Source: a virus (taxonomy: Duplodnaviria; Caudoviricetes). From it: 64,000 nt of DNA. Positions 1 through 64,000 of the stretch are shown one piece after another. The notes under the pieces are model-generated. The model was given only the letters and a program-made list of their open reading frames with translations. It did not search any database and was not told the DNA's origin. Position 1 is the stretch's first letter, and each line of letters starts with the position of its first letter. The stretch lies in IMG/VR virus record IMGVR_UViG_3300021091_000011. One strand, 5' to 3'. The position numbers and the translations under genes are program-made.

Positions 1-2
1 TT

Positions 3-308
3 GCGTTGCCGAGAATCCGGAGCGTCAGGCGACAAAAGCGCGCCCGTCGCTCCGGTTCCCACGGCCAGCATATTCATACCATTCGTTCGAGAAGCCGGAT
101 CCCGCAGCAGGATTGCTGCGAGGATTCCGGCGTCGAGCGTAATGATGTTCATGCGGTGGTCTTGCCACACCACGCGATCTTTTTCGGTTACGGTGATAAA
201 GACCTCGCCCTTCGCCGAACAAATGCCAAGAGTGGCATTGTAGGCAGGGTGCATATCGAATCTCGATGCACCCGAAGCCGCTCGAAAGTGGTCATTCACG
301 ATGGGCAT
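3..308 (-). CDS. Probable virion structural (baseplate/tail-associated) protein, N-terminal part; runs off the left edge
   Basis: Translated by hand from ATG 308: MPIVNDHF...RMNIITLDAGILAAILLRD...MLAVGTGATG, open to the window edge. Absent from the ORF track because it has no stop. The NxIT...LAVGTG pattern resembles large-phage tail/baseplate proteins. Confidence 0.55.
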   Translation of the reverse strand, partial: MPIVNDHFRAASGASRFDMHPAYNATLGICSAKGEVFITVTEKDRVVWQDHRMNIITLDAGILAAILLRDPASRTNGMNMLAVGTGATGALLSPDAPDSRQR

Positions 309-331
309 GGGCTTATCCCCCGTATCCTACG

Positions 332-658
332 TCAAGCCTTCTTCTTAAACGCTACGAAGGAAGCCACGAGCGCAAAGACAAGGCAACCGACGATGATGTA
401 AGGTGTATTGCTTCCCGAAGCCTCTTCCACTACCGCCGCCGCTACCGAAGCAGGAGCCGAAGGCGCAACCGAAGGCGCGGCATCGGGAGCCGCCGAGGAA
501 GGAAGGCTCGCGTCGTGGGGGGCAGACGCAGGGGCAGCAGCGTCAACAGCAGCCGAAACCACAGCGGGTGCCGAAGCCACAGCAGCGGCGGGCTGAACAG
601 GCTCGTTGGCAAAAGCAACGAGCGGAAAAAGCAGAGAAACAAGAGCGAGCTTACGCAT
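332..658 (-). CDS. Small membrane-anchored protein (signal peptide, Ala/Pro linker, C-terminal TM helix)
   Basis: MRKLALVSLLFPLVAFA signal, Ala/Pro-rich spacer, hydrophobic YIIVGCLVFALVASFVAF followed by KKKA. Confidence 0.7.
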   Translation of the reverse strand: MRKLALVSLLFPLVAFANEPVQPAAAVASAPAVVSAAVDAAAPASAPHDASLPSSAAPDAAPSVAPSAPASVAAAVVEEASGSNTPYIIVGCLVFALVASFVAFKKKA

Positions 659-713
659 AAAAACAACCTCCGTTGTAAGCGCGTATGGCAGTCAATAGCC
701 CTACTAACGCTTA

Positions 714-1907
714 TCAACCACGTTTGGCGAGTTCCTTGTCGATTCCGTTGCGAACGGCATCGATCTCAATCGCCTTAATACGCGCGATCACGTCGGCATC
801 GCCCCCGAAGCGATCAACCGCCGTCTTTACGCGCACGCGCCAATGCGCGTTCATATCCCAATCAGATTCGTTAAACTCAGCAAACTCGACCACGTCAGCC
901 TGAGCCTCGACTAAATCTTCGGGCACGTTGGACTCTTCGGCCTTGAAGTCACTTACAGGCGTGTGAGTCACGGCGATTTTGAAGTCACTATTGCGGACCT
1001 CGCGGACAGGCTTGAGGTTATTGCTCAACGCCTCAATGTGATTCAGGATGCGGTCGAGTTTCGATTCGATCTTCTCTACGTTGATCGTGAGAAGATCGAG
1101 TTCTTTCTTCGACGCAAAATCTCGCGCAGGCTCCGGCACCAGATTAGCGTTCACGGGCAAGCCGAGAATCTTGGCCGAAGGCACCGAAGCCGTAACCGCA
1201 GACTTGACGATTACGCCGTCCTCTTGCCCGCCCGTGGCCGAAGAACCCGCAGCGAACTTGGCGCGGGCTTCGGACTCATCGCCACGCCCCTCGCCCGCAA
1301 CGCCCGGCGAAGGCTTGCCCGTCTCAGCCGCGTCGTCAAACAAGTCGACCAACTCGTTCGCAGCGACGGCGACCGGAATTTTCTCCATAGCGATACGCGA
1401 CTTGTTATCTAACTCGGTAACGACACGGCGGTCGTCCGTTCCGATTTCAATCGGACCCGACTTCGCGGGCGTCTTGAGTTTGGCGATCACCACGCCATCG
1501 CTCGCAGGTGGGTTCGTCTGCCCCGCGTTCTTGGCCTGATGCGTAGCAGGCGCTTCCGGCCCGCGTACTTTTTGTAAATCACCGACGTTCTGCTCATCCA
1601 CAGCGACGGTGACCTTGCTAGGGCGCATATCACGCTTCTCGCCCTTGTTCACCGCGTCACCAATCTGAATATCAGCAGGCTTGGGTGCATAAATAGACTT
1701 GGTATCCGTATCGGGCACCAACCAACCGACCTTGATCGCGCCACGCAACGCCGGAAACGGATGGTCTTGGCTACCACGACGAAGAACGGAACCGTCGAAA
1801 AGCACGACCTCGCCCGTTTCCAGATTCTCGCCAATCGAACCAAGGTGAACCTTGGTGAGTGCCTTGAAAGCCTGAAAGTCACCTTTATTAAACTGAGGCT
1901 CGGACAT
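714..1907 (-). CDS. Hypothetical protein
   Basis: 397-aa ORF from MSEPQF, packed against neighbouring minus-strand genes. Confidence 0.75.
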   Translation of the reverse strand: MSEPQFNKGDFQAFKALTKVHLGSIGENLETGEVVLFDGSVLRRGSQDHPFPALRGAIKVGWLVPDTDTKSIYAPKPADIQIGDAVNKGEKRDMRPSKVTVAVDEQNVGDLQKVRGPEAPATHQAKNAGQTNPPASDGVVIAKLKTPAKSGPIEIGTDDRRVVTELDNKSRIAMEKIPVAVAANELVDLFDDAAETGKPSPGVAGEGRGDESEARAKFAAGSSATGGQEDGVIVKSAVTASVPSAKILGLPVNANLVPEPARDFASKKELDLLTINVEKIESKLDRILNHIEALSNNLKPVREVRNSDFKIAVTHTPVSDFKAEESNVPEDLVEAQADVVEFAEFNESDWDMNAHWRVRVKTAVDRFGGDADVIARIKAIEIDAVRNGIDKELAKRG

Positions 1908-1934
1908 ACGAAGCAATCCCCTTACGAAAAGTTG

Positions 1935-2366
1935 TTAGCCGCTGACGCCGAAGCGGGCGTCTGTGATCAACACCATATCAGTCTCGGTCACGGCGATACC
2001 GACCTGAATAAACGTACTCGGCGTGCTCAAACTCGGCGGCGTTTGCGTTACTTCACCTGGCGTGGTAGATAAATACACGCGGCCATTAGGAACCAACGAG
2101 ATGCCACCTTGAACAATCGGCTTCACGTTGCTGCCCCGTGAAGCCACTACTGCGAGTGTAGACCCTGCGCCCGCAACACCTATGCAAGAGAATCCGAAGA
2201 ACTGCCCGCCCAAAAAAGTAGAGCCGCACTCTACGATAGTGGGCTTAGTACCGTCATTCGTTAGGGCTACTGCCGCACGAGAGCGAATAGGCGCACCCGA
2301 TACCGAACCCGGAACAGTAATCGTCCCCTGCGTACCCGTATACGCAGGGGCGTATCCGATAGGCAT
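1935..2366 (-). CDS. Decoration/cement-like (DUF2190-like) small structural protein
   Basis: GRVYLSTTPGEVTQTPP...IQVGIA motif, which matches the C-terminal domain of 3680..6352. Confidence 0.5.
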   Translation of the reverse strand: MPIGYAPAYTGTQGTITVPGSVSGAPIRSRAAVALTNDGTKPTIVECGSTFLGGQFFGFSCIGVAGAGSTLAVVASRGSNVKPIVQGGISLVPNGRVYLSTTPGEVTQTPPSLSTPSTFIQVGIAVTETDMVLITDARFGVSG

Positions 2367-2618
2367 TTAGTTCGTCTCCGTAATAATCAGGCCGGAAGCC
2401 CGCAAGTCTGACGTGATTCGATCACGAATCACTTGCAGTAACTCTAATGGAACACGAATGCGGGACACGACACGCGCTCGGTTGTCGCGTCCCGAATAAA
2501 CGCAAAAATCGAGCAAGACCTCAGACCCCCCACCGTCGTCTAATACCCGAAATGAATTCGCGTACTCCCCGAAGCAGGCGTCTTGCTCCACATGGCAATC
2601 TACGTTCTTCGTGCCCAT
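2367..2618 (-). CDS. Hypothetical protein (DUF3467-like)
   Basis: EYANSFRV...VLLDF...RVVSRIRVP pattern; start refined to ATG 2618. Confidence 0.45.
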   Translation of the reverse strand: MGTKNVDCHVEQDACFGEYANSFRVLDDGGGSEVLLDFCVYSGRDNRARVVSRIRVPLELLQVIRDRITSDLRASGLIITETN

Positions 2619-2626
2619 AGGAGGGC

Positions 2627-2953
2627 TCAACCTTCTAACTTCTGCGCCGCCGTGTCGATGAAGTAACAAAATGCGCTAGAAGCAAAAGAGAAAATCACGG
2701 CCTCGCTCAAAAGCGCGTGCCAATCACCATTGCACGCTGCCAGAATCTTAGCGTTGGCGATCAGCCACACAATCCAGCCCGTGTGAAAACCCGTGCAATA
2801 GGGGCAACGCAGTAGCCGCTGGAAAAACGTATGTCCCTCTTCATTCTTGAAGAGCGGCAACCTGCGAAGTGCATTGGTCAAGAATTCGACCTTGTCGTTC
2901 ATTAGGCCGAAGCAAATGCCGTAGGCGGCGAGCAACATGAGTACGGTGGTCAT
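2627..2953 (-). CDS. Membrane protein with CxxC (DUF1360-like)
   Basis: Hydrophobic segments plus LLRCPYCTGFHTGW. Confidence 0.55.
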   Translation of the reverse strand: MTTVLMLLAAYGICFGLMNDKVEFLTNALRRLPLFKNEEGHTFFQRLLRCPYCTGFHTGWIVWLIANAKILAACNGDWHALLSEAVIFSFASSAFCYFIDTAAQKLEG

Positions 2954-3576
2954 TCCTTGTTCTCCTTGGACTTACGAACCCCGCGTTCTTTCTTGGGCTC
3001 GGATGAAGCATCACCAGACTTACCACCAGACTTGCCAAATGCCTTTTCAATCGCCCGCGACAAGAATGCGCTCTTGGGCTTTTCTTCAGGGGCTTTCGCA
3101 GGTTCAGAAGGCTTAGGCGCAACAGGTTTGGGTTTGCTCGCCAGAGACGAAGGCTCGCTCGATTTCGCCAACGGAGCCTTTGCCATGAAGTCGGCCAGAT
3201 TCTCTTTGACCTTTTCTATATCGGGCAGATTCTCTACGCGCCTGCCTGAACCGAACTTCTCTTTGCGGCCCGAGTCTGAATCTTCGTCGTTCATGGGCAA
3301 GATTCGGCAACACGAGGTCTTAGCCGTCTGTTGGAAAATCTCGACCGTATCCGGCACCGCGTCCGCGTTGCAATCGAAGCCCAAGTCCAACTGATACTGT
3401 TGATTCAAGGCTTGAACGATCAGATTACGCTCGGTGACGAGTTCGGCTTCAACGCCCGAGTTTGTCGCATAAAGCAACTCGACGTGAATGAGACGCAAAA
3501 CCGCCTCACCCAAGCCCATGTAAACACGACGTTGTTCGCCAAGCACTTTGCCGGGAATATTAAAATCAGAAGCCAT
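2950..3576 (-). CDS. Hypothetical protein
   Basis: 208-aa ORF overlapping the downstream start by 4 nt; Lys/Pro-rich tail. Confidence 0.7.
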   Translation of the reverse strand: MASDFNIPGKVLGEQRRVYMGLGEAVLRLIHVELLYATNSGVEAELVTERNLIVQALNQQYQLDLGFDCNADAVPDTVEIFQQTAKTSCCRILPMNDEDSDSGRKEKFGSGRRVENLPDIEKVKENLADFMAKAPLAKSSEPSSLASKPKPVAPKPSEPAKAPEEKPKSAFLSRAIEKAFGKSGGKSGDASSEPKKERGVRKSKENKE

Positions 3577-3601
3577 GCGTTATCTTACCCCATAAATAGA
3601 A

Positions 3602-3638
3602 AAGGCCGGATAGAGATTTTGAATCTCTATCCGGCCTT
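3602..3638 (-). terminator. Intrinsic terminator after the fibre gene
   Basis: 17-bp perfect inverted repeat AAGGCCGGATAGAGATT/AATCTCTATCCGGCCTT, followed by TTTCT on the minus strand. Confidence 0.7.
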
Positions 3639-3679
3639 CTCTGAGACGCTAAAGCGACTCTAGTGAGTCGCTTTCAATG

Positions 3680-6352
3680 TCACGGACGCTTGGCGATGAA
3701 CTGCGGCGCGAAGAGCACCGAGTAAAGGCCGTTGACCGCGCTGCCCGACGCGAGGTAGCCAACACGGTAAACCGTGGTGCCCGACGCGGTGGGGGCCGTC
3801 AGCGTGACCTGACCCGCCGTGCCGAGGTACACGGCCTGACCGATGTTCGCGGCGGCAGGGCCGGACGCGAAGTCCATCGGCACCAGCGTACCGGGAACGG
3901 AGGCCGCGAGGACGCTATCGCCGTTATTGCCCGCGATCTGCACGACCGCCGCGATGACGCGCTTGTCGTCGGAAGCGTCATTATTCGCCGCCTTGAAGAA
4001 CTTGGGCGAACCCGAGGAGTTCTGGAAGCAGCCGACAAGACCCGCCGAGATCGTCTCGCCGAGCGTGACCTGAATGCCAGCGTAGGAGCCGAACAGGACC
4101 GGAGTGTTCGAGAACCTCGCAGTATCAGCGGTGAAGGTGATCAGGTCAGCAGAGGTGATGGAGATATCGCCGGACGTCGCCGTACTGAGCGTCAGGTTGC
4201 CGCTCGTAACGGTGAAGTTCGAGTCGTCGGCAGCATCGAGGCTGATGAAGCCATTGCCCGCATCAACCGTGATGTTATCGGTCGCATCGAGGTCGAGGTG
4301 CTGGCCAGCTTCGAGGTAGACGTTGTTCGTGCCCGTCGAAATGATGCCGAACGCGCCACCCGTCGCCGTGATCGTACCACCCGTGTTGGCGACGAAGAAC
4401 CCAAGGCTGTCGATGTTGACGTCACCCGAAAGGTCCGCGTCAAGATCAACACCGTTCAGGTCGAGCTTCGCAGCCGACGTGAGGATGATGTCGCCGGAGG
4501 TGGTGGTCTGAACCGTGAGGTTCGCGCCCGCGACGGATACGTCCGAGGCCGCACCCGCCGCGAGGCTGATGAAGCCCGTCGCGTCGAGTTCGAAGTTGCC
4601 CGTCACGTCAACGTCGGCGTTCGCGCCAGCGTCGATGTTCAGGAGGCCCGCCGAGGCCAGCGCGAGTTCACCGGAGGTGACCGTGCTGATCGTCAGGGTG
4701 TTGCTCGCAACCGTGAAGTTCGACGCCGCCGTACCGTCAAGGCTGATGCTCGCGCCGTCAACCGTGACGTCACCCGCCGAGTTCACATCGACGTTGCCGG
4801 AACCCGTGGTCTCAAGCGCAAGGTTCGCGCCAGCAACGGAGAAGTTCGACGCCGCAGCAGCATCAAGGCTGATGCCGCTCGTGGCATCGACCGTGACCGC
4901 AACCGCATCGGCGTCGATGTTGCCCGCCGAACTGAGGATGAGGTTGCCCGAGGTGATCGTGCTGACCGTGAGGTCGCCCGAGGTCGCGGACAGGTTGGAC
5001 GCGCCAGAGCCGTCGATGCTGAACGAGCTGGACGAGAAGAAGTCCATCGTGCCCGTCACGTCAACGTCGAGGTTCGCAGCCGCGTTCACGTCAATGAGGC
5101 CAGCGGAGGTGAGGTCGAGTTCACCGGAGGTGATCGTGCTGATCACGAGGTCCGCAGCCGTGACGGAGAAGTTCGACGCCGCAGCCGCGTCGAGGCTGAT
5201 GCCGCTCGTGGCATCGACCGTGACCGCAACCGCGTCCGCGTCGATGTTACCCGCCGAGCCGAGCACGAGGTTGCCGGAGGTAGTGGTGGCAAGCGTAAGG
5301 CTCGCACCCGCGACGGAGAAGTTCGACGCCGCAGCCGCGTCGAGGCTGATAGCACCCGTGGCGTCAACCGTGACCGCAACCGCGTCCGCGTCGATGTTGC
5401 CCGCCGAACTGAGGATGAGGTTGCCCGAAGTGATCGTGCTGACCGTGAGGTCCGCACTCGTGGTGCTGACGTTAGACGCCGAAGAACCGTCGATGCTGAA
5501 ACCGACCACATTGCCATCAGCGGGCTCAACGTTGAACGCACCGATAGCCTCTGTCATATCAATCGCGGGACCGACGTTGTACGCTTCCTGAAGGGAGACG
5601 TTCTGCGCCGACTCGTAGTAGAGCTTGGTACGGCCAGCGGGAGCCGCGCCAGCGCCAACCCACGCGCTCGCCGCGTAAGCCGTGGCGAACGTACCGACCG
5701 AAAGAGCGGTGTCACCAATCGCCGTGATCGCACCGTCGGAGATAGCGAACACGCCGAGGTTCACGCGCTTACAGACACCAGAAGATGCCGCACCCGCGTC
5801 AAACTGATTCTGAGCGAAGGGCGCGTTCGTGGGCATCGCGGAAGAAAGACCCGCGACCTTGACCTGCGTGCGACCCGCATTGTTAGAGCCGTCAGCGTTC
5901 TTGCCGTTATTGACTTCGCTGACAACAAAGAGACCGTTGTTGCCCGGAAAATCGGTGCAACCGCTGATCTCGATTACGTCGCCAGCGGAGTACGTCGTAG
6001 CACCAGTCGGGATGGAAAGCGCGAAGGCCGCGTCAGCCGAACCGCTATTGCCCGCCGCGAAAGCGAGGATGCTCGTAGAAGCCGTCGCCGCGAGGACGTT
6101 AACGGCGATACCGCCAGCCTTCGCCGTGCCGTTGGTTTGGCCGTTGTTGAGGTCGATGAACGAATCGCCAATAACGACGTTCTGCGAACCCGCCGAGATG
6201 ATGTCGCCAGTTACGCTAAGATTACCGCCGACAGAAAGATCGCTGCCGAGAGCAACCTTTACGCTGACCGACAGCGAATCGCTGCTGGTGTCGATGGTAC
6301 GGGAAAGCCCGTTTTCATCGAGCAGCAGCAGGTTATTTGCCTGAACCGCCAT
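3680..6352 (-). CDS. Long beta-repeat fibre/appendage structural protein
   Basis: 890 aa rich in S/T/A/G/D; 42-59-aa repeats such as TITSGNLILSSAGNIDADAVAVTVDATSGISLDAAAASNF; C-terminal VYLGTAGQVTLTAP domain. Confidence 0.7.
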   Translation of the reverse strand: MAVQANNLLLLDENGLSRTIDTSSDSLSVSVKVALGSDLSVGGNLSVTGDIISAGSQNVVIGDSFIDLNNGQTNGTAKAGGIAVNVLAATASTSILAFAAGNSGSADAAFALSIPTGATTYSAGDVIEISGCTDFPGNNGLFVVSEVNNGKNADGSNNAGRTQVKVAGLSSAMPTNAPFAQNQFDAGAASSGVCKRVNLGVFAISDGAITAIGDTALSVGTFATAYAASAWVGAGAAPAGRTKLYYESAQNVSLQEAYNVGPAIDMTEAIGAFNVEPADGNVVGFSIDGSSASNVSTTSADLTVSTITSGNLILSSAGNIDADAVAVTVDATGAISLDAAAASNFSVAGASLTLATTTSGNLVLGSAGNIDADAVAVTVDATSGISLDAAAASNFSVTAADLVISTITSGELDLTSAGLIDVNAAANLDVDVTGTMDFFSSSSFSIDGSGASNLSATSGDLTVSTITSGNLILSSAGNIDADAVAVTVDATSGISLDAAAASNFSVAGANLALETTGSGNVDVNSAGDVTVDGASISLDGTAASNFTVASNTLTISTVTSGELALASAGLLNIDAGANADVDVTGNFELDATGFISLAAGAASDVSVAGANLTVQTTTSGDIILTSAAKLDLNGVDLDADLSGDVNIDSLGFFVANTGGTITATGGAFGIISTGTNNVYLEAGQHLDLDATDNITVDAGNGFISLDAADDSNFTVTSGNLTLSTATSGDISITSADLITFTADTARFSNTPVLFGSYAGIQVTLGETISAGLVGCFQNSSGSPKFFKAANNDASDDKRVIAAVVQIAGNNGDSVLAASVPGTLVPMDFASGPAAANIGQAVYLGTAGQVTLTAPTASGTTVYRVGYLASGSAVNGLYSVLFAPQFIAKRP

Positions 6353-6548
6353 GTTTGAACTCCATGTGCTAAGTCACAAGTCGGCTGACGCAGAGACATT
6401 CGGCGTGCAGCACCCCTCGTAGTAATCTGTGTATTATTGTAGGGTAGTATTGACCAACCTGCACAAGTCAGACGAGACGAGCAGGCAACACCTCACTCGC
6501 TATCTAATAAGCGGGTATAGGTATTCTAACGACGATGGAGAACAAAAT

Positions 6549-6710
6549 ATGGCGTTCGTCAAAACGGGGATTGCAGTTAGCCGACCCAAACCCATCGAAG
6601 TAGACGTTGCTATCGGTGAAGAACGCGACGGCAAGGTTTGGGATGGCGTGAAATGGGTGACTAAGGCCGAGTGGGAAGCCAAGCAAGCCGGAAAGTCCGA
6701 CAATGGCTAA
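6549..6710 (+). CDS. Small hypothetical protein
   Basis: GGAG RBS before ATG 6549; MAFVKTG...WDGVKWV; overlaps the next start. Confidence 0.6.
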   Translation: MAFVKTGIAVSRPKPIEVDVAIGEERDGKVWDGVKWVTKAEWEAKQAGKSDNG

Positions 6711-7074
6711 TACGTTCGCGGGCGGTGATTTCACTTTCACCGCTTCTTTTCTGACCGCAGACGGCCAGCCCATCGTTCCGGTCGCGTTACCGATCATTCA
6801 TTGTTTCTACTTCGACGCGAGCGGCAACAAAATCACGTTTATCGCTCCGACGAACATGGTCCCAATCATCGGGTCGCCAGGCCGTTATTCATACAAGGCC
6901 GCGATACCAGATAACCTCACCGTGAACACCGAGGTCTATGCCGATATGTCGGCCATAGACCCCGCCACGGGAGCCCGAATCGTGATCGAACAACCGACCA
7001 CGGTGATTTCTAACGCGAGCGGGGGCGTCGATGCCATTCGCGTCTCTTTCGTAAAGCCGCCAGGATTCTTATGA
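6703..7074 (+). CDS. Hypothetical Ig-like/structural protein
   Basis: 123-aa beta-rich ORF, coupled to its neighbours. Confidence 0.55.
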   Translation: MANTFAGGDFTFTASFLTADGQPIVPVALPIIHCFYFDASGNKITFIAPTNMVPIIGSPGRYSYKAAIPDNLTVNTEVYADMSAIDPATGARIVIEQPTTVISNASGGVDAIRVSFVKPPGFL

Positions 7075-7487
7075 GCGAACAGAGTTATCTCGAAGACCGC
7101 CTCAACAAAATGCGTGAGGCTCAAGGCCAGATTCCCGATACTTTCAAGAAGTATCAAGAATTGGGCGAACGCGAAATCCAAGCCCTGATCTCCAAGGCCG
7201 GAATCGCGGACCAGATCGAAACGATCAAGGCCAAAGTCGAAGATCACCGCAAGCGGCTTCAGAAAGAATCAGACGTAATCGCGGGCCGCATTGCCGAAGT
7301 GCAGGCGATTTTGGAGAAGTTTCACTATGCGCCGATCCCCGAAGGCGTGACGCACATGCACGGCTTAGAACTCGCGCCGCTTGATTGGCAGACGAGATTG
7401 CTCGTCATGCAAGGCAACGAGGATACGATCACGGCGTTGGGCGGGACGCTCGAAAAGCCGAAAACCACTCGGCGCAAGCGTGCTTAA
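7071..7487 (+). CDS. Hypothetical coiled-coil protein
   Basis: 138 aa; ATGA overlap with the upstream gene. Confidence 0.65.
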   Translation: MSEQSYLEDRLNKMREAQGQIPDTFKKYQELGEREIQALISKAGIADQIETIKAKVEDHRKRLQKESDVIAGRIAEVQAILEKFHYAPIPEGVTHMHGLELAPLDWQTRLLVMQGNEDTITALGGTLEKPKTTRRKRA

Positions 7488-7711
7488 TCCTCGCGCGCAA
7501 ACTCGATGGTCACGAACCTATGCCCACACTCTAAGCATTTGCGCTTACGATAGACCGAGCAAATGCCCCATTCTTCGACGAGTTCTTGCATCTTAGCGAA
7601 AGACATAAAGCGACCTTTAATAAGGTGACCTTTCTCCGTGCTCAACACGAATGTTTCGGCCTTATTGCACTTCGAGCAAATCATCGTGACCCTATCAGGC
7701 AAATCCGACAC
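7484..7711 (-). CDS. Zinc-ribbon protein (NrdR N-terminal-like)
   Basis: CSKC and RKRKCLECGHRFVTIE, resembling the NrdR zinc ribbon RRRECxxCGxRFTTxE. Confidence 0.55.
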   Translation of the reverse strand: MSDLPDRVTMICSKCNKAETFVLSTEKGHLIKGRFMSFAKMQELVEEWGICSVYRKRKCLECGHRFVTIEFARED

Positions 7712-7730
7712 ACGATACCCTGCGAGCAGC

Positions 7731-8084
7731 GTGTATTGGATCTACGTCATAGAATCGTTAGTGCCTCGTTACGCGAATAACGGACGTAGATTGCGTGGGT
7801 TTTTCTACGTCGGCATGACGACGCACCCCAACCGCAGATTACGCCAGCACAACGGCGAAATCTTGGGCGGGGGTCGTTATACTGCGAAGCATCGACCGTG
7901 GGTGCTCCGCACCGTGTACGGACCTTATTCTTCTAGGTCCGAAGCACTCAAAGCCGAGTACGCACTCAAGCATAGTAAGCGAGGCGAGGCCCGACTGAGT
8001 TGGACGCCTAATGATTCGGTTTGGTGCCGAACAGCGTATCAAATTGCGGAAGGGGAGGGATTCGAACCCTCGGTGAGGGATTAG
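7731..8084 (+). CDS. SLX1-like GIY-YIG endonuclease
   Basis: WIYVIES...FYVGMTTHPNRRLRQHNGEILGGGRYTAKHRPW...EALKAEYALK; GTG start at 7731. Confidence 0.85.
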   Translation: MYWIYVIESLVPRYANNGRRLRGFFYVGMTTHPNRRLRQHNGEILGGGRYTAKHRPWVLRTVYGPYSSRSEALKAEYALKHSKRGEARLSWTPNDSVWCRTAYQIAEGEGFEPSVRD

Positions 8085-8134
8085 CCCACACACGATTTCC
8101 AATCGTGCGCCTTAAACCACTCGGCCACCCTTCC
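8047..8134 (-). tRNA. tRNA-Ser(GGA)
   Basis: Full cloverleaf, anticodon arm CACGA-TTGGAAA-TCGTG, long variable arm, GGTTCGAATCC; no encoded CCA. Confidence 0.93.
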
Positions 8135-8169
8135 GTATCATGCACTCTGATTTCAGAGTGCGCTCAAAA

Positions 8170-9024
8170 TCAACGCTTTACGAGCGATAACAGGGTTCTG
8201 CGCTCATTAGAACCGACAGGCATCGTAGACGCCAGCCGAATCAGAGAACTTCTCTGCGAAGAGGTCACTCTAAAAGAAGCCTGCTTGTACGGCGCAGTCC
8301 AGTCAACTGAACCGCTGCTAAGTGCCTTCACCGCAGGCTCTACGTGGCCCTTATCAGGGTCGATCACAGGCATTTCTTTGCGGTCAGGAGCCCAACTCGG
8401 CACATTGCGTTTCATTCCCTTGACGTTGTTTGCCATTATGATGATTCCGGTTTCAACTGAACCGAAGTTTTTTTCGAGAATTGCCTTGACGTCATCCGCA
8501 GAGATCGGAAACTCACCCGGAACGCCGTTGTTGGCATACCCTTCAAGCATATCCGCGACGTTCTTGGGCGTGAACTTCGAGATTGAACCCTCGCCTTTCT
8601 TGCCGTTTCTCACGTTGAACTTACCTACGGTGAGGATGTTCAATACGCGAAGAAGGTCTTTACCCGGAAGAGCCGCCTTGTAGCCTTCAACCTTGGCCGA
8701 ATTGCCGCCTGCGATGATCGCAGCCGCCCAACGATGATGACCATCCATGATGAAGTTGTCAGCAGAGATCAGCGCGTTCAAATCGCCGCCGATCTTGCCC
8801 TTAGCGAGCATACCCAAAGCCATGCCGACAGCCTTCCCTAAGACCATCGTGGTCTGGGATGGCTTCAGCGCAGCAGCAACGGAGCTAACCTTGCTTACTG
8901 AGATTTTATCCGAACTGCCGTCGCCGGACTCGCACATCAAGTGAGCGATAGACGGGTCTACTCCTGAGAGCGTTCCGGCTTCCTCAAACTGCTTCTCGAA
9001 AACACCATCTGCCTTACGCCGCAT
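8170..9024 (-). CDS. ParB/sulfiredoxin-like nuclease-domain protein with C-terminal LIRLASTMP module
   Basis: LISADNFIMDGHHRWAA ParB/Srx signature; ends in KQASFRVTSSQRSSLIRLASTMPVGSNERRTLL. Confidence 0.7.
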   Translation of the reverse strand: MRRKADGVFEKQFEEAGTLSGVDPSIAHLMCESGDGSSDKISVSKVSSVAAALKPSQTTMVLGKAVGMALGMLAKGKIGGDLNALISADNFIMDGHHRWAAAIIAGGNSAKVEGYKAALPGKDLLRVLNILTVGKFNVRNGKKGEGSISKFTPKNVADMLEGYANNGVPGEFPISADDVKAILEKNFGSVETGIIIMANNVKGMKRNVPSWAPDRKEMPVIDPDKGHVEPAVKALSSGSVDWTAPYKQASFRVTSSQRSSLIRLASTMPVGSNERRTLLSLVKR

Positions 9025-9287
9025 AATCTACCTCTTCTAGTTAGAGCATCTCGTAACGGCTGATAGATAAATGTGATAACGGCGATTTCACACCAAAGAT
9101 TTCTTGATCTTACCTTCCAAAAACCCCTATGCCTTTTTTACAACCCTCACGGGCAAAAGGCTTACGCCGAAGGGGAAGACCGACGCCACCTGAAACTGCG
9201 TCGTGTGAACACGCAAGACCCGACAGACGCAGTTACTACCTGCCGATCAGGACGGAGGTTGGATTTCCGGGAGGAGGCAGTCGGGCC

Positions 9288-9446
9288 TCATTCTGAGGTT
9301 TCATCAATCGGCTCTTGCTCGTTCTTCTTGGAATCGGAAGAACCGCAGGAAGGGCAGACTCGCGCCTGCTTACCTGATTTTTTGATGATCGTGCGGTATT
9401 TAGTCCCACACGCAGAACAAGTGACTGACACTACGGCTTTACCCAT
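9288..9446 (-). CDS. Small zinc-ribbon protein
   Basis: MGKAVVSVTCSACG...VCPSCGS; start refined to ATG 9446. Confidence 0.65.
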   Translation of the reverse strand: MGKAVVSVTCSACGTKYRTIIKKSGKQARVCPSCGSSDSKKNEQEPIDETSE

Positions 9447-9473
9447 ATCGTAACATACCAAACAAAATGAAAA

Positions 9474-9537
9474 TAGTCCTTGTCGGACTTGAACCAGCAC
9501 TTCCTCGCGGGAATCTGCCTGTTTCGCCAAGAGGCCA
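9474..9537 (-). pseudogene. Degenerate tRNA-like remnant lacking an anticodon arm
   Basis: D-arm-like GGCGAAACAGGCAGA and T-loop GGTTCAAGTCC are present; acceptor stem is imperfect; no anticodon stem-loop. Confidence 0.35.
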
Positions 9538-9540
9538 TCG

Positions 9541-9612
9541 TGGGTCGTTTGGGATTCGAACCCAAAACCAGCGGATTAAAAGTCCGATGCGCTACCGTTG
9601 CGCCAACGACCC
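9541..9612 (-). tRNA. tRNA-Lys(TTT)
   Basis: GGGTCGT acceptor, TCGGA-CTTTTAA-TCCGC, GGTTCGAATCC. Confidence 0.9.
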
Positions 9613-9618
9613 TAAACA

Positions 9619-9680
9619 TTGGGGAACTACCTAGATAGGCGAAATCAAAATCCGCAGTCCTGCCGTTAGACGATTCCCCA
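9619..9680 (-). pseudogene. tRNA-Gln(TTG) with deleted T-loop
   Basis: TGGGGAA acceptor, D-arm and GCGGA-TTTTGAT-TTCGC are present, but CTAGGT joins directly to AGTTCCCCA (about 9 nt such as TCGAATCCT missing). Confidence 0.7.
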
Positions 9681-9686
9681 TTGTAG

Positions 9687-9759
9687 TAGCCGCAGAGGGA
9701 TTCGAACCCCCGACCGTCGCTATGTAAAAGCGATGCTCTACCAACTGCGCTATGCGGCT
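9687..9759 (-). tRNA. tRNA-Val(TAC)
   Basis: AGCCGCA/TGCGGCT acceptor, TCGCT-TTTACAT-AGCGA, GGTTCGAATCC. Confidence 0.92.
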
Positions 9760-9766
9760 ATGTTTG

Positions 9767-10076
9767 TACCCGAAGTCGGATTCGAACCGACACGCCCTTG
9801 CGAGCGGAGGATTTTCTTACCACTATGGTTTTCACCACCAAATCACGTTGTTTGTGGTCTGGACTTTGCCTTCACCCTCGCCATCTAGCCTCGGCTAGAT
9901 TCGTTAGGGCGGCTACCGTCAAGTCTCTACACCTTCCCCATTTATCATGGGGCTTGGCTCGGCGTTGGGTCGCTTTCGCAGGCCGTTCACCGAATTTGGC
10001 AGCATTCACTCAAGGGGCTTTCCCCCTTGGTGCTCAATCAATAAGTCCTCTGTGGCTACCCTTTCACCATTCGGGC
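9767..10076 (-). tRNA. tRNA-Leu(TAA), intron-containing
   Basis: 5' exon ends GAGGACTT and 3' exon starts AAAATCCTC, so splicing gives GAGGA-CTTAAAA-TCCTC; variable arm and T-arm present. Confidence 0.9.
9816..10042 (-). mobile_element. Group I self-splicing intron (IC3 type), 227 nt, no ORF
   Basis: Inserted after U34; P1 CTT/GAG; conserved P AAATTCGGTGAA, Q AACGCCGAGCC, R GTGTAGAGACTTGACGG, S AAGGCAAAGTCC; terminal G. Confidence 0.88.
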
Positions 10077-10085
10077 AATCTCAAG

Positions 10086-10158
10086 TGCCCCCAACGGGAT
10101 TTGAACCCGTGTAACCAACGTGAAAGGCTGGCGTCCTAGGCCACTAGACGATGGGGAC
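10086..10158 (-). tRNA. tRNA-Glu(TTC)
   Basis: CCAGC-CTTTCAC-GTTGG anticodon arm, GGTTCAAATCC. Confidence 0.92.
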
Positions 10159-10162
10159 TAAA

Positions 10163-10420
10163 TCAAAGCCAATAATCAAAGATCGATTCCGCGAAATAAT
10201 CGTCCGGCTTGACCGACTCGATCTGCAAGTCACCATTCGGACTTGCATAACGCACGATGCGCTTTACCAACCAACGCAGGTAATCAGGCCCCCCTGCAAT
10301 CACCCTCGTTTCGGAAAAGCCAACGAGTGCTTGCTCAAGCCCTTCGGTTGATTGCGGTAAAAAATCTTCTAGGTGCTTTACGCCTAGCGCGGTTTTATTT
10401 TCGTGATCGAGTAGCCACAT
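10163..10420 (-). CDS. Hypothetical protein within the tRNA array
   Basis: 85 aa from ATG 10420 (MWLLDHENK), filling the gap between two tRNAs. Confidence 0.55.
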   Translation of the reverse strand: MWLLDHENKTALGVKHLEDFLPQSTEGLEQALVGFSETRVIAGGPDYLRWLVKRIVRYASPNGDLQIESVKPDDYFAESIFDYWL

Positions 10421-10453
10421 GGTACGGCTACTCAAAAAATCAGATAAACGCGG

Positions 10454-10526
10454 CACCACCGGAGGGAATCGAACCCCCATCGACAGGCTTAGAAGGCCCG
10501 CGCCTTATCCGTTAGACCACGGTGGC
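10454..10526 (-). tRNA. tRNA-Arg(TCT)
   Basis: CGGGC-CTTCTAA-GCCTG, GGTTCGATTCC. Confidence 0.92.
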
Positions 10527-10532
10527 AGATAA

Positions 10533-10606
10533 TGGACCCCCTCGGGCTTGAACCGAGAACCAACCGGGTATGAGCCGGACGCGCTAACCACTTGCGCCAG
10601 AGGTCC
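10533..10606 (-). tRNA. tRNA-CAT (elongator Met or Ile2)
   Basis: TCCGG-CTCATAC-CCGGT; G1-C72 is paired, so not an initiator. Confidence 0.88.
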
Positions 10607-10611
10607 AAAAG

Positions 10612-10694
10612 TACGAGCAAAGGGACTTGAACCCCCACGCCCTTGCGGGCACCGGAACCTAAATCCAGCGTGTCTACCGTTCCACCATGCTCGC
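10612..10694 (-). tRNA. tRNA-Leu(TAG)
   Basis: CTGGA-TTTAGGT-TCCGG, variable arm GCCCGCAAGGGC, GGTTCAAGTCC. Confidence 0.92.
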
Positions 10695-10701
10695 TTATTT
10701 G

Positions 10702-10779
10702 TGGACGAGGGAGGACTCGAACCTCCGTGTGATATGCCTGATTTACAGTCAGGTGCAGTCGCCGCTGTGCCACTCGTCC
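10702..10779 (-). tRNA. tRNA-Tyr(GTA) with short variable region
   Basis: CCTGA-CTGTAAA-TCAGG, GGTTCGAGTCC. Confidence 0.88.
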
Positions 10780-10869
10780 AAGAGGCAGACTTCCTCTAAC
10801 TCGGTCTGCCAGCGAGTTCGGTTCCCATGGCAGGTAGAAAAGGAGAAAACCCCGCCACGGGCATCGAGA

Positions 10870-11073
10870 CTACTTGCGCTGAACGAAGTCGTACATTTCT
10901 TCGGCCAGCAAGCGAACCTGCGTGAAGGTCGGGAACGGAACTGCCAGCGGCGGGCGGTTTTCATACTGCGCCCGCGAGTTCTCGTTCTCCTGAGCCGCGT
11001 GATACTGCTCCACGAGCATATTCCGCGCCTCTTGGAGAATCCCCCAACGGATTTCGTAACCGGACTGAGACAT
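10870..11073 (-). CDS. Small hypothetical phage protein
   Basis: 67 aa from ATG 11073: MSQSGYEIRWGILQEA...FPTFTQVRLLAEEMYDFV. Confidence 0.7.
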   Translation of the reverse strand: MSQSGYEIRWGILQEARNMLVEQYHAAQENENSRAQYENRPPLAVPFPTFTQVRLLAEEMYDFVQRK

Positions 11074-11115
11074 AAACCAGACTCCCTGTGTGTGTGGTGA
11101 AAGCAAATACCGCTG

Positions 11116-11347
11116 GTGTGCAACCACCTGAGATCGCTCTAGCGTCCTATAACGATCTCCCCTGCGCGGCGACAAGGACCCCGATAACGGTGAGGTAACC
11201 GGAAGGAGTTTTCGCACCCCTACAAACGCACGGATTCTCGTCCCATGACTACGCTCAAGGACTTAACGAGCCCTGAGAATCGTCCGCATATAACGTCGCG
11301 GCCCCGCCGTTTTCTACCTGACGGTACAGGTTTGAGTGGTTGCACAC
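11116..11347 (-). ncRNA. Candidate ~230-nt structured RNA
   Basis: Perfect 12-bp closing helix GTGTGCAACCAC/GTGGTTGCACAC; inner helices GATTCTC/GAGAATC, AGATCG/CGATCT and CCTG/CAGG; G-U pairs favour the minus strand. Confidence 0.5.
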
Positions 11348-11353
11348 TCAAGG

Positions 11354-11426
11354 CTCCGACAGCAGGACTCGAACCTGCGACCAGGCGGTTAACAGCCGCC
11401 TGCTCTACCAACTGAGCTATGTCGGA
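11354..11426 (-). tRNA. tRNA-Asn(GTT)
   Basis: Canonical cloverleaf, GGCGG-CTGTTAA-CCGCC. Confidence 0.94.
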
Positions 11427-11429
11427 AAA

Positions 11430-12120
11430 AGCGAGGGCGTTCCACCCTCTAGAGCACGATGCCCTTACCACGGCGTCGATCCGCAGTAAGCCCCTGCGCG
11501 TACCTACGCAGAAGACTGAAAGGCTCAAGGCGGGAGCTTACGGTTATCGCTAACCTTAGACCCACTCCACTTTGCTTACCTGCGCCTAACAGGTGCTGCT
11601 GGACTTGTCACTCCAGCGGGAGGTCACTACTTTCCGTCCACCGCCATCCAACCAGAGACATTCCCTGATCGAACGCACGAACTCGGCCAGCAACGTACCC
11701 AATTCGTCCCGCCCTTTTTAACCTCGGCGTCAGGTTCCCCACCACGGTTGGACTGCTACCGTCGGTCTATTGACCGTCGCTCGGTGTCCACTTCGTCCGA
11801 ACGATCCCCGAGCACGGGGACTTACGATCACGGCTTAGAGGCCCGACGAGTTATCATCGGGCTTACCGCGACAGGCTTGTAAGCCGTAGTGAGGATAATA
11901 GGGTCTCCCGCGTCGAGACTTAGCCCGATGCGGTCGTATATTCTGCGACCTAGACCCCTAGTCGCTACATCCGTGATAATCTGAGCCAAATCCCGAACAC
12001 GGCTTCGGGGCTCAGTTCGGGTAGCAGGTCGGCACCAACCAGCCCCCGAAATCGTTTTCAATGAACGTGACGGCTTACTTTACCCAAGCCGTATTGAACG
12101 TCAACCCCTTAGTTGACGGA
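11430..12120 (-). ncRNA. Candidate ~690-nt large structured ncRNA between tRNA genes
   Basis: No credible ORF; at least 8 hairpins (e.g. TCCCCG/CGGGGA, GCCCGA/TCGGGC, TGAGCC/GGCTCA, ACGGCTT/AAGCCGT, CGTCAAC/GTTGACG). Confidence 0.5.
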
Positions 12121-12127
12121 AACTAAG

Positions 12128-12206
12128 CACGCGCAGGAGGAATCGAACCTCCATGCCCTTGCGGGCACCGGAAAATCCGGCGTGTCTGCCATTCCACCAT
12201 GCGCGG
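12128..12206 (-). pseudogene. tRNA-Leu-like gene with anticodon loop reduced to 3 nt
   Basis: Paralogue of 10612..10694; D-arm, variable arm and T-arm intact; anticodon arm is CCGGA-TTT-TCCGG. Confidence 0.75.
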
Positions 12207-12231
12207 ATAACGTGTTGGTCAAATGATTGCG

Positions 12232-12321
12232 CTTACACCATCCAAACGGTTCGGGGCGGCGAGGAAAACCGAAAAAGTGAACGACGATTTCCGGTTTTTT
12301 CGGGGCGGTCTAACCGTTTGG
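12232..12321. repeat. Palindromic element copy A (right arm truncated)
   Basis: Identical to copy B over CTTACACCATCCAAACGG...CCGTTTGG. Confidence 0.9.
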
Positions 12322-12330
12322 GAGGATCGT

Positions 12331-12588
12331 TCACGGCTCGTTAACGACCACCTTGTCGCCCGAAGGCGTAAGGAGGGTGACCGCCGCGATGAAGTACCCG
12401 CAGCACTCCGCGCCGCAGGACTGCTCTGCTGTCTCGACGTCGACGACTTGGTAGCCGTCGACAACGGGCGACGAGATGTTACCCTCGTCATCCTCATACT
12501 CGTAACTCTCGAAAAACGACTTGCCATCTGCCGCCCACGCGGATTCGATTTTCTTGACGATGATATCGAGGTTCTTGAGGTTGTTCAT
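12331..12588 (-). CDS. Acidic hypothetical protein in a repeat-flanked cassette
   Basis: 85 aa; AAGGA RBS just after element B; flanked by direct copies A and B. Confidence 0.7.
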   Translation of the reverse strand: MNNLKNLDIIVKKIESAWAADGKSFFESYEYEDDEGNISSPVVDGYQVVDVETAEQSCGAECCGYFIAAVTLLTPSGDKVVVNEP

Positions 12589-12603
12589 GGTTTATCCTTT
12601 CCC

Positions 12604-12701
12604 TTACACCATCCAAACGGTTCGGGGCGGCGAGGAAAACCGAAAAAGTGAACGACGATTTCCGGTTTTTTCGGGGCGGTCTAACCGTTTGGATGGTGTA
12701 A
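12604..12701. repeat. Palindromic element copy B (17-bp perfect terminal inverted repeats)
   Basis: TTACACCATCCAAACGG ... CCGTTTGGATGGTGTAA around a 64-bp core. Confidence 0.92.
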
Positions 12702-12724
12702 AGACCCCGAAAGGAGCAGCGCAC

Positions 12725-13093
12725 ATGGGCTTTCGCTCGGAGATTCGCCGGATGCGTGACAAGCAGGACGCGCTCGCGCACGTCGAGCGCGTCGGCAAGG
12801 GCGTGCGTGCGCTGATCGACACGAGCGACCCTTCGCGGGTAGAGCGCGCCGAAGGCATCATGGATCGGATCAATCCGATTCGTGATAGCCTGACCGAAGT
12901 GGCGGCGGCTGTTGCGGGCACGAATCCGAATGACGGCTACATGGTCGTTATCCGCTTCGGGCAAATCGCGCGTAGTGCGTGTGAGTGCCCCGACTTTGGA
13001 CGCACGGGTCCATGCAAACACGTCCTCGCCGTCGCGGAGTCATGGCTTGAGCAAGTCGCTCGCCCGACTTGGCGGGAATTGCGGCGCGGCTAA
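12725..13093 (+). CDS. SWIM zinc-finger protein
   Basis: ACECPDF...PCKHVLAV (CxC...CxH); AAAGGAG RBS before ATG 12725. Confidence 0.8.
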   Translation: MGFRSEIRRMRDKQDALAHVERVGKGVRALIDTSDPSRVERAEGIMDRINPIRDSLTEVAAAVAGTNPNDGYMVVIRFGQIARSACECPDFGRTGPCKHVLAVAESWLEQVARPTWRELRRG

Positions 13094-13104
13094 TTCGGCT
13101 ATAC
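13089..13104 (+). promoter_or_regulatory. Putative phage promoter motif G[T/C]TA-N7-TAT
   Basis: GCTAATTCGGCTATAC, 15 nt before ORF 13119; the same motif recurs upstream of many genes. Confidence 0.5.
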
Positions 13105-13118
13105 GAAAGTGACGTATC

Positions 13119-13304
13119 ATGGATACGTTCAGCGAAATCGAAAAGATCAAGCGGGCAATCAGGTCATCGCACGCGGTCATGTTCAACGTGAACACGATTG
13201 ACGTTGATTTGGATGATGACCACCAGCCCGTGTTCAAGCCTCGCAATCGCGTGGTAAAATCGAATGAACCCACCGAAAAGGACGAATCCTCGCGCAAGAC
13301 GTGA
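13119..13304 (+). CDS. Small hypothetical protein
   Basis: 61-aa ORF following the promoter motif. Confidence 0.55.
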   Translation: MDTFSEIEKIKRAIRSSHAVMFNVNTIDVDLDDDHQPVFKPRNRVVKSNEPTEKDESSRKT

Positions 13305-13322
13305 TTCGTTCTAGCAACTGCT

Positions 13323-13841
13323 ATGAACGTACTTGTGCTCAACTTCGTCTATCGACCGATTGCCGTGATGTCGTGGCAAGAGGCGATCACGACGGTATAT
13401 AGCGGACGTGCTGAAGTCGTCGAGCACTACGCCGACAGGACGATCAAATCGGCCACGCAAGAATGGCCGATGCCTTGCGTCGTTCGATTCCTGCGTAAAA
13501 AGACCGCACGATGGTTTAAGTGCGAGCCGCGATTCACGCGCAAGAACGTCTGGATTCGGGACAAAGGCGTTTGCCAATACTGCGGCAGGCCCGTATTACT
13601 GCGGCAGTTCACTTTAGATCACGTTTTGCCTCGATCACGCGGCGGCAAAACGGAATGGGGCAACATCGTTGCGGCGTGTGACCCGTGCAATCAAAAGAAA
13701 GAAGCACGGACACCGCAAGAGGCAAAAATGCACCTTCGGAAACCGCCGTTGGCTCCGAAGGTGCTGCCCGTTGTCAACGAATCAAATGACCCTGCACTAA
13801 GCCACGTCATGCCCGATCAATGGCGGGCATACTTGGATTAG
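13323..13841 (+). CDS. HNH endonuclease (McrA-like)
   Basis: RDKGVCQYCG...TLDHVLPRSRGGKTEWGNIVAACDPCNQKK. Confidence 0.9.
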   Translation: MNVLVLNFVYRPIAVMSWQEAITTVYSGRAEVVEHYADRTIKSATQEWPMPCVVRFLRKKTARWFKCEPRFTRKNVWIRDKGVCQYCGRPVLLRQFTLDHVLPRSRGGKTEWGNIVAACDPCNQKKEARTPQEAKMHLRKPPLAPKVLPVVNESNDPALSHVMPDQWRAYLD

Positions 13842-14392
13842 CGCAGCCGATACGAAGCGGTCTTGCCAGCAGGCGCTTCTTCCTCGTCGGCAAGCGCAAA
13901 GACCATCTTCTCGAAGTCGCCAGCGTTCATCTTCTTGACGCGCTCTTGCGCCCGCTGGAAATCTTCGGGGCTATCGTACTTGCTACGATCCATGTTTTTG
14001 AGGAACTTAGCCTTACGTTCCTCGGGCGTCATACGCTTCTTGGCGTTCTTGTCCGCGAGGTCTTTAGCCTGATCCTTGAGGTCGTGCATCTCATCATCTT
14101 CAAGATCATGCTCACGGGCGAGAGCCTTCACGCCCTCATTCTTGATCTTCTTGAAGGTCTGCTTCTTGTAAGTTTTGTTTTCTTCGCTATGGCCCGTGTT
14201 CATCACGCGGGCTTCCCATTCTTCTTTCGAAAGGGCAGGCTTACCCTCACGCTTCTTCTTGTCGAGATACTTATTGTAGTCAGGTCTAGCGATGTGCATC
14301 AAACCCGCGATGATCGCACGGCGTAACGAGTCGCCCTGCGGCAAAGTCGAAGCCACGCGCACTAAAGACTTACGCTCTTGATTCGTCACCAT
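13838..14392 (-). CDS. Charged protein with N-terminal LxRxAST module (putative internal head protein)
   Basis: ERKSLVRVASTLPQGDSLRRAIIAGL; C-terminal KTASYRLR. Confidence 0.7.
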   Translation of the reverse strand: MVTNQERKSLVRVASTLPQGDSLRRAIIAGLMHIARPDYNKYLDKKKREGKPALSKEEWEARVMNTGHSEENKTYKKQTFKKIKNEGVKALAREHDLEDDEMHDLKDQAKDLADKNAKKRMTPEERKAKFLKNMDRSKYDSPEDFQRAQERVKKMNAGDFEKMVFALADEEEAPAGKTASYRLR

Positions 14393-14405
14393 GACCAATC
14401 TCCTA

Positions 14406-14879
14406 TCAATACTCATTGGGGAGCATCACGACAGGACGCTCGCCAGGATTACGGGTGCAGAAAAGTTTGATCGCAGGCAGAGGGAAGTCGGTGTAGGGGA
14501 TTCGCTGCGAAACGAGTTTGGTGCCGTTACCATCTTCGGCCCAAACCGTCGCGCCCGCGCTGCGGCCTGATTTCTTCAAGTGCCACACCTGAAAAGGTTG
14601 AGCGGCGACGCGGCGATTCGTCTGGTGAGACGCGACCACGTCAACGAGCCACCAAGACTGAGCCACTTCGCAAAGGTGTTCCACGCCGGACGTGATTAAG
14701 ACCGGAGGAAACCCGGCCTTGGTAAGACCGCCGCCGCCCGAGAACGTGCGAAGGTCCGACAGTAACTCAGCGGGGTCCACAGGCTCAGAGGCCACGCGAA
14801 GAATCGTCTTTCGGTCTTGGGAACCGACGGGCATCGTCGCGGCCAATCTAATCAGAGCTTTTTTAACGTCAGGCATCAT
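14406..14879 (-). CDS. DUF6876-like protein with N-terminal LIRLAATMP module
   Basis: ALIRLAATMPVGSQDRKTIL, then ITSGVEHLCEVAQSWWLVDVVASHQ...FPLPAIKLF. Confidence 0.6.
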   Translation of the reverse strand: MMPDVKKALIRLAATMPVGSQDRKTILRVASEPVDPAELLSDLRTFSGGGGLTKAGFPPVLITSGVEHLCEVAQSWWLVDVVASHQTNRRVAAQPFQVWHLKKSGRSAGATVWAEDGNGTKLVSQRIPYTDFPLPAIKLFCTRNPGERPVVMLPNEY

Positions 14880-14898
14880 AATCAGCACTCCTGAAAAG

Positions 14899-15750
14899 TC
14901 AGGCGAAAGCCTGATTTTGTAGGTTGAAGTCTCGCTCTAGGTTCTCGCGTATAAGCGAAAAACCTCGACCGTTCCATTCGATGTATCTGTTAGCGAGCAG
15001 GAAAATGAACCGTGCGGCTATGCTGTATGGCAACAACGTGAACGTGCCGAAACCGAATCCATTTAGCAGAAATCCAAAGGCAGAACCAGGCAATGAAGCC
15101 AAGAAATCAGGAAAGGACATCCTGCCGAAAACAGCATCGGCCAAAGATTTCAAGTCCCATTCGAACTCAGTCACGTTGAGCCAAACCCAAATGTAAATGC
15201 CCAACATGATGACGCCTACAAGCCGAGGGGCTTGCTTTCGCAGCATCTCACCGAAATCAGAGATTTTCCCGACAGCGGAATCCAAGAAACGCTTGAGCTT
15301 GGGTGATTTGCTCAACAAAGAGTCAAGCACCTGATTGAAACTCAGCAGTTTGCCCTTGTCCAGCGTGTATAACTTCAAGGGCCAAGTATCAAACATACGA
15401 TGAAGAGCAGAATCCAACGCTTTCTTAGCCGTATCTGCTAGGCGTTTGATTGCGCTCGGTATGTCTGCTAGGGACTCGATACCCACGGCTTTCTTGAAGG
15501 CACCAAATAAAGCGGGGGCTTTCTTGAACGCTTCAACTATCTGACCAAGTTTGCGGGTAATGCCCAAGAAAGCCGTTTTTTGCAGGCTCGTGTCCGAGTA
15601 GAAATGCTCGGCAAGTGCGGCGATGATTTCGCGTTGGAAGCCCGCACTCGCACAGACGTTATTCGCGGCGAGGCGAACCATCTGCTTTCTGATAGCAGCC
15701 CTTTTTTGCATGGCCGCTATCTTCGAAATGTGGCTTCTGCGATTTGTCAT
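14899..15750 (-). CDS. Membrane-associated hypothetical protein
   Basis: 283 aa with hydrophobic C-terminal segments; KRAA and KTAF motifs near the N-terminus. Confidence 0.7.
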   Translation of the reverse strand: MTNRRSHISKIAAMQKRAAIRKQMVRLAANNVCASAGFQREIIAALAEHFYSDTSLQKTAFLGITRKLGQIVEAFKKAPALFGAFKKAVGIESLADIPSAIKRLADTAKKALDSALHRMFDTWPLKLYTLDKGKLLSFNQVLDSLLSKSPKLKRFLDSAVGKISDFGEMLRKQAPRLVGVIMLGIYIWVWLNVTEFEWDLKSLADAVFGRMSFPDFLASLPGSAFGFLLNGFGFGTFTLLPYSIAARFIFLLANRYIEWNGRGFSLIRENLERDFNLQNQAFA

Positions 15751-15851
15751 GGCCTTACTTAGATGTCGTAGGTCTTAGACAGCGTGATTTGCTTGAGAGT
15801 GCGAGTCGGCATGATAAAACCTCCGGTTGCGCCTTATGCAAAGGTATAGGC

Positions 15852-15893
15852 AAAAAAAACCGCCGAAGGGGTTTTATCCTCCTCGACGGTTTC
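15852..15893 (-). terminator. Intrinsic terminator after the capsid gene
   Basis: ACCGTCGAGG...CCTTCGGCGGT hairpin followed by a T run. Confidence 0.6.
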
Positions 15894-15928
15894 TTTAGCA
15901 CCATCCCCTAATCAAAGGGGATTCACAA

Positions 15929-16804
15929 TCACGCGCGGGTGATCGTGAGGCGGGCGAGACCTTTGGGGTTGTACGCGCCGATGCCGAGGTTTTCGAACAC
16001 GGAGAAGCCGATGGTGCGGGCCTTCGGATCGTCAGCCGAGAGAACGGTGAGTTCGGTACGAACCGGAATGCGACCGAACATCTCGGGCTCGCAGCAGACG
16101 TACACCGTGCCGACCGGAACGAGACGGCTGACGATAATCTGCGCGCCCCAAAGCGTAGCCATAAGGCCCGTCTTGAGAAGATCACGCTGGCTCTCGATGT
16201 CGAGAATATCACGACCGAACTTCCGGAGGTCCGTGTAGTCTTGCGCGTTCACAAACACGCGGGCCACGCGGAGGTCGTGACGCTCGATCAGGCCATAGGC
16301 GTCAGCGAGAACCGCACCGCTGATCGGCGCGACAACCGGAATGTCAGGGTTGATGCCGCCAGCGACGGAATCAAAGCCCGACGTCGCAATCGCGTCGAGA
16401 ACGGAGAACACGCGCTCGTCCTCGGCAGCCTGAATCTGCGCGCGGGCGAGGTCCTGAGCGCGCTCAATGAGGTCGTAACGACGCTCCTTGATCTGCGTCA
16501 GGGGGATCTCGGGGTTCGACGCAATCTCGAACAGGGGGAAGATGACACGGCGCGGCTTGGTGATAGCGACGATGTTCTCGCCTTCCTCACCAACCACGAA
16601 CGCGGTCACGTCCGGGTCCTTGTCGTAGATCGGGAGCGCACCGTCCGGCAACTGCTCGACGAGGAAGGTCTTACGACCAACCGCCATGTAGTCGCGGCGC
16701 AGACGGAGGGGCTGCGTCATGGAGGCAGCGAGCTTCGCACGGCCCGAGGGCGTCGAGATATACTCGCTGATGAGCTTCTGCTTCACGCTGTTGTCGATAG
16801 ACAT
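15929..16804 (-). CDS. Major capsid protein (HK97 fold)
   Basis: GRAKLAASMTQPLRLRRDY...LPDGALPIYD; FEIASNP; GLMATLWGAQII; position after protease, scaffold and decoration genes. Confidence 0.85.
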   Translation of the reverse strand: MSIDNSVKQKLISEYISTPSGRAKLAASMTQPLRLRRDYMAVGRKTFLVEQLPDGALPIYDKDPDVTAFVVGEEGENIVAITKPRRVIFPLFEIASNPEIPLTQIKERRYDLIERAQDLARAQIQAAEDERVFSVLDAIATSGFDSVAGGINPDIPVVAPISGAVLADAYGLIERHDLRVARVFVNAQDYTDLRKFGRDILDIESQRDLLKTGLMATLWGAQIIVSRLVPVGTVYVCCEPEMFGRIPVRTELTVLSADDPKARTIGFSVFENLGIGAYNPKGLARLTITRA

Positions 16805-16822
16805 TTTGGTTAGCCCTTCCTA

Positions 16823-17419
16823 TCAGATTCGCTGGTCGAAGACGATCTCGGGCTGAACCGAGTCGGCGGGCATCTTGAGAATGCCGATTACCTGGGGCAG
16901 AGCGTCAAACGCATCAGCGGAGACGTTCGTCAGGTAACCGTTCTGGCTCGCGTACAAGAAGTCACCCGTGGTGTAGGTGAGGGTCGACGCAGCGCCGACG
17001 AGATCGCTGGTCTCGTAAAGGCTGTTGCCGTAGGTGCCCATGCCGGACACATACGGGCCAATGCCCGACGCAGGCCCCGGGGTGTTCTCGTAAGGACGAC
17101 CCACGGCGTTATTGATGAAAATGCCGAGAGGAATCACGCGCGGAGCACCCGCGCCGTTTACGGCATCGGGGCCACCGACGTAGTTGGAACCGACGTCAGC
17201 GCGGGTAAACGCAATCGAACCGCCGAGCACGCCGAGAACCGCCGTGTTCATGCCAGCCGACTGAGAAACCTTGGCCGAAGCCGTAACAACCGGAGGATTG
17301 GTCTGCGTGAAGGCGTCGTCCGTCAGGATGCCGACGGTATTGCGAATACCGACGTGCAAAATCCGAAGGGCCGACGAGCTTTCCGTCCAATCCCCACTCG
17401 CCTGTCCAAGCAGAGGCAT
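16823..17419 (-). CDS. Capsid decoration-like protein
   Basis: 198 aa directly upstream of the MCP; YETSDL...TYTTGDFLYASQNGYLTN. Confidence 0.6.
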   Translation of the reverse strand: MPLLGQASGDWTESSSALRILHVGIRNTVGILTDDAFTQTNPPVVTASAKVSQSAGMNTAVLGVLGGSIAFTRADVGSNYVGGPDAVNGAGAPRVIPLGIFINNAVGRPYENTPGPASGIGPYVSGMGTYGNSLYETSDLVGAASTLTYTTGDFLYASQNGYLTNVSADAFDALPQVIGILKMPADSVQPEIVFDQRI

Positions 17420-17525
17420 AATGTCTCCTGTCTCTCTGCTCCCTGTTACTAGGGAGGGGTGTTGAAAAAGCCGCGAAAAACGGCTGCTATCCATAAGCCG
17501 ATAGCAATAAACAATCTAACGAAAC

Positions 17526-17562
17526 AAAAAAGCCGATTAGGGCGTGATCCCTAATCGGCTTT
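17526..17562 (-). terminator. Intrinsic terminator after the scaffold gene
   Basis: GCCGATTAGGG-loop-CCCTAATCGGC followed by a T run on the minus strand. Confidence 0.7.
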
Positions 17563-17590
17563 CCGAAAACTCAGGCTAACTTAGGACGGT

Positions 17591-19120
17591 TCAGAAATAC
17601 TTAGAAACGTCCGGAGCCGAATCCCACAACTTCGACAGGTCGTTGGAAGCCGAAGCCTCCTTCGTCACGCCGCCGCCGAGACGGGTCACGCCATTGGCGG
17701 GCTTGCGGGGCTGCGGACGGAACGAAGCCTTCTTCTCGGCCTTGGGAGCCTCATCCTCGGCCTCTTCCTCGGGCTTATCTTCAGCGGCCTTCTTGCCACC
17801 AAAGAGCTTCGCCATGAGGAAACGCTCGTCAGCGGACATTTCAACGTCCATGACGCCCATCGGGTCCTCGGCGAAATCACCGCCGAAATCGTCACCGAGC
17901 ATGGACTCAAGAACCTCGTCCTCAGACTCGGCCATATCGTCGGCTTCGGCTTCGGGCATCATGCCCTCTTCGGCCATCATCGACTCAAGAAGTTCCTGCT
18001 CGTGCTCGCCCCAAGCGGCCTTCTTCTTGGACTCGGCCTTGGGAGCCTCGACCTCGTCCTCGGCCTCTTCCTCGGCATCGGCCTCTGCCGCAAGGCGGCG
18101 AAGGCGAGCGAGACGCGCATTTACAGAAGCCTTCTTCTTGGACTCGGGCACTTCCTCGTCCTCGGCCTCTTCCTCGGCCTCAACCTCTTCCTTAGCCTTA
18201 GCGACAAGGCGGCGAAGGTGAGCAAGGCGAGCCTTGGCAGAAGCCTTCTTCTTGGACTCGGCCTTGGGAGCCTCGTCCTCGGCCTCTTCCTCGTCCTCGG
18301 CCTCTTCCTCTTCAGCCGCAAGGCGGCGAAGGTGAGCAAGGCGGGCCTTGACGGAAGCCTTCTTCTTGGACTCGGCCTTGGGAGCCTCGTCCTCGGCCTC
18401 TTCCTCGGCCTCGGCTTCCTCACCAGCGCGACGACGGAGACGGGCATACTTGCCCATGTGCTCGGTCTTCAGCATGGACTCAAGCAAAACTTCTTCTTCC
18501 AACTCATCCATCATGGACTCATCCATCATGGACTCATCCATCATGGACTCATCCATCATGGACTCGTTCATATCTTCCTCTGCGAGCATTTCTTCGAGAA
18601 GCATCTCGTCAAGGGATGCTTCCTCATGCTCATACTCACAACCTGCCGCAAGGCGGCGAAGGCGCGCGAGACGCGCATTTACAGAAGCCTTCTTCTTGGA
18701 CTCGGGCACTTCCTCGTCCTCGGCCTCTTCCTCGGCTTCCTCACCCGCAAGGCGGTTCAACGTCGCCGTGATCGCGCGGTTATCGAGGTCCATAAGCACA
18801 AGGGCCTGATCCTCGATCTGACGGACAGAGGCGCGCTTGCCGAGCATAGCGGACGCGATGCGAATGCACTTCGCGGCCTTACGCTCAAGCGAAGCCTGCT
18901 TGTTGTAAGCGGGCGACGCCGGACCCTCATCAGGATACGCGGGGTGCGCGCCCTGAGCATAAGGACCCTTGCGGGGGTCCTCGGCCCAAGACGAAGGATC
19001 GCCGTTCTCATAGGCGTCAGCCTCGGGATCAGCGCCCGGATAAGCGGGCGAAGCGGGACCCTCGTCGGGGTAGGCGGGATGGGCCGAAGCCTTACGGCCC
19101 CAAGTCATTCTCTGGCGCAT
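17591..19120 (-). CDS. Head scaffold protein, highly repetitive
   Basis: Acidic; repeated EEEAEDE..ESKKKAS.xARLA.LRRLAA; located between protease and capsid genes. Confidence 0.75.
   Translation of the reverse strand: MRQRMTWGRKASAHPAYPDEGPASPAYPGADPEADAYENGDPSSWAEDPRKGPYAQGAHPAYPDEGPASPAYNKQASLERKAAKCIRIASAMLGKRASVRQIEDQALVLMDLDNRAITATLNRLAGEEAEEEAEDEEVPESKKKASVNARLARLRRLAAGCEYEHEEASLDEMLLEEMLAEEDMNESMMDESMMDESMMDESMMDELEEEVLLESMLKTEHMGKYARLRRRAGEEAEAEEEAEDEAPKAESKKKASVKARLAHLRRLAAEEEEAEDEEEAEDEAPKAESKKKASAKARLAHLRRLVAKAKEEVEAEEEAEDEEVPESKKKASVNARLARLRRLAAEADAEEEAEDEVEAPKAESKKKAAWGEHEQELLESMMAEEGMMPEAEADDMAESEDEVLESMLGDDFGGDFAEDPMGVMDVEMSADERFLMAKLFGGKKAAEDKPEEEAEDEAPKAEKKASFRPQPRKPANGVTRLGGGVTKEASASNDLSKLWDSAPDVSKYF
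18502..18561. repeat. 15-bp tandem repeat x4 (MMDES)
   Basis: ACTCATCCATCATGG repeated four times. Confidence 0.95.
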
Positions 19121-19122
19121 CT

Positions 19123-20541
19123 TTACTCTCCTGCGCTAATGCGTGCCCGTCGAGCGAGCAAGGAGCCGATCCGAATGATCGCTCGGACTTCGGCGGTTGT
19201 AAGGAATCTGCCTGCTTTTTTACGGCAAGCAGCAAGGAACGATTGCGAACTAGCGTACTTGTTTATTGAACCGACGTTATAAGCCGTCCAATAAATATCG
19301 CTACGCAGATTTACCCCGTAAAGGGTGTTTACCGTGACGATGCCGGATACTAAGTCGGCTTGGCTACTTGCAACGCGAACCAAACGATTGATCGCGTTGG
19401 CATAGTCCAATCGGGCAGCGGCCATCTTCGTCACGTTTTCATTAGTCGAAGCAGAACCACCATCGGCAGGCGGCAAAGCCTGAGAAGGACCTTCGTCCTT
19501 TTTCGCTAACGACTTCTCAACACGCTTCACGACGCGGTCGCGCAAAGCCGTGTAGAGTTTTTCTTCGGCCTCATCTAACGGGTCTTTTTCAGCGGGCGCG
19601 GCGGCGGCGGCGGCATCACCACCGTCGCTTCCGTCACCGCCTAAGTCAAAAGCGTGATGAATCGAAGCCGCTTTCTTCGTCCCGACCGAGTCCCATTGGG
19701 GAGGGGGAGAAGAAAGAATCTCTTGGGCCTTTGCACCAATCGCGTCCATAGGATTCAGGATGTTCCGCATTACCGCGCCGGGAAAAGCGGGGACCGCCAC
19801 CCAAGAGGCTTCGATAAAGCGAACGCCACCTGTTTCATTCATAGACGTATGACCGCAAATCTCGGCCACTCGACGACGGTTGCCCTGATCGTCGATGAAG
19901 TAGTTGCCCTTCTCGTACTTGATGTGGTCACACAGTTGCGTTTCGTCTACGCCGACGTTGCCGCATTTCGTACATTGGGTCGCATCACAAATGCAGCCCA
20001 TCGAAAGCGTCGTCAGCGTACCGTTCTCGATCTGCTGAACAAGTGAGGCGTGCTTACGATCCGTGGCAACCAAGATATCAACGTAAATCGAATCGCCAAT
20101 GTCACGCGCCACGGCGTCGATGACGCGGCCTTTGGACTGCTCTTCGATTTGGACGTGCTCAAGGTAATTCTGAGCACCGACGAACGACCGATATGACTTT
20201 AACAACACATCGCGCGGGAACGCATCGTGATTGTTATTGATAAACTGATCGGTATTCGGCGTGACGAAATACTCGGACCAACGACGGTCAACCGTATTAG
20301 ACCCGATCTTGATCTTGCCCGTCTTGACGCCCGGCACAGGCTTGATATCGACCGAAGCGACGATAGTGCAATGGCTAATGAGATAACGAGCAGGGTCCAA
20401 AGGACCGCCCAAAATCTCTTGAGCCTGAGCCGAAACGCTCTTCGCCGGAGTCACCGAAGCGGTCTTACGCAGACCGCTCCAAGTAGCGGGACTAACGCTA
20501 GGGTGAACAACGACGGCGCGTGCAGTTTTTAGAAACGCCAT
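19123..20541 (-). CDS. Prohead (maturation) protease with Zn-ribbon insert
   Basis: NYLEHVQ...GRVIDAV, TLSMGC, CTKCGN...CDH, RFIEASWVAVPAFPGA (herpes/HK97-type protease motifs); TAATG coupling to the upstream gene. Confidence 0.75.
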   Translation of the reverse strand: MAFLKTARAVVVHPSVSPATWSGLRKTASVTPAKSVSAQAQEILGGPLDPARYLISHCTIVASVDIKPVPGVKTGKIKIGSNTVDRRWSEYFVTPNTDQFINNNHDAFPRDVLLKSYRSFVGAQNYLEHVQIEEQSKGRVIDAVARDIGDSIYVDILVATDRKHASLVQQIENGTLTTLSMGCICDATQCTKCGNVGVDETQLCDHIKYEKGNYFIDDQGNRRRVAEICGHTSMNETGGVRFIEASWVAVPAFPGAVMRNILNPMDAIGAKAQEILSSPPPQWDSVGTKKAASIHHAFDLGGDGSDGGDAAAAAAPAEKDPLDEAEEKLYTALRDRVVKRVEKSLAKKDEGPSQALPPADGGSASTNENVTKMAAARLDYANAINRLVRVASSQADLVSGIVTVNTLYGVNLRSDIYWTAYNVGSINKYASSQSFLAACRKKAGRFLTTAEVRAIIRIGSLLARRARISAGE

Positions 20542-21026
20542 TACTCGGACCACTTCCAATGATTCTGAATGTCCTCAAACCGAATCAGGAACATACATTG
20601 CGGGCAACCAAGCAAATGCTCGCTTGCGCCCTCAACGCGAGTGAACGTCGTCTTACGCATCGGAGATTCAGGGCAACGCGGGCAAAACACGGACTTCTGA
20701 TCGCATTCCGAGCGCGTAGCCCTATACTTGCGGTCTTTATTGGCCCAATACATGGCCACGACACGCCTAGAACTCGCGGTCTTAGCGACGACGGAGTTCG
20801 TAAAAGGCGGGGATACGTCGGGGTCAGATTGGACCACAAGAAATTCGACTGGTACGCGCTTGTTGCCAATCGGGAACTCAACGTCAACCATACCGATAGC
20901 TGGATACACCGCCGTAATACGACCGGACTGCGAGTTCAAAAGACCATAAGGAACAACGACGTCCCCGATAGCGAATTCATGCGCTCGGGTCTGGTATTTT
21001 ACGTTGTTTTCGGCCTTTTTACGCAC
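20541..21026 (-). CDS. Hypothetical protein with C-terminal zinc ribbon
   Basis: FCPRC...GCPQC; KTASSRRVVAMYW between the domains. Confidence 0.7.
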   Translation of the reverse strand: MRKKAENNVKYQTRAHEFAIGDVVVPYGLLNSQSGRITAVYPAIGMVDVEFPIGNKRVPVEFLVVQSDPDVSPPFTNSVVAKTASSRRVVAMYWANKDRKYRATRSECDQKSVFCPRCPESPMRKTTFTRVEGASEHLLGCPQCMFLIRFEDIQNHWKWSE

Positions 21027-21032
21027 GGTCGA

Positions 21033-22289
21033 TTACTTTTCGGTCAGCCAAGTGTGCGAAGCCTTCTTGCCTTGCTTGAGGGCATTCAGCACTTCGCTAC
21101 GGGAACTCTCAACCTTCTTAAACTTATTCTTGAGAAGGTTCGTCGCCGTTGTAAAGATCGAAACAAGTTTCGATACCGACTTGACGATGTAATCCTTGAA
21201 CTGAACGATGCTGTCGATCAAGCCCGCAGAACGGTAACTCGCAGACTTCATCAGCATCTCAGAGCCCTTGTAAGAAATGGTAAGAGGCTTATCCATTTCG
21301 CGCAAAGAGTCAACCGTCTGCGAGATAAACTGAGCGACCTCATCGCCATACTTGTTGGCGACGTCAATCAAAGTCTGCGCGTAAACCGCGTCAAGCGTGC
21401 GGGACTTAGCGACGGCTTGATACATTGCCGTTACTTCGAGCAGGCCGTCACGCGCCTTGAGAACGTAGTTACCGTGCTCCTTGAGAGCAGGGCGCATCGC
21501 TTCGGTCAAAACCTTGAGAGCCTTAGCCGCAGCGTCCTTAGACTCTTCGAGTTCTTGAAGTTCCTGCGCTGCAATCGCCTTGAGTTTTGCTTCTCTTTGA
21601 GCAACGGCTTGCTGAAGCTCGGTCAACTGTTTGACCAAACCCGCAAGTTGACCCGTCGTGTCATCTAACTCAATAGAGGGCATCTTGCTCTTATCCGAGA
21701 AACCACGGCTCGGGCCAGCGGCAAGAATATGGAGACCTTCTAACGCGGCCTTCTTCGCGTTGGGGGCGAAATACGGCTTCGCGCCAAGGGCTCCGGACTG
21801 ATGCGCGCCACGCAGTTCTTCGAACCGCTCCTGCGTGAAATGGTCGTCCATCCACGGCTCGTCGCTATCCAACATCTCAAGCGGACCAGGCACCTCTTCG
21901 CCAATCGTCGCGGCGTCGAAACCCGCACGGCGAGCGAAAGAAGCCTTCTTCTTGGACTCGGGAGCTTCCTCGTCCTCGGCCTCTTCCTCGGCATCGGCCT
22001 CTGCCGCAAGGCGGCGAAGGCGCGCGAGACGCGCATTTACGGAAGCCTTCTTCTTGGACTCGGGCACTTCCTCGTCCTCGGCCTCTTCCTCGTCGTCATG
22101 CTCGGAAGCCTGACGGGGGAAGTTATTGACCGCGCGAGTCTCAACTGCATCGCTCAACAGGTCGCAGCGGTACGCGAAATCAGCCGCGATACGACTATCG
22201 ACGCCAAGAATCTTGGGGTTCTCCTGAACCACGGTGGCAACCTGGTCTAGCATCGAAGTAAGGCGACGCGCGCCCTTACGAGTAAGCAT
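21033..22289 (-). CDS. Modular internal head/scaffold-related protein
   Basis: Shares the ESKKKASVNARLARLRRLAA module with the scaffold and LDSDEPWMDDHFTQE with 54361..54723; coiled coil. Confidence 0.7.
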   Translation of the reverse strand: MLTRKGARRLTSMLDQVATVVQENPKILGVDSRIAADFAYRCDLLSDAVETRAVNNFPRQASEHDDEEEAEDEEVPESKKKASVNARLARLRRLAAEADAEEEAEDEEAPESKKKASFARRAGFDAATIGEEVPGPLEMLDSDEPWMDDHFTQERFEELRGAHQSGALGAKPYFAPNAKKAALEGLHILAAGPSRGFSDKSKMPSIELDDTTGQLAGLVKQLTELQQAVAQREAKLKAIAAQELQELEESKDAAAKALKVLTEAMRPALKEHGNYVLKARDGLLEVTAMYQAVAKSRTLDAVYAQTLIDVANKYGDEVAQFISQTVDSLREMDKPLTISYKGSEMLMKSASYRSAGLIDSIVQFKDYIVKSVSKLVSIFTTATNLLKNKFKKVESSRSEVLNALKQGKKASHTWLTEK

Positions 22290-22324
22290 GATCAACTCCG
22301 AAGTGAAAAGAGGCGTCACCGCCG

Positions 22325-25300
22325 TTAGTAAGAAACCCTTATAGAATACCTACCGATATTTTCAATGTAGCGGCTTGCAACCCGATGCGCTTGGGCGCGA
22401 GCTTCACGCCTTATTTTCGTCCTTATGCTGATGTCCTTACTGAATGACTTTGCTTTATTCCACAAAGCGGCCATGATTTTGTGGTACCGCTCCATCGAGT
22501 CTTGAACCCTTTTGAGGTTTTTATTGTCGGTAAACCACTTCTTCTTAGAAGTGATGCTATTCAAGTCGTCGTGCAACTCGCTTCTGGCTTGGTCTAGTTC
22601 AGGGTTGAAACTTGAACCTTCCAACTCGCTGAACCTAAACTGCGCGGTCAATGAACCGAGAACCTGATCACGAATGAACTTGCGGGCTGCGGGTGCTGAG
22701 TAAGACTCGAAAACGGAAGCGGCAATGTCTTTCATAGGGTCTTTTTCAGGCAAAAACTCGGCTAGTTCTTCGTCAGTCAGGTTTGCGTAAGCGGCGGCGG
22801 CTTTCGATGTGAGGTTTTGCAGTTTTTCTGCGTTCGTCTTGCCAACGTCGCTTGAGGTATCGAGAAAGTCTTGCGCCAAGCCCATGCGATCCGCTGCACG
22901 GATGGCGTTCGCCACAACGGGGGATATACCCTCGACCTTCTCGCCAGGAGCAGTCTTGGTGATCTGGTAAATCTTGAGCGCATTGTACGCCGCAGAAGCC
23001 TTAGCGTGGGCGACGCTATTTTCAGGCAGCGAATTGATCTTAGCGTAAAGCCTGTCCGCATGGCTCTTGGCTTCTTCAGCGGGCATCTTACTTTTGACGA
23101 GTTCTTGGTATTTCGATCTAGCGAAACTATCGTCCTCGCGGGCTTGATCTTCGGGGCTGTTGATGCTTGCAGCCCTATCCTCTGGAATCGAGAAACGAGT
23201 CATCGGATCGTTATTCTTGTAGTTCGCCGCGAGCACGGCTGCGTGCTTTGCCGCTTCTTCAGGATTAGTAGACTTACGCTTTTTCGATGCGTCGCTCGAA
23301 AAGTAAGCCTTTGCTTCATCTACTTTTTTGGCGAAAACTTTTTCTTTAGCAGGGTCACTAAGGCTATCCACGGCTTCTTGCGAAGCCGTGACAACGCTAT
23401 CTTTCAATTTCTGACGGAATATCTCTTGAGAGAATGGGGGAAGTGATTTGAGAAACGAGTTGACGGAGCGGTACTCATCGGCATCTGTGAAATCTTCGAA
23501 CAATTTTTCGATTTGGCGTTCAATGGTTTTTGGCGTCTTGTTACCCAACTTTTGTTTTTCAAACAGCAACACGCTTAGAGCGTGGGTTGCCTTTTCGGGG
23601 TCGATGTTCTCGTCATCACTCATCTCTTCGAGTTGCTTTCGGGCAACCGAAAACTCTTCGTTGATTTGCTTTTGGTCGGCATCTTTCAATAATTCATTGA
23701 TAGAAGTGAACTTTTCCGACACATTCTTCATTAGATCCTCACCATCGTCGAAATAATCGACAATGGCGCGAAGCTCATAGCTGAGTGACTTCTTGAATTC
23801 GTCGAATGTCTTTTTGAACTTCGACTCTGGCGACTCCATAGGCTTAGGCTTGGATTCGGTGGCCGGAGCGGGTTCAGGGGACGGTGTAGATTCGGGCTCG
23901 GATTCGGGCTTGCCGATCAGGGGGCTAGGGTCTTTGGGTTCCGCAGCCCCATCCGTTTCGGCGCTAGGTGCGGACTCAGGAGCCGGAACGGACGTCGGCT
24001 CGGTAGTCGGCTTAGAGTCATCCGACTTAGGCTTTTTGGACTTCAACCACTTCTGATACAGGTCTTCGTAGACCTGATACTCTTGCTCTTCGCCCTTATT
24101 GGTCTTACTAGCGAGGGTCTGCAAAAGCACTTCACGTTTCGAGACAGGATTCTTAACCTTATTAGTGCCGTACTGTTTGAGGAACTTGACTCTGTTATCC
24201 TCTTCCTCGGACTTCTTGCCCTTTTGCCTAGCAATCCTGACGGCCAAATGCCTTACGACGACACTCTGGATAAGTGCGGCGTCTTTGTAGTTCTTAGACC
24301 GATCCTTCTTGTCCTGCTTCTCGTCGGAATCATCGCCACCGCGCGTGTCTCGATCCTCGACGTCTCTGCGGCGCAGGTCTTGGCGGGGCGGCTTGAACTT
24401 CGTGTCCTTTTGGATCAGCCGCTTATCCTCGCGCTCTTCCTTTTCGGACTCTTCCAACGTAGCGGTCTTGGTCGTCGCCAAAGCATACTCGACCAATCGC
24501 GCCCAAGCGGGATATCGACGTTGTACGTCACCGTCTATGAAATACGACGCGAAAGAATCCGCGAACGCCTCGCCCATGTTGTTTTGAGCGAAAGGCAACG
24601 GCTCGGCATCGCCCCAAACGTCAACGCCAAGTGGTTCTGCGGCTTTAGTCAAACTGAAGTCGCCCTCTATGACGTGGCCGATTTCATGGGCGAACACGAA
24701 GTCTTTGATGTCGGGGGACAAGTCCCAAAACTTCGGATACAGGTGGATTACGCCGGATTTGACGCTGGCCTCTGGATGGCTACTAGAGCCTGAAACGCCA
24801 AAGACTCGATTGACCTTGGCTTTCGAGTATCGGGCCAACTTGGGGTGCCGACGAAAGAAACCTTGAACCCAAGCCTTCGTCTCGTCATCACCGCCAACAA
24901 GAACAGTCGCCCCCGCTTTCTTATCCAAGCGGTCTGCAACCGTCCCGTCGTGCAGATATGACTCTTCGATCACGGGCGCGAGATACTGCGAACGTAAGGT
25001 CGAAGCCTCATGGCCCACGGCTTCAGCGGCCTGCTCAATGGCTTTCTTGAACTCGTCCTTGAGGATTTTGTCTTTCTCTTTTCGGGCACGGGGTAGTTCC
25101 GGTCCCTCAGACCTGATTTTTTTAAGTGCCGCACGGACTTCATCGTTTGCGTGAAGACCACGCAGGTCTTTCGCCGTGATCCCATACGGCTCAAGGTATT
25201 CGTTCACGTCGCTCGCATTGACGATGCAATCATCGCCGTCACAAAGAATGCGGTCCTCGGGCTTCTTGCCCTTCGTCGCATCTTTGAGTGCGGAGACGAG

Positions 25301-25735
25301 TTTGGCGTCGCTGACGGTTTTGTTGTGCTTGACGCCTGACTTGCCCGTGTAACTAATCTCAGCCTTATTGCCCTTGAACTTGACGTGACGGACTTCCCAC
25401 ACGGTCACGCCGTAGTGCCCATTGTCATCTGCCGAATCGACGTTGCCGACACGCTCGTAAGTATGGTCGATCAAACCGACCGCTAATGCGGTCAGCCGCT
25501 TCATCGGGTCTTTGTCGCCCAATGCCTTTTTGTAGGCATCACGCAAGTCCGGCAACTTGGGCAGGAAATTCTGAATGCGCTCGGCTTTTTCCTTATGCCG
25601 ATTCGCAACTTGGCGTGGGCCGTACTCGTAGATTGTAGTCTCGCCGCCGTCTTGCGACTTGACCTTCTTCTTCTTCTGGTACTTCGCGGCGACCCGCACA
25701 GGGGAGAGGGTCGAGTTAGCGTCGTGCGAGTGCAT
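22325..25735 (-). CDS. Multidomain protein: topoisomerase IB + zincin (HExxH) metallopeptidase + unknown domains
   Basis: TopIB pentad ERVGN, YTGKSG, KDLR, VGH, RSQY; FAHEIGH...EAFADSF. Confidence 0.8.
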   Translation of the reverse strand: MHSHDANSTLSPVRVAAKYQKKKKVKSQDGGETTIYEYGPRQVANRHKEKAERIQNFLPKLPDLRDAYKKALGDKDPMKRLTALAVGLIDHTYERVGNVDSADDNGHYGVTVWEVRHVKFKGNKAEISYTGKSGVKHNKTVSDAKLVSALKDATKGKKPEDRILCDGDDCIVNASDVNEYLEPYGITAKDLRGLHANDEVRAALKKIRSEGPELPRARKEKDKILKDEFKKAIEQAAEAVGHEASTLRSQYLAPVIEESYLHDGTVADRLDKKAGATVLVGGDDETKAWVQGFFRRHPKLARYSKAKVNRVFGVSGSSSHPEASVKSGVIHLYPKFWDLSPDIKDFVFAHEIGHVIEGDFSLTKAAEPLGVDVWGDAEPLPFAQNNMGEAFADSFASYFIDGDVQRRYPAWARLVEYALATTKTATLEESEKEEREDKRLIQKDTKFKPPRQDLRRRDVEDRDTRGGDDSDEKQDKKDRSKNYKDAALIQSVVVRHLAVRIARQKGKKSEEEDNRVKFLKQYGTNKVKNPVSKREVLLQTLASKTNKGEEQEYQVYEDLYQKWLKSKKPKSDDSKPTTEPTSVPAPESAPSAETDGAAEPKDPSPLIGKPESEPESTPSPEPAPATESKPKPMESPESKFKKTFDEFKKSLSYELRAIVDYFDDGEDLMKNVSEKFTSINELLKDADQKQINEEFSVARKQLEEMSDDENIDPEKATHALSVLLFEKQKLGNKTPKTIERQIEKLFEDFTDADEYRSVNSFLKSLPPFSQEIFRQKLKDSVVTASQEAVDSLSDPAKEKVFAKKVDEAKAYFSSDASKKRKSTNPEEAAKHAAVLAANYKNNDPMTRFSIPEDRAASINSPEDQAREDDSFARSKYQELVKSKMPAEEAKSHADRLYAKINSLPENSVAHAKASAAYNALKIYQITKTAPGEKVEGISPVVANAIRAADRMGLAQDFLDTSSDVGKTNAEKLQNLTSKAAAAYANLTDEELAEFLPEKDPMKDIAASVFESYSAPAARKFIRDQVLGSLTAQFRFSELEGSSFNPELDQARSELHDDLNSITSKKKWFTDNKNLKRVQDSMERYHKIMAALWNKAKSFSKDISIRTKIRREARAQAHRVASRYIENIGRYSIRVSY

Positions 25736-25765
25736 GACCGTAGCGCGTGATAGCCGTTTTAGCGG

Positions 25766-26653
25766 CTAGATTTTGACGATCTTGATGTCGAAGTCTTCGT
25801 CGCTGTCCACGTCAACATACTCAATGACGCGGAGTTTCAGTTTCGGCTTTCGACTCTTCGGGAGTTTGTTCTCGTACCCCTCAAACTCCATCATATCGGG
25901 GATAATGTAGAACACGAGTTCCAAATCGGTCAGGTTGAGAACCATTTGGCTCGTCGTGCTCATGTTGTCCGTGTGCCGAACTATATTATTTGGGTTGGCG
26001 CGGTCATCCATTCGGGCGACCATAAGTGCGGTCGCTAAGTCATCAGGAGATTCGGCGTCACGGAGCGTCTTGCGGGCCGTATCTCTCCTAATGACGGACG
26101 ACTCGTAGTTTGGTCCGTCGGTGTAGCCCGCGTTGTCGTAGTAAATGCCGTGGTTGGTGCGAACCACCATCTTGCCTTCGGGCACCTTGCGAGAACGAAA
26201 CTCGTGCTTGCGCGTGCCTTCGATAGAATACGTCGTATTCTTGTCTGCGACGATGGTGTGGCCCTTTATGCCGCCTTCATACGTCTTAGCAGACTCCACG
26301 GCTTCTTCCAAAGAATCAGACTCAAGTATCTTCAAGATGCGCGGGCCGTCTTTAGACTTCTTGCCCTTGGACTTAACCACTCTTTGTTCAGACTCATCGC
26401 GGGCAACTTGCAAGGCCGAGTTAACGACGCCAATGCCGTACTCGTTCAAACCCTCGCACCAGTCCGTAGTGACGTCGGTCATATATAAGACTTCGATGCC
26501 CTCACGGACTTCGTGTATGATCTTGACCTTTGGCGTGTAGTTCCGGTCACGGTTCTTGAGCAGGCATTTCTTTTTGCCCCACTTACCGACCGCGATGATG
26601 CAAGCCTGCCGAAGTAAGTGCGCCGTGACGATCCTCGGGATAGACGGCTTCAT
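25766..26653 (-). CDS. Ntn-hydrolase (C45/C59/C69-like) with 17-aa leader
   Basis: RQA|CIIAVG, LKNRD, EGLNEYGIGVVN, VRTNHG. Confidence 0.75.
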   Translation of the reverse strand: MKPSIPRIVTAHLLRQACIIAVGKWGKKKCLLKNRDRNYTPKVKIIHEVREGIEVLYMTDVTTDWCEGLNEYGIGVVNSALQVARDESEQRVVKSKGKKSKDGPRILKILESDSLEEAVESAKTYEGGIKGHTIVADKNTTYSIEGTRKHEFRSRKVPEGKMVVRTNHGIYYDNAGYTDGPNYESSVIRRDTARKTLRDAESPDDLATALMVARMDDRANPNNIVRHTDNMSTTSQMVLNLTDLELVFYIIPDMMEFEGYENKLPKSRKPKLKLRVIEYVDVDSDEDFDIKIVKI

Positions 26654-26656
26654 GAC

Positions 26657-29600
26657 TCAAAAACGTCTCCGTGAGAACTCCAATGAGTTAGAAAACGCAG
26701 GGTGCGGACTGAGTTTGCGAGCGACGACTTGCATATCACGAAGCGACCAAGGCGCTTCGTAAACAGGATTCATAACGCCCTTCGGGATGAACAGCACGAA
26801 TTCCGACCCATCCGTAGATGCCGGATACTCCCGAACAGGAATCACGTCCCACGCTTCCTGAGCGTTAGACCAATGAAAGTGATAGGCTTTGCCGGGCTCT
26901 TTAGGCTTGGGTATGCTGGCAGGCTCTAAAGAGATTCGAGGCAGAACGCGATTTATCATGGGCGCGATCTGATTGAGTTCTGCGACACCACGCAAAACCA
27001 ACGTAGCCGGATGCGGCGTGCGAAAGATTTGAGGCGGTTCGATGTCCTCGGAGGCAAAGCGAAAGTGTCCCGCAGCTTCCCCACGGATGATTCTCTTGGC
27101 TTCAGCCTCGGCGCGTTGTAGGTCCGTGTGAATGCGAATCGGTAAATACTCCTGCGCGTCCGTGTCGAACAGAACGACGTGGTATTTCCCTTCGTGCTCG
27201 GTGATATGAACCTCGAAGCCGTCCTCGTTATTCTCTAGCACGAGAAGGGGCTTCTTACGGGGAGCGCGGTCATCCCACCATGCCGCCCCAACGAAACGAC
27301 TCGCCACCCGTCGGGCAGACGGCTTCTGACCCTCGTCGGCCTTGTCCATCTGATTTCTCACTTTCTCGGCCCACGCTTTGCCGGGGTCACCGCCCCAAAT
27401 CAGCCAAGCGACGTGGCCCTTATCGTTCCAGGGTGTGTCTTTGTTTTCGGGCGCGATGGACTTGTTCTTCTCGTGGCGTGAGAAAAACGCGACCATCTGG
27501 CGAATCACGTCGGGCGAAGTATTGTCCCGATTCTTCAGGTTCACCGCACGTTGAACGCCGGAACCGATGCCCTGCTTGCTCGCCTCGGCGGGCGTCAGAC
27601 CACCTTTGTTAGAGGGGCTGGCCTTCTGCCGATATTCAAGGCCCTTAGCGGCGGCGTCTGCCACGGACTTCGGCGGCTTGAAATCAATGTGCGAGTATTT
27701 ATCCGGAACCGCAGCCGTCTTGAGCAGTTTCCGATACAAGTCAGATTCGGTCAAATCAGGGTCCAAGACCAATAGACGCCGAATCGTATTCGTGACGTTC
27801 TTGATTTCCGCGCCGCTGATGCCCAACTCACGAATGAGCCTCGGCATATCAAACTTGCGACCAGGCTGGTCCAGCACTTCCAGCAAGGCCACGGCTTTAT
27901 CCGGCTCGGCTTCGGAGTACGCCCTGAACTGAGGCAACAGGTCTTGAGGCACGACAGACAAACGCTTGCCCATCGGCATCTGCAAGTCTAACAGGTCGAA
28001 CAGGAACTTCAGCTCCGAACGCCTGTTCGCCCAATTGTCTAACGCAGCCTTGAACGGCTTGTTCTCTTCGGCAATCTCACGCACTACGTCGAGCAGGCCC
28101 AACTTACCCATTTCGAGCAGGGCTTTTTTACCGACGCCAGGCTCAAAGAACGTCTCGACCAACATCGTGCTCAAATGAGCGGCAGGCATCTGCTTGAGTT
28201 TTTGCGCGTTGCGCTTGATGGAAGCCGCAACCTCGGCATCGATCCTGAACCCATACTTGAGCAAGAACTTGATCGCGCGAACCATCCGGCTAGGGTCGTC
28301 CGAAAAGACGATATCAGGGTCGTTCGGGCATCGCATCGTGCCCGATTGCAAATCCCTCAAACCGCAACCGGACAAGTCGATGATCTCGGCCTTATCAGGT
28401 CCATCGGCCAAGTCATGCAATCGCCAGAGCAACGTGTTGTGAACCACCACCCCATTCGCCACGAAAGCAGGCTCAACCCCCTCATTCATCGAGATGTCGA
28501 ACACATCCTGTTCCCCGGCATCCTCGACCGACGTGACTCCGACGTACTGATAACCCAAATCAAACAACCGCTGGAGATTGGCGTGCTCATCTGGGCTAAT
28601 GACCTTGAGGCTCGCCATAAAGCCATCAAAGTCCCCTCGGGCATGGGCATCGTGAAGAAGCCGTTGAATCTTGCGAACAGGCTCATAAACCCCAAACAAT
28701 GTCCGTGACGCGCCACCGTCCGTAACGTAAACGGACTGATTGGCATCCTGTTTACGACCTGCTACGAACCCCTTGATGTAATCCGCAGGGATGCCATAGC
28801 GGTTCCGGCTCTTGAACTTCCGACTCGTGTAGTCAAAAGTCTTGGTCACCATCCACGGATGGATCTTTGACCACAAAACTGCCGCATCCACAGCGTTAAC
28901 ATAAACGAATTCGCCCTCCACCTTGCCCAACACGCCATGAGCACCGAGTAGCACCTGAAGTTGCTGCCGGATGTGAGGAGATACGGAACGAAACACCATC
29001 CGGCCAGAGTCCGGTCGGATGGAGCCGTCACCCTCCAAGTAGGCGGCAAGGAACGCCGACTGACTTTGCTCGTCAGCCTGCAAGATGGACCACGGGACAA
29101 CCTTGTAGTGAGAAGCGGACCTGTCGTTTTTGCTCCCACCACAGTAAAGGCCCAAATCCTCCAACCAGCCCACCACAGCCTTGCTGTCAGCGTAGATATC
29201 GTAACCGTCCTTGTTGGCAACGAACTCCACCCCCCGCAGAATGCGAACGGACCCCTTTTCAACCACCTTGTTGCGAGAAGGTTGGAACCCGAAAACGGCT
29301 TGGAAGCACTCGACGTATCTGGAAATGAGGGCAGGATCGGAGTTGCTGAATGACACCCGCTTGTGGGTATTTGACCCCTCGGCTACCACACACCCGATCA
29401 CGAACGCCAACTCGGGCGTCATCACCGCAGGCTTGGTGACCTCCTTGAGAGCCCCCCGCTTCGGCTGCACAGGATCCGGCAATTCAAGGGCAAGAGGCGT
29501 CTGCCTCACCACTTGTCGCACGGGCACGCAGAGTAGATCTCCTTCTCCAAGTTGATCAGCCTGCACCCACTCATGGCGGCACCCCCGAAGAACTAGAACC

Positions 29601-30769
29601 GGATGATGGTGCGTGCAAGCGAAGGAATGGCCCCACTCGGTCGTCACCCGCAAGGTGGGGGCAAAACCGCTGTATTGCCACCCCACGGCGGTTGCAGGTC
29701 CATCCTGTCCCGCTACTTTCAGATTGATGTTCTGCTGGACCCCATCCTCTCGGGAAGCGATCTCGTCAATGCGGAGGATGCCCCTCTCAGTAGGGATGAG
29801 GGTGTCCCCCGCCATGCAGTTGAACGTGAACTCGCGTCGCACGACATCTTCTTGAATGGTCGCAGGCTCGACCATGTTCGGCTTGTAGCCTTTGCCGTCG
29901 TCACCGCCGTAACTCTCTTTGCGAGCGTTGGCGATTTCGATCACTTCGCCGGACAGGTCATAGCCGTTGAGAACCCACGGCCCTTTGATCGTCAGAATCG
30001 CCACGCCATAGTTGTTCGTGACAAGCGACGATTCGCAAGGCAAGGAATCGGCAATCTTGCGAGCGAACCAAGCCGAGTCTTTGCCACGCAGCGCGACCGA
30101 GTCGATCACCACGTCCACGTCTTTGATAGGTTGGCCGATGATGAAGTTTCTTACTGCGCCGCCCACGACGTAGACGTGCTTAGATACGCCTGCGTTTCGC
30201 GCAACAGCAGACAGAAACTTCATTACTTCGACTTGCTCGCTGGCCTGCTTCTTAAACTCAGGCATCGGCGGGACTTCCTCGCATTCCATCGCAGGAACGG
30301 TCACGAGGTTAGCCTCTACCTGATAGCCCAAGCCCTCTACGAGTTTGGTGTATCTCTTCAGGTACGGAGCGTTGTCGTCCCAAAAGACGACTTTGTCTAC
30401 TCCGGGAAACTTGCTCAGAAGTTTATTGATGACCTTGATCTTGAAAGCAGGCGTGTTGTTCGAATCCGAGAGGTAAACCTCATCGAACCGTAATCCGGCT
30501 GACTTTAACAACTCAGGCACGCGGTATCGAAAACTAGATTTGACCGGACGTCCCGTAATCATCACCGCATAGGTGTCCGGATTAGCGATAGAAGCCCGAG
30601 CCGCAGATACGGTCTTAGAAATCCACCACTCACCCGAAGGGTCAATCGGGACGCAAGGAGGATTCAGCGACTCGCTGGAAATCCACCAACGGTTGTCCCA
30701 ACCCTCGGGCGTTTCGGGGGAGCGAAATAGCGTCCCGTCGAAATCGTAAATGTGGAGTTCAAGGCCCAT
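26657..30769 (-). CDS. cca: Polyprotein: HAD (Swiss-Army-knife RNA-repair-like) phosphatase + class II tRNA nucleotidyltransferase (CCA/poly(A) polymerase) with intein + unknown domains
   Basis: LHIYDFDGTLFRSP; YVVGGAVRN...KDVDVV; EDVVRREFTFN; FSDDPSRMVRAIKF. Confidence 0.8.
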   Translation of the reverse strand: MGLELHIYDFDGTLFRSPETPEGWDNRWWISSESLNPPCVPIDPSGEWWISKTVSAARASIANPDTYAVMITGRPVKSSFRYRVPELLKSAGLRFDEVYLSDSNNTPAFKIKVINKLLSKFPGVDKVVFWDDNAPYLKRYTKLVEGLGYQVEANLVTVPAMECEEVPPMPEFKKQASEQVEVMKFLSAVARNAGVSKHVYVVGGAVRNFIIGQPIKDVDVVIDSVALRGKDSAWFARKIADSLPCESSLVTNNYGVAILTIKGPWVLNGYDLSGEVIEIANARKESYGGDDGKGYKPNMVEPATIQEDVVRREFTFNCMAGDTLIPTERGILRIDEIASREDGVQQNINLKVAGQDGPATAVGWQYSGFAPTLRVTTEWGHSFACTHHHPVLVLRGCRHEWVQADQLGEGDLLCVPVRQVVRQTPLALELPDPVQPKRGALKEVTKPAVMTPELAFVIGCVVAEGSNTHKRVSFSNSDPALISRYVECFQAVFGFQPSRNKVVEKGSVRILRGVEFVANKDGYDIYADSKAVVGWLEDLGLYCGGSKNDRSASHYKVVPWSILQADEQSQSAFLAAYLEGDGSIRPDSGRMVFRSVSPHIRQQLQVLLGAHGVLGKVEGEFVYVNAVDAAVLWSKIHPWMVTKTFDYTSRKFKSRNRYGIPADYIKGFVAGRKQDANQSVYVTDGGASRTLFGVYEPVRKIQRLLHDAHARGDFDGFMASLKVISPDEHANLQRLFDLGYQYVGVTSVEDAGEQDVFDISMNEGVEPAFVANGVVVHNTLLWRLHDLADGPDKAEIIDLSGCGLRDLQSGTMRCPNDPDIVFSDDPSRMVRAIKFLLKYGFRIDAEVAASIKRNAQKLKQMPAAHLSTMLVETFFEPGVGKKALLEMGKLGLLDVVREIAEENKPFKAALDNWANRRSELKFLFDLLDLQMPMGKRLSVVPQDLLPQFRAYSEAEPDKAVALLEVLDQPGRKFDMPRLIRELGISGAEIKNVTNTIRRLLVLDPDLTESDLYRKLLKTAAVPDKYSHIDFKPPKSVADAAAKGLEYRQKASPSNKGGLTPAEASKQGIGSGVQRAVNLKNRDNTSPDVIRQMVAFFSRHEKNKSIAPENKDTPWNDKGHVAWLIWGGDPGKAWAEKVRNQMDKADEGQKPSARRVASRFVGAAWWDDRAPRKKPLLVLENNEDGFEVHITEHEGKYHVVLFDTDAQEYLPIRIHTDLQRAEAEAKRIIRGEAAGHFRFASEDIEPPQIFRTPHPATLVLRGVAELNQIAPMINRVLPRISLEPASIPKPKEPGKAYHFHWSNAQEAWDVIPVREYPASTDGSEFVLFIPKGVMNPVYEAPWSLRDMQVVARKLSPHPAFSNSLEFSRRRF
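28436..29818 (-). mobile_element. Intein with LAGLIDADG homing endonuclease (461 aa)
   Basis: Starts CMAGDTLI, block B ACTHHHPV, endonuclease motifs VIGCVVAEGS and FLAAYLEGDGS, ends FVANGVVVHN followed by Thr. Confidence 0.92.
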
Positions 30770-30770
30770 C

Positions 30771-32864
30771 TCAGAAAATCAGCCCACCCATGACGATCTC
30801 GTTGACCTTCTCCTGTTCGGGCAGGTCATCAGCACGGACATTGTCCAATGCCGCGTTGTGCAGGCTGAACTCATTGGGATCAAAACGCGGCGCGAACAAA
30901 GACGCCGTGTGCTCGGCATCGTTGCTATTGGCTTGCTTAATCGTCGCAGCCTTCGCACGGCGAAGTTCATTCGCGTCGAAATCAGACGCCCTGACGATCA
31001 TCTTGTTGTAGACCGAGCAGCGCGTAGAACCGTCGGGCAAAGCATTAGCCATCGCGCAAGAGCCGCAACGGTCCATGCCCAACACCATCTTGACCTGATT
31101 CGCGCGATGCTTGAGGCCACCGTCCTCGCAGCCTTTTACGCCGCCGTCTTTCGAGGCGTAAACCGAAGCGTCGATGTATCTGAAGCCCGCCAAGCCCTCG
31201 TGCAAAGCACGAATCTTGGCGATGTTACCGTTGGCTTCTTTGAGCAGCGCGTCCGTGAACCGACTGCGAATAGCGTCGTCGAGATTCTTGCCCGCGAAGC
31301 CTTCGTTCATGGCGCGGCGAACCCAACCGACGGTTCCCGCTACCTTTTGCACGAGTCCAATCTCAGAGCCGACCTTAGCCAAGCGCACGTCACGGTCACC
31401 CGTGTCTTTTGCGACGCGAACCTCACGGGGCTTGTCAGTCAAGTGACCTTGCACGATGGGCGCGAGCATACGAACCGCAGCGACGCGCTCCGAAGGTTCA
31501 AAAGAAGTCTCGATCTTGTGGCGTAAGAACTCGCCGCTGAGACCACCTTCGACAGCCTTAGCGATTTTCGCAACCTTCGCTTGGATTTTCGCCAAACGAT
31601 TATTTTCATGCGCCTTGTCAATCGCGGCGACGTTAATCTCGCGTTTGCCAAGCGTCCTGATATCGGAAACAGAGCCTACGGTTTCTGTGGCGATGCGCGT
31701 TTGCCGCGCATCGTCCTGAAGCGCATTTTTGACGATGGGCGCAAGTAACTTGGCGGCTTCGGCTTGCTCGCTAGGCGCGAACATCGAAGCGACACGACGC
31801 ATTAGGATCGTGCCCTTTTCGCCGGATTCAACGCGGACCTTGATCGCCTCAACTTTGGCGACGACCGAACGGCGATTGCGATTCTCAAAGGCTTCCGCAG
31901 CGGCGTGCTCATTGAAGTTCGACTTGCCGAGTCGCTTGATTTCGCCGTCATGCGTCGGCACGTTGCTATTAGCAACACGCTTCGCAGGTCCAGCTAAGAA
32001 AGCATCACGCAGGGCTTTACGCGGGTCTTTGCCAGCAGGAGCCACGGTGTAACCCGCTGCCTTGAGTCGGGGCGCGTAGTGATTATAGGCTTCGGACCAA
32101 GGGATCGAAGCGACGACCTGCTTGCCCGTGTAATCACAACGGCCATTGTTGATCCACGTCGCCGTCTTGATCGTTTGCTCGTCGGCGATGATGAATCGAG
32201 CGGCCTTCGCGTGCTGATTTACAAAGTCCTTCCACTTGCCTTGCCCATAGTTCGGGAACGAGGCGAGTCGGATAAAGACGTTTCCCGCCAAGCCACGATC
32301 TCGCTCCACGGCGTCAACAATCGGCCTAATGGCGGCTTCATCGCCGCCCGCCGAAAGCGCGGCTTCACGGGCAATCTCAACCGAGCCCGTCTTAGCGATA
32401 AGACGACGGGACGCACGACGCGCAATCTCCGTCGTATTGACAGACTTGGTACGACGAACACCAATCACGCCTCGATCTCTTAGAACGCCTAAATCAACCT
32501 CGTGCGCCGTGATCGGGCGGTTGCTTTCCCATATTTCACGCAGTTCGGGCGCAAAGTCCAAACTGCGTGGCTTGTTCGGAAGTCGACTAGGGTCCGGCTC
32601 AAAATCAGACAGCCAACTCAGGTCGTTCAATGGGGCCTCGTTGATGACCACATCTAACTCAAGTTGGTCTGCCGCGCCTTTTGATAGGCCCGTAGGTAAG
32701 GCGGGAGGGGGCAGCAGATCGGGATCGAGCACGCCTTCGAGCACGCCCATTCCGTATTGCATATCCTCATAACCCTCTAGGCCGTAGTTAGACCCGAGCG
32801 TAGAAGTCGTAAGGTCCGCAGGGATTAGGGACTCGGCAACGTGAATGCGATTCTTGCCGGACAT
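30771..32864 (-). CDS. Large hypothetical head-region protein with internal duplication
   Basis: 697 aa; the repeated segment AKV..I...VE.G..G..L...F.PSE..A...LAPIV; Cys cluster near the C-terminus. Confidence 0.75.
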   Translation of the reverse strand: MSGKNRIHVAESLIPADLTTSTLGSNYGLEGYEDMQYGMGVLEGVLDPDLLPPPALPTGLSKGAADQLELDVVINEAPLNDLSWLSDFEPDPSRLPNKPRSLDFAPELREIWESNRPITAHEVDLGVLRDRGVIGVRRTKSVNTTEIARRASRRLIAKTGSVEIAREAALSAGGDEAAIRPIVDAVERDRGLAGNVFIRLASFPNYGQGKWKDFVNQHAKAARFIIADEQTIKTATWINNGRCDYTGKQVVASIPWSEAYNHYAPRLKAAGYTVAPAGKDPRKALRDAFLAGPAKRVANSNVPTHDGEIKRLGKSNFNEHAAAEAFENRNRRSVVAKVEAIKVRVESGEKGTILMRRVASMFAPSEQAEAAKLLAPIVKNALQDDARQTRIATETVGSVSDIRTLGKREINVAAIDKAHENNRLAKIQAKVAKIAKAVEGGLSGEFLRHKIETSFEPSERVAAVRMLAPIVQGHLTDKPREVRVAKDTGDRDVRLAKVGSEIGLVQKVAGTVGWVRRAMNEGFAGKNLDDAIRSRFTDALLKEANGNIAKIRALHEGLAGFRYIDASVYASKDGGVKGCEDGGLKHRANQVKMVLGMDRCGSCAMANALPDGSTRCSVYNKMIVRASDFDANELRRAKAATIKQANSNDAEHTASLFAPRFDPNEFSLHNAALDNVRADDLPEQEKVNEIVMGGLIF

Positions 32865-33541
32865 TAGCGCGTCCTCTTCATTATGCTGTGTGCAATCGAA
32901 AGGGCTTCGACCGCCTGCGCGTAAGCAGGGTCGGCCCGATCAATACCCTTAGACGCCGCGATGATTTGGCTCGCAAGACGAACCAAAGGATCGCTAGAAG
33001 CCGTTTTCCCAATAGGGGCGGCTTCTTCCTCTTCCTCGGCCCATTGCTCGGGATCGTCTTTGATTTCCTCTGCCTCTTCGACGATCTGCTTGACCTCTTC
33101 ACGGTCACGCGGGGTCATCTTATCTTCAGCAGGGTTCCAATGCGGCGCGTTAATCTCGTCGTGAAGCGTGTCGGTAAAGGCCGAAAGCACTTCCACGCAG
33201 TTCATTAGTTGGCGGCGCATATCCGTAATCTTTTGGATATATCCCATGCCGCCGAGCGCGCCGTCAGGTGAGACGTTTCGGGACTTGATTTTCACGAATC
33301 GTGCGTGCGCGCTAGTCGCATGGCCCAAAGCCATGAGTGCCGAACGCAAGGACAATGCTAGGGGTTTTAGTTCCCGCGCATTGAACATAAAGTTCTCAGA
33401 GATAGCGCGCTCAGACGCACCCGGAGGCGTCCACGCCCACTCTTTAGAATCGCCAGAACGGTCCTTAATGAACCGAACTTCACCCGCCTGCTTATTCAAC
33501 GCGGCGATACGGGCGATCTTTTTGGGATCAGGAGCATTCAC
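32864..33541 (-). CDS. Hypothetical protein
   Basis: 225 aa with KQAG and KTAS motifs; promoter motif upstream. Confidence 0.75.
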   Translation of the reverse strand: MNAPDPKKIARIAALNKQAGEVRFIKDRSGDSKEWAWTPPGASERAISENFMFNARELKPLALSLRSALMALGHATSAHARFVKIKSRNVSPDGALGGMGYIQKITDMRRQLMNCVEVLSAFTDTLHDEINAPHWNPAEDKMTPRDREEVKQIVEEAEEIKDDPEQWAEEEEEAAPIGKTASSDPLVRLASQIIAASKGIDRADPAYAQAVEALSIAHSIMKRTR

Positions 33542-33602
33542 GCAAAAACCCCTTGGAGCAAGACGCTACCAATGGTTTGCGTGATATAGGCGCGCTAACG
33601 CC

Positions 33603-34250
33603 TCAACCTTTGAGCGGCGATCCGTCGTCGTCGAACAAGCGGCTGACCTCAAACGCACCGTCAGCCGTCTTGGTCACGTTCCACAAATCATTCGTGCTCT
33701 TGTGAACCAAGAGATTGCTCGATACGCGCAAAAAACCCGTGAGATCGCCAAGCGAAGCGACCTTGATTGCAGGTGATCCACCCGTCAACACGGAAAGCGT
33801 TTCGGGCGTGCAAGTGATGGATGCGTATGGATCACGCCCACCAATCTGACCCTGCACGACAACGAGATGATCGGGTAGCGATTGTTTTGGCTGCTTCGCA
33901 TCATCAACAGGCGAAACGGTCGCGCCCAAGCCACCGCCACCCCACGCGCCCCAAGTCACGGAAACCTGATTCGTGTCTAGGTTCACGAGAGCCGTGAAGC
34001 CTCTGGCACCGTCGTCACCAGCGGAATACATGGAGAACGAAGATCCCGTGTAAACCGTCACCTTGCGCTTGCTGAATCTTACTTCAGCCAACGCACGCTG
34101 TACGGGCTTGGGGAGTTTGCTGACCAAGGCAGGAACGCCAAAAGAAGCAGACTTGGAAATCGTGCCCCGAACCGTCTCAAAATCCGAGCCGATGGACTTA
34201 CTACGCAAGTGCTCGTCAATCGACGGGGAAGAACCCCACTTGATATTCAT
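33603..34250 (-). CDS. Hypothetical protein
   Basis: 215 aa; ATGA coupling with the upstream TopIB gene. Confidence 0.7.
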   Translation of the reverse strand: MNIKWGSSPSIDEHLRSKSIGSDFETVRGTISKSASFGVPALVSKLPKPVQRALAEVRFSKRKVTVYTGSSFSMYSAGDDGARGFTALVNLDTNQVSVTWGAWGGGGLGATVSPVDDAKQPKQSLPDHLVVVQGQIGGRDPYASITCTPETLSVLTGGSPAIKVASLGDLTGFLRVSSNLLVHKSTNDLWNVTKTADGAFEVSRLFDDDGSPLKG

Positions 34251-35710
34251 GCGGCCTCCAATGCAGCGCGGACAAAGTTGACGAAACCGAAACTAATGGT
34301 TAAGTCACCCGCCATGATAGTATTCGTGATAGATGAATCAAGGCGACCCTGAGACAAGAAACGCAGAAGAACGGTCGGATTGATGTAATTCTCAACCGTC
34401 ACGTCAGGGTCCTCGTGCGATAAGGCTTCTTGGGATTTCGCCACCGCCCGTGACGTGGCCCGCAAAACCGCGTCGGCAATGGTTTCCCGAACACGCTTAC
34501 TCTTGGCGATTTTGCGTATCTCCGCGTAAAGCACTTCCTGTTCGATTAACAGGTTGGAGTAGAACGTCTCGGTCGCTTTCAACCGCCGAAGCGTTCTAGG
34601 CGTAAAGCCAAACTGAGCGCAATACGCGCGAACCTGATCTACACGCAACGGCTCACCACGGCCTGTACGCAGGATTCTAGGCACGCCGTCTTTAATGGCC
34701 TTGTCGTAATACTGCTTGAACGTCTTGACCAAAACAGGGTCCGAGAACCGAGCCTTGTTCACGCCGCCCATCTTGCCGTGAAACTCTAGCGTAACGACGG
34801 AACCAGAAAACTTGACGTGCTCGACTTCAATGTCCGTCGCACCGTGGGTTTTCAACCAGATTTTATCCGGCGAAGCGTCTTGTTGTGCCTTGCTCCGCAG
34901 GGGGACGTTTTTCACCGGATCCCAAAAGATGCCGTTGCCTTCGTTGCTTGGACGAATGCCCGTATCCAGCATGATGCTGACGGCGACGGCGCATAATTGG
35001 TCCACCGAACCGAATGGACCACGCAGCGAAGAACGTATCTCTTTGCGAAGCGTGTCCATGCCTTCAAGCAGTTCAACGATTCGCTGATGCTTCACGTCAA
35101 CCGTTTCGCCCACGTTGGCGAAGCGTTCAGTCAACGCCGCGATATTGCCATCGGGGTCCAAATCAACGACGAGATTCGAGGGCAAGAAATCCAAAAACTC
35201 AGGGATTTCCGTTCGCAGTATCTCGCGGTGCCTGAATAACTCGGCGTCTTTGTAGTATGAAGCGATAATCAGTCGCGCGATGTCGTCGGCGTAGACCTGA
35301 GTTTCGTCTTTCGATTGGGCGGCATCACGAATCTTGTAGATGACCGTCTTGTGCCTCGACGATATATCAGGTCCGATGTACGTCTCTAAAAAGTCCAGCA
35401 CGGATTGGTCCGCGATGAGCAACTTGACCAACTCGCGGTCGCTAATCTCGGACTTGACGTACTTGCGCCGCAGTTTCGTCACGAGCACGAAAAAAGCGGG
35501 GATGGATTCGTTGGCGATTTTCTGCGCGGCTTTTTGGTCTTGCAGGGTGCGCTTTTCGTTTTGACGCTTCAGGCGCAATACTGCGGGCGAGCCGACTTCA
35601 GCCGCAGCCTTAGAAATAGGCGGGAACAGGTCGTCAAAGTGGACGTCAGGTTCAGGACGTTGAATCCCACGCGCGTCCTCATATTCCGTTATGGCGTCTG
35701 CGAAACTCAT
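34247..35710 (-). CDS. Second topoisomerase IB-like (tyrosine recombinase fold) protein
   Basis: DTGIRPSN, FHGKMG, RTLRR, LSH, VENY: R/K/R/H/Y all present. Confidence 0.75.
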   Translation of the reverse strand: MSFADAITEYEDARGIQRPEPDVHFDDLFPPISKAAAEVGSPAVLRLKRQNEKRTLQDQKAAQKIANESIPAFFVLVTKLRRKYVKSEISDRELVKLLIADQSVLDFLETYIGPDISSRHKTVIYKIRDAAQSKDETQVYADDIARLIIASYYKDAELFRHREILRTEIPEFLDFLPSNLVVDLDPDGNIAALTERFANVGETVDVKHQRIVELLEGMDTLRKEIRSSLRGPFGSVDQLCAVAVSIMLDTGIRPSNEGNGIFWDPVKNVPLRSKAQQDASPDKIWLKTHGATDIEVEHVKFSGSVVTLEFHGKMGGVNKARFSDPVLVKTFKQYYDKAIKDGVPRILRTGRGEPLRVDQVRAYCAQFGFTPRTLRRLKATETFYSNLLIEQEVLYAEIRKIAKSKRVRETIADAVLRATSRAVAKSQEALSHEDPDVTVENYINPTVLLRFLSQGRLDSSITNTIMAGDLTISFGFVNFVRAALEAA

Positions 35711-44936: not shown

Positions 44937-46121
44937 TTAGGTCAAGTACGCCAGAACTTCATACTTGTCATTATCTAAGCGCGAGTATTGCAAGTGCAGC
45001 ATCGTGTTGCGAATCTGCACGGGCGAGAATGAATTAGCCGGATTCGTGAAGGCGAGTTCGACATTGAGCGAACCGCTTTCACGGCTGAACAAATGCGAAC
45101 TCACGACCTCACCGAGTTCAATCCCAAAGTCGGCTAGAAGATCAAGCGCCAGCGTGTACCCGCGAGTAGGCTTCTCGAAACGGCCATTGCCGTCCAAGCC
45201 CTTGCGCTGCATCACGTCATTGGCAAACTGAATCGTCTTGCGGTCTACAACGCCGTTTTCAAGTCCGGCCTTGCGAGCGAGAACACGACTAGCAGATGCG
45301 AGCATAGATCGAACTTCCTCACCACCTAATGAACGAAGCATCTTGGCGAATTCGCCTTGAGCGCCAGGTTCACGCTCCCAACTGACGTACCATTTGTCGC
45401 CGTACCGCTTAAAGTAATAGCGGTTGAATGAAAACCCTTCGCTCGAAGGATTTATCATGCTCTTGAACTTCTGCGTAAACTTCTGAACAAGCGCCGAATT
45501 CAGCACGGCATTAGAAGTAGTCTTAAACTGATACTTGGGGGATTCTTCGATTTCAGGCTTTTTGCGGAAAAAGTCTAAGAAGCCCGCTTGTTTGGAAGCA
45601 CGAACCTGACGACCTTCCACCGTAATCTCTCGCTCGACCGCACAAGCAGGGCGACGAACGATCAGGCTATCGCTGACTTTTTCGCCCCACTTCGCGCAAA
45701 ACTCGTCCTCGTGCAAAATCCGAAACGTCTTGTCTGGATTCGGGATGTTCGAATCCATGACGTGAACGTAACGACCGTCCGGCCCATCAGTCACGTCGGC
45801 GACGACTGAAGCGTGCGACCACGGACGACCCTCGGGATTCCAAGCGATAATCACGGGCGTTCCGGCGTCGGTCCATTGCTTGAGCATGGTGACCGTGGCG
45901 GGAACGACTAAACTGCCACGAAGTCCGAAGTATTGCAGCGTGGCGAGAATAGACTCCCACGACGCACCGGACATTGGACTCGCGCCCAAAATCTTATTCA
46001 CGTCGGCTTCGGTTTGGTCTTTACCGTGAGCCTGTAAGCAAGCCGCGATAGAGGTCGCACAACAAGTGAACTGCGTCTCTTGTCGCAAACCAGGAACAGC
46101 GGCTCGGGCTTTACGGTTCAT
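44937..46121 (-). CDS. C39-family cysteine peptidase fused to unknown domains
   Basis: VPGLRQETQFTCCATS (Q, C), WSHASVV (H), VMDSN (D). Confidence 0.75.
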   Translation of the reverse strand: MNRKARAAVPGLRQETQFTCCATSIAACLQAHGKDQTEADVNKILGASPMSGASWESILATLQYFGLRGSLVVPATVTMLKQWTDAGTPVIIAWNPEGRPWSHASVVADVTDGPDGRYVHVMDSNIPNPDKTFRILHEDEFCAKWGEKVSDSLIVRRPACAVEREITVEGRQVRASKQAGFLDFFRKKPEIEESPKYQFKTTSNAVLNSALVQKFTQKFKSMINPSSEGFSFNRYYFKRYGDKWYVSWEREPGAQGEFAKMLRSLGGEEVRSMLASASRVLARKAGLENGVVDRKTIQFANDVMQRKGLDGNGRFEKPTRGYTLALDLLADFGIELGEVVSSHLFSRESGSLNVELAFTNPANSFSPVQIRNTMLHLQYSRLDNDKYEVLAYLT

Positions 46122-46170
46122 TAGACCACCGAAGAAGTGCTGCAAACAAACAGGTATAGCCGAAAAAACG

Positions 46171-46204
46171 AAAGGCCCCGCACACAATTTGTGTACGGGG
46201 CCTT
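46171..46204 (-). terminator. Intrinsic terminator after the sheath gene
   Basis: AAGGCCCCG..ACAC/GTGT..CGGGGCCTT hairpin with a T-rich tail on the minus strand. Confidence 0.65.
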
Positions 46205-46225
46205 GGGCTAAATCAACCTGCGGGA

Positions 46226-49200
46226 TTAGATCGAAGAGCGCAGGTTGAAAGTGACGACGACGTAAAGTAACGGAAAGACCGGAGCGATTGCCGCCGTGAC
46301 TTCGCAGACCGTGGGGTCATCGGGGCTGACCCGCGCCGAAACGCCCGTGAAGCCCGTGATAATCTGCGCCGCCACCAAGTCCTTGAGCGTGGAAGAAAGT
46401 TGGCCCTCGATTTGGCTCGTGATGCCAGGCAAGAACTTCACGCCGACGAAACGATCCAGCGTCGCGCGAGCCTGCTTTTGAACCTCGTCGGCAATCTGAA
46501 TCACCGTCGGCGTCTTGGTCAGGATGTTGCTCATATCCGTCGTGAAGCCTTGACGGATGCGGATCACCGAGTTGAGGTTCTCAATGACCGTCACGCCCTT
46601 GACCGCGACCTGATTCTGCTCCACCGCGTCGAGCGGGCGGGCCAAACGGTCAAAGCCAAAGATGCGCGTGTTGGTCCAAGGCGTCGCAACGTCCACCGTC
46701 GAGGCCACGCGAGTACCCGCCGTAGCAGCGGCCAAGAACGTACCGTCCACCAAGTAGGAGTCGGTCGTCGCATCGGCGCGAGAAACCGTCAACGTAGCGA
46801 TGTCGGGGTAGACCATACGCATACGGGTACGGGCGATACTCGATGCGATGTTGCCTGCGTCACGCGGCTGCGTACCCGCCGAGAAACCGCAAATCGCCGT
46901 GCGCTCCGCACGGTAACGGATGCTCGACTGAATGTCGCAATGCTTGGCAAGATACGAGAACAGCGTCGCGTCGTCACCCTTGAGCGGGACCAAAATATCA
47001 GGGTACACGCCGCCCGGAAGCGCACCTTCGCAATCGTCAATCGCCGCGATATACGCCGCCGTGGACGAAGAATCGTTCGTCCCGTCCGCGTTGCTGTCTT
47101 GGTCTTTCGGAACCTGCTTGACCGCGACCAACACCGCACCGTTCAAGAGCGTCAAATAGGACGCCAGCGAAACAGGGTTCGTCGGGCTGTTCGGGCCGTA
47201 GGCGGCTTCAATCGCCGAAAGCCGCGTATACAACTGCGCCGAGAAGTCCTGCTTGCGGAAGTTGTAGGTGACGTAGTAAACGTCGCCCACCGCAGGCTGC
47301 GCGCCGCTACGATTGTGCGTCGTGACCAACGCCGTGTCGCCCACCGCCACACCCGTCGTGTTCGCCACGATGAGTTGAATGCCCGGCACGGCGTAGTTCG
47401 GCAGGTTCGAGTCACACGTCGCATTGACGCGGACCTTGAACGTGAAGCTCTGGCCCGCAGGATAATCCGCGCCGCCCGCACGAGCCAAAACCGTGAAAGT
47501 CAGGCCCGTCACGAGGTCGCGGTAGGTCTGACCAACCTGACCGTCTTGACCGTCGCCGGAGTTGAGCAGCGAGTTATTGACCGAGCCGGAACCGTTGGCC
47601 GGATCGCTCGACGTGACGAAGAAGCCGTCGATAGCCGCTTCGCCCACGTTGCCGTCACCGACGACCACGCCAAGGCCCACGCCCGGACGCAACGCCGTGC
47701 AAGACTCAAAGGCAAGGCTGGAAGCCGTGCCCAACGTGAGGCTTTGCAGATAGAGGTAATCCGCGCCCGCCTGATCGCTCACGGTCTTGGCAATCGCCAA
47801 CTCCGTGAAGTAACCCGCGTCAGGACTTGCGAAAGTCAGCAGGTAGAGGTCAACAGTCGCGTTCGCGTTCGCCATGAGGCCGGAAACAAGAACCTGCGGC
47901 GTGAGGACCGTCCGGCTGAAAGCCGCGTTCGTCGTGAAGCCGAGCGTGCTGTTCGCGTTGCCGTCGCCAATGACGATTTGCGCCGAGACTTCCGAAGAAC
48001 CGGAACGGAAGCGGATACCCGCGCCTTCCTGTCGAACGGAACCCGTGCCCGTGATCGCATCGTCAATCTGCCAAAGAACCGAATTGACAAGACTGATGGG
48101 GCCGAACGGAACGTCCGCAGAGCCGCCGACCGGAATCGCCACACCCGCCGCATCCGTGAAGACCACGGTGTACGGCTGGCCGTCCATCGTGAACTTGAAC
48201 ACGTTGTTCTGGTCGTTGACGCCGCCCGCCGCGTAGAACGTCAATTCGGGCTGGCTATTCGCCGCCTGAGAAGCGTAACTCACGCGGCCAAAAGCCGTCG
48301 CCTCCAAGATCGTAGCGCGAAGGCCCGCGTAGCCGCGCTCTTGGGGAACCAAGCCCGCCTGATTCGCGCCCGTGCCGCCGACAATCTGCAACTCACATTG
48401 ATCGAGTTGGGACTTGCCGTCGATGGAGCCGGAACCCGGAACAATGCGGTTACGCAGCACGATCCGGTCATAAAGCAGCGGGGCAACGCCGATGGAAACC
48501 GCACGAGCGATTTCGCCTTGGAACAACTTGGTCTGATTTCCAAGAGCCGCCGCAGCCGTGCTCAAGCCTGCGGTGATGCAGAAATCACGGGCAGCGGCGG
48601 TCGTGATGAACTCCAAGAAGCCATTGCCATCGGTGCCGTCCAGCGTAAGAGCGAACTCCAACTGACTCGACGTATTCGCCGTGACCGCAACGCTGAAGGT
48701 GCCAACGCCAATCGCCGCAACAAGCGCCGCATTTACAGCAGCGGCCAAAGCGGACGCCGTGTTGTAAGTGCCCACAGCAATCGTCGCCGTCAGATTGCCG
48801 GAAGCGCCGGATACGTCGCCCGTGTAGTGAACGGTGATTTGGTCGTACTCGTTGACCGAAACCGTCAGCGGGCTAGAGAACCGCGTGACCGCCTTCAGCA
48901 CGGGAGGCTCAAGCAACGCAGCCGAGTTGATCGCCGTGACGTAATTGGCAACCGTAGCGGCGGCATTAGCGGCAGCCGAAGCCTGAATCAAAACGCCGTC
49001 AACCAGCAAGTCAATCGCGTCGTTCGTCGCGTCAATCTCAAACGTCGCGCCGCCCGTCGCCGGATCGTAGGAAATCTCATTGCCCACGATCTGAGCGAAG
49101 AAGCCGCAGCCCGCTCCGGTCGGGTCGCTCAAATTGACCGAAACCGTGCCGCCGTCAACCGCGACATCGAACACGTCAGAATCAGTCGTGACGGGGTAGT

Positions 49201-51097
49201 AAGGGCCGTGCGAGGGGACTGTGTATTTCGCCGGAGTCGCCGCACGCTGCGCGAACTCGACGGTCACATCCTCGGCAACCGGACCTTCAAAATCAGTCGC
49301 CGTGTAGGGAGTCTCGAAGCGAACGTCAGGCAAACGCTCGCTGCCAGAGGGGAACTGAATCTGCACGGTCGCCAAGCCCGCAGACTTGGAACCGAAGGAC
49401 GGAATCAAAACCTGCGCGCCGTCCTGATTCGTGATCGAATAGGTGCCGACGCCGGACGGACCCGCCGTTTGCGCCGTGACGGTGTATTCGACGTCCTGAA
49501 TCGTGTTGTAATAGAACGTCGCGTAAACCGTCGCGCCGACAGGTACAGGCTCGGACAGCGTAATCGTCGCCGTGTCCGATTCGACCTTAGTGACCGTCAC
49601 ACGGCCACGCTCAATCGCGTCCTGAAGCGAAAAGCCCCAATACGCGAAAACGAGGTCCGGACGATTCGTGGGCAAATCGACGCGGCCATTAGCGACCTGA
49701 TTGAACGTCGTCGAACCGAGCGGGCTGTTACGACCGTTGCCCGTCGTAGGAGTCAGCGGCAGTACGAACTGAACGCGATCCTCAACCGCAGGATTTACGC
49801 TCGTATTGACGAAAGCCTCGCAAGGGGCCAGATACTCACGAACGTCAACCAACGTCGGGAGAACCTGCGACTCGCCGAAAAGCGCGCCGCCAGCCGTGTG
49901 CTCTTCGGAAGCAACGGTGACCGCCGTGCCCCACAGGATTTGGTCATCCTGAAGCACGAAGTCCACGTTCTCAACGTAATCATCACGATCCGGCGTAATG
50001 CCACAAAGCGTAACTTCGGTCACGCCGCGATTGGCGAGATAGTCGAACGTATCCTGCCAAGAGTTGAAGTGGTATTGAACCGTGACCGTTGCGCCGCTTT
50101 GGGGAGCAAATGGGAGGGTTACGGCACCGGACTGACCATCAACGGCGGTCGGGATGACCTGCGTGCCATTGACCTTCACCGTCACGTCAGCCGGATCGGT
50201 CGTGGTGATACCGCCATTCGAGCCGTCCACGATGGGACGCTGGAAGACGTAGAACACCTTGTTTCGCGCCGTGTACGCACCCGTCGTGAAACCGAGCGTG
50301 GCGTTCAGCGAACCGTTGCCGATCAAGACGTTGCGGTCAGCGGTGAGTTTGAGGACCGTCACGCCGAAGTTGTTGATCGCCGTGCTCGCCACAAGGCTCG
50401 TGCCCGTCGCCGCGCCATTGACGAACGCCGCGATTTGAGCCGCCGTCCAACCACCGACCGGAGAAGCCGCGACCGTAACAGTCAACGCCGTGGCATCGTC
50501 CACGGTGAGGACGAGTTCATCGTTAGAACCCGTTACCACGTCGTAGTTTTGACCGACCGCGCCGTAAAGCACGCCAGCGTCAGGCGTGACCTGATCGCTT
50601 ACGGTGTCCGTAATCAGCGTGTCCGTGCGATTGAAATAATACGTCACCCGCACGTCGTCCGTCGCCGTAGGCTTCACGCTCAGGCGAAGGATGCCGCGCG
50701 CACCGTCGAGGTTGAGCACGACAACGGGAATGCCGTTGACGGTGACGGCGACAGAAGCCGTATCGGTCGCCGTCGTGCCCGAGCCGTTGCCGGAGACGAT
50801 GGGATAGTTGCGGACCTGAACGCGGTCTAAAGTGCCGTCGAAAGCACCGAGCGTGATTTGTCCCGCAGGGCTGATATTTACAACAGCGCGACCCGACTCG
50901 TCCTCCTGCACAACACGCTGGTCAACCGACGCGGAAGAACCGCGCACGATTTCCAATGAGGATTGCGTGAGGATTTCAGAGCCAGGACCGATGATCAGCG
51001 GCAGGCGTGCAGCAGCACCCGCGCCCTGATTCGGCGGCTGAAGATTGGTCTGCGTGTAAACGCCCGGAGGCGCGTAGATACCGTTAGGGAAAGCCAT
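46226..51097 (-). CDS. Contractile tail sheath protein, very large (1623 aa)
   Basis: N-terminal YAPPGVYT; C-terminal sheath domain ...QVAVKGVTVI...IRIRQGFTT...IAPVFPLLYVVVTF. Confidence 0.85.
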   Translation of the reverse strand: MAFPNGIYAPPGVYTQTNLQPPNQGAGAAARLPLIIGPGSEILTQSSLEIVRGSSASVDQRVVQEDESGRAVVNISPAGQITLGAFDGTLDRVQVRNYPIVSGNGSGTTATDTASVAVTVNGIPVVVLNLDGARGILRLSVKPTATDDVRVTYYFNRTDTLITDTVSDQVTPDAGVLYGAVGQNYDVVTGSNDELVLTVDDATALTVTVAASPVGGWTAAQIAAFVNGAATGTSLVASTAINNFGVTVLKLTADRNVLIGNGSLNATLGFTTGAYTARNKVFYVFQRPIVDGSNGGITTTDPADVTVKVNGTQVIPTAVDGQSGAVTLPFAPQSGATVTVQYHFNSWQDTFDYLANRGVTEVTLCGITPDRDDYVENVDFVLQDDQILWGTAVTVASEEHTAGGALFGESQVLPTLVDVREYLAPCEAFVNTSVNPAVEDRVQFVLPLTPTTGNGRNSPLGSTTFNQVANGRVDLPTNRPDLVFAYWGFSLQDAIERGRVTVTKVESDTATITLSEPVPVGATVYATFYYNTIQDVEYTVTAQTAGPSGVGTYSITNQDGAQVLIPSFGSKSAGLATVQIQFPSGSERLPDVRFETPYTATDFEGPVAEDVTVEFAQRAATPAKYTVPSHGPYYPVTTDSDVFDVAVDGGTVSVNLSDPTGAGCGFFAQIVGNEISYDPATGGATFEIDATNDAIDLLVDGVLIQASAAANAAATVANYVTAINSAALLEPPVLKAVTRFSSPLTVSVNEYDQITVHYTGDVSGASGNLTATIAVGTYNTASALAAAVNAALVAAIGVGTFSVAVTANTSSQLEFALTLDGTDGNGFLEFITTAAARDFCITAGLSTAAAALGNQTKLFQGEIARAVSIGVAPLLYDRIVLRNRIVPGSGSIDGKSQLDQCELQIVGGTGANQAGLVPQERGYAGLRATILEATAFGRVSYASQAANSQPELTFYAAGGVNDQNNVFKFTMDGQPYTVVFTDAAGVAIPVGGSADVPFGPISLVNSVLWQIDDAITGTGSVRQEGAGIRFRSGSSEVSAQIVIGDGNANSTLGFTTNAAFSRTVLTPQVLVSGLMANANATVDLYLLTFASPDAGYFTELAIAKTVSDQAGADYLYLQSLTLGTASSLAFESCTALRPGVGLGVVVGDGNVGEAAIDGFFVTSSDPANGSGSVNNSLLNSGDGQDGQVGQTYRDLVTGLTFTVLARAGGADYPAGQSFTFKVRVNATCDSNLPNYAVPGIQLIVANTTGVAVGDTALVTTHNRSGAQPAVGDVYYVTYNFRKQDFSAQLYTRLSAIEAAYGPNSPTNPVSLASYLTLLNGAVLVAVKQVPKDQDSNADGTNDSSSTAAYIAAIDDCEGALPGGVYPDILVPLKGDDATLFSYLAKHCDIQSSIRYRAERTAICGFSAGTQPRDAGNIASSIARTRMRMVYPDIATLTVSRADATTDSYLVDGTFLAAATAGTRVASTVDVATPWTNTRIFGFDRLARPLDAVEQNQVAVKGVTVIENLNSVIRIRQGFTTDMSNILTKTPTVIQIADEVQKQARATLDRFVGVKFLPGITSQIEGQLSSTLKDLVAAQIITGFTGVSARVSPDDPTVCEVTAAIAPVFPLLYVVVTFNLRSSI

Positions 51098-51166
51098 TCG
51101 GGGACTCCATCACGTTCGAGTGCAAGCAGGTGATTTGTCGCCGCACCGGGCGTCAATCAAATCCGC

Positions 51167-51182
51167 GTATAATAAGGCTAAC
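51167..51182 (-). promoter_or_regulatory. Putative late promoter motif upstream of the sheath gene
   Basis: GTTAGCCTTATTATAC on the minus strand (GTTA-N7-TATAC). Confidence 0.5.
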
Positions 51183-51200
51183 GTGATGAAGGAGGCCCGA

Positions 51201-51656
51201 GTGCCCATTTACGAATTCATCTGCAAATCCTGTGGCTTGAAGTTTGAGCGGACGATGCCAATCTCTAAGTCCGGCGAAAAAGCCAAATGCGAGTGCGGCA
51301 CCGAAGCCGAGAGGTTACTTTCGACGTTCGGATTCGCGTTTGCCCACAAACCTGTGAACGGACCTGTGCCGCAAAATACAGGCGTGCATAGCGTCGATTA
51401 CAATTACGACAAAGTGATCGGGCGCGATGCCGAGCAAAAGTGGAAGGTGATTGAGCAGCGCGACAAGGCCAAAGACGAGGCCATTCGTGACGCTCGACGC
51501 GAAGGCAAGAACGTCACGTCGCGCGATCAGTTAGTCGGAACGGCTGAAGGCGGCTACCGCCCGATTACTGAACCGGAACGAGTAGCCGCCAATCAGAATC
51601 GGGCCGTCGCCAACGAGGTTAACAAGGCGTTGTCCACGAAAGGCAAGAAGCCTTAA
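51201..51656 (+). CDS. FmdB-family zinc-ribbon protein
   Basis: AAGGAGG RBS, GTG start, MPIYEFICKSCGLKFE...CECG..AERLLS. Confidence 0.85.
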   Translation: MPIYEFICKSCGLKFERTMPISKSGEKAKCECGTEAERLLSTFGFAFAHKPVNGPVPQNTGVHSVDYNYDKVIGRDAEQKWKVIEQRDKAKDEAIRDARREGKNVTSRDQLVGTAEGGYRPITEPERVAANQNRAVANEVNKALSTKGKKP

Positions 51657-51712
51657 GCGGCCTTTGCCGCCTTCGCCGCCTTATCGACGGGGTGTAATCG
51701 ACGCCTAATGCC

Positions 51713-51814
51713 GCTTACACCATCCAAACGGTTAGCACGCCCTGAAAAAACCGGAAATCGACATTCACTTTTTCGGTTTTTTGCACGCCACGAAACCGTT
51801 TGGATGGTGTAAGC
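51713..51814. repeat. Palindromic element copy C (19-bp perfect inverted arms; inverted relative to A and B)
   Basis: GCTTACACCATCCAAACGG...CCGTTTGGATGGTGTAAGC; core AAAAAACCGGAAATCG-nnn-TTCACTTTTTCGGTTTT shared with the reverse complement of B. Confidence 0.92.
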
Positions 51815-51836
51815 AGAATCTCAAGGAGCGGCGAAT

Positions 51837-52013
51837 ATGAGCACTCGATTCATGGTGATCTTTGTCATGCTGGCCGTGGGCTTCACGGCGTTCGCAGCGG
51901 CACCCCGCGAGCCCCGCCACGTCGTCCTCGTGGACGGCGTGGAGCATGAGGCGCTGATCACGCCGAGCGGCGTGATTCTGGTCAACCGCAAGACGGGCGA
52001 AGTCTTGCCGTGA
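51837..52013 (+). CDS. Small secreted/membrane protein (58 aa)
   Basis: AAGGAG RBS; MSTRFMVIFVMLAVGFTAFAAAPREP...; below the ORF-track length cutoff. Confidence 0.65.
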   Translation: MSTRFMVIFVMLAVGFTAFAAAPREPRHVVLVDGVEHEALITPSGVILVNRKTGEVLP

Positions 52014-52264
52014 GGGATTGGCTGAAAAAAAAAGGTTTCGTCCCCCATGGCTCAGGCTATCAGGGGGACATAGGGCCTTATCGCATTCACGTCCGTCCGT
52101 ATTTGGACGGGCGGGAATGGGAGGCCGTCGATCCGGTGACGTCGGTGATGGGCCATGGGGCTACGCCGCAAGAGGCGTTGCTCGACCTCATCGAAAGCAT
52201 GGAGGCGCGGAAAGCCCGCCTGAATGCCATGCTTCGACTAATGCGAGAGTTCGTTATCGAATGA
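52010..52264 (+). CDS. HicB-like small protein
   Basis: WEAVDP...MGHGATPQEALLDLIESM resembles the HicB N-terminal fold; GTGA overlap. Confidence 0.45.
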   Translation: MRDWLKKKGFVPHGSGYQGDIGPYRIHVRPYLDGREWEAVDPVTSVMGHGATPQEALLDLIESMEARKARLNAMLRLMREFVIE

Positions 52265-53480
52265 TCTCGAAAGCCTGATTCCGGTTCGCAAAGAACGGGT
52301 CTCGGATGGCGACGAGATTTAAGTTCTGGTACACGAAGAACTGCGACGGCGATCCGGTATCGAACAATTGATCGTCGGTCAAGCCCGCAACGGCTTGGTC
52401 CTCGGCTACGGTTCCGGGAATAACGCGGTTCGCTTCCCAATTCAGAGGGAAGTGCATGGACCAATCCGTTTGGATGGTCATGCTAATCGACGCCGTGTAG
52501 AAGTAATCGTCGGCATTTTCGTCGTAGGCTTCTTCGGCCTCGCCGCCCATGCTGACGTTAATGATCTCGATACCCTCGCCGGATAAACGCCCGCGCAAAT
52601 CTGCATACAGGAACAAAAGCGTCCGGTCGGTGACCTCACCCGTAGCGAGAACGTCGCGGGTCATCAGGTCCATATCGACGTTGAGTTCCCAACGCCCGCC
52701 GTACTCCAAGGCACAAGCCTCGCGGGTACGTCCAACCACGACGGTCATAATGTCGCCGTCTTGAACCCTTCGGCCAAAGGCCAGCACCACGCCAGGAATT
52801 GCATGATTGTTCGAGCCGTTCTGCGTGATCAGAAAAGGTCCACGGCTTTCGCCCGCATAACGGTAATCAACGGATAAGTAAGTATTGGAGGCAATCGGTT
52901 GAGCGAGCGTGATTTGGCCGTTAGTCGCGTCTGCTGTGTAGTTAATGCCTTCGTAGAGCAAGATATTGCCGGGCATTTCATAAACGCGAAGGCTTCCCGG
53001 ATGAAAAGACCCCTGCGCGACCTCATACAAACGCGGGTTCATCGTTAGTGGGCGTTCATCGAGGATTTCAATCAGCGGGTCAACGTAAAAAACGTATTGC
53101 TCCGAAGGCGTGGGTTCGCCGTAGAGTTCACGTCTGATTTCTATGTAGTAGACACCGGGCAACGAAGGGAATACGCCGTTGTTGCGCTGAATAGCGAGCG
53201 CATCTTCGCGCACCCATTCGATTGACGTACCGTTCTTGCCGAGTACGCGGGCAAGATTGCAGTACGAAACGACGACACCCTGATAGTGATCGGCACTCAG
53301 GATTTGCGGGTTCGCGCTCGCGCCCTTGACGATGATCGCCTGTTGGGGGCGTTCTCGAAACGAGTAGCGGCCTTGAATGTTCGGCACTAACGAATCACGG
53401 TAGATCGGGTCCAAAGACCAGAACGAACGTAACTCCTGCAAGATGCGGCGTTTAACCGCCTCCGTCAGATTAGCGAACAT
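52254..53480 (-). CDS. Tail completion/structural protein
   Basis: 408 aa near the sheath; beta-rich; no catalytic motif recognised. Confidence 0.55.
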   Translation of the reverse strand: MFANLTEAVKRRILQELRSFWSLDPIYRDSLVPNIQGRYSFRERPQQAIIVKGASANPQILSADHYQGVVVSYCNLARVLGKNGTSIEWVREDALAIQRNNGVFPSLPGVYYIEIRRELYGEPTPSEQYVFYVDPLIEILDERPLTMNPRLYEVAQGSFHPGSLRVYEMPGNILLYEGINYTADATNGQITLAQPIASNTYLSVDYRYAGESRGPFLITQNGSNNHAIPGVVLAFGRRVQDGDIMTVVVGRTREACALEYGGRWELNVDMDLMTRDVLATGEVTDRTLLFLYADLRGRLSGEGIEIINVSMGGEAEEAYDENADDYFYTASISMTIQTDWSMHFPLNWEANRVIPGTVAEDQAVAGLTDDQLFDTGSPSQFFVYQNLNLVAIRDPFFANRNQAFEIIR

Positions 53481-53494
53481 TCAGACACCCGCTT

Positions 53495-54340
53495 TTATCG
53501 GCGGCTATTGATTTCCCGCAGCCAAGAAGCCATGAGCGCGCGGTTCGCTTTCGCGGCAGGCGCAATATTGGGCTCTTCGGACTTTACGACCAAACGGCTA
53601 AGTGTAGCCGCACCCTCCGCACCAGGCTGCTCTTCTAAAATCTCCGCAGGCGTCGGCGGGGTCTTGCGTACTTGGCGCATGATTTTACCGTCGCCGTGTT
53701 CCTTGGCGAAATCTTTGCCGACAGAGGGCACGTTCGTCGGCGCACCTGATTCGGCGAACTCGCGGGTTTCGCGCTTTTGCGGATTGTCGAAGAATTGTCC
53801 CTCGGCAGAGGGAGCGACAGGATGAGCCGCGCGACGTCCCATGACCGCAGGCCACGCGGAAGCGGGCGCACCCAACACCTGCTGAAGCAGATATTGATTC
53901 GACTCGTGGGCGTTAGCCGTAGCCGCCAACCAATCGTCCAAACCCAAAGGCATCGGATATCTCTCGTTCGGCCAACTGTTGCTCACGATTGAGAGTGCGT
54001 CTTGCAACTCGCCCTCGGACGTCAAGCCGCGCTGGAAGTGGCACTCGTGCGAGCACCAACGACCGACCATATCGCAGATCATGTTGAGAGAGACTTCGAG
54101 GTCAACGGCCTCAATGCCGAAATAGCCCACGAGCTTTTCGCCAATCGCGTCGATCTCTTCCTGCACGCCCTCATAAAGCCGTTGAAAGAGCAAATGGTTG
54201 CCGTAGTACGCGGGACCACGAGTCTGCCAATGGCTCGTCTGGTATGACAAATACTGCGCGCGAAGAATCGCCAGCACAATGCGGAGCATCGGCAGCACTT
54301 CCTCACGGATCGCAGGATCGAGATAAGCCTTGCGCTTCAT
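53495..54340 (-). CDS. Dps/ferritin-like protein with C-terminal extension
   Basis: SHWQTRGPAYYGNHLLFQRLYEGVQEEIDAIGEK (Dps H-W, H, D..E pattern). Confidence 0.75.
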   Translation of the reverse strand: MKRKAYLDPAIREEVLPMLRIVLAILRAQYLSYQTSHWQTRGPAYYGNHLLFQRLYEGVQEEIDAIGEKLVGYFGIEAVDLEVSLNMICDMVGRWCSHECHFQRGLTSEGELQDALSIVSNSWPNERYPMPLGLDDWLAATANAHESNQYLLQQVLGAPASAWPAVMGRRAAHPVAPSAEGQFFDNPQKRETREFAESGAPTNVPSVGKDFAKEHGDGKIMRQVRKTPPTPAEILEEQPGAEGAATLSRLVVKSEEPNIAPAAKANRALMASWLREINSRR

Positions 54341-54360
54341 TTCACATCCCTTAGAAAGTA

Positions 54361-54723
54361 TCAGCCCTTGAACTTGTCGCCGTACTTCTCTTTATTCGCG
54401 GCCCAATCGTCTTGAACGGACTTGGGCTGCGTCTTAAGCCACTTCTCGAAACCCGCCGTATCGCCCTCGGCGAAACGAGCCTCACGGCGATTGGCAAAGC
54501 GCCACTTCTTCAGCATCGCCATACGGGTCATATCGAGCGGGGGGCCGAGTTCCCCATCCATCTGAGCGTCTTGAAGTTGCTCGAAGTTTTCCTGCGTGAA
54601 ATGGTCGTCCATCCACGGCTCGTCGCTATCCAACGTCTCAAGCGGGCCACGAACAGGCTGACCGATTTCGTGAGCGTCAAAGTTAGCACGGCGGCGCGCA
54701 GCAATCTCAATGGGAAGTTTCAT
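54361..54723 (-). CDS. Small modular protein sharing LDSDEPWMDDHFTQE with 21033..22289
   Basis: 54 of 55 bp identical to 21830..21884. Confidence 0.7.
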   Translation of the reverse strand: MKLPIEIAARRRANFDAHEIGQPVRGPLETLDSDEPWMDDHFTQENFEQLQDAQMDGELGPPLDMTRMAMLKKWRFANRREARFAEGDTAGFEKWLKTQPKSVQDDWAANKEKYGDKFKG

Positions 54724-54732
54724 GCGAATCTC

Positions 54733-55164
54733 CTAGATAAAGACGTCGTAGCCGACCTGACCCGTGATGGTCGCGCCAGCCTGCACGGTGAATCCCGTGA
54801 TAGTCTTGTTAGTGATACGAAGCGGAGCGAAGATGCTCGGCGAGAGTTGAACGCGGTAGTTCGTATTCGACAAAGGCGTGGCGAATACGACGTCCTTGTA
54901 AGTCTCGGCGGTGAAAGTTAGGATGCCGTTGATTGCACTTACGAGGGCCAAGATCGACTCCACTTCAGAAGTCGCCGCGCAAATGTCGTCGGTGACTGAT
55001 TGCGGCAATCGAGTGTAAGGGCTGACCACCATGCCGTAGCGATCCGTGATTTCACGAACGTACACGCGGCCTGTGGTCGCGTCCGCGCCAATCGTGAACG
55101 TGAAATACTCGGGGGGCACACCCGACCGATACACGAACTCCGATATGACGAGTGACGCGGACAT
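54733..55164 (-). CDS. Hypothetical structural protein
   Basis: 143 aa; C-terminal NTNYRV...NKTITGFTV resembles the end of 35707..37257. Confidence 0.6.
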   Translation of the reverse strand: MSASLVISEFVYRSGVPPEYFTFTIGADATTGRVYVREITDRYGMVVSPYTRLPQSVTDDICAATSEVESILALVSAINGILTFTAETYKDVVFATPLSNTNYRVQLSPSIFAPLRITNKTITGFTVQAGATITGQVGYDVFI

Positions 55165-55476
55165 TCACCAAATCCCCGACGTTTCGCAGCCGTGTTTCTG
55201 GAACCAAGCGTCAAGTTCAATCAAGCCGTCACGATTGGACGACCAGACTTCAAGACGGTCGAAGCCGACCTTCACGCCCAAATCGGTAATCGGTTTGACC
55301 GAACCGAGTTTCAAACGCCCATCCCGAAATGACCGGAGCATGGTCGGAAGATTCTTGATTGGGTTCGCAGGCTGGTAGACCGTGAGCCTATATTCATCGC
55401 GCACGTTTGAATCTAGCCAACGGGAGGCGATCTTACGGGCGAGGTCTACTACTTTAGTAGGGGCTTCATCTTTCAC
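55165..55476 (-). CDS. Hypothetical protein
   Basis: 103 aa with RKIASRW. Confidence 0.65.
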   Translation of the reverse strand: MKDEAPTKVVDLARKIASRWLDSNVRDEYRLTVYQPANPIKNLPTMLRSFRDGRLKLGSVKPITDLGVKVGFDRLEVWSSNRDGLIELDAWFQKHGCETSGIW

Positions 55477-55506
55477 GCTATCCGCGATTCAATAAACGGT
55501 CTAGCG

Positions 55507-56121
55507 TTAGGCGATGACGTAAATCATCGGATCATTCCAAGCACCACGTTGAACCTGCTTCATAATGTTCAAGTGCGCGGCGACGTGCTTGAAAAGCAGC
55601 ACATAGTTATCCATGCCTCGCATTCCCTCAAGCGCACGCAAAGTACGGAAGAACCGATGGCGCACATAACCTTGAGTCACATCCAAACTGCGAGCAACCG
55701 TGCTTTGGCACGTTGACTCGATCATTTCGAGCATAATGCGAACGTCAACGGGGTCCGAGATTACGGATCGAAGATCGAACTCGATTCGATCCTTGTCATA
55801 CTCGGGCATCGTAAGCACATACTTAATGCGTGTAGCCGCCCGACGTAAACGATAGCAAACAGTCGGTTGGCTCACACCGAAAAGATCAGCGATTGCAGAT
55901 TGGCGCAGGCGTTGAAAAAAATAAAGCTCTAGGTAGTCGGCTTCTCGCGGGTGCAGATAGGCCAGCGCGTCTCGCACCTTTGAAAAGTCAGCGGCGCGGT
56001 CTTCACGCAACGCCTCGACGAAGGTTAAATCCGAAGCGGAGAGTGCGTCGTCATTGGAGAACACCGCTTCAATGTCAGCGGGGTCCATGATCACATGGCT
56101 ATTCCAGAAACTATCACTCAT
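55507..56121 (-). CDS. Sigma-70 region 4-like tandem HTH protein
   Basis: LELYFFQRLRQSAIADLFGVSQPTVCYRLRRA and a second QSTVARSLDVTQGYVRHR. Confidence 0.7.
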   Translation of the reverse strand: MSDSFWNSHVIMDPADIEAVFSNDDALSASDLTFVEALREDRAADFSKVRDALAYLHPREADYLELYFFQRLRQSAIADLFGVSQPTVCYRLRRAATRIKYVLTMPEYDKDRIEFDLRSVISDPVDVRIMLEMIESTCQSTVARSLDVTQGYVRHRFFRTLRALEGMRGMDNYVLLFKHVAAHLNIMKQVQRGAWNDPMIYVIA

Positions 56122-56752
56122 CGTCGTACCCCCTATATAACGGGTCCGCGTCGGAATCCTGTTCATAGTAGTTGGGATAAATGTCTGAAGGTGAGTCAAA
56201 ACCCAACACACCGTCAGCGGGACGAAGTGAATAGCGGGGGAAAACGCGGATCGTCTCTATTGTCCGCATTTTGATAAGCACGAAAGCGTCGTCACCGTGT
56301 ATATCTATGACTTTGCCAGTTAACCCACGATGCAGTCCGTCGTGAACGCGAACTTCGCTGTTGATTTCGATCTCGCGCGAGATCATCTGGCGAAGTCGTG
56401 TTTGAAGGTCCAACACGGACTTATTCGGCACGGGCGTTAATACGCGGATCACGCCGGGACGATTCTGAGACAGGACGGTTTTTACGTTCGGGCTTTTATT
56501 GTGAAGCCCGAAGTACGTCGTGTCAGGTAGTCCCGTAGCAATGAAAGCATAGCCTTCGATTACATTGATGACCGAACGACGCTTGTGCCGAACGATCACC
56601 GTGTAGGGGACGAATATAGGATGGTCGTCGGGACAATCCAAAACGCTGCGGAGGTGCGATTCTAAACCGCCTTCTTCCGCGAGCCGTTCCCCTGCGTCTG
56701 TTAGTTCTACGACGACCCAAGTAAGATCGTCACGTTGATCCCGTTCCCGCAC
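56114..56752 (-). CDS. NusG/RfaH-like transcription factor
   Basis: NGN: WVVVEL...VIEGYAFI; KOW: EVRVHDGLHRGLTGKVIDI. Confidence 0.8.
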   Translation of the reverse strand: MRERDQRDDLTWVVVELTDAGERLAEEGGLESHLRSVLDCPDDHPIFVPYTVIVRHKRRSVINVIEGYAFIATGLPDTTYFGLHNKSPNVKTVLSQNRPGVIRVLTPVPNKSVLDLQTRLRQMISREIEINSEVRVHDGLHRGLTGKVIDIHGDDAFVLIKMRTIETIRVFPRYSLRPADGVLGFDSPSDIYPNYYEQDSDADPLYRGYDDE

Positions 56753-58079
56753 CCGTTAATCTCCGATAATGGAAACCGACGAGGTTGCGGAAAGCATCGG
56801 CGTCAAGTGCCGATACAGGAATCGTGGCCGTAGATTGCGTGCGACGCTTTGATGCACCGCCGCCAACAGCACGCGGATCGACTTGAACAACAGCGTTTGC
56901 AGAGGGCTTTGGTGCATTTATGCCTACATTACCCGCAGGCATAACTTTTTCGGGCACCGCTGTAAAAGTGGACGCGGCTTTGGCGACGGTAACGACAACC
57001 GCCTCAGAAGAAACGCCATGAACGATGCCGTTGTGAACAGCCGCAGCATCCAAAAGAAGCGTGTGCGGGGTCGGACGTTTCGGTGGTGCCGAAAAGCGTG
57101 AACTGATCGCAAGTAACTGCGCGCCCTTTTCGGCAAGGGCTTTGATTCGGTCCTGCGCCCAATGCGCCTGAATCTTACCGACGCCCAAATGCGCGCGATA
57201 CGCCGTTAAAGAAGCCTCGGCCAATCGCTCATACGCCGAAGTCGGGCTAGTCGAATCCGCAAGTGCCGACGCAGCACGAGCGACCGCTGCTTGGTCCAGC
57301 CCTATCGCGTCGAGCAAGTCTAGGACCAGATCATTTGAACCCAAGCCTAGATATGACGTGACGTTCGTGCGGGTGGCAGAACCAAGCACGGAAACACCCT
57401 CAAGCGTCTTGAGCGCGTCCCGAATATGGCATTCCGTAACCTCGGCAATCGTCACCAAAGCATCGTGCTCATAGGTAATGCCCTCTTGAGCACAAACCCA
57501 CGCCAGCCGATCCGCGATGCCCTCGGGCGTGACGGCCTTGATGACGAAAGCCGGAGCGCAACGTGAAAAGATGGTCGGCTGCATCTTTTCAGGCTCGGTC
57601 GTACAGAAGATGCAGACGAGTTGCTTATCTTCCGTGCCCGAAATGCAATCTTCCATCGGCTTGAGCACCGCGTCCAACGCGCTTTTGCTCAACCGATGGG
57701 ATTCGTCAAAGAGATAAATGCGCCGCTTGCCCGAAAAAGATGAATACTGAATATCCTCGGTGATCTTCAGCATATCCTCTTTGGTGGACTTCGTGGCCGC
57801 ATCGAGTTCGGTGAAGCACTCGTGCTGCTTGCCCTGCAAGATCGCAAGGCAGGACTCACAAGCGTCACACGGTTCACCGTCCACGGGTGCAGAGCACAAA
57901 AGGGCGCGTGCAAGGATGCGCCCCATGGTCGTCTTGCCGGACCCATGCTGCCCGCAAAAGACGTAGGACTGATGGTAGCCCTTACCCTCTTTGAGCAGTT
58001 GGCGCAGAATCAGAACCGACGACTCTTGACCGAGTACGTCGCTGTATTTGCGTGGCCTATAACGGGTATCAAGGGCCAC
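56730..58079 (-). CDS. dnaX: DNA polymerase III gamma/tau subunit
   Basis: RYRPRKYSDVLGQE, GQHGSGKTT, PCDACESC, ELDAAT, LFDESHRLS. Confidence 0.92.
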   Translation of the reverse strand: MALDTRYRPRKYSDVLGQESSVLILRQLLKEGKGYHQSYVFCGQHGSGKTTMGRILARALLCSAPVDGEPCDACESCLAILQGKQHECFTELDAATKSTKEDMLKITEDIQYSSFSGKRRIYLFDESHRLSKSALDAVLKPMEDCISGTEDKQLVCIFCTTEPEKMQPTIFSRCAPAFVIKAVTPEGIADRLAWVCAQEGITYEHDALVTIAEVTECHIRDALKTLEGVSVLGSATRTNVTSYLGLGSNDLVLDLLDAIGLDQAAVARAASALADSTSPTSAYERLAEASLTAYRAHLGVGKIQAHWAQDRIKALAEKGAQLLAISSRFSAPPKRPTPHTLLLDAAAVHNGIVHGVSSEAVVVTVAKAASTFTAVPEKVMPAGNVGINAPKPSANAVVQVDPRAVGGGASKRRTQSTATIPVSALDADAFRNLVGFHYRRLTGAGTGST

Positions 58080-58096
58080 AAAGGGCTCCGTTCAGG

Positions 58097-58564
58097 TCAG
58101 TCGTCGGAACCGAAGATTTCTTCGACGGGCGAGGACTTGTCCCCACCATCGCCCTCGTCCTTCGGGAACCACATACCGTACCGCTCGATGTTGTCGCGGA
58201 ACGCAGCGATGTCAGGCTTGGCAATCGAGCACTTCGGCTCGGCGGTCTTGGGGTCTTCTTCGCAGCGGCAAGAACAAAGCAAATGGTCAAGCAAAGCCTC
58301 GCGCTTCACATTGTCCAACTCGTTCTCCCAAACGTCCGCGCCGATTTCGAGCATAAACTTGTAAGACGTGTTGCCGATGGCATTCGCAATCGGCGCAACC
58401 TTGCGGCTCGTGCCGAGCGTCACCTTGCCGCCCGACTTGCCCGCCTTATCGCGGAACACGACCACAATCTCATCGACTACGAGAACCAAGTCAGGGTGAT
58501 TGTTCGCCACCAGCCGCTTGATAATCTCGTGAACGTCCTCGCCTGCTTTCCAAAAATCAGCCAT
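58097..58564 (-). CDS. Phage metallopeptidase-like protein with degenerate HExxH
   Basis: REALLDHLLCSC...DIAAFRDNIERYGMW; the family normally has DHELxH. Confidence 0.55.
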   Translation of the reverse strand: MADFWKAGEDVHEIIKRLVANNHPDLVLVVDEIVVVFRDKAGKSGGKVTLGTSRKVAPIANAIGNTSYKFMLEIGADVWENELDNVKREALLDHLLCSCRCEEDPKTAEPKCSIAKPDIAAFRDNIERYGMWFPKDEGDGGDKSSPVEEIFGSDD

Positions 58565-59297
58565 GAGTCAAACTCCCATTCAAGTATGAAGAAAAGGCCG
58601 AACGCAAAGCGTCACGGCCACCAGAGTCCCAAATCTCGCCTGGGTCTTTGCCGCCTCGATATCGCACGACGCGGACGTTGACATTTACACGCTCTAGCAT
58701 CTGCTTTGCCCCCTTATGAAACGCGCCCGTGCTATCAACACGGCCCTCGGCCATGCCACGTCCGGTCGAGTCTTCATCGAAGCACAAGTAAGCCGTCGCG
58801 CCACGTTGCAAAAATCGAGATAGAAACTGAGCGTGCGAATAAGACAATCGGGCACCGCCGCAAGCCAAAGCCACACCTTGCGTGACGTGCGCGATTGCGA
58901 GGTCGAAAATACCTTCGACTAACCAGACGTCAGCGCCGGACCAGATACGTTGCATGGCCGTATGATTCATGCCCGAAAACGTCGCGGTCCATTTCGACGG
59001 CGGGAGATAATGCTTCATCACCGCCTTTTCACCCTGCCACTTGCGAAACTCAACGCCAAGTAACTTGCCCGAAGGTGCCCACAAGGGAATCGTGAGCCAA
59101 CCCGCCACGGCGTCACCATGCGCGCCAAAGCGTCGAGTAAACTCCGCGTCCGGACTCGGTTCTTCAGGTGGAATCCAGACGCCCACCCTGCACTCTTCCA
59201 ATATGGATTGCGGCAACCCACGGCCAAGGCAATAGCCTTCGGCTTCCTCGGGCATTTCAAACGCCGAGTTAATAAGTGCCTGTTGCAACCAGATCAC
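58557..59297 (-). CDS. DnaG-like TOPRIM primase without zinc-binding domain
   Basis: VWLVEGIFD, LCFDEDSTG, KDPGE; GTGA overlap start. Confidence 0.75.
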   Translation of the reverse strand: MIWLQQALINSAFEMPEEAEGYCLGRGLPQSILEECRVGVWIPPEEPSPDAEFTRRFGAHGDAVAGWLTIPLWAPSGKLLGVEFRKWQGEKAVMKHYLPPSKWTATFSGMNHTAMQRIWSGADVWLVEGIFDLAIAHVTQGVALACGGARLSYSHAQFLSRFLQRGATAYLCFDEDSTGRGMAEGRVDSTGAFHKGAKQMLERVNVNVRVVRYRGGKDPGEIWDSGGRDALRSAFSSYLNGSLTHG

Positions 59298-59776
59298 GGG
59301 CGAACGATGCCCATTCCCCGTGAGGCATTGTGAACGACTATTGCCGCCCAATCGCCTTCGCAAACAAATGCCGTGCCCAAGTATTTACGGTCTGCGGGCA
59401 CAAAGACGTGCGTGACGGATTCAGGAAGCCACGGCGCGTTTTCACGGTCCAACACGTCGTACTCCGTAAAGTCATACTCGGCCAAACGTGCTTCGGCCTC
59501 GGCTAACGTCTTTACGGCGCAGCCCCATTCGTTTTCGTCCGATGCCTTGAGTACGGCGTCTACAACCTCGGCAAACAACGCCGTTGGCGTGGATTGCCGA
59601 AGGGCAGCACGAACGCATCCGGTCTTTGGGAAAGCCTGAGCAACCCAAGCGAATGCCCTAGTCGTAGAAATCAGATAAGGGCCGGACTCTTGAGGAACAG
59701 GAGCCTCAAGAAATAAAGGACGTCGCCCTTTGCCGCCAAAAGCCAAAGGCTCAATGTGCAGCAACGCTGGATTCAC
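59294..59776 (-). CDS. Hypothetical protein
   Basis: 160 aa; GTGA overlaps at both ends. Confidence 0.6.
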   Translation of the reverse strand: MNPALLHIEPLAFGGKGRRPLFLEAPVPQESGPYLISTTRAFAWVAQAFPKTGCVRAALRQSTPTALFAEVVDAVLKASDENEWGCAVKTLAEAEARLAEYDFTEYDVLDRENAPWLPESVTHVFVPADRKYLGTAFVCEGDWAAIVVHNASRGMGIVRP

Positions 59777-60477
59777 GACTTCTTCCAGATACGATCTATG
59801 AACGCCGTGAAAACCAACGCTATCGGACGCAGCCAAGCCATAAAAGCGTTAGGCTTCGGCACGGAAAGGCGGGCAACCTCGGACTTGAGCGCGTCAATCT
59901 CGGCTTGCTTTGATCGCACTTGCTTATTCGCCAGACTCAAATCTTCTTCGAGCACGACGATTTCTTCGGCTTGTGCTTTTAGATCAGCGGCCATTTCTCC
60001 GTGATCCGCTAAACGGTCTTCTAGTGCGCTTTTCACCACGTCGGCGTCACTAACGCTCGTAACCCAAATGGGTACGCCTTCGACCTCACCCGCAGAATAG
60101 GGGTCGGGGTATTCGGCACGATCATCGTCAAGCGACCAAATCAACGCGGCTACGTCGCTATACTTGGCGGCGATTTCACTCGGCGGGGATTTCTTGAAAA
60201 ACGACTTGACCTGATTACGGGCATTGTCCGGCGTGTGCAGGGCTTCGTAGAACGAACAGCCCACGGCCCGATCAGCAAAGCGCGTGTCACAGGATTTGCC
60301 CTTCTTCGGACAATCCGACGATGCACAGAAACCAACCTTGCCGAATCCGGCGAGTTCTAATTGGCGATTGTGCGCGCAGTTAGAGGGCTTGATTGCCAGC
60401 AAGTCCTCGATCTCACGCTTGGCGTGCCGAAACTGAACCTGCTTGAGTTTGTGGGCAATCTCGGCTTCGGTTTTCAT
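59773..60477 (-). CDS. Hypothetical protein (Cys cluster, coiled coil)
   Basis: 234 aa, coupled to its neighbours. Confidence 0.65.
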   Translation of the reverse strand: MKTEAEIAHKLKQVQFRHAKREIEDLLAIKPSNCAHNRQLELAGFGKVGFCASSDCPKKGKSCDTRFADRAVGCSFYEALHTPDNARNQVKSFFKKSPPSEIAAKYSDVAALIWSLDDDRAEYPDPYSAGEVEGVPIWVTSVSDADVVKSALEDRLADHGEMAADLKAQAEEIVVLEEDLSLANKQVRSKQAEIDALKSEVARLSVPKPNAFMAWLRPIALVFTAFIDRIWKKS

Positions 60478-61115
60478 CGGCGCACAACTTCCTTAAAGGT
60501 CGCCTCGCCGTCTTTTTTGTGAATCCGATAAGCCAAGTCCGCTTCTTCGACAAGCGTTTGGCTATGGGAAACCGCCAGAATGTCGATTCCAAGACGCTTA
60601 GAGAGCAAGCGTAAGAAACGCCCAACTCTCGGAACGTAATGCTCGGCAACAGCGGCTAGGGATTCATCGAGCAAGATCAAGGGCCGAAGCCCCCGCCGAT
60701 GGGTGACGACGATTCGTAGCAAAACGGACTGAACGGTGGCGATGGAACCGCCATAGGCATCTACGCTAGACCCTTCAATCATCCCCCCTGCATCAACTTG
60801 AGTGGTGATTAGGTCTACGGACACCTTACCCCGCTGCACGTCCACTTCGGAACGGACGGACAAATGCAGGTCGTCAAACACCGCGCCCAAACCTTCGGTG
60901 AGCAGGTCTTGAGCGAGTTTTGCGTTGTCCACGACCTCGCGGTCGATCAATGCACGAAGCACGTCCGCGACTCGGGAGAGGATTTGATCCTCGGATTCCA
61001 AGTGAGCGATGCGCGCCTCGACCTGCCCCATTTCAGACAAAGACGCCGCACGAATCCCTGAGACTCGTGCGGCGTCCAAGCGAAGGGCGTCGAGTTTTTG
61101 GATTAGTTCTTCCAC
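60474..61115 (-). CDS. SbcC/Rad50-like ABC ATPase, C-terminal half only
   Basis: Coiled coil, signature-like YGGSIATV, Walker B ILLDES, VSHS; no Walker A. Confidence 0.75.
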   Translation of the reverse strand: MEELIQKLDALRLDAARVSGIRAASLSEMGQVEARIAHLESEDQILSRVADVLRALIDREVVDNAKLAQDLLTEGLGAVFDDLHLSVRSEVDVQRGKVSVDLITTQVDAGGMIEGSSVDAYGGSIATVQSVLLRIVVTHRRGLRPLILLDESLAAVAEHYVPRVGRFLRLLSKRLGIDILAVSHSQTLVEEADLAYRIHKKDGEATFKEVVRR

Positions 61116-62248
61116 ACCAAAACCGCGAAGTAGTCGGTGGCACCCACCTCGGCGGGGTCCTTATGACGCACGCCGATAAAGCCACCCTTACCACGACGGT
61201 TTACACCCAACTTCAACTCGGCTACCCCGAAAGCGTCGGCAATCGACTTCAGGTAGTTATGCCCAACGGTGAAGCCGTCGGCGAAAGCGTCACCGTTGAC
61301 GATATCGCCCTTGACCGTGATCGGGTAATCGTCCTCACCGCCCGCATCGGAAGGCATAGAAGCGATCACACGACCGTCGAGATACCGCAAACGAATCGTC
61401 TCGTGGTTCTTCGGCGCGGACGCAGAAAGCACGCTGACCGCAGCCTTGAAGTCCACCAAATCCAACACGAATGAGGATTCGTCGTCATTGTCCGGATTCA
61501 CGTCGAGCTTGGGGAACGGCGCGTTCGGGCGGCTGATGCCGATGTAGCCGCCGTCAACACGGCGAATGAACGCACACGCGCCACCACCATCGTTCGCAGA
61601 CCGCTCCGACGTAAGCAGCGTCACGTCACCGTTGAGCGTGTCTTTAAGCGACAGGAACTTCGTGAGGGTCGGGATATCCTTGCCCGGAATCCGCATATTC
61701 AACTCGGGCATGGCAACGCGAACGTGCGACAACGCGCGGCGGTCAGTCGACCAGAGCGTGCCGTTGATTGCCTCGATTTGGCAAATCTCGGGCTTCTGCG
61801 TGTCGTCGGTGGACACAAAGCACTTCGACACGTTAATCGCGCGATTCAGCGTAGACGGCACGATGGTCCCGTCTACCTTCGCGTCAGAGTAAAGGCGATC
61901 CCAATATGGAAACTTCGTCGGGTCGAGCGAGCGCAAACGAATCCGGCCCTTCGTGCCCTTAGCGGTCACTTCGCCGTTTGCGTCCGACGTAATCGTCAGC
62001 AAACCGTCGGCCACACCGGACAGCCACTTGTCCAGACGCCAAGCCTCGACGGTGAAAGCATCTTCGCCTTCGGACACGCACTTCAGCGGGATGCCGCTGA
62101 AAGTACGCATATCGTAGGACAAAATCTCGACTCCTGAACCCGTCTTGCGGAACAGGTAATGCGAGGACAAGTCGGTGCCAGAACCAACCGTCAGCGTGGA
62201 CACCGCGAGTGCGGCCTCAAGATCAATCTTGGCTACTTCAATCTTCAT
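61103..62248 (-). CDS. dnaN: DNA polymerase III beta sliding clamp
   Basis: 381 aa, three-domain clamp pattern, STDRRAL, FPKL. Confidence 0.8.
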   Translation of the reverse strand: MKIEVAKIDLEAALAVSTLTVGSGTDLSSHYLFRKTGSGVEILSYDMRTFSGIPLKCVSEGEDAFTVEAWRLDKWLSGVADGLLTITSDANGEVTAKGTKGRIRLRSLDPTKFPYWDRLYSDAKVDGTIVPSTLNRAINVSKCFVSTDDTQKPEICQIEAINGTLWSTDRRALSHVRVAMPELNMRIPGKDIPTLTKFLSLKDTLNGDVTLLTSERSANDGGGACAFIRRVDGGYIGISRPNAPFPKLDVNPDNDDESSFVLDLVDFKAAVSVLSASAPKNHETIRLRYLDGRVIASMPSDAGGEDDYPITVKGDIVNGDAFADGFTVGHNYLKSIADAFGVAELKLGVNRRGKGGFIGVRHKDPAEVGATDYFAVLVWKN

Positions 62249-62255
62249 TGATTCC

Positions 62256-62519
62256 TCACAGGGACCGATAAGGCGAAAGTGCCTTGTCGAGAGCGTCAAT
62301 CTCGGCTTCAAACTTGCTCAAAGCCGCAGCGTAGGATTCCTCTAATTCGCGCACCTTGCCGTCGATTTGATCGGGGTCAATGCCCTTCGCACGAATCTCA
62401 GCCTCAACCTCGGCTAGATTCTTTTGGGCGAGTTCACGGCGCGCTTCAATCTTGTTCACTTCGTCCGCAAGGCGGTCGCGCGTTGCGAGGGCCTGCTTCA
62501 AGCGTGCGTCTAAATCCAT
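62256..62519 (-). CDS. Small coiled-coil protein
   Basis: 87-aa heptad-rich ORF. Confidence 0.65.
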   Translation of the reverse strand: MDLDARLKQALATRDRLADEVNKIEARRELAQKNLAEVEAEIRAKGIDPDQIDGKVRELEESYAAALSKFEAEIDALDKALSPYRSL

Positions 62520-62561
62520 GTTTGCCAATACACCCAAAGCAGTTAGGGGGCACCCCCTATT

Positions 62562-63479
62562 TTACAGGATCAAATCGCCAAATCCGTCCGGACCAGCGGC
62601 TTCTTTCGGCTTTTCTTCTTTCGGCTTGCGTCTCGCGGCGTTGAACTCGCGCTGAGTTTTACGCGCCTCGCAAACCGTCTCAAAGTCGCAGTATTTACAA
62701 TTCGTCGGAGTAGGCGTCGGGTCAAACTTGCCCTTACGCATTGAAAGCCGAGCCTGCACGACGCGCTGCGCGATACCCTCCAAGTCCTCGTCGGTAAAGG
62801 GAATCCACTCAATGCCGGATTCGCCCGTCTCGTCGTTGAAAGGAAACCTGTACCAGACGAAGCCAATGCGCTCAGGCACCTGCTTATAGGACAACTTGAA
62901 AAGGAGCGCGTACCACCGCAACTGATCGGGATCGGGGTCTTTGCGCTTCGTGTTCTTGCCGTCGAGAATGGTAAGCCCATTGTCGTCACGGCGAATAATC
63001 AAGTCGGCACGGCCACCGACCTGCGTGTATTGGTCAATCCACCCGACTAGCCCAACCTCGGCCTTCGCGTAAGGGCCAATGAACTTGTGAGCCTTCATCG
63101 TCTTGAGATAACCGAGAACCGCGTCCTTACAATGCTGAAGCATCTCAGAACGGGTCAACTCCATCTCACGGTAGTCCATGAAGTTTCGCGGGTCAGACTC
63201 TTGCCGCTCCCATTCACGGTCGACGATGTTCAGCAAAGTGGCCGAAAGCGTTTTCGGGTCTTTGTAGAGTTCATCATTATACATACGCTCAATGGCGTAC
63301 TGAATCACGGTGCCCATGACCGCGTGATGTCGCGGACTCGGCTTTTCCGTCATGGGCTTAGGCTTGCCTGGCCCACCACCACAATCGATCCCATCCCACC
63401 CGCGCGACCACAGGAACTTCTGCGGGCACGTCTCGTACAGCGCGAAACTCGACCAATAGATCGTGCTATTCTCGTTCAT
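62562..63479 (-). CDS. PD-(D/E)XK nuclease (RecB/AddB-like)
   Basis: ETCPQKF, GRADLI, ILDGKNT, QLRWYA, CKYCDFETVC. Confidence 0.85.
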   Translation of the reverse strand: MNENSTIYWSSFALYETCPQKFLWSRGWDGIDCGGGPGKPKPMTEKPSPRHHAVMGTVIQYAIERMYNDELYKDPKTLSATLLNIVDREWERQESDPRNFMDYREMELTRSEMLQHCKDAVLGYLKTMKAHKFIGPYAKAEVGLVGWIDQYTQVGGRADLIIRRDDNGLTILDGKNTKRKDPDPDQLRWYALLFKLSYKQVPERIGFVWYRFPFNDETGESGIEWIPFTDEDLEGIAQRVVQARLSMRKGKFDPTPTPTNCKYCDFETVCEARKTQREFNAARRKPKEEKPKEAAGPDGFGDLIL

Positions 63480-63488
63480 AGGCGTATT

Positions 63489-64000
63489 CTACGCCTTTTC
63501 CAAATAAGAGAGAACCCGCTCACGGACGTTTTCAGGAATGTCCGGCATTTCGCGCACGCTATCGGCTACGGACTTCGCGCCGTCCAACGGCTGAAGCGCG
63601 TCCCGAATGCGGCCCACGAAAGCGTCCATTTCTTCTTGTCGACGAACTTGGCGGTCACGCTTCTCAAGATCGAAAATCTGCTCGGGCGTTGCCACGCGCA
63701 ATCGAACAGTCGTGACCTCTAGCGGCTTGCCCTTTTCGCAGGTGAAAATCGCGCAAGCAGGAACACGGCTCAGGTCGTCTTGGGACAGCGAGCCTCGGGT
63801 CAGGCTCCCGATGTTCACGAATGTCTTGCCGCCGATATGCTCAACGCCTTGGTCTTTATGCCAATGTCCGAAGGCGTATAAGTCAGGCGCGGTGTCGAGC
63901 AAGTCGGCGTACTTGATAATGTCCTCGCCCTCGAACATCGTGCCGCCTTGCTTTGACGCGAGCACATGGGCGATGCAGATCAAAAAGTCCTCGTCGCCCC
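63489..64000 (-). CDS. SbcD/Mre11-like metallophosphoesterase, C-terminal part (5' end beyond the window)
   Basis: IAH, YAFGHWH, VNIGSLTR; the frame stays open to the right edge. Confidence 0.8.
   Translation of the reverse strand, partial: GDEDFLICIAHVLASKQGGTMFEGEDIIKYADLLDTAPDLYAFGHWHKDQGVEHIGGKTFVNIGSLTRGSLSQDDLSRVPACAIFTCEKGKPLEVTTVRLRVATPEQIFDLEKRDRQVRRQEEMDAFVGRIRDALQPLDGAKSVADSVREMPDIPENVRERVLSYLEKA

What the first reader, a model, noticed from the sequence alone, without database searches (positions are those of the whole stretch)
11430..12120. ~690-nt hairpin-dense non-coding region in the tRNA operon: candidate giant ncRNA
Seen: no plausible gene, but at least 8 well-formed helices between tRNA-Asn and the tRNA-Leu-like gene. 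Known: GOLLD and ROOL giant RNAs occur next to tRNAs in phages. tmRNA and RNase P hallmark motifs were not found. Inference: a GOLLD/ROOL-like or new large RNA, processed out by cleavage of the flanking tRNA structures.
Basis: partly seen in the sequence, partly recalled or inferred. Interest (0 to 1): 0.7.

Follow-up and report, generated by a model that had tools for sequence, protein, structure and literature searches.

The report
New large phage tRNA-operon RNA
An uncultivated lake-water giant phage encodes, at the head of its tRNA gene row, a roughly 510-base RNA with an elaborate fold kept by evolution. It matches no known RNA family, so it looks like a new relative-in-kind of the enigmatic giant phage RNAs GOLLD and ROOL, with function still unknown.

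Summary
Window 11427-12126 has no conserved ORF. Read on the minus strand, the strand of the tRNAs, it folds far better than shuffles (z -5.9; conserved core -3.3; plus strand -2.0).

Ten related stretches from lake-metagenome phage contigs carry the same element at the same place. Over 11 sequences, 93 pairs in 17 helices are 97% paired, against 30-48% when partners are slid. 37 pairs change on both sides, against 2-8 in the controls. One relative has replaced the central five-way-junction domain with an 8-nt loop on the long-range helix.

The conserved RNA is about 510 nt (11597-12107). The last 170 nt of the finding are a lineage-specific extension.

Rfam 15 gives no match at E<=10, so GOLLD, ROOL, tmRNA, RNase P and intron membership all fail. 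This is a new family that shares only niche and size class with GOLLD and ROOL.

It is the first product of the tRNA operon, behind a phage promoter-like repeat. In three relatives tRNA-Asn starts 4-5 nt after its terminal hairpin, so release by tRNA-processing enzymes is likely but inferred.

Function is unknown, the family is narrow, and two copies carry deletions. The scan had already noted this stretch in an overlapping window; that follow-up was withheld.

The parts
11597..12107 (-). Conserved core of the RNA (about 510 nt; RNA position n = window 12127-n). It runs from the invariant GGGUUGA to the invariant terminal hairpin plus CA. From about 12067 onward (GUUCAUUGAAAA) it is conserved in every full-length member.
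   Evidence: Alignments; nhmmer; fold z -3.33.
11908..12050 (-). 5' domain: hairpins S1, S2 (outer and inner stem), S3 and S4. Two candidate loop-to-strand pseudoknots, both built from invariant bases: PK1 (S2 loop CCGUG 11998-12002 with CACGG 11971-11975) and PK2 (S3 loop GGGUCU 11952-11957 with AGACCC 11901-11906).
   Evidence: S1 has 3, S2 3, S3 1 and S4 4 pairs with changes on both sides. The S1 hairpin is replaced wholesale between the lineages while still pairing. For PK1, L004-type copies carry a U insertion in the loop together with an A-to-C change downstream, which restores 5 pairs in a shifted register (sequence read).
11737..11894 (-). Central domain: long-range helix PL (11 bp here, 15 bp in L004, 7 bp in group B) closes a five-way junction of helices X3/X4, X5, X6 and X7, with the invariant joiners GAUC-N-UAAGU and GUAGCAG.
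   Evidence: the count of structure pairs: 93-95% of cells paired against 30-47% slid; 13-16 pairs changed on both sides against 0-4. In L264 the whole domain is replaced by an 8-nt loop on a 12-bp PL hairpin.
11597..11736 (-). 3' domain: invariant AACCUGACGCCGAGG, then S6, S7, S8, a conserved GCGGUGG..GGAAAG strand, and the invariant terminal hairpin S9 (11599-11616, loop GUGACAAG).
   Evidence: 100% of cells paired against 29-54% slid; 3 pairs changed on both sides. S7 has 4 and S8 has 5 pairs changed on both sides.
11427..11596 (-). Lineage-specific 3' extension of hairpins, ending in a terminator-like hairpin plus U run (11433-11449). It is not part of the conserved RNA.
   Evidence: No similarity to any relative. 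It is absent in L242, L264 and L266, where tRNA-Asn follows the core after 4-5 nt. Terminator scan.
12127..12206 (-). tRNA-like element (decayed class II tRNA-Leu copy with an abnormal anticodon loop), about 20 nt upstream of the core. Present in the window, L004 and L264; absent in L266 and group B.
   Evidence: ARAGORN tRNA-???; Rfam tRNA 39.6 bits.
11352..11426 (-). tRNA-Asn(GUU), the gene that follows the RNA in every member with enough sequence. Candidate RNase P site that sets the RNA's 3' end.
12227..12321 (.). Copy of a 95-nt palindromic, promoter-like repeat (other copies at 12598-12701 and 51715-51812). Its arm TGGATGGTGTAA ends 125 nt before the core here and 140 nt before it in three group-B loci (L008, L009, L241).
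   Evidence: Promoter function is taken from earlier notes of this scan and was not tested here.

Best explanation
This is a roughly 510-nt structured non-coding RNA of a family not described so far. It is encoded on the minus strand as the first product of the phage's tRNA operon.

Shown:
- It is conserved in a clade of lake-water giant phages.
- It folds into a 5' domain of four hairpins, an optional central domain (a long-range helix closing a five-way junction) and a 3' domain that ends in an invariant hairpin.
- Helices evolve by compensatory change, while about 120 nt of loops and joining strands are invariant.

Inferred:
- It is transcribed from the phage-specific promoter-like repeat just upstream, together with the tRNAs.
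- It is cut free by the host's tRNA-processing enzymes. RNase P cutting at the 5' end of tRNA-Asn would make its 3' end. In the window's lineage, RNase Z or RNase E cutting after the upstream tRNA-like element would make its 5' end.
- The freed RNA then acts in trans during infection as a stable folded particle, as proposed for GOLLD and ROOL. The invariant unpaired blocks would serve as tertiary contacts or as a binding surface for a still unknown partner.
For: Folding: z -5.9 on the minus strand against -2.0 on the plus strand; core z -3.3 in the window and -4.3 in L008.

Homologues: ten copies lie at the syntenic site, between the capsid-gene block and tRNA-Asn.

Covariation: 93 pairs in 17 helices are 97% paired, and 37 change on both sides, against 2-8 in slid controls. 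The tool counts agree for the central domain and the 3' domain.

Strand: 96 G-U cells in those 17 helices fit the minus strand only.

Natural test of helix PL: in L264 the central domain is replaced by a loop, leaving a 12-bp hairpin of -16 kcal/mol.

No known family: no Rfam match at E<=10 nor at E<=5 in three relatives. ARAGORN finds no tmRNA.

Processing anatomy: tRNA-Asn starts 4-5 nt after the terminal hairpin in L242, L264 and L266. The tRNA-like element lies about 20 nt before the core in the window, L004 and L264. The promoter-like arm lies upstream in both lineages.
Against: There is no transcript evidence of any kind.

The family is narrow. There are 11 contigs in two deep lineages plus sub-variants, so many of the 'changes on both sides' go back to few events and the invariant blocks are partly shared ancestry.

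Models of the central and 3' domains found nothing in 28 related phage records, three of them near-complete.

L264 lacks the central domain, and L270 has a roughly 190-nt deletion that should break the fold. The RNA, or parts of it, is therefore dispensable.

The 5' leader differs among lineages (tRNA-like element, a TATAAT-containing leader, or a third leader in L266). The window carries a terminator-like hairpin between the RNA and tRNA-Asn. The proposed cuts are therefore not uniform.

The overall nucleotide identity between the lineages (about 65-70%) is lower than at third codon positions of the capsid gene (80%).
Confidence: 0.6

Rival explanations
1. It is a cis-acting structured leader of the tRNA operon. 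The fold would control transcription read-through, precursor stability or the order of tRNA processing, and would have no life of its own after cleavage.
For: It always heads the operon and is always followed by tRNA-Asn. The window has a terminator-like hairpin between it and tRNA-Asn. Deletions are tolerated in L264 and L270. Its presence tracks the tRNA array.
Against: 510 nt with a five-way junction, candidate pseudoknots and about 120 invariant unpaired bases is far more than known leaders need. The distance to tRNA-Asn varies from 4 to 270 nt, which is odd for a cis device. Close relatives with tRNA arrays lack it.
Confidence: 0.2
2. It is a highly diverged member of a known class (GOLLD, ROOL, or a ribozyme such as a group I/II intron or RNase P RNA) that the Rfam models fail to recognise.
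For: It shares the niche of GOLLD and ROOL: a phage tRNA island, lake metagenomes, large size and a variable 5' part (paper 10.1101/2024.12.08.627333). Homing endonuclease genes lie nearby (HNH; GIY-YIG).
Against: Nothing matches at E<=10 even when only the 700 nt are searched, nor in three relatives. The same library does find the group I intron 1.5 kb away at 52.9 bits. There is no interrupted host gene and there are no exons.
Confidence: 0.07
3. It is decaying debris, either relics of tRNA genes or of a mobile element, whose hairpins persist by recent common descent and not by selection.
For: A decayed tRNA-Leu copy sits next to it. L270 carries a disruptive deletion. The family is young and narrow.
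Against: The tRNA model finds nothing inside it at E<=10. 37 pairs changed on both sides while still pairing. The S1 and X7 hairpins were rebuilt with new sequence. Long-range helix PL is kept at three different lengths. Invariant 16-25-nt blocks stand in a background of about 70% identity.
Confidence: 0.08

Closest known systems
GOLLD RNA (Rfam RF01998)
   Same: A large, intricately folded RNA of phages and prophages, often beside tRNA islands and first seen in lake metagenomes. It has a variable 5' part and a conserved 3' part, and its function is unknown.
   Different: No covariance-model match at E<=10. About 510 nt against more than 800 nt. No tRNA inside it. Oligomer formation is untested.
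ROOL RNA (Rfam RF03087)
   Same: An RNA of about 500-600 nt from phages and prophages, near tRNA islands, with multiple pseudoknots and no known protein partner.
   Different: No model match. Different conserved motifs. Known here only from one clade of lake phages.
Phage T4 species 1 and 2 RNAs (rnaC, rnaD) in the T4 tRNA cluster (from my own knowledge, not checked here)
   Same: Stable RNAs of unknown function, co-transcribed with phage tRNAs and released by tRNA-processing enzymes.
   Different: They are small (about 120-140 nt) and simple.
tRNA-like elements as processing signals (MALAT1/mascRNA, mitochondrial tRNA punctuation; from my own knowledge)
   Same: A tRNA or tRNA-like fold next to a long RNA recruits RNase P or RNase Z, which makes the long RNA's end.
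   Different: Those systems are eukaryotic or mitochondrial. Here the cut is only inferred from gene spacing.

Membership tests
GOLLD (RF01998) | Match to the family covariance model at or near the gathering score | tested here: not met
   No match at E<=10 on 3.3 kb or on the 700 nt alone. None at E<=5 in L007, L264 and L266.
GOLLD (RF01998) | Phage or prophage location next to tRNA genes | tested here: met
   It lies between the tRNA-like element and tRNA-Asn, at the head of an array of 10 tRNAs.
GOLLD / ROOL | Homo-oligomeric cage in solution | not testable with these tools
   Needs cryo-EM or SEC-MALS of the transcript.
ROOL (RF03087) | Match to the family covariance model | tested here: not met
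tmRNA | tRNA-like acceptor/T arm plus a tag reading frame (ARAGORN; Rfam tmRNA clan) | tested here: not met
   ARAGORN reports no tmRNA. The only Rfam tmRNA fragment lies elsewhere (9775-9791, 10 bits).
RNase P RNA | Match to any RNase P model (P4 helix, CR-I to CR-V) | tested here: not met
   No match at E<=10.
Group I intron (RF00028) | Model match and an interrupted host gene | tested here: not met
   The model finds the intron at 9836-10052 (52.9 bits) but nothing in 11427-12126. No split gene flanks the RNA.
tRNA or tRNA relic (RF00005) | Cloverleaf model match inside the region | tested here: not met
   No tRNA match within 11427-12126 at E<=10.

The most novel reading that the evidence does not exclude
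This is a third, independent class of giant phage RNA that, like GOLLD and ROOL, works as an RNA-only machine: a self-assembling particle or a ribozyme acting on tRNAs or the translation apparatus. It would be modular, with a central domain that can be lost.
Probability: 0.2. Interest if true: 0.85.

Novelty: new variant of a known kind. Interest (0 to 1): 0.62.

Why it matters
Bacterial and phage RNAs above 500 nt with conserved, complex folds are very few: rRNA, RNase P, tmRNA, group I/II introns, OLE, GOLLD, ROOL and raiA. Each has turned out to be a machine or remains a prominent open puzzle.

A further, unrelated class in the same niche as GOLLD and ROOL (phage tRNA islands) would strengthen the idea that phages pair tRNA sets with large RNAs for a common purpose.

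It also offers a small, modular test case. One natural variant lacks a whole domain. Another has tRNA-Asn fused 4 nt downstream. Both are useful for studying structure and processing.

Tried and rejected
- GenBank phages: BLAST found only the flanking tRNA.
- Exact-motif scans of IMG/VR returned only the known members plus chance matches, which nhmmer or the covariance model rejected.
- One search was wasted: the pattern had one N too many.
- The metagenome scan gave two true members (L241, L242) and two chance matches (L240, L243).
- The scan of 185,579 species genomes gave 12 chance matches, none confirmed by model R1, so no cellular homologue was seen.
- Models R1 (central domain) and R2 (3' domain) found nothing in 28 related phage records. 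The one weak R2 hit (L277, 18.5 bits) lies inside two protein-coding ORFs and was discarded.
- Structure-aware MAFFT was not installed.
- MAFFT misaligned several helices, so helices were mapped by sequence anchors in a script.
- Helix S5 (GACCC with GGG-A/U-C) and closing helix P0 (GGGUU with AACCU) cross each other, are built from invariant bases, and cannot be judged.
- A sigma-70 promoter was not found upstream in the window. The TATAAT box of group B has no good -35 element.
- Literature searches found no description of this RNA.

Full report
**What is there.** The window is part of an uncultivated phage. It carries a major head protein at 15929-16804 (phrog_2522) and has no close GenBank relative. 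Earlier notes of this scan describe a lake-water phage of about 204 kb. A row of ten tRNA genes lies on the minus strand at 8046-12206. The finding is the 700-nt gap between tRNA-Asn (11352-11426) and an abnormal tRNA-like gene (12127-12206). The longest ORF in the gap is 77 aa.

**Is it more than chance?**
- The minus strand folds at -299.7 kcal/mol, 5.9 sd better than dinucleotide shuffles. The plus strand reaches only z -1.96.
- The part later shown to be conserved gives z -3.33 in the window and -4.30 in a relative.

**Relatives.**
- I fetched the surroundings of capsid-gene relatives from IMG/VR and searched them with BLAST and nhmmer. This gave L004, L005, L007, L008 and L009.
- A two-motif scan of metagenome contigs added L241 and L242.
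- Contigs encoding the two neighbouring small proteins added L264, L266 and L270.
- All lie at the same syntenic site.
- They form group A (window, L004, L242, L264, L266) and group B (L005, L007, L008, L009, L241, L270). The groups are about 65-70% identical in the RNA, with many gaps that are not multiples of three. A conserved protein reading is therefore excluded.

**Extent.**
- The conserved part begins at the invariant GGGUUGA (window 12107) and ends with an invariant hairpin plus CA (11597).
- In L266 the first 40 nt are diverged.
- In L242, L264 and L266 tRNA-Asn starts 4-5 nt after that hairpin.
- The window instead has 170 nt of unrelated hairpins, ending in a terminator-like stem and U run. 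Group B has about 270 nt of a different extension.
- So 11427-11596 of the finding is not part of the conserved RNA.

**Fold.** RNAalifold on five sequences predicted 134 pairs, 35 of them with compensatory change. Because MAFFT misaligns several stems, I mapped helices by sequence anchors in each group and counted pair types.
- 93 pairs in 17 helices are 97% paired over 11 sequences. When the 3' partners are slid by 1-3 columns, 30-48% are paired.
- 37 pairs change on both sides, against 2-8 in the slid controls.
- The 96 G-U cells fix the strand.
- The tool's own counts agree. In the central domain 93-95% of cells are paired against 30-47%, and 13-16 pairs change on both sides against 0-4. 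In the 3' domain 100% are paired against 29-54%.

**Architecture.**
- The 5' domain (12050-11908) has four hairpins.
- The central domain (11894-11737) has a long-range helix PL that closes a five-way junction.
- The 3' domain (11736-11597) has three hairpins, a conserved strand and the terminal hairpin.
- Two hairpin loops can pair with invariant strands 25-50 nt downstream. These are PK1 (CCGUG with CACGG) and PK2 (GGGUCU with AGACCC).
- PK1 gains some support from L004-type copies. There a U insertion in the loop goes with an A-to-C change downstream, which restores five pairs in a shifted register.
- These pairings, and a possible closing helix (GGGUU with AACCU), are built from invariant bases and remain candidates.

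**Natural experiments.**
- In L264 the whole central domain is replaced by the loop UAAAGAUC on a 12-bp PL hairpin of -16 kcal/mol. This confirms PL and shows that the central domain is a removable module.
- In L270 about 190 nt, from helix X5 to just before the terminal hairpin, are missing. That should break the fold, so this copy is probably decaying.
- The RNA is thus an accessory element and not an essential one.

**Known families.**
- Rfam 15 finds the tRNAs and a group I intron at 9836-10052. It finds nothing in the RNA at E<=10, whether 3.3 kb or only the 700 nt are searched, and nothing at E<=5 in L007, L264 or L266.
- ARAGORN finds no tmRNA.
- Membership in GOLLD, ROOL, tmRNA, RNase P RNA, group I introns and tRNA is therefore tested and not met.
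- What it shares with GOLLD and ROOL is niche and class: large phage RNAs near tRNA islands with unknown function.
- Full-text searches found no paper describing it.

**Distribution.**
- Motif scans of IMG/VR, the metagenome contigs and one genome per prokaryote species found no further members.
- Covariance models of the central and 3' domains found nothing in 28 related phage records, three of them near-complete. The single weak hit lies in coding sequence.
- The family is confined, as far as these tools see, to one clade of lake phages.

**How it probably works.**
- A 95-nt palindromic repeat lies upstream (12227-12321), with further copies at 12598-12701 and 51715-51812. Earlier notes of this scan read it as a phage-specific promoter cassette.
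- Its arm ends 125 nt before the core in the window and 140 nt before it in the group-B loci L008, L009 and L241. In L005 and L007 the arm is decayed, and a TATAAT box conserved across group B sits about 90 nt before the core.
- The RNA is thus the first product of the operon.
- In the window, L004 and L264 a decayed tRNA-Leu copy lies about 20 nt upstream of the core. In three relatives tRNA-Asn follows the terminal hairpin directly.
- The simplest reading is that RNase P (3' end) and RNase Z or RNase E (5' end) release it from the tRNA precursor. Phage T4's small stable RNAs are released this way (my own knowledge).
- These steps are inferred. No transcript data were available.
- What the freed RNA does is unknown. 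The roughly 120 invariant unpaired bases argue for tertiary structure or a binding partner.

**Verdict.** This is a real, selected, large structured RNA of a new family in the GOLLD/ROOL niche. Its distribution is narrow, it is partly dispensable, and its function is open.

Noticed in passing
window 9761-10076 (-): A group I intron (Rfam RF00028, 52.9 bits, 9836-10052) sits between tRNA-Val and tRNA-Glu. 9761-9815 matches phage tRNA-Leu genes, so this is an intron-split tRNA-Leu that ARAGORN did not call.
   Followed up: partly
window 12227-12321, 12598-12701, 51715-51812: A palindromic element of about 95 nt (19-nt perfect arms around a 60-nt core) occurs in three copies. Two copies flank one 85-aa ORF (12331-12588). 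Relatives carry the same element around a different, Cys-rich 91-aa ORF (L008 4955-5230), so genes appear to be swapped as cassettes between these elements.
   Followed up: partly
L001 2039-4216 and L006 5387-6183: Phages with 98-99% identical capsid protein carry, downstream of the capsid gene, a tRNA set in the opposite orientation and no copy of this RNA. The tRNA/RNA module is mosaic among very close relatives.
   Followed up: no
window 13323-13841 (+); L266 1284-1616; L264 1894-2412: Free-standing HNH and GIY-YIG homing-endonuclease genes lie within 1-2 kb of the RNA in several members. They may drive the local mosaicism.
   Followed up: no
window 11557-11563 (-): The S3-loop motif GGGUCUA recurs once in the window's lineage-specific 3' extension (RNA position 564). 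It may be a partial duplication of the S3 hairpin.
   Followed up: no
L004 5225-5245: In L004 the promoter-like arm (GGGTGGTGTAA) abuts the first base of the tRNA-like element, whereas the window has 25 nt between them. If transcription starts downstream of the arm, the tRNA-like element would be 5'-truncated there.
   Followed up: no

What the first reader, a model, noticed from the sequence alone, without database searches (positions are those of the whole stretch)
12128..12206. tRNA-Leu copy with a clean 4-nt deletion leaving a 3-nt anticodon loop
Seen: D-arm, variable arm (GCCCGCAAGGGC) and T-arm match tRNA-Leu(TAG), the stems show substitutions that keep pairing, and the anticodon arm is CCGGA-TTT-TCCGG. 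It is the first RNA downstream of palindromic element A. Known: LeuRS largely ignores the anticodon. Inference: a non-decoding tRNA mimic (decoy, aminoacyl donor, or processing signal for the adjacent large RNA) rather than simple decay.
Basis: partly seen in the sequence, partly recalled or inferred. Interest (0 to 1): 0.62.

Follow-up and report, generated by a model that had tools for sequence, protein, structure and literature searches.

The report
Loop-deleted leucine tRNA copy in phage
A group of large freshwater phages keeps a second copy of its leucine tRNA gene that has lost the anticodon and the marks needed for loading leucine; its four hairpins still look weakly conserved, so it is either a dispensable structured RNA leader or a slowly decaying relic, not a working tRNA.

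Summary
The element is real: 79 nt on the minus strand, a tRNA-Leu(UAG) duplicate lacking 4 loop bases. Independent assemblies bridge it without gaps, so it is not an assembly error. It recurs in 29 contigs of close relatives (7 alleles with the window's), never with a 7-nt loop; the loop is a U-run of 3, 4 or 5 nt. All 17 D, anticodon, variable and T stem pairs stay intact, with two compensatory T-stem changes. However, every complete allele has G73 instead of A73 and a frayed acceptor end, and the five other complete alleles lack G19, so leucine charging is very unlikely. Near-identical phages lack it. The neighbouring large RNA has a sigma70-like promoter motif downstream of it, kept in carriers and non-carriers, so it is not needed to make that RNA. 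Best reading (0.5): an accessory, non-decoding, uncharged tRNA-shaped leader behind the palindromic cassette, perhaps a t-element-like cutting signal. Close rival (0.38): a pseudogene patched by gene conversion. Expression is untested. The scan noted this stretch in an overlapping window, and other tRNA look-alikes in other phages, but not this element on other DNA.

The parts
12128..12206 (-). tRNA-Leu(UAG)-derived element, 79 nt; C1.U72 mismatch, G73, no CCA
12168..12180 (-). anticodon arm: invariant 5-bp stem, U-run loop of 3 nt here (4 nt in L097/L109 types, 5 nt in L140)
12155..12166 (-). variable arm, 4 bp with GCAA loop, invariant in 7 alleles
12136..12152 (-). T arm; three stem variants, all Watson-Crick paired; the window's variant matches the phage's own tRNA-Tyr T arm at 16 of 17 nt
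12233..12321 (.). palindromic cassette copy directly upstream (outer arm truncated); in most relatives it is fused to the element's 5' end; presumed promoter, untested
12603..12701 (.). second, complete palindromic cassette copy; its arms face the 85-aa gene and the SWIM gene
12077..12104 (-). sigma70-like promoter motif (TTGACG, 16 nt, TAAAGT) downstream of the element, in front of the large RNA; hexamers kept in 26 carrier and 7 non-carrier contigs of relatives (-35 reads TAGACG in five)
11430..12065 (-). large structured non-coding region heading the tRNA cluster (a separate finding); no Rfam match
10612..10694 (-). intact tRNA-Leu(UAG), the parent gene
9474..9536 (-). internal control: tRNA-Leu(CAA) remnant with the anticodon arm deleted; all 4 substitutions break pairs

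Best explanation
A duplicate of the phage's tRNA-Leu(UAG) landed behind the palindromic cassette in the ancestor of one phage clade and lost four loop bases (shown by comparison). It can neither decode nor, by known identity rules, be leucylated (follows from established rules). It has been kept as an accessory folded RNA: weak selection holds the D, anticodon, variable and T hairpins but not the loop length, the acceptor end or G19 (inferred from 7 alleles). Most likely it is the first thing transcribed from the cassette arm and acts in cis as a structured leader or t-element-like cutting signal, where tRNA-processing nucleases that read the T arm and acceptor helix separate cassette-driven read-through RNA from the large RNA and tRNA cluster (inferred; transcription, the promoter role of the cassette and cleavage are all untested). 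It is dispensable and is exchanged for small genes in sister phages (shown).
For: 29 contigs of relatives, 7 alleles with the window's, none with a 7-nt loop. 17 of 17 D/anticodon/variable/T pairs are paired in every allele that covers them, with two double changes in the T stem. Point-mutation simulation: P about 0.01 for no break in these stems and about 0.001 for two compensatory doubles. Window versus relatives: 7-9 substitutions in 75 nt against 19% at four-fold sites (Fisher p 0.04) and 35% in the nearest gene (p 3e-4); outside the T arm only 2 in 50 nt (p 0.002 at 19%, 0.03 at 13%), while both flanks differ more. Internal control: the Leu(CAA) remnant of the same genome broke a pair with each of its 4 substitutions. 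It occupies the slot behind the cassette arm where other copies have a ribosome-binding site and a gene. T54-T55-C56 and A58 are kept in all complete alleles.
Against: It evolves 4-6 times faster than the true tRNAs (9/75 versus 13/615, p 2e-4) and not clearly slower than capsid-gene four-fold sites (p 0.23). G19 is A in five of six complete alleles, 2:71 is unpaired in five of six, and the L122 allele breaks 6:67 and no longer favours the cloverleaf. The window allele's predicted ensemble favours another fold in which D and T strands pair. Both T-stem double changes have possible donors among the phage's own tRNAs; if counted as gene conversion, neutrality is not rejected (P 0.12). It is absent from phages only 4-9% distant at four-fold sites. 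The large RNA has a promoter motif of its own. The alleles are related and recombine, so the tests are not independent.
Confidence: 0.5

Rival explanations
1. A functionless pseudogene. It lies upstream of the operon's promoter, is barely transcribed, drifts slowly, and keeps a tRNA-like look because recombination with the many tRNA genes next to it patches its arms.
For: Loss of A73, G19 and the acceptor end, slipping U-run, absence in sister phages. The cluster is full of remnants and chimeras: Gln without T loop, Leu(CAA) in remnants of several lengths, 3' pieces of Tyr and Leu(UAG), swapped Lys, Glu and Arg genes. The window's T arm matches tRNA-Tyr at 16 of 17 nt. With the T-arm changes set aside, P 0.12 for intact stems.
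Against: Kept full length across a clade with four-fold distances up to 0.27, while the other remnants are lineage-specific and trimmed or mismatched. The core is more conserved than both flanks. Conversion from the parent gene never restored the loop in 29 contigs.
Confidence: 0.38
2. A trans-acting decoy: an abundant uncharged tRNA-shaped RNA without a cleavable anticodon that binds host tRNA-targeting nucleases or sensors.
For: Phage tRNAs are known to counter tRNA-targeting defences (PMC10264068, PMC11555353, abstracts). Patchy presence fits an accessory anti-defence role. The anticodon stem is invariant.
Against: The elbow pair G19-C56 is lost in most alleles and the loop length is free. 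No expression data; no tested example of this kind was found.
Confidence: 0.07
3. An aminoacyl donor: charged with leucine (or serine) for a non-ribosomal use.
For: LeuRS does not need the anticodon arm (PMC2377443). G73 plus a long variable arm is serine-like (PMC9976931). The genome encodes a CCA-adding-like protein.
Against: A73, G18-U55 and G19-C56 are critical for LeuRS and G73 is an antideterminant. Bacterial serine determinants C72, G2-C71 and C11-G24 are absent, and C2-G71 blocks SerRS. Pairs 1:72 or 2:71 are broken in every complete allele.
Confidence: 0.02
4. A DNA-level element: a recombination anchor or extra protein-binding site at the junction where gene modules are swapped behind the cassette. 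The shortened anticodon arm resembles the cassette's inner repeat.
For: The slot behind the cassette holds different genes in different relatives, and a 6-nt microhomology joins cassette and element.
Against: Only half of the inner repeat is matched, the T-run length varies, and the double changes keep pairing rather than sequence.
Confidence: 0.03

Closest known systems
Bacterial type II tRNA-Leu(UAG) (Rfam RF00005); the phage's own gene at 10612-10694
   Same: D arm, anticodon stem and variable arm; from nt 8 to the variable arm the window allele equals the Leu(UAG) allele of relatives L122-L131 except for the 4 missing bases
   Different: 3-5-nt U loop, G73, frayed acceptor end, G19 lost in most alleles, faster evolution, outside the operon's promoter motif
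t-elements (tRNA-like processing signals of plant mitochondria; Forner et al. 2007, PMC1920247)
   Same: tRNA-derived, non-canonical cloverleaf with a conserved T arm, placed in front of another RNA
   Different: No mapped RNA end; its 3' end is 62 nt before the conserved start motif of the large RNA region, with a promoter motif in between; bacterial enzymes; dispensable
Partial, non-canonical tRNA genes of prokaryotes (van der Gulik et al. 2023, PMC9897764)
   Same: Duplicate of a resident tRNA gene, miscalled by tRNA finders, beside a mobile module junction
   Different: Nearly full length, shared by a whole clade, stems intact; no integrase or CRISPR link was tested
Phage tRNAs that evade anticodon nucleases (van den Berg et al. 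2023, PMC10264068, abstract)
   Same: Phage tRNA gene with an altered anticodon loop
   Different: Those remain translating tRNAs with point changes; this one cannot translate

Membership tests
functional tRNA-Leu | 7-nt anticodon loop | tested here: not met
   3, 4 or 5 nt in all alleles
functional tRNA-Leu | discriminator A73 | tested here: not met
   G73 in all complete alleles; rule
functional tRNA-Leu | 7-bp acceptor stem | tested here: not met
   1:72 broken in the window, 2:71 in five of six alleles, 6:67 in one
functional tRNA-Leu | G18-U55 and G19-C56 | tested here: inconclusive
   G18/U55 kept in all; G19 kept in window and L140, A in the five other alleles
functional tRNA-Leu | long variable arm and canonical T arm | tested here: met
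t-element | tRNA-like fold with conserved T-arm motif | tested here: met
   the window allele's ensemble prefers another fold without tertiary contacts
t-element | an end that coincides with a mature end of the neighbouring RNA | tested here: inconclusive
   62 nt and a promoter motif separate it from the large RNA's conserved start motif; no RNA ends mapped
t-element | cleavage by RNase P or RNase Z | not testable with these tools
   needs in vitro or in vivo assay
tRNA pseudogene | neutral rate and pair-breaking changes | tested here: inconclusive
   rate between tRNA and neutral; neutrality rejected under point mutation (P 0.01) but not if T-arm changes are conversions (P 0.12)
tmRNA, Y RNA (YrlA) or other Rfam tRNA mimics | match to the family model | tested here: not met
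   no such match at gathering score in the window; RF00005 is the only Gene/tRNA-clan match reported over the element

The most novel reading that the evidence does not exclude
A recently born non-coding RNA caught in the middle of exaptation: a tRNA duplicate that shed decoding and charging identity, moved under a phage-specific promoter and now works in trans as an uncleavable tRNA mimic against host tRNA-targeting defence, swapped in and out like an accessory gene.
Probability: 0.08. Interest if true: 0.65.

Novelty: new member of a known kind. Interest (0 to 1): 0.3.

Why it matters
If it is functional, it is a young, datable case of a tRNA gene turning into a non-decoding RNA, with parent, carriers and non-carriers all available for comparison. 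If not, it shows how gene conversion in phage tRNA clusters can fake conservation, and that tRNA finders give false anticodon calls here. Either way it is narrow in range (one phage clade), dispensable and without expression data, so the consequence is modest.

Tried and rejected
No whole genome was held. Cultured phages gave only generic tRNA hits. First DNA patterns were too strict and found nothing; the second metagenome scan and both genome scans also found nothing, although a JGI contig holds the element (L088), so these blanks are weak. L081, L082, L091, L092 and L094 were chance pattern matches. No intact progenitor with the element's acceptor stem or the window's T arm was found. Ten more distant phage records showed no match; most are fragments and no positive control was included. 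No RNA holder listed: no evidence on expression either way. Assembly error rejected. Terminator role rejected: no U-run follows the T hairpin and the scan calls none there. The promoter scan alone is near chance (4 found, 2.1 expected); its weight comes from conservation. Literature searches found no description of this element.

Full report
OBSERVATION. The window is part of a large uncultured phage (capsid gene 15929-16804, hundreds of IMG/VR relatives; best sequencing runs are lake metagenomes). A tRNA cluster lies on the minus strand at 8046-11426. At 12128-12206 (minus) is a 79-nt tRNA-like sequence (ARAGORN 'tRNA-???'; RF00005 39.6 bits). Aligned to the tRNA-Leu(UAG) at 10612-10694 it lacks exactly four loop bases, leaving a 5-bp stem with a 3-U loop. 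Contigs from two other runs bridge the element without gaps, so it is not an assembly error.

RELATIVES. I collected loci through the capsid protein, the adjacent SWIM-finger protein and its cluster members. The element occurs in 29 contigs other than the window's own (after removing duplicates), many from the same sampling campaigns, giving 7 alleles with the window's. None has a 7-nt loop. The loop is a U-run of 3 nt (window, L004, L100, L122), 4 nt (L097, L109) or 5 nt (L140, 97.5% identical to the window). On a SWIM+HNH tree the carriers span one clade. The sister group (L005, L095, L008, L009, L114) lacks the element, and so do L124, L130, L132, L134, L135, L141 and L142 inside the clade, where a 107-115-aa gene with its own promoter-like motif sits in that slot. 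Non-carriers L124, L130 and L134 are only 4-9% from the nearer carriers at four-fold sites. Recombination makes the number of losses uncertain. From nt 8 to the variable arm the window allele equals the Leu(UAG) gene of relatives L122-L131 apart from the deletion, so it is a duplicate of the clade's own tRNA-Leu(UAG).

IS IT UNDER SELECTION? For: all 17 pairs of the D, anticodon, variable and T stems are intact in every allele that covers them, and two T-stem pairs change on both sides. Simulating the 13 inferred substitutions at random gives P about 0.01 for no break in those stems and 0.001 for two compensatory doubles. Window versus relatives differ at 7-9 of 75 nt, below four-fold sites (19% overall, p 0.04; 35% in SWIM, p 3e-4), and at only 2 of 50 nt outside the T arm. 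A remnant of tRNA-Leu(CAA) in the same genome (9474-9536) broke a pair with each of its four substitutions. Against: the rate is 4-6 times that of the true tRNAs (p 2e-4) and not clearly below capsid four-fold sites (p 0.23). G19 is A in five of six complete alleles, 2:71 is unpaired in five, and one allele breaks 6:67 and loses the predicted cloverleaf. The window's T arm matches the phage's tRNA-Tyr T arm at 16 of 17 nt, and the L100 variant is one change from a Leu(UAG) T arm of relatives. tRNA swaps, chimeras and remnants are common in this cluster. If both T-arm events are gene conversions, neutrality is not rejected (P 0.12). The result is relaxed, partial constraint, not proof of function.

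WHAT IT CANNOT DO. It cannot decode: the anticodon loop of tRNAs has 7 nt (PMC7609411). LeuRS does ignore the anticodon arm, but it needs A73, G18-U55 and G19-C56 (PMC2377443), and G73 is a LeuRS antideterminant (PMC9976931). Bacterial serine determinants in the acceptor and D stems are missing too. With a frayed acceptor end in every complete allele, an aminoacyl-donor role is very unlikely.

POSITION. The element follows the outward arm of a palindromic cassette (12233-12321; further copies at 12603-12701 and 51715-51813). Other arms are followed at once by a ribosome-binding site and a gene, which suggests, but does not show, that the arm is a promoter. In most relatives cassette and element are fused through a 6-nt microhomology, which removes the spacer and replaces the first bases. 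Downstream, before the large RNA, lies TTGACG-16-TAAAGT (12104-12077), kept in 26 carrier and 7 non-carrier contigs of relatives. So the large RNA most likely has its own start and does not depend on the element.

MECHANISM. Shown: origin by duplication, loop loss, loss of charging identity, patchy presence, intact hairpins. Inferred: transcription from the cassette arm and a cis role as a structured leader or cutting signal on read-through RNA, in the manner of t-elements (PMC1920247); I give this 0.5. I took the t-element idea from an earlier scan note on another phage (e1-5401167) and did not test cleavage. A pseudogene patched by conversion gets 0.38, decoy 0.07, DNA-level role 0.03, aminoacyl donor 0.02. 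No RNA run was listed, so expression is open.

NOVELTY. I found no description of this element and no Rfam family beyond the generic tRNA model. tRNA-derived relics and non-decoding tRNA-like elements are known kinds, and the scan has noted better conserved look-alikes in other phages (unchecked). This one is young, narrow and dispensable. Verdict: real, new member of a known kind, interest 0.3.

Noticed in passing
window 9620-9680 (-): tRNA-Gln(UUG) with 9 nt of the T arm deleted; intact in all relatives examined, so a recent lineage-specific break; contigs of runs X2 and X3 match the window here without gaps.
   Followed up: yes
window 9474-9536 (-): tRNA-Leu(CAA) remnant lacking the anticodon arm; many relatives keep only its last 17 nt, which form a terminator-like hairpin before a U-run at the end of the cluster.
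   Followed up: partly
window 9766-10076 (-): tRNA-Leu(UAA) with a 227-nt group I intron; intron-less in L009, L100, L122 and 664 nt long in L097.
   Followed up: partly
L101:4725-5270 (-): A tRNA-Asn 5' part is interrupted at the anticodon stem by a PD-(D/E)XK nuclease gene (PF11645), followed by a complete, different tRNA-Asn: looks like a homing insertion.
   Followed up: no
L109, L110, L138 (tRNA cluster): Leu(UAG) is replaced by a 75-76-nt tRNA with UAG anticodon and no long variable arm; L110 keeps the 3' half of the old gene behind it.
   Followed up: no
L101-L103 tRNA-Lys: Chimeric tRNA-Lys(UUU): 5' part of a foreign gene with the resident 3' end, giving a mismatched acceptor stem.
   Followed up: no
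window 12233-12321, 12603-12701, 51715-51813: Palindromic cassette whose arms face genes in both directions; the slot behind it holds different modules in relatives (85-aa, 93-aa, 115-aa genes, RadC, or the tRNA-like element). The arm facing the element often has a G for an otherwise kept A.
   Followed up: partly
window 26657-30769 (-): 1370-aa protein with an RNA-repair HAD domain, a poly(A) polymerase/CCA-adding head domain and a LAGLIDADG intein; most tRNA genes of the cluster lack an encoded CCA.
   Followed up: no
window 22325-25735 (-): 1136-aa protein with a eukaryote-type topoisomerase IB core at its N-terminus.
   Followed up: no
window 11095-11350 (-): Second structured non-coding region after tRNA-Asn, ending in a tRNA-like ACCA; more diverged among relatives than the large RNA; no Rfam match.
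   Followed up: no
L131 large RNA region: The large RNA carries an internal deletion of roughly 150 nt in this contig; could be decay or misassembly.
   Followed up: no

Follow-up and report, generated by a model that had tools for sequence, protein, structure and literature searches.

From its sequence, P0001, a multi-module protein encoded among phage head genes, is best read as a putative undescribed branch of the phage polyvalent proteins. We lean slightly towards the view that it is an enzyme that heals tRNA 3' ends, adds CCA and travels in the capsid as cargo.

P0001 is a multi-module protein encoded in the head gene array

The window, meaning the whole stretch of DNA that was analysed, is 64,000 nucleotides long, and all features described here lie on its minus strand. 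The source phage is uncultured, comes from lake water and has about 204 kb. P0001 is encoded by one uninterrupted open frame of 1,370 aa (26657..30769), as claimed in a preliminary description of this DNA, with gaps of 1 nt and 3 nt to its same-strand neighbours. The gene belongs to an array of closely packed genes, with the portal gene at the upstream end (37290..39011; phrog_16240, E 2e-27) and the prohead, or head-maturation, protease gene downstream (19123..20559; phrog_18299, E 1.5e-14), and the location among head genes given in that description is correct. This interval between portal and protease was kept as the gene's slot in L001 and L002. The relative P0073 follows the portal gene directly in L006, and another, P0053, was found within a structural module.

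The order of modules in P0001 is a HAD phosphatase of the "Swiss Army Knife" (SAK) type, a class II nucleotidyltransferase, a module that we call WGGD, an RVASRF tag and two further modules, X and Y. The motifs listed earlier were all found (DFDGT at aa 9, GGAVRN at 203, RRE at 311 and WLIWGGD at 1122), as were the proposed separators KQAS (aa 174), KTAA (1017) and RVASRF (1154). These separators are genuine module borders, since homologues carry the same modules in other orders and positions. What the earlier domain list had overlooked is an intein at aa 318-778 that splits the nucleotidyltransferase.

Module X (aa 1160-1243; 27041..27292) is a small beta-meander with a helix and is missing from the 835-aa alleles. 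Module Y (aa 1250-1370; 26660..27022), with the motifs FHWSNAQ..WDV, DGSEF and HPAF, belongs to a rare family often found as stand-alone proteins of 113-160 aa. It gave no Pfam match, and the fold searches sampled it barely. By sequence, X and Y appear to be rare modules of unassigned fold. Module Y was considered as a 2H phosphoesterase and rejected, since the family alignment (A3) has one conserved H-W-S where two H-x-[ST]-x are expected; where MAFFT aligns it with the 2H domain found in P0021, the positions are non-conserved.

The WGGD module is kin to domains of head proteins

The preliminary description had noted a KPP..A..GL..R...WLIWGGD domain followed by further domains, and this was recovered, with modules X and Y behind it. 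The WGGD module (aa 1018-1153; 27311..27718; KY-x-H-IDFKPP ... WLIWGGDPG) is all-alpha and is a candidate capsid adaptor. Searches found neither a Pfam model nor a solved fold for it. Its predicted model (pLDDT 86) matched in the ESM Atlas clusters with Phage_portal, Phage_portal_2, Phage_Mu_F, Peptidase_S78 and Mu-like_Pro domains at TM 0.72-0.79. Against BFVD, 55 matches were obtained at E<=0.001, and the named ones are mostly prohead proteases and portal proteins. As modelled, the WGGD module is thus structurally related to domains that portal, MuF and prohead-protease proteins carry. This kinship lends indirect support to a virion delivery of P0001, which the preliminary description had considered possible. 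The presence of the fold on MuF-bearing clusters is a kinship of the neighbouring domain; it is not itself a MuF domain.

By sequence, the module is part of at least 1,179 longer proteins, whose enzyme payloads vary widely, and at least 441 relatives are stand-alone. Payloads joined to it include TopoIB, SOD, InPase, PAP2, GNAT, an EncFtn-like domain, PS decarboxylase and an Ntn hydrolase. For payloads so unrelated, a shared pathway seems a poorer fit than co-delivery. At the scaffold position of Vibrio phage 1.013.O lies a coiled-coil protein that begins with the WGGD module. In phage PaBG, a stand-alone WGGD protein is annotated as DNA-binding and lies amid replication and RNA genes, beside an RNA 2'-phosphotransferase and away from the head genes. 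Conserved Arg and Lys are abundant in the module.

The RVASRF sequence that follows (aa 1154-1159; 27293..27310) is one copy of a portable [KR][VI]A[SA]R[FYW] tag. About 60 copies of RVAxR[FYW] were counted in 41 of 121 relatives, at protein ends or module junctions. Among the stand-alone WGGD proteins, 15 of 120 carry the tag, always near a terminus, as compared to 0.9 in shuffles. The tag is absent from the junction between the HAD domain and the nucleotidyltransferase of P0001 itself. Internal proteins of T4 have capsid-targeting sequences and encapsulins have cargo-loading peptides; the analogy lies in a short portable terminal peptide, unrelated cargo enzymes and an HK97-fold shell, and the EncFtn-like domain among the WGGD partners also recalls encapsulin cargo. 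Unlike these signals, to which it has no sequence likeness, RVAxR[FYW] is also found internally, at module junctions.

These junctions bear on a refinement of the cargo reading, compatible with it, by which P0001 would be a polyprotein cut in the procapsid by the head protease at [KR]-x-A/[SA] (the slash marks the cut) and near RVASRF. From the sequence patterns, we regard such processing as possible, though on the unlikely side. Cuts at KQA/S (aa 174-177) and KTA/A (aa 1015-1018) would give the HAD domain, the nucleotidyltransferase, the WGGD module and X/Y as pieces. Amid variable residues, K-x-A-S is conserved between HAD domain and nucleotidyltransferase, as is [KR]-x-A-A ahead of the WGGD module; [KR]-x-A-[AS] precedes about 30 of 42 distinct WGGD module starts, and the modules occur as separate genes too. 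Herpesvirus assemblin, which shares its fold with T4-type prohead proteases, cuts at x-A/S, a further point for processing. However, stand-alone WGGD proteins have [KR]-x-A-[AS] as well, after a short leader, so that the motif may be the module's own N-terminal flank, and function does not require that the enzymes be freed from the WGGD adaptor.

P0001 resembles the polyvalent proteins

The polyvalent proteins of phages and conjugative elements were described by Iyer, Burroughs, Anand, de Souza and Aravind in 2017 (PMC5512222). Like them, P0001 is large, has several unrelated enzymatic modules that are shuffled among relatives, and is encoded in the head and packaging module near the portal gene. 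Its family also has 2H, InPase, ART-PolyVal, GNAT and C39-like peptidase modules in common with them. The usual marker of polyvalent proteins, MuF (PF04233), was not found in P0001 by Pfam profile search, and the common denominator of the P0001 family is instead the unnamed WGGD module with the RVAxR[FYW] tag. A CCA-adding nucleotidyltransferase is not mentioned in PMC5512222, and topoisomerase appears there in the reference list only. Against the cargo reading stand the absence of a MuF match from P0001, the encoding of the PaBG WGGD protein away from head genes, and the lack of the tag where the HAD domain of P0001 meets the nucleotidyltransferase. Neither a function nor a binding partner follows from a shared fold, and a place in the head operon is by itself no proof of packaging.

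The enzymatic domains suggest a probable role in tRNA 3'-end repair

The HAD domain proposed earlier for the N-terminus (aa 1-173; 30251..30769) was borne out by a match to HAD_SAK_1 (PF10307) at aa 28-185, above the curated cut-off (58.2 bits against 25.6, E 1.2e-15). It has both the DxDxT nucleophile motif (motif I, DFDGT, aa 9-13) and the acidic motif IV (WDDN). A sequence search for a solved relative of this domain found none. T4 polynucleotide kinase-phosphatase has a HAD-type 3'-phosphatase domain that is analogous to the SAK HAD; P0001, in contrast, has no kinase domain. Because it contains neither a kinase nor a ligase, P0001 cannot alone repair anticodon-loop cuts. The SAK-HAD domain is predicted to remove linear 3' phosphates from damaged RNA, and in jumbo phages it "tends to occur as a standalone domain" (PMC7824862), whereas in P0001 it is fused to a CCA-type enzyme.

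The class II nucleotidyltransferase had also been recognized correctly. Its N-extein (aa 175-317; 29819..30247) carries GGAVRN...DVD, IEIANAR and RREFTFN in the head and matches phrog_2244, a tRNA nucleotidyltransferase, at 1e-22. The C-extein (aa 779-1016; 27722..28435) contains the rest of the head, motif D (DDPSR) and the neck and body, as seen from partial matches to TIGR01942 and TIGR02692 and from the alignment with the intein-free P0004. The PolyA_pol head (PF01743) scored 43.1 bits at aa 199-322, against a curated cut-off of 23, in a match shortened by the intein; in P0004 it reached 55 bits. The catalytic carboxylates are in place, with G203, G204, R207, D217, D219 and E278 invariant in the family alignment. 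P0004 aligns without a break to E. coli poly(A) polymerase (3AQL) over about 215 residues across the intein junction, and P0001 shares with the solved class II enzymes (E. coli PcnB 3AQL, CCA-adding enzyme 6IBP, A-adding enzyme 4WBY) the GG-x-VR-x...D-x-D motif and the E-x-A-x-x-R strand. At the RR[D/E]FT-x-N and [E/D]D-x-x-R motifs it has RRE and not RRD, and DDPSR and not EDxxR. It further differs from them in its low identity to any of them and in its setting: an intein splits the enzyme, which is one of several modules of a 1,370-aa protein with its gene in a head operon. RRE and DDPSR align to RRD and EDPVR of the E. coli enzyme and are conservative variants. The RRE that had been remarked upon is present without being peculiar: it is the family norm, invariant in 10 of 10 aligned members and found in about 95 of 108 relatives by a regular-expression scan.

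Relatives of P0001 swap in or add a 2H phosphoesterase, an RNA ligase (PF09414) or a P-loop kinase (PF13671), and some place HAD_SAK_1 at the opposite end of the protein. This swapping of predicted RNA-end-healing domains fits RNA repair. CCA-adding enzymes of jumbo phages have been assigned to tRNA end restoration (PMC7824862). The window contains a cluster of 10 tRNA genes (8046..12206), none of which encodes CCA after the discriminator base, as the preliminary description had held for the phage's own tRNAs.

All 10 of these tRNA genes require CCA addition or completion, and P0001 might then be a late cytoplasmic enzyme, not cargo, which matures CCA-less tRNAs and repairs tRNA ends in the infected cell. 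The WGGD module would in that case be a nucleic-acid-binding accessory domain, as its many conserved Arg/Lys residues and the annotation and setting of the PaBG protein suggest, and the head-operon position would reflect late timing only. Stand-alone CCA enzymes are moreover common in large phages. We nevertheless consider this explanation rather unlikely, as it does not account for WGGD on portal, MuF and prohead-protease proteins, for payloads without a nucleic-acid role (SOD, PS decarboxylase, Ntn hydrolase), or for the portal-adjacent slot of the gene being kept in divergent relatives.

It is improbable that P0001 is a poly(A) polymerase or other RNA-tailing enzyme, for example one that directs host RNAs to degradation, and that the HAD domain has a nucleotide or other phosphoester as its substrate: the best solved match is indeed E. 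coli poly(A) polymerase (1.4e-17) among a mix of poly(A) polymerases, A-adding and CCA-adding enzymes, the best NCBIfam match is the pcnB subfamily, with all NCBIfam and equivalog scores far below their cut-offs, and to our knowledge sequence does not reliably separate class II CCA enzymes from A-adding enzymes or poly(A) polymerases, but the PHROG matches are phage tRNA nucleotidyltransferases, RNA-end-healing enzymes are the partner domains throughout the family, the phage bears CCA-less tRNAs, and the loop from IEIANAR to RRE is short, presumably as in CCA enzymes, where the E. coli enzyme has a longer insert.

A mobile intein interrupts the nucleotidyltransferase

One third of P0001 is a complete LAGLIDADG intein of 461 aa (aa 318-778; 28436..29818; PF14890, TIGR01445), inserted within the RRE-F-T-x-N motif of the nucleotidyltransferase. 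The splicing motifs are all found, with Cys1 at C318, block B at T386 and H389 (T-x-x-H), the terminal H777-N778 and Thr779 at +1. Both LAGLIDADG motifs keep their acidic residue, a Glu in the first (aa 454-466; 29372..29410) and an Asp in the second (LEGDG, aa 573-583; 29021..29053), and PF14528 scored 37.9 bits against 22.5 (E 2e-9). In these features, in its position in the most conserved catalytic motif of the host protein and in the existence of empty alleles, it is like other LAGLIDADG inteins of phage and bacterial genes (PF14890, PF14528; e.g., the intein-containing GyrA model NF038098).

In protein alignments, P0004, P0011, P0016 and P0037 lack exactly the intein residues, and the syntenic intein-free alleles are about 93% identical in the nucleotidyltransferase. 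At the nucleotide level, the syntenic allele L001 lacks 1,383 nt exactly between ...TTCAAC and ACGTTG..., with flanks of about 85% identity. The insertion site is identical in all 18 intein-carrying relatives. In all 15 of the distant carriers the intein has diverged less than the C-extein, and in 12 of them less than the N-extein. It is also scattered over the extein tree, where well-supported branches force at least 9 changes. These results indicate that the intein is precise and mobile; its homing endonuclease is probably active, and it is apparently a new intein allele that is actively homing. No intein in a CCA-adding enzyme was found reported in the searchable literature.

Proposed function and significance

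From the features described above we infer the substrate and chemistry, the packaging and ejection, and any proteolytic processing of P0001. As capsid cargo, P0001 would be produced late, together with the head proteins, and self-splicing of the intein would restore the nucleotidyltransferase. RNA 3' ends blocked by a phosphate would be freed by the HAD domain, and the nucleotidyltransferase would rebuild or complete CCA on tRNAs. Its substrates may include the CCA-less tRNAs of the phage as well as tRNAs with acceptor ends that host defences have damaged. Entry of the enzyme into the procapsid may be mediated by the WGGD module, with the RVASRF tag, as an adaptor, and P0001 would reach the next host along with the DNA, a route that has been proposed for the phage polyvalent proteins.

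More tentatively, the WGGD module and the RVAxR[FYW] tag could make up an undescribed system for loading cargo in general, used across a large lineage of uncultured phages to bring dozens of different enzymes into the capsid. P0001 would then be its tRNA branch, a phosphatase and CCA-adding enzyme packed in advance and injected with the DNA. It would restore acceptor ends that host defences have blocked or trimmed, ahead of all phage gene expression. Candidate defences are 3'-pyrophosphorylation by toxins of the CapRel/toxSAS type, or acceptor-stem nucleases.

The intein allele is new for an enzyme class without reported inteins in the searchable literature. WGGD, an unnamed domain, is very common in phage head modules and has structural relatives on portals and prohead proteases; with its short tag, it opens a testable way into the question of how large phages select what goes into the capsid. 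Should P0001 prove to be both packaged and active, it would be the first virion protein by which a phage brings the chemistry of tRNA 3'-end repair into the cell. The polyvalent-protein idea would then widen from anti-restriction and signalling enzymes to translation repair, and host defences aimed at the tRNA acceptor end would be suggested as well.

Architecture of P0001 and its intein

The target gene (26657..30769, minus strand) was found to be a single open frame encoding a protein of 1,370 aa (P0001), with gaps of only 1 nt upstream and 3 nt downstream to its same-strand neighbours, in a virus sequence of 204,357 bp. All the strings quoted in the preliminary description were present in P0001: DFDGT at aa 9, KQAS at 174, GGAVRN at 203, RRE at 311, KTAA at 1017, WLIWGGD at 1122 and RVASRF at 1154. 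Pfam detected HAD_SAK_1 ('HAD domain family 1 in Swiss Army Knife RNA repair proteins', 58 bits) and a PolyA_pol head domain, and PHROGs a 'tRNA nucleotidyltransferase' (phrog_2244, 1e-22). The SAK RNA-repair proteins were reportedly defined by Burroughs and Aravind in 2016. Both the catalytic and the splicing motifs of this architecture are intact: the HAD domain keeps its DxDxT and acidic motif IV, the nucleotidyltransferase retains both its GG-x-VR...D-x-D carboxylates and the third acidic residue, and an intein, missed by the preliminary description, shows Cys1, a block B T-x-x-H, a terminal HN and a +1 Thr, with the acidic residues kept in both of its LAGLIDADG motifs. No match to the HAD domain was found among solved structures by sequence.

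The intein covers aa 318-778 (28436..29818, minus strand), where Intein_splicing, LAGLIDADG_3 and an intein N-terminal model matched, and lies within the conserved RR[D/E]FT-x-N motif of the nucleotidyltransferase. In close relatives whose nucleotidyltransferase exteins are 93-94% identical, precisely these 461 residues are missing and the sequence runs RREFT[FI]N-[ST]LLW. At the DNA level, nucleotides 952-2334 of the gene were missing from the allele at the syntenic locus L001, with flanks about 85% identical on both sides, and an intein-free protein could be aligned without a break over the junction with E. coli poly(A) polymerase and with solved CCA- and A-adding enzymes. In a homologue list seeded with an intein-bearing query, 18 relatives carried an intein, all at one and the same site. 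Among the 15 distant carriers, its conservation exceeded that of the C-terminal extein in every one and that of the N-terminal extein in 12, and in the relative P0003 it was 100% identical, compared with 94% for the exteins. On the extein tree, intein presence required 18 changes against a mean of 17.8 for shuffled labels, meaning that carriers clustered no more than by shuffling, and well-supported branches alone forced at least nine gains or losses. This distribution would be the pattern expected from repeated homing and loss. The intein of P0001 is mobile and its host gene is new; no report of an intein in a CCA-adding enzyme was found in the searchable literature.

The target gene had no megablast match among deposited phages. 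With the intein-free allele as tblastn query, only the nucleotidyltransferase part matched deposited phages, at less than 60% identity, and the full architecture was absent from every one of them. Within the window, the HAD, nucleotidyltransferase, intein, WGGD, X and Y modules were not found in any other ORF.

A probable role at tRNA 3' ends

The preliminary description had regarded RRE, in place of RRD, as unusual. The motif is indeed there, but it is the norm of the family rather than a peculiarity, being invariant in a 10-protein alignment and found in about 95 of the 108 relatives scanned. E. coli poly(A) polymerase differs in having RRD and EDPVR where the P0001 nucleotidyltransferase has RRE and DDPSR. 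Since all NCBIfam equivalogs scored far under their cut-offs on P0001 and the top solved match of the nucleotidyltransferase was a poly(A) polymerase, CCA-adding, A-adding and poly(A) activities cannot be told apart from the sequence. The context favours tRNA ends as the target. As had been claimed, the phage tRNAs lack an encoded CCA: in all ten tRNA genes (8046..12206, minus strand), an acceptor stem of 6-7 bp and the discriminator base are followed by a sequence other than CCA. In nine of the ten, the discriminator is followed by C, and two read CC (Arg CCG and Asn CCT), so that the ends are partly pre-formed and never a full CCA. At 12127-12206, ARAGORN also reported an unusual tRNA whose anticodon has four bases (tccg).

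Relatives combine the same nucleotidyltransferase with HAD_SAK_1 at either protein end, 2H phosphoesterases, an RNA ligase domain or a P-loop kinase. SAK-type HAD enzymes, an assignment that here rests on the Pfam title and on PMC7824862, are described as phosphatases clearing linear 3' phosphates in jumbo-phage RNA repair, in which they tend to stand alone, and CCA-adding enzymes are listed as restorers of tRNA 3' ends (PMC7824862). Given these descriptions and the domain combinations of the relatives, the HAD-nucleotidyltransferase fusion is a variant of known parts. We consider it moderately likely that P0001 heals tRNA 3' ends and adds CCA to them.

Location in the head operon

The reported location among head genes was borne out. 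The target belongs to a tight co-directional array running from the portal gene (37290..39011, minus strand) towards that of the head-maturation protease (19123..20559, minus strand). The array also includes the gene of a protein of 1,136 aa that has a topoisomerase IB domain. The syntenic loci L001 and L002 have the same gene order with the intein-free allele; at L006, a 2,268-aa nucleotidyltransferase-topoisomerase IB protein directly follows the portal gene, and at L007 a relative sits within a structural module. In many relatives, topoisomerase IB and nucleotidyltransferase are fused in one polypeptide. The slot of the gene in the head operon is conserved.

The 1,136-aa neighbour (22325-25735, minus strand) contains a topoisomerase IB core of eukaryotic type (PF01028, E 1.5e-24) and an RVASRY tag 18 residues from its C-terminus. 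Between it and the target, a 295-aa protein (25766-26653, minus strand) weakly matched the Ntn-hydrolase family AAT (PF03417, E 1e-4) and has a Cys at position 18, directly after R-Q-A; its gene is missing from the corresponding place in L001 and L002, and P0314, a WGGD-fused relative, belongs to the same family. For a 487-aa protein (34247-35710, minus strand) considered as a second topoisomerase IB, no supporting Pfam match was obtained even at E 0.5.

The WGGD module

Of the first 129 proteins collected, 70 had the WGGD module (aa 1018-1153 of P0001), at the N-terminus, in the middle or at the C-terminus; it is the best-conserved portion of the proteins bearing it. There were 441 stand-alone relatives (74-238 aa) and at least 1,179 longer proteins. 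Its partners are strikingly unrelated to one another: nucleotidyltransferase, HAD, InPase, 2H, topoisomerase IB, PAP2, superoxide dismutase, PS decarboxylase, Ntn-hydrolase-like, EncFtn-like/rubrerythrin, GNAT and C39 peptidase domains as well as several DUFs. Pfam gave zero matches even at E 5, and none for 41 members tested.

The predicted model is all-alpha and confident (pLDDT 86). Against the PDB, Foldseek found no fold and the best VIA-align Z, 4.7, is at noise level for helical bundles; searches by language-model features returned no usable result. The model resembled ESM Atlas clusters (TM 0.72-0.79 across about 120 residues) that bear Phage_portal, Phage_portal_2, Phage_Mu_F, Peptidase_S78, Mu-like_Pro and DUF5824, and 55 BFVD entries at E<=0.001, of which the named ones were mostly prohead proteases (including the XkdF type) and portal proteins. 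The setting of the module differs among cultured phages. In Vibrio phage 1.013.O, a coiled-coil protein of 657 aa that occupies the scaffold position begins with it; a stand-alone copy lies between the portal and capsid genes of S-CBS4, and another, in PaBG, adjoins an RNA 2'-phosphotransferase outside the head genes. WGGD is a widespread unnamed module, with predicted structural kin on portal and prohead-protease proteins.

In the relative P0368, DUF5824, WGGD and DUF6582 lie in tandem (aa 351-659). DUF5824 is of similar size to WGGD and marks many of the clusters matching its fold, and for these reasons may be a distant paralogue. The small module DUF5661 (PF18905) recurs between nucleotidyltransferase and WGGD in P0014, P0035-P0041 and other relatives and is absent from P0001. 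In P0341, a 367-aa relative, WGGD and DUF5661 share the chain with an EncFtn-like/rubrerythrin domain, classically the cargo of encapsulin shells, which offers a suggestive parallel to the loading of cargo into capsids.

Linkers, the RVASRF tag and modules X and Y

RVASRF proved to be an instance of a portable element, [KR][VI]A[SA]R[FYW]. About 60 copies of this element were spread over 41 of 121 relatives, either at the borders between modules or no more than a few residues from a protein end. In most relatives it lies about 10 residues before the nucleotidyltransferase, even when that module comes first. It ends many stand-alone module-Y proteins. Of 120 stand-alone WGGD proteins, 15 carried it, in every case near a terminus, compared with 0.9 for shuffled sequences. 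The strict motif has three copies only in the window, all within real genes: one in the target, one at the C-terminal end of the topoisomerase IB neighbour and one at the N-terminal end of an ORF of 103 aa. These results indicate that the element is a portable terminal or junction tag. In the 103-aa ORF (55165-55476, minus strand), it reads KIASRW, at residue 15.

K-x-A-S at the HAD-nucleotidyltransferase junction and [KR]-x-A-A before WGGD are conserved amid variable surroundings, and the 'separators' of the preliminary description are therefore real module borders. Proteolytic release of the modules at these linkers is putative; the prohead protease gave chance-level rows only against solved structures.

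Residues 1154-1370 form two rare modules, with 46 matches among 1.84 billion representatives. Module X, missing from 835-aa alleles, is a beta-meander with a helix; module Y, often a small stand-alone protein, has the conserved motifs FSFHWSNAQ..WDV, DGAEF and HPGYA. Foldseek found no PDB fold for either, and VIA-align reached a Z of at most 6.3, on module X only. An Atlas shape search with module X returned only unnamed small viral proteins, and a feature search with module Y returned nothing. One MAFFT alignment had suggested module Y to be a degenerate 2H phosphoesterase, a reading dropped after family alignment.

P0001 as possible capsid cargo

Polyvalent proteins are proposed to enter with the injected DNA (PMC5512222; PMC7824862). 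Their hallmark is the joining of activities without a shared pathway, and the nucleotidyltransferase-topoisomerase IB fusions among the relatives of P0001 are alike in this respect. PMC5512222 does not mention CCA-type nucleotidyltransferases and has topoisomerase in its reference list only. Pfam detected no MuF domain in P0001. Loading of P0001 into the capsid and its delivery, raised in the preliminary description, are plausible on indirect evidence. We rate P0001 as a variation on known kinds, namely phage RNA repair, polyvalent proteins and inteins, alongside which the WGGD module and the tag might, in a further and rather unlikely reading, represent a more novel cargo system.
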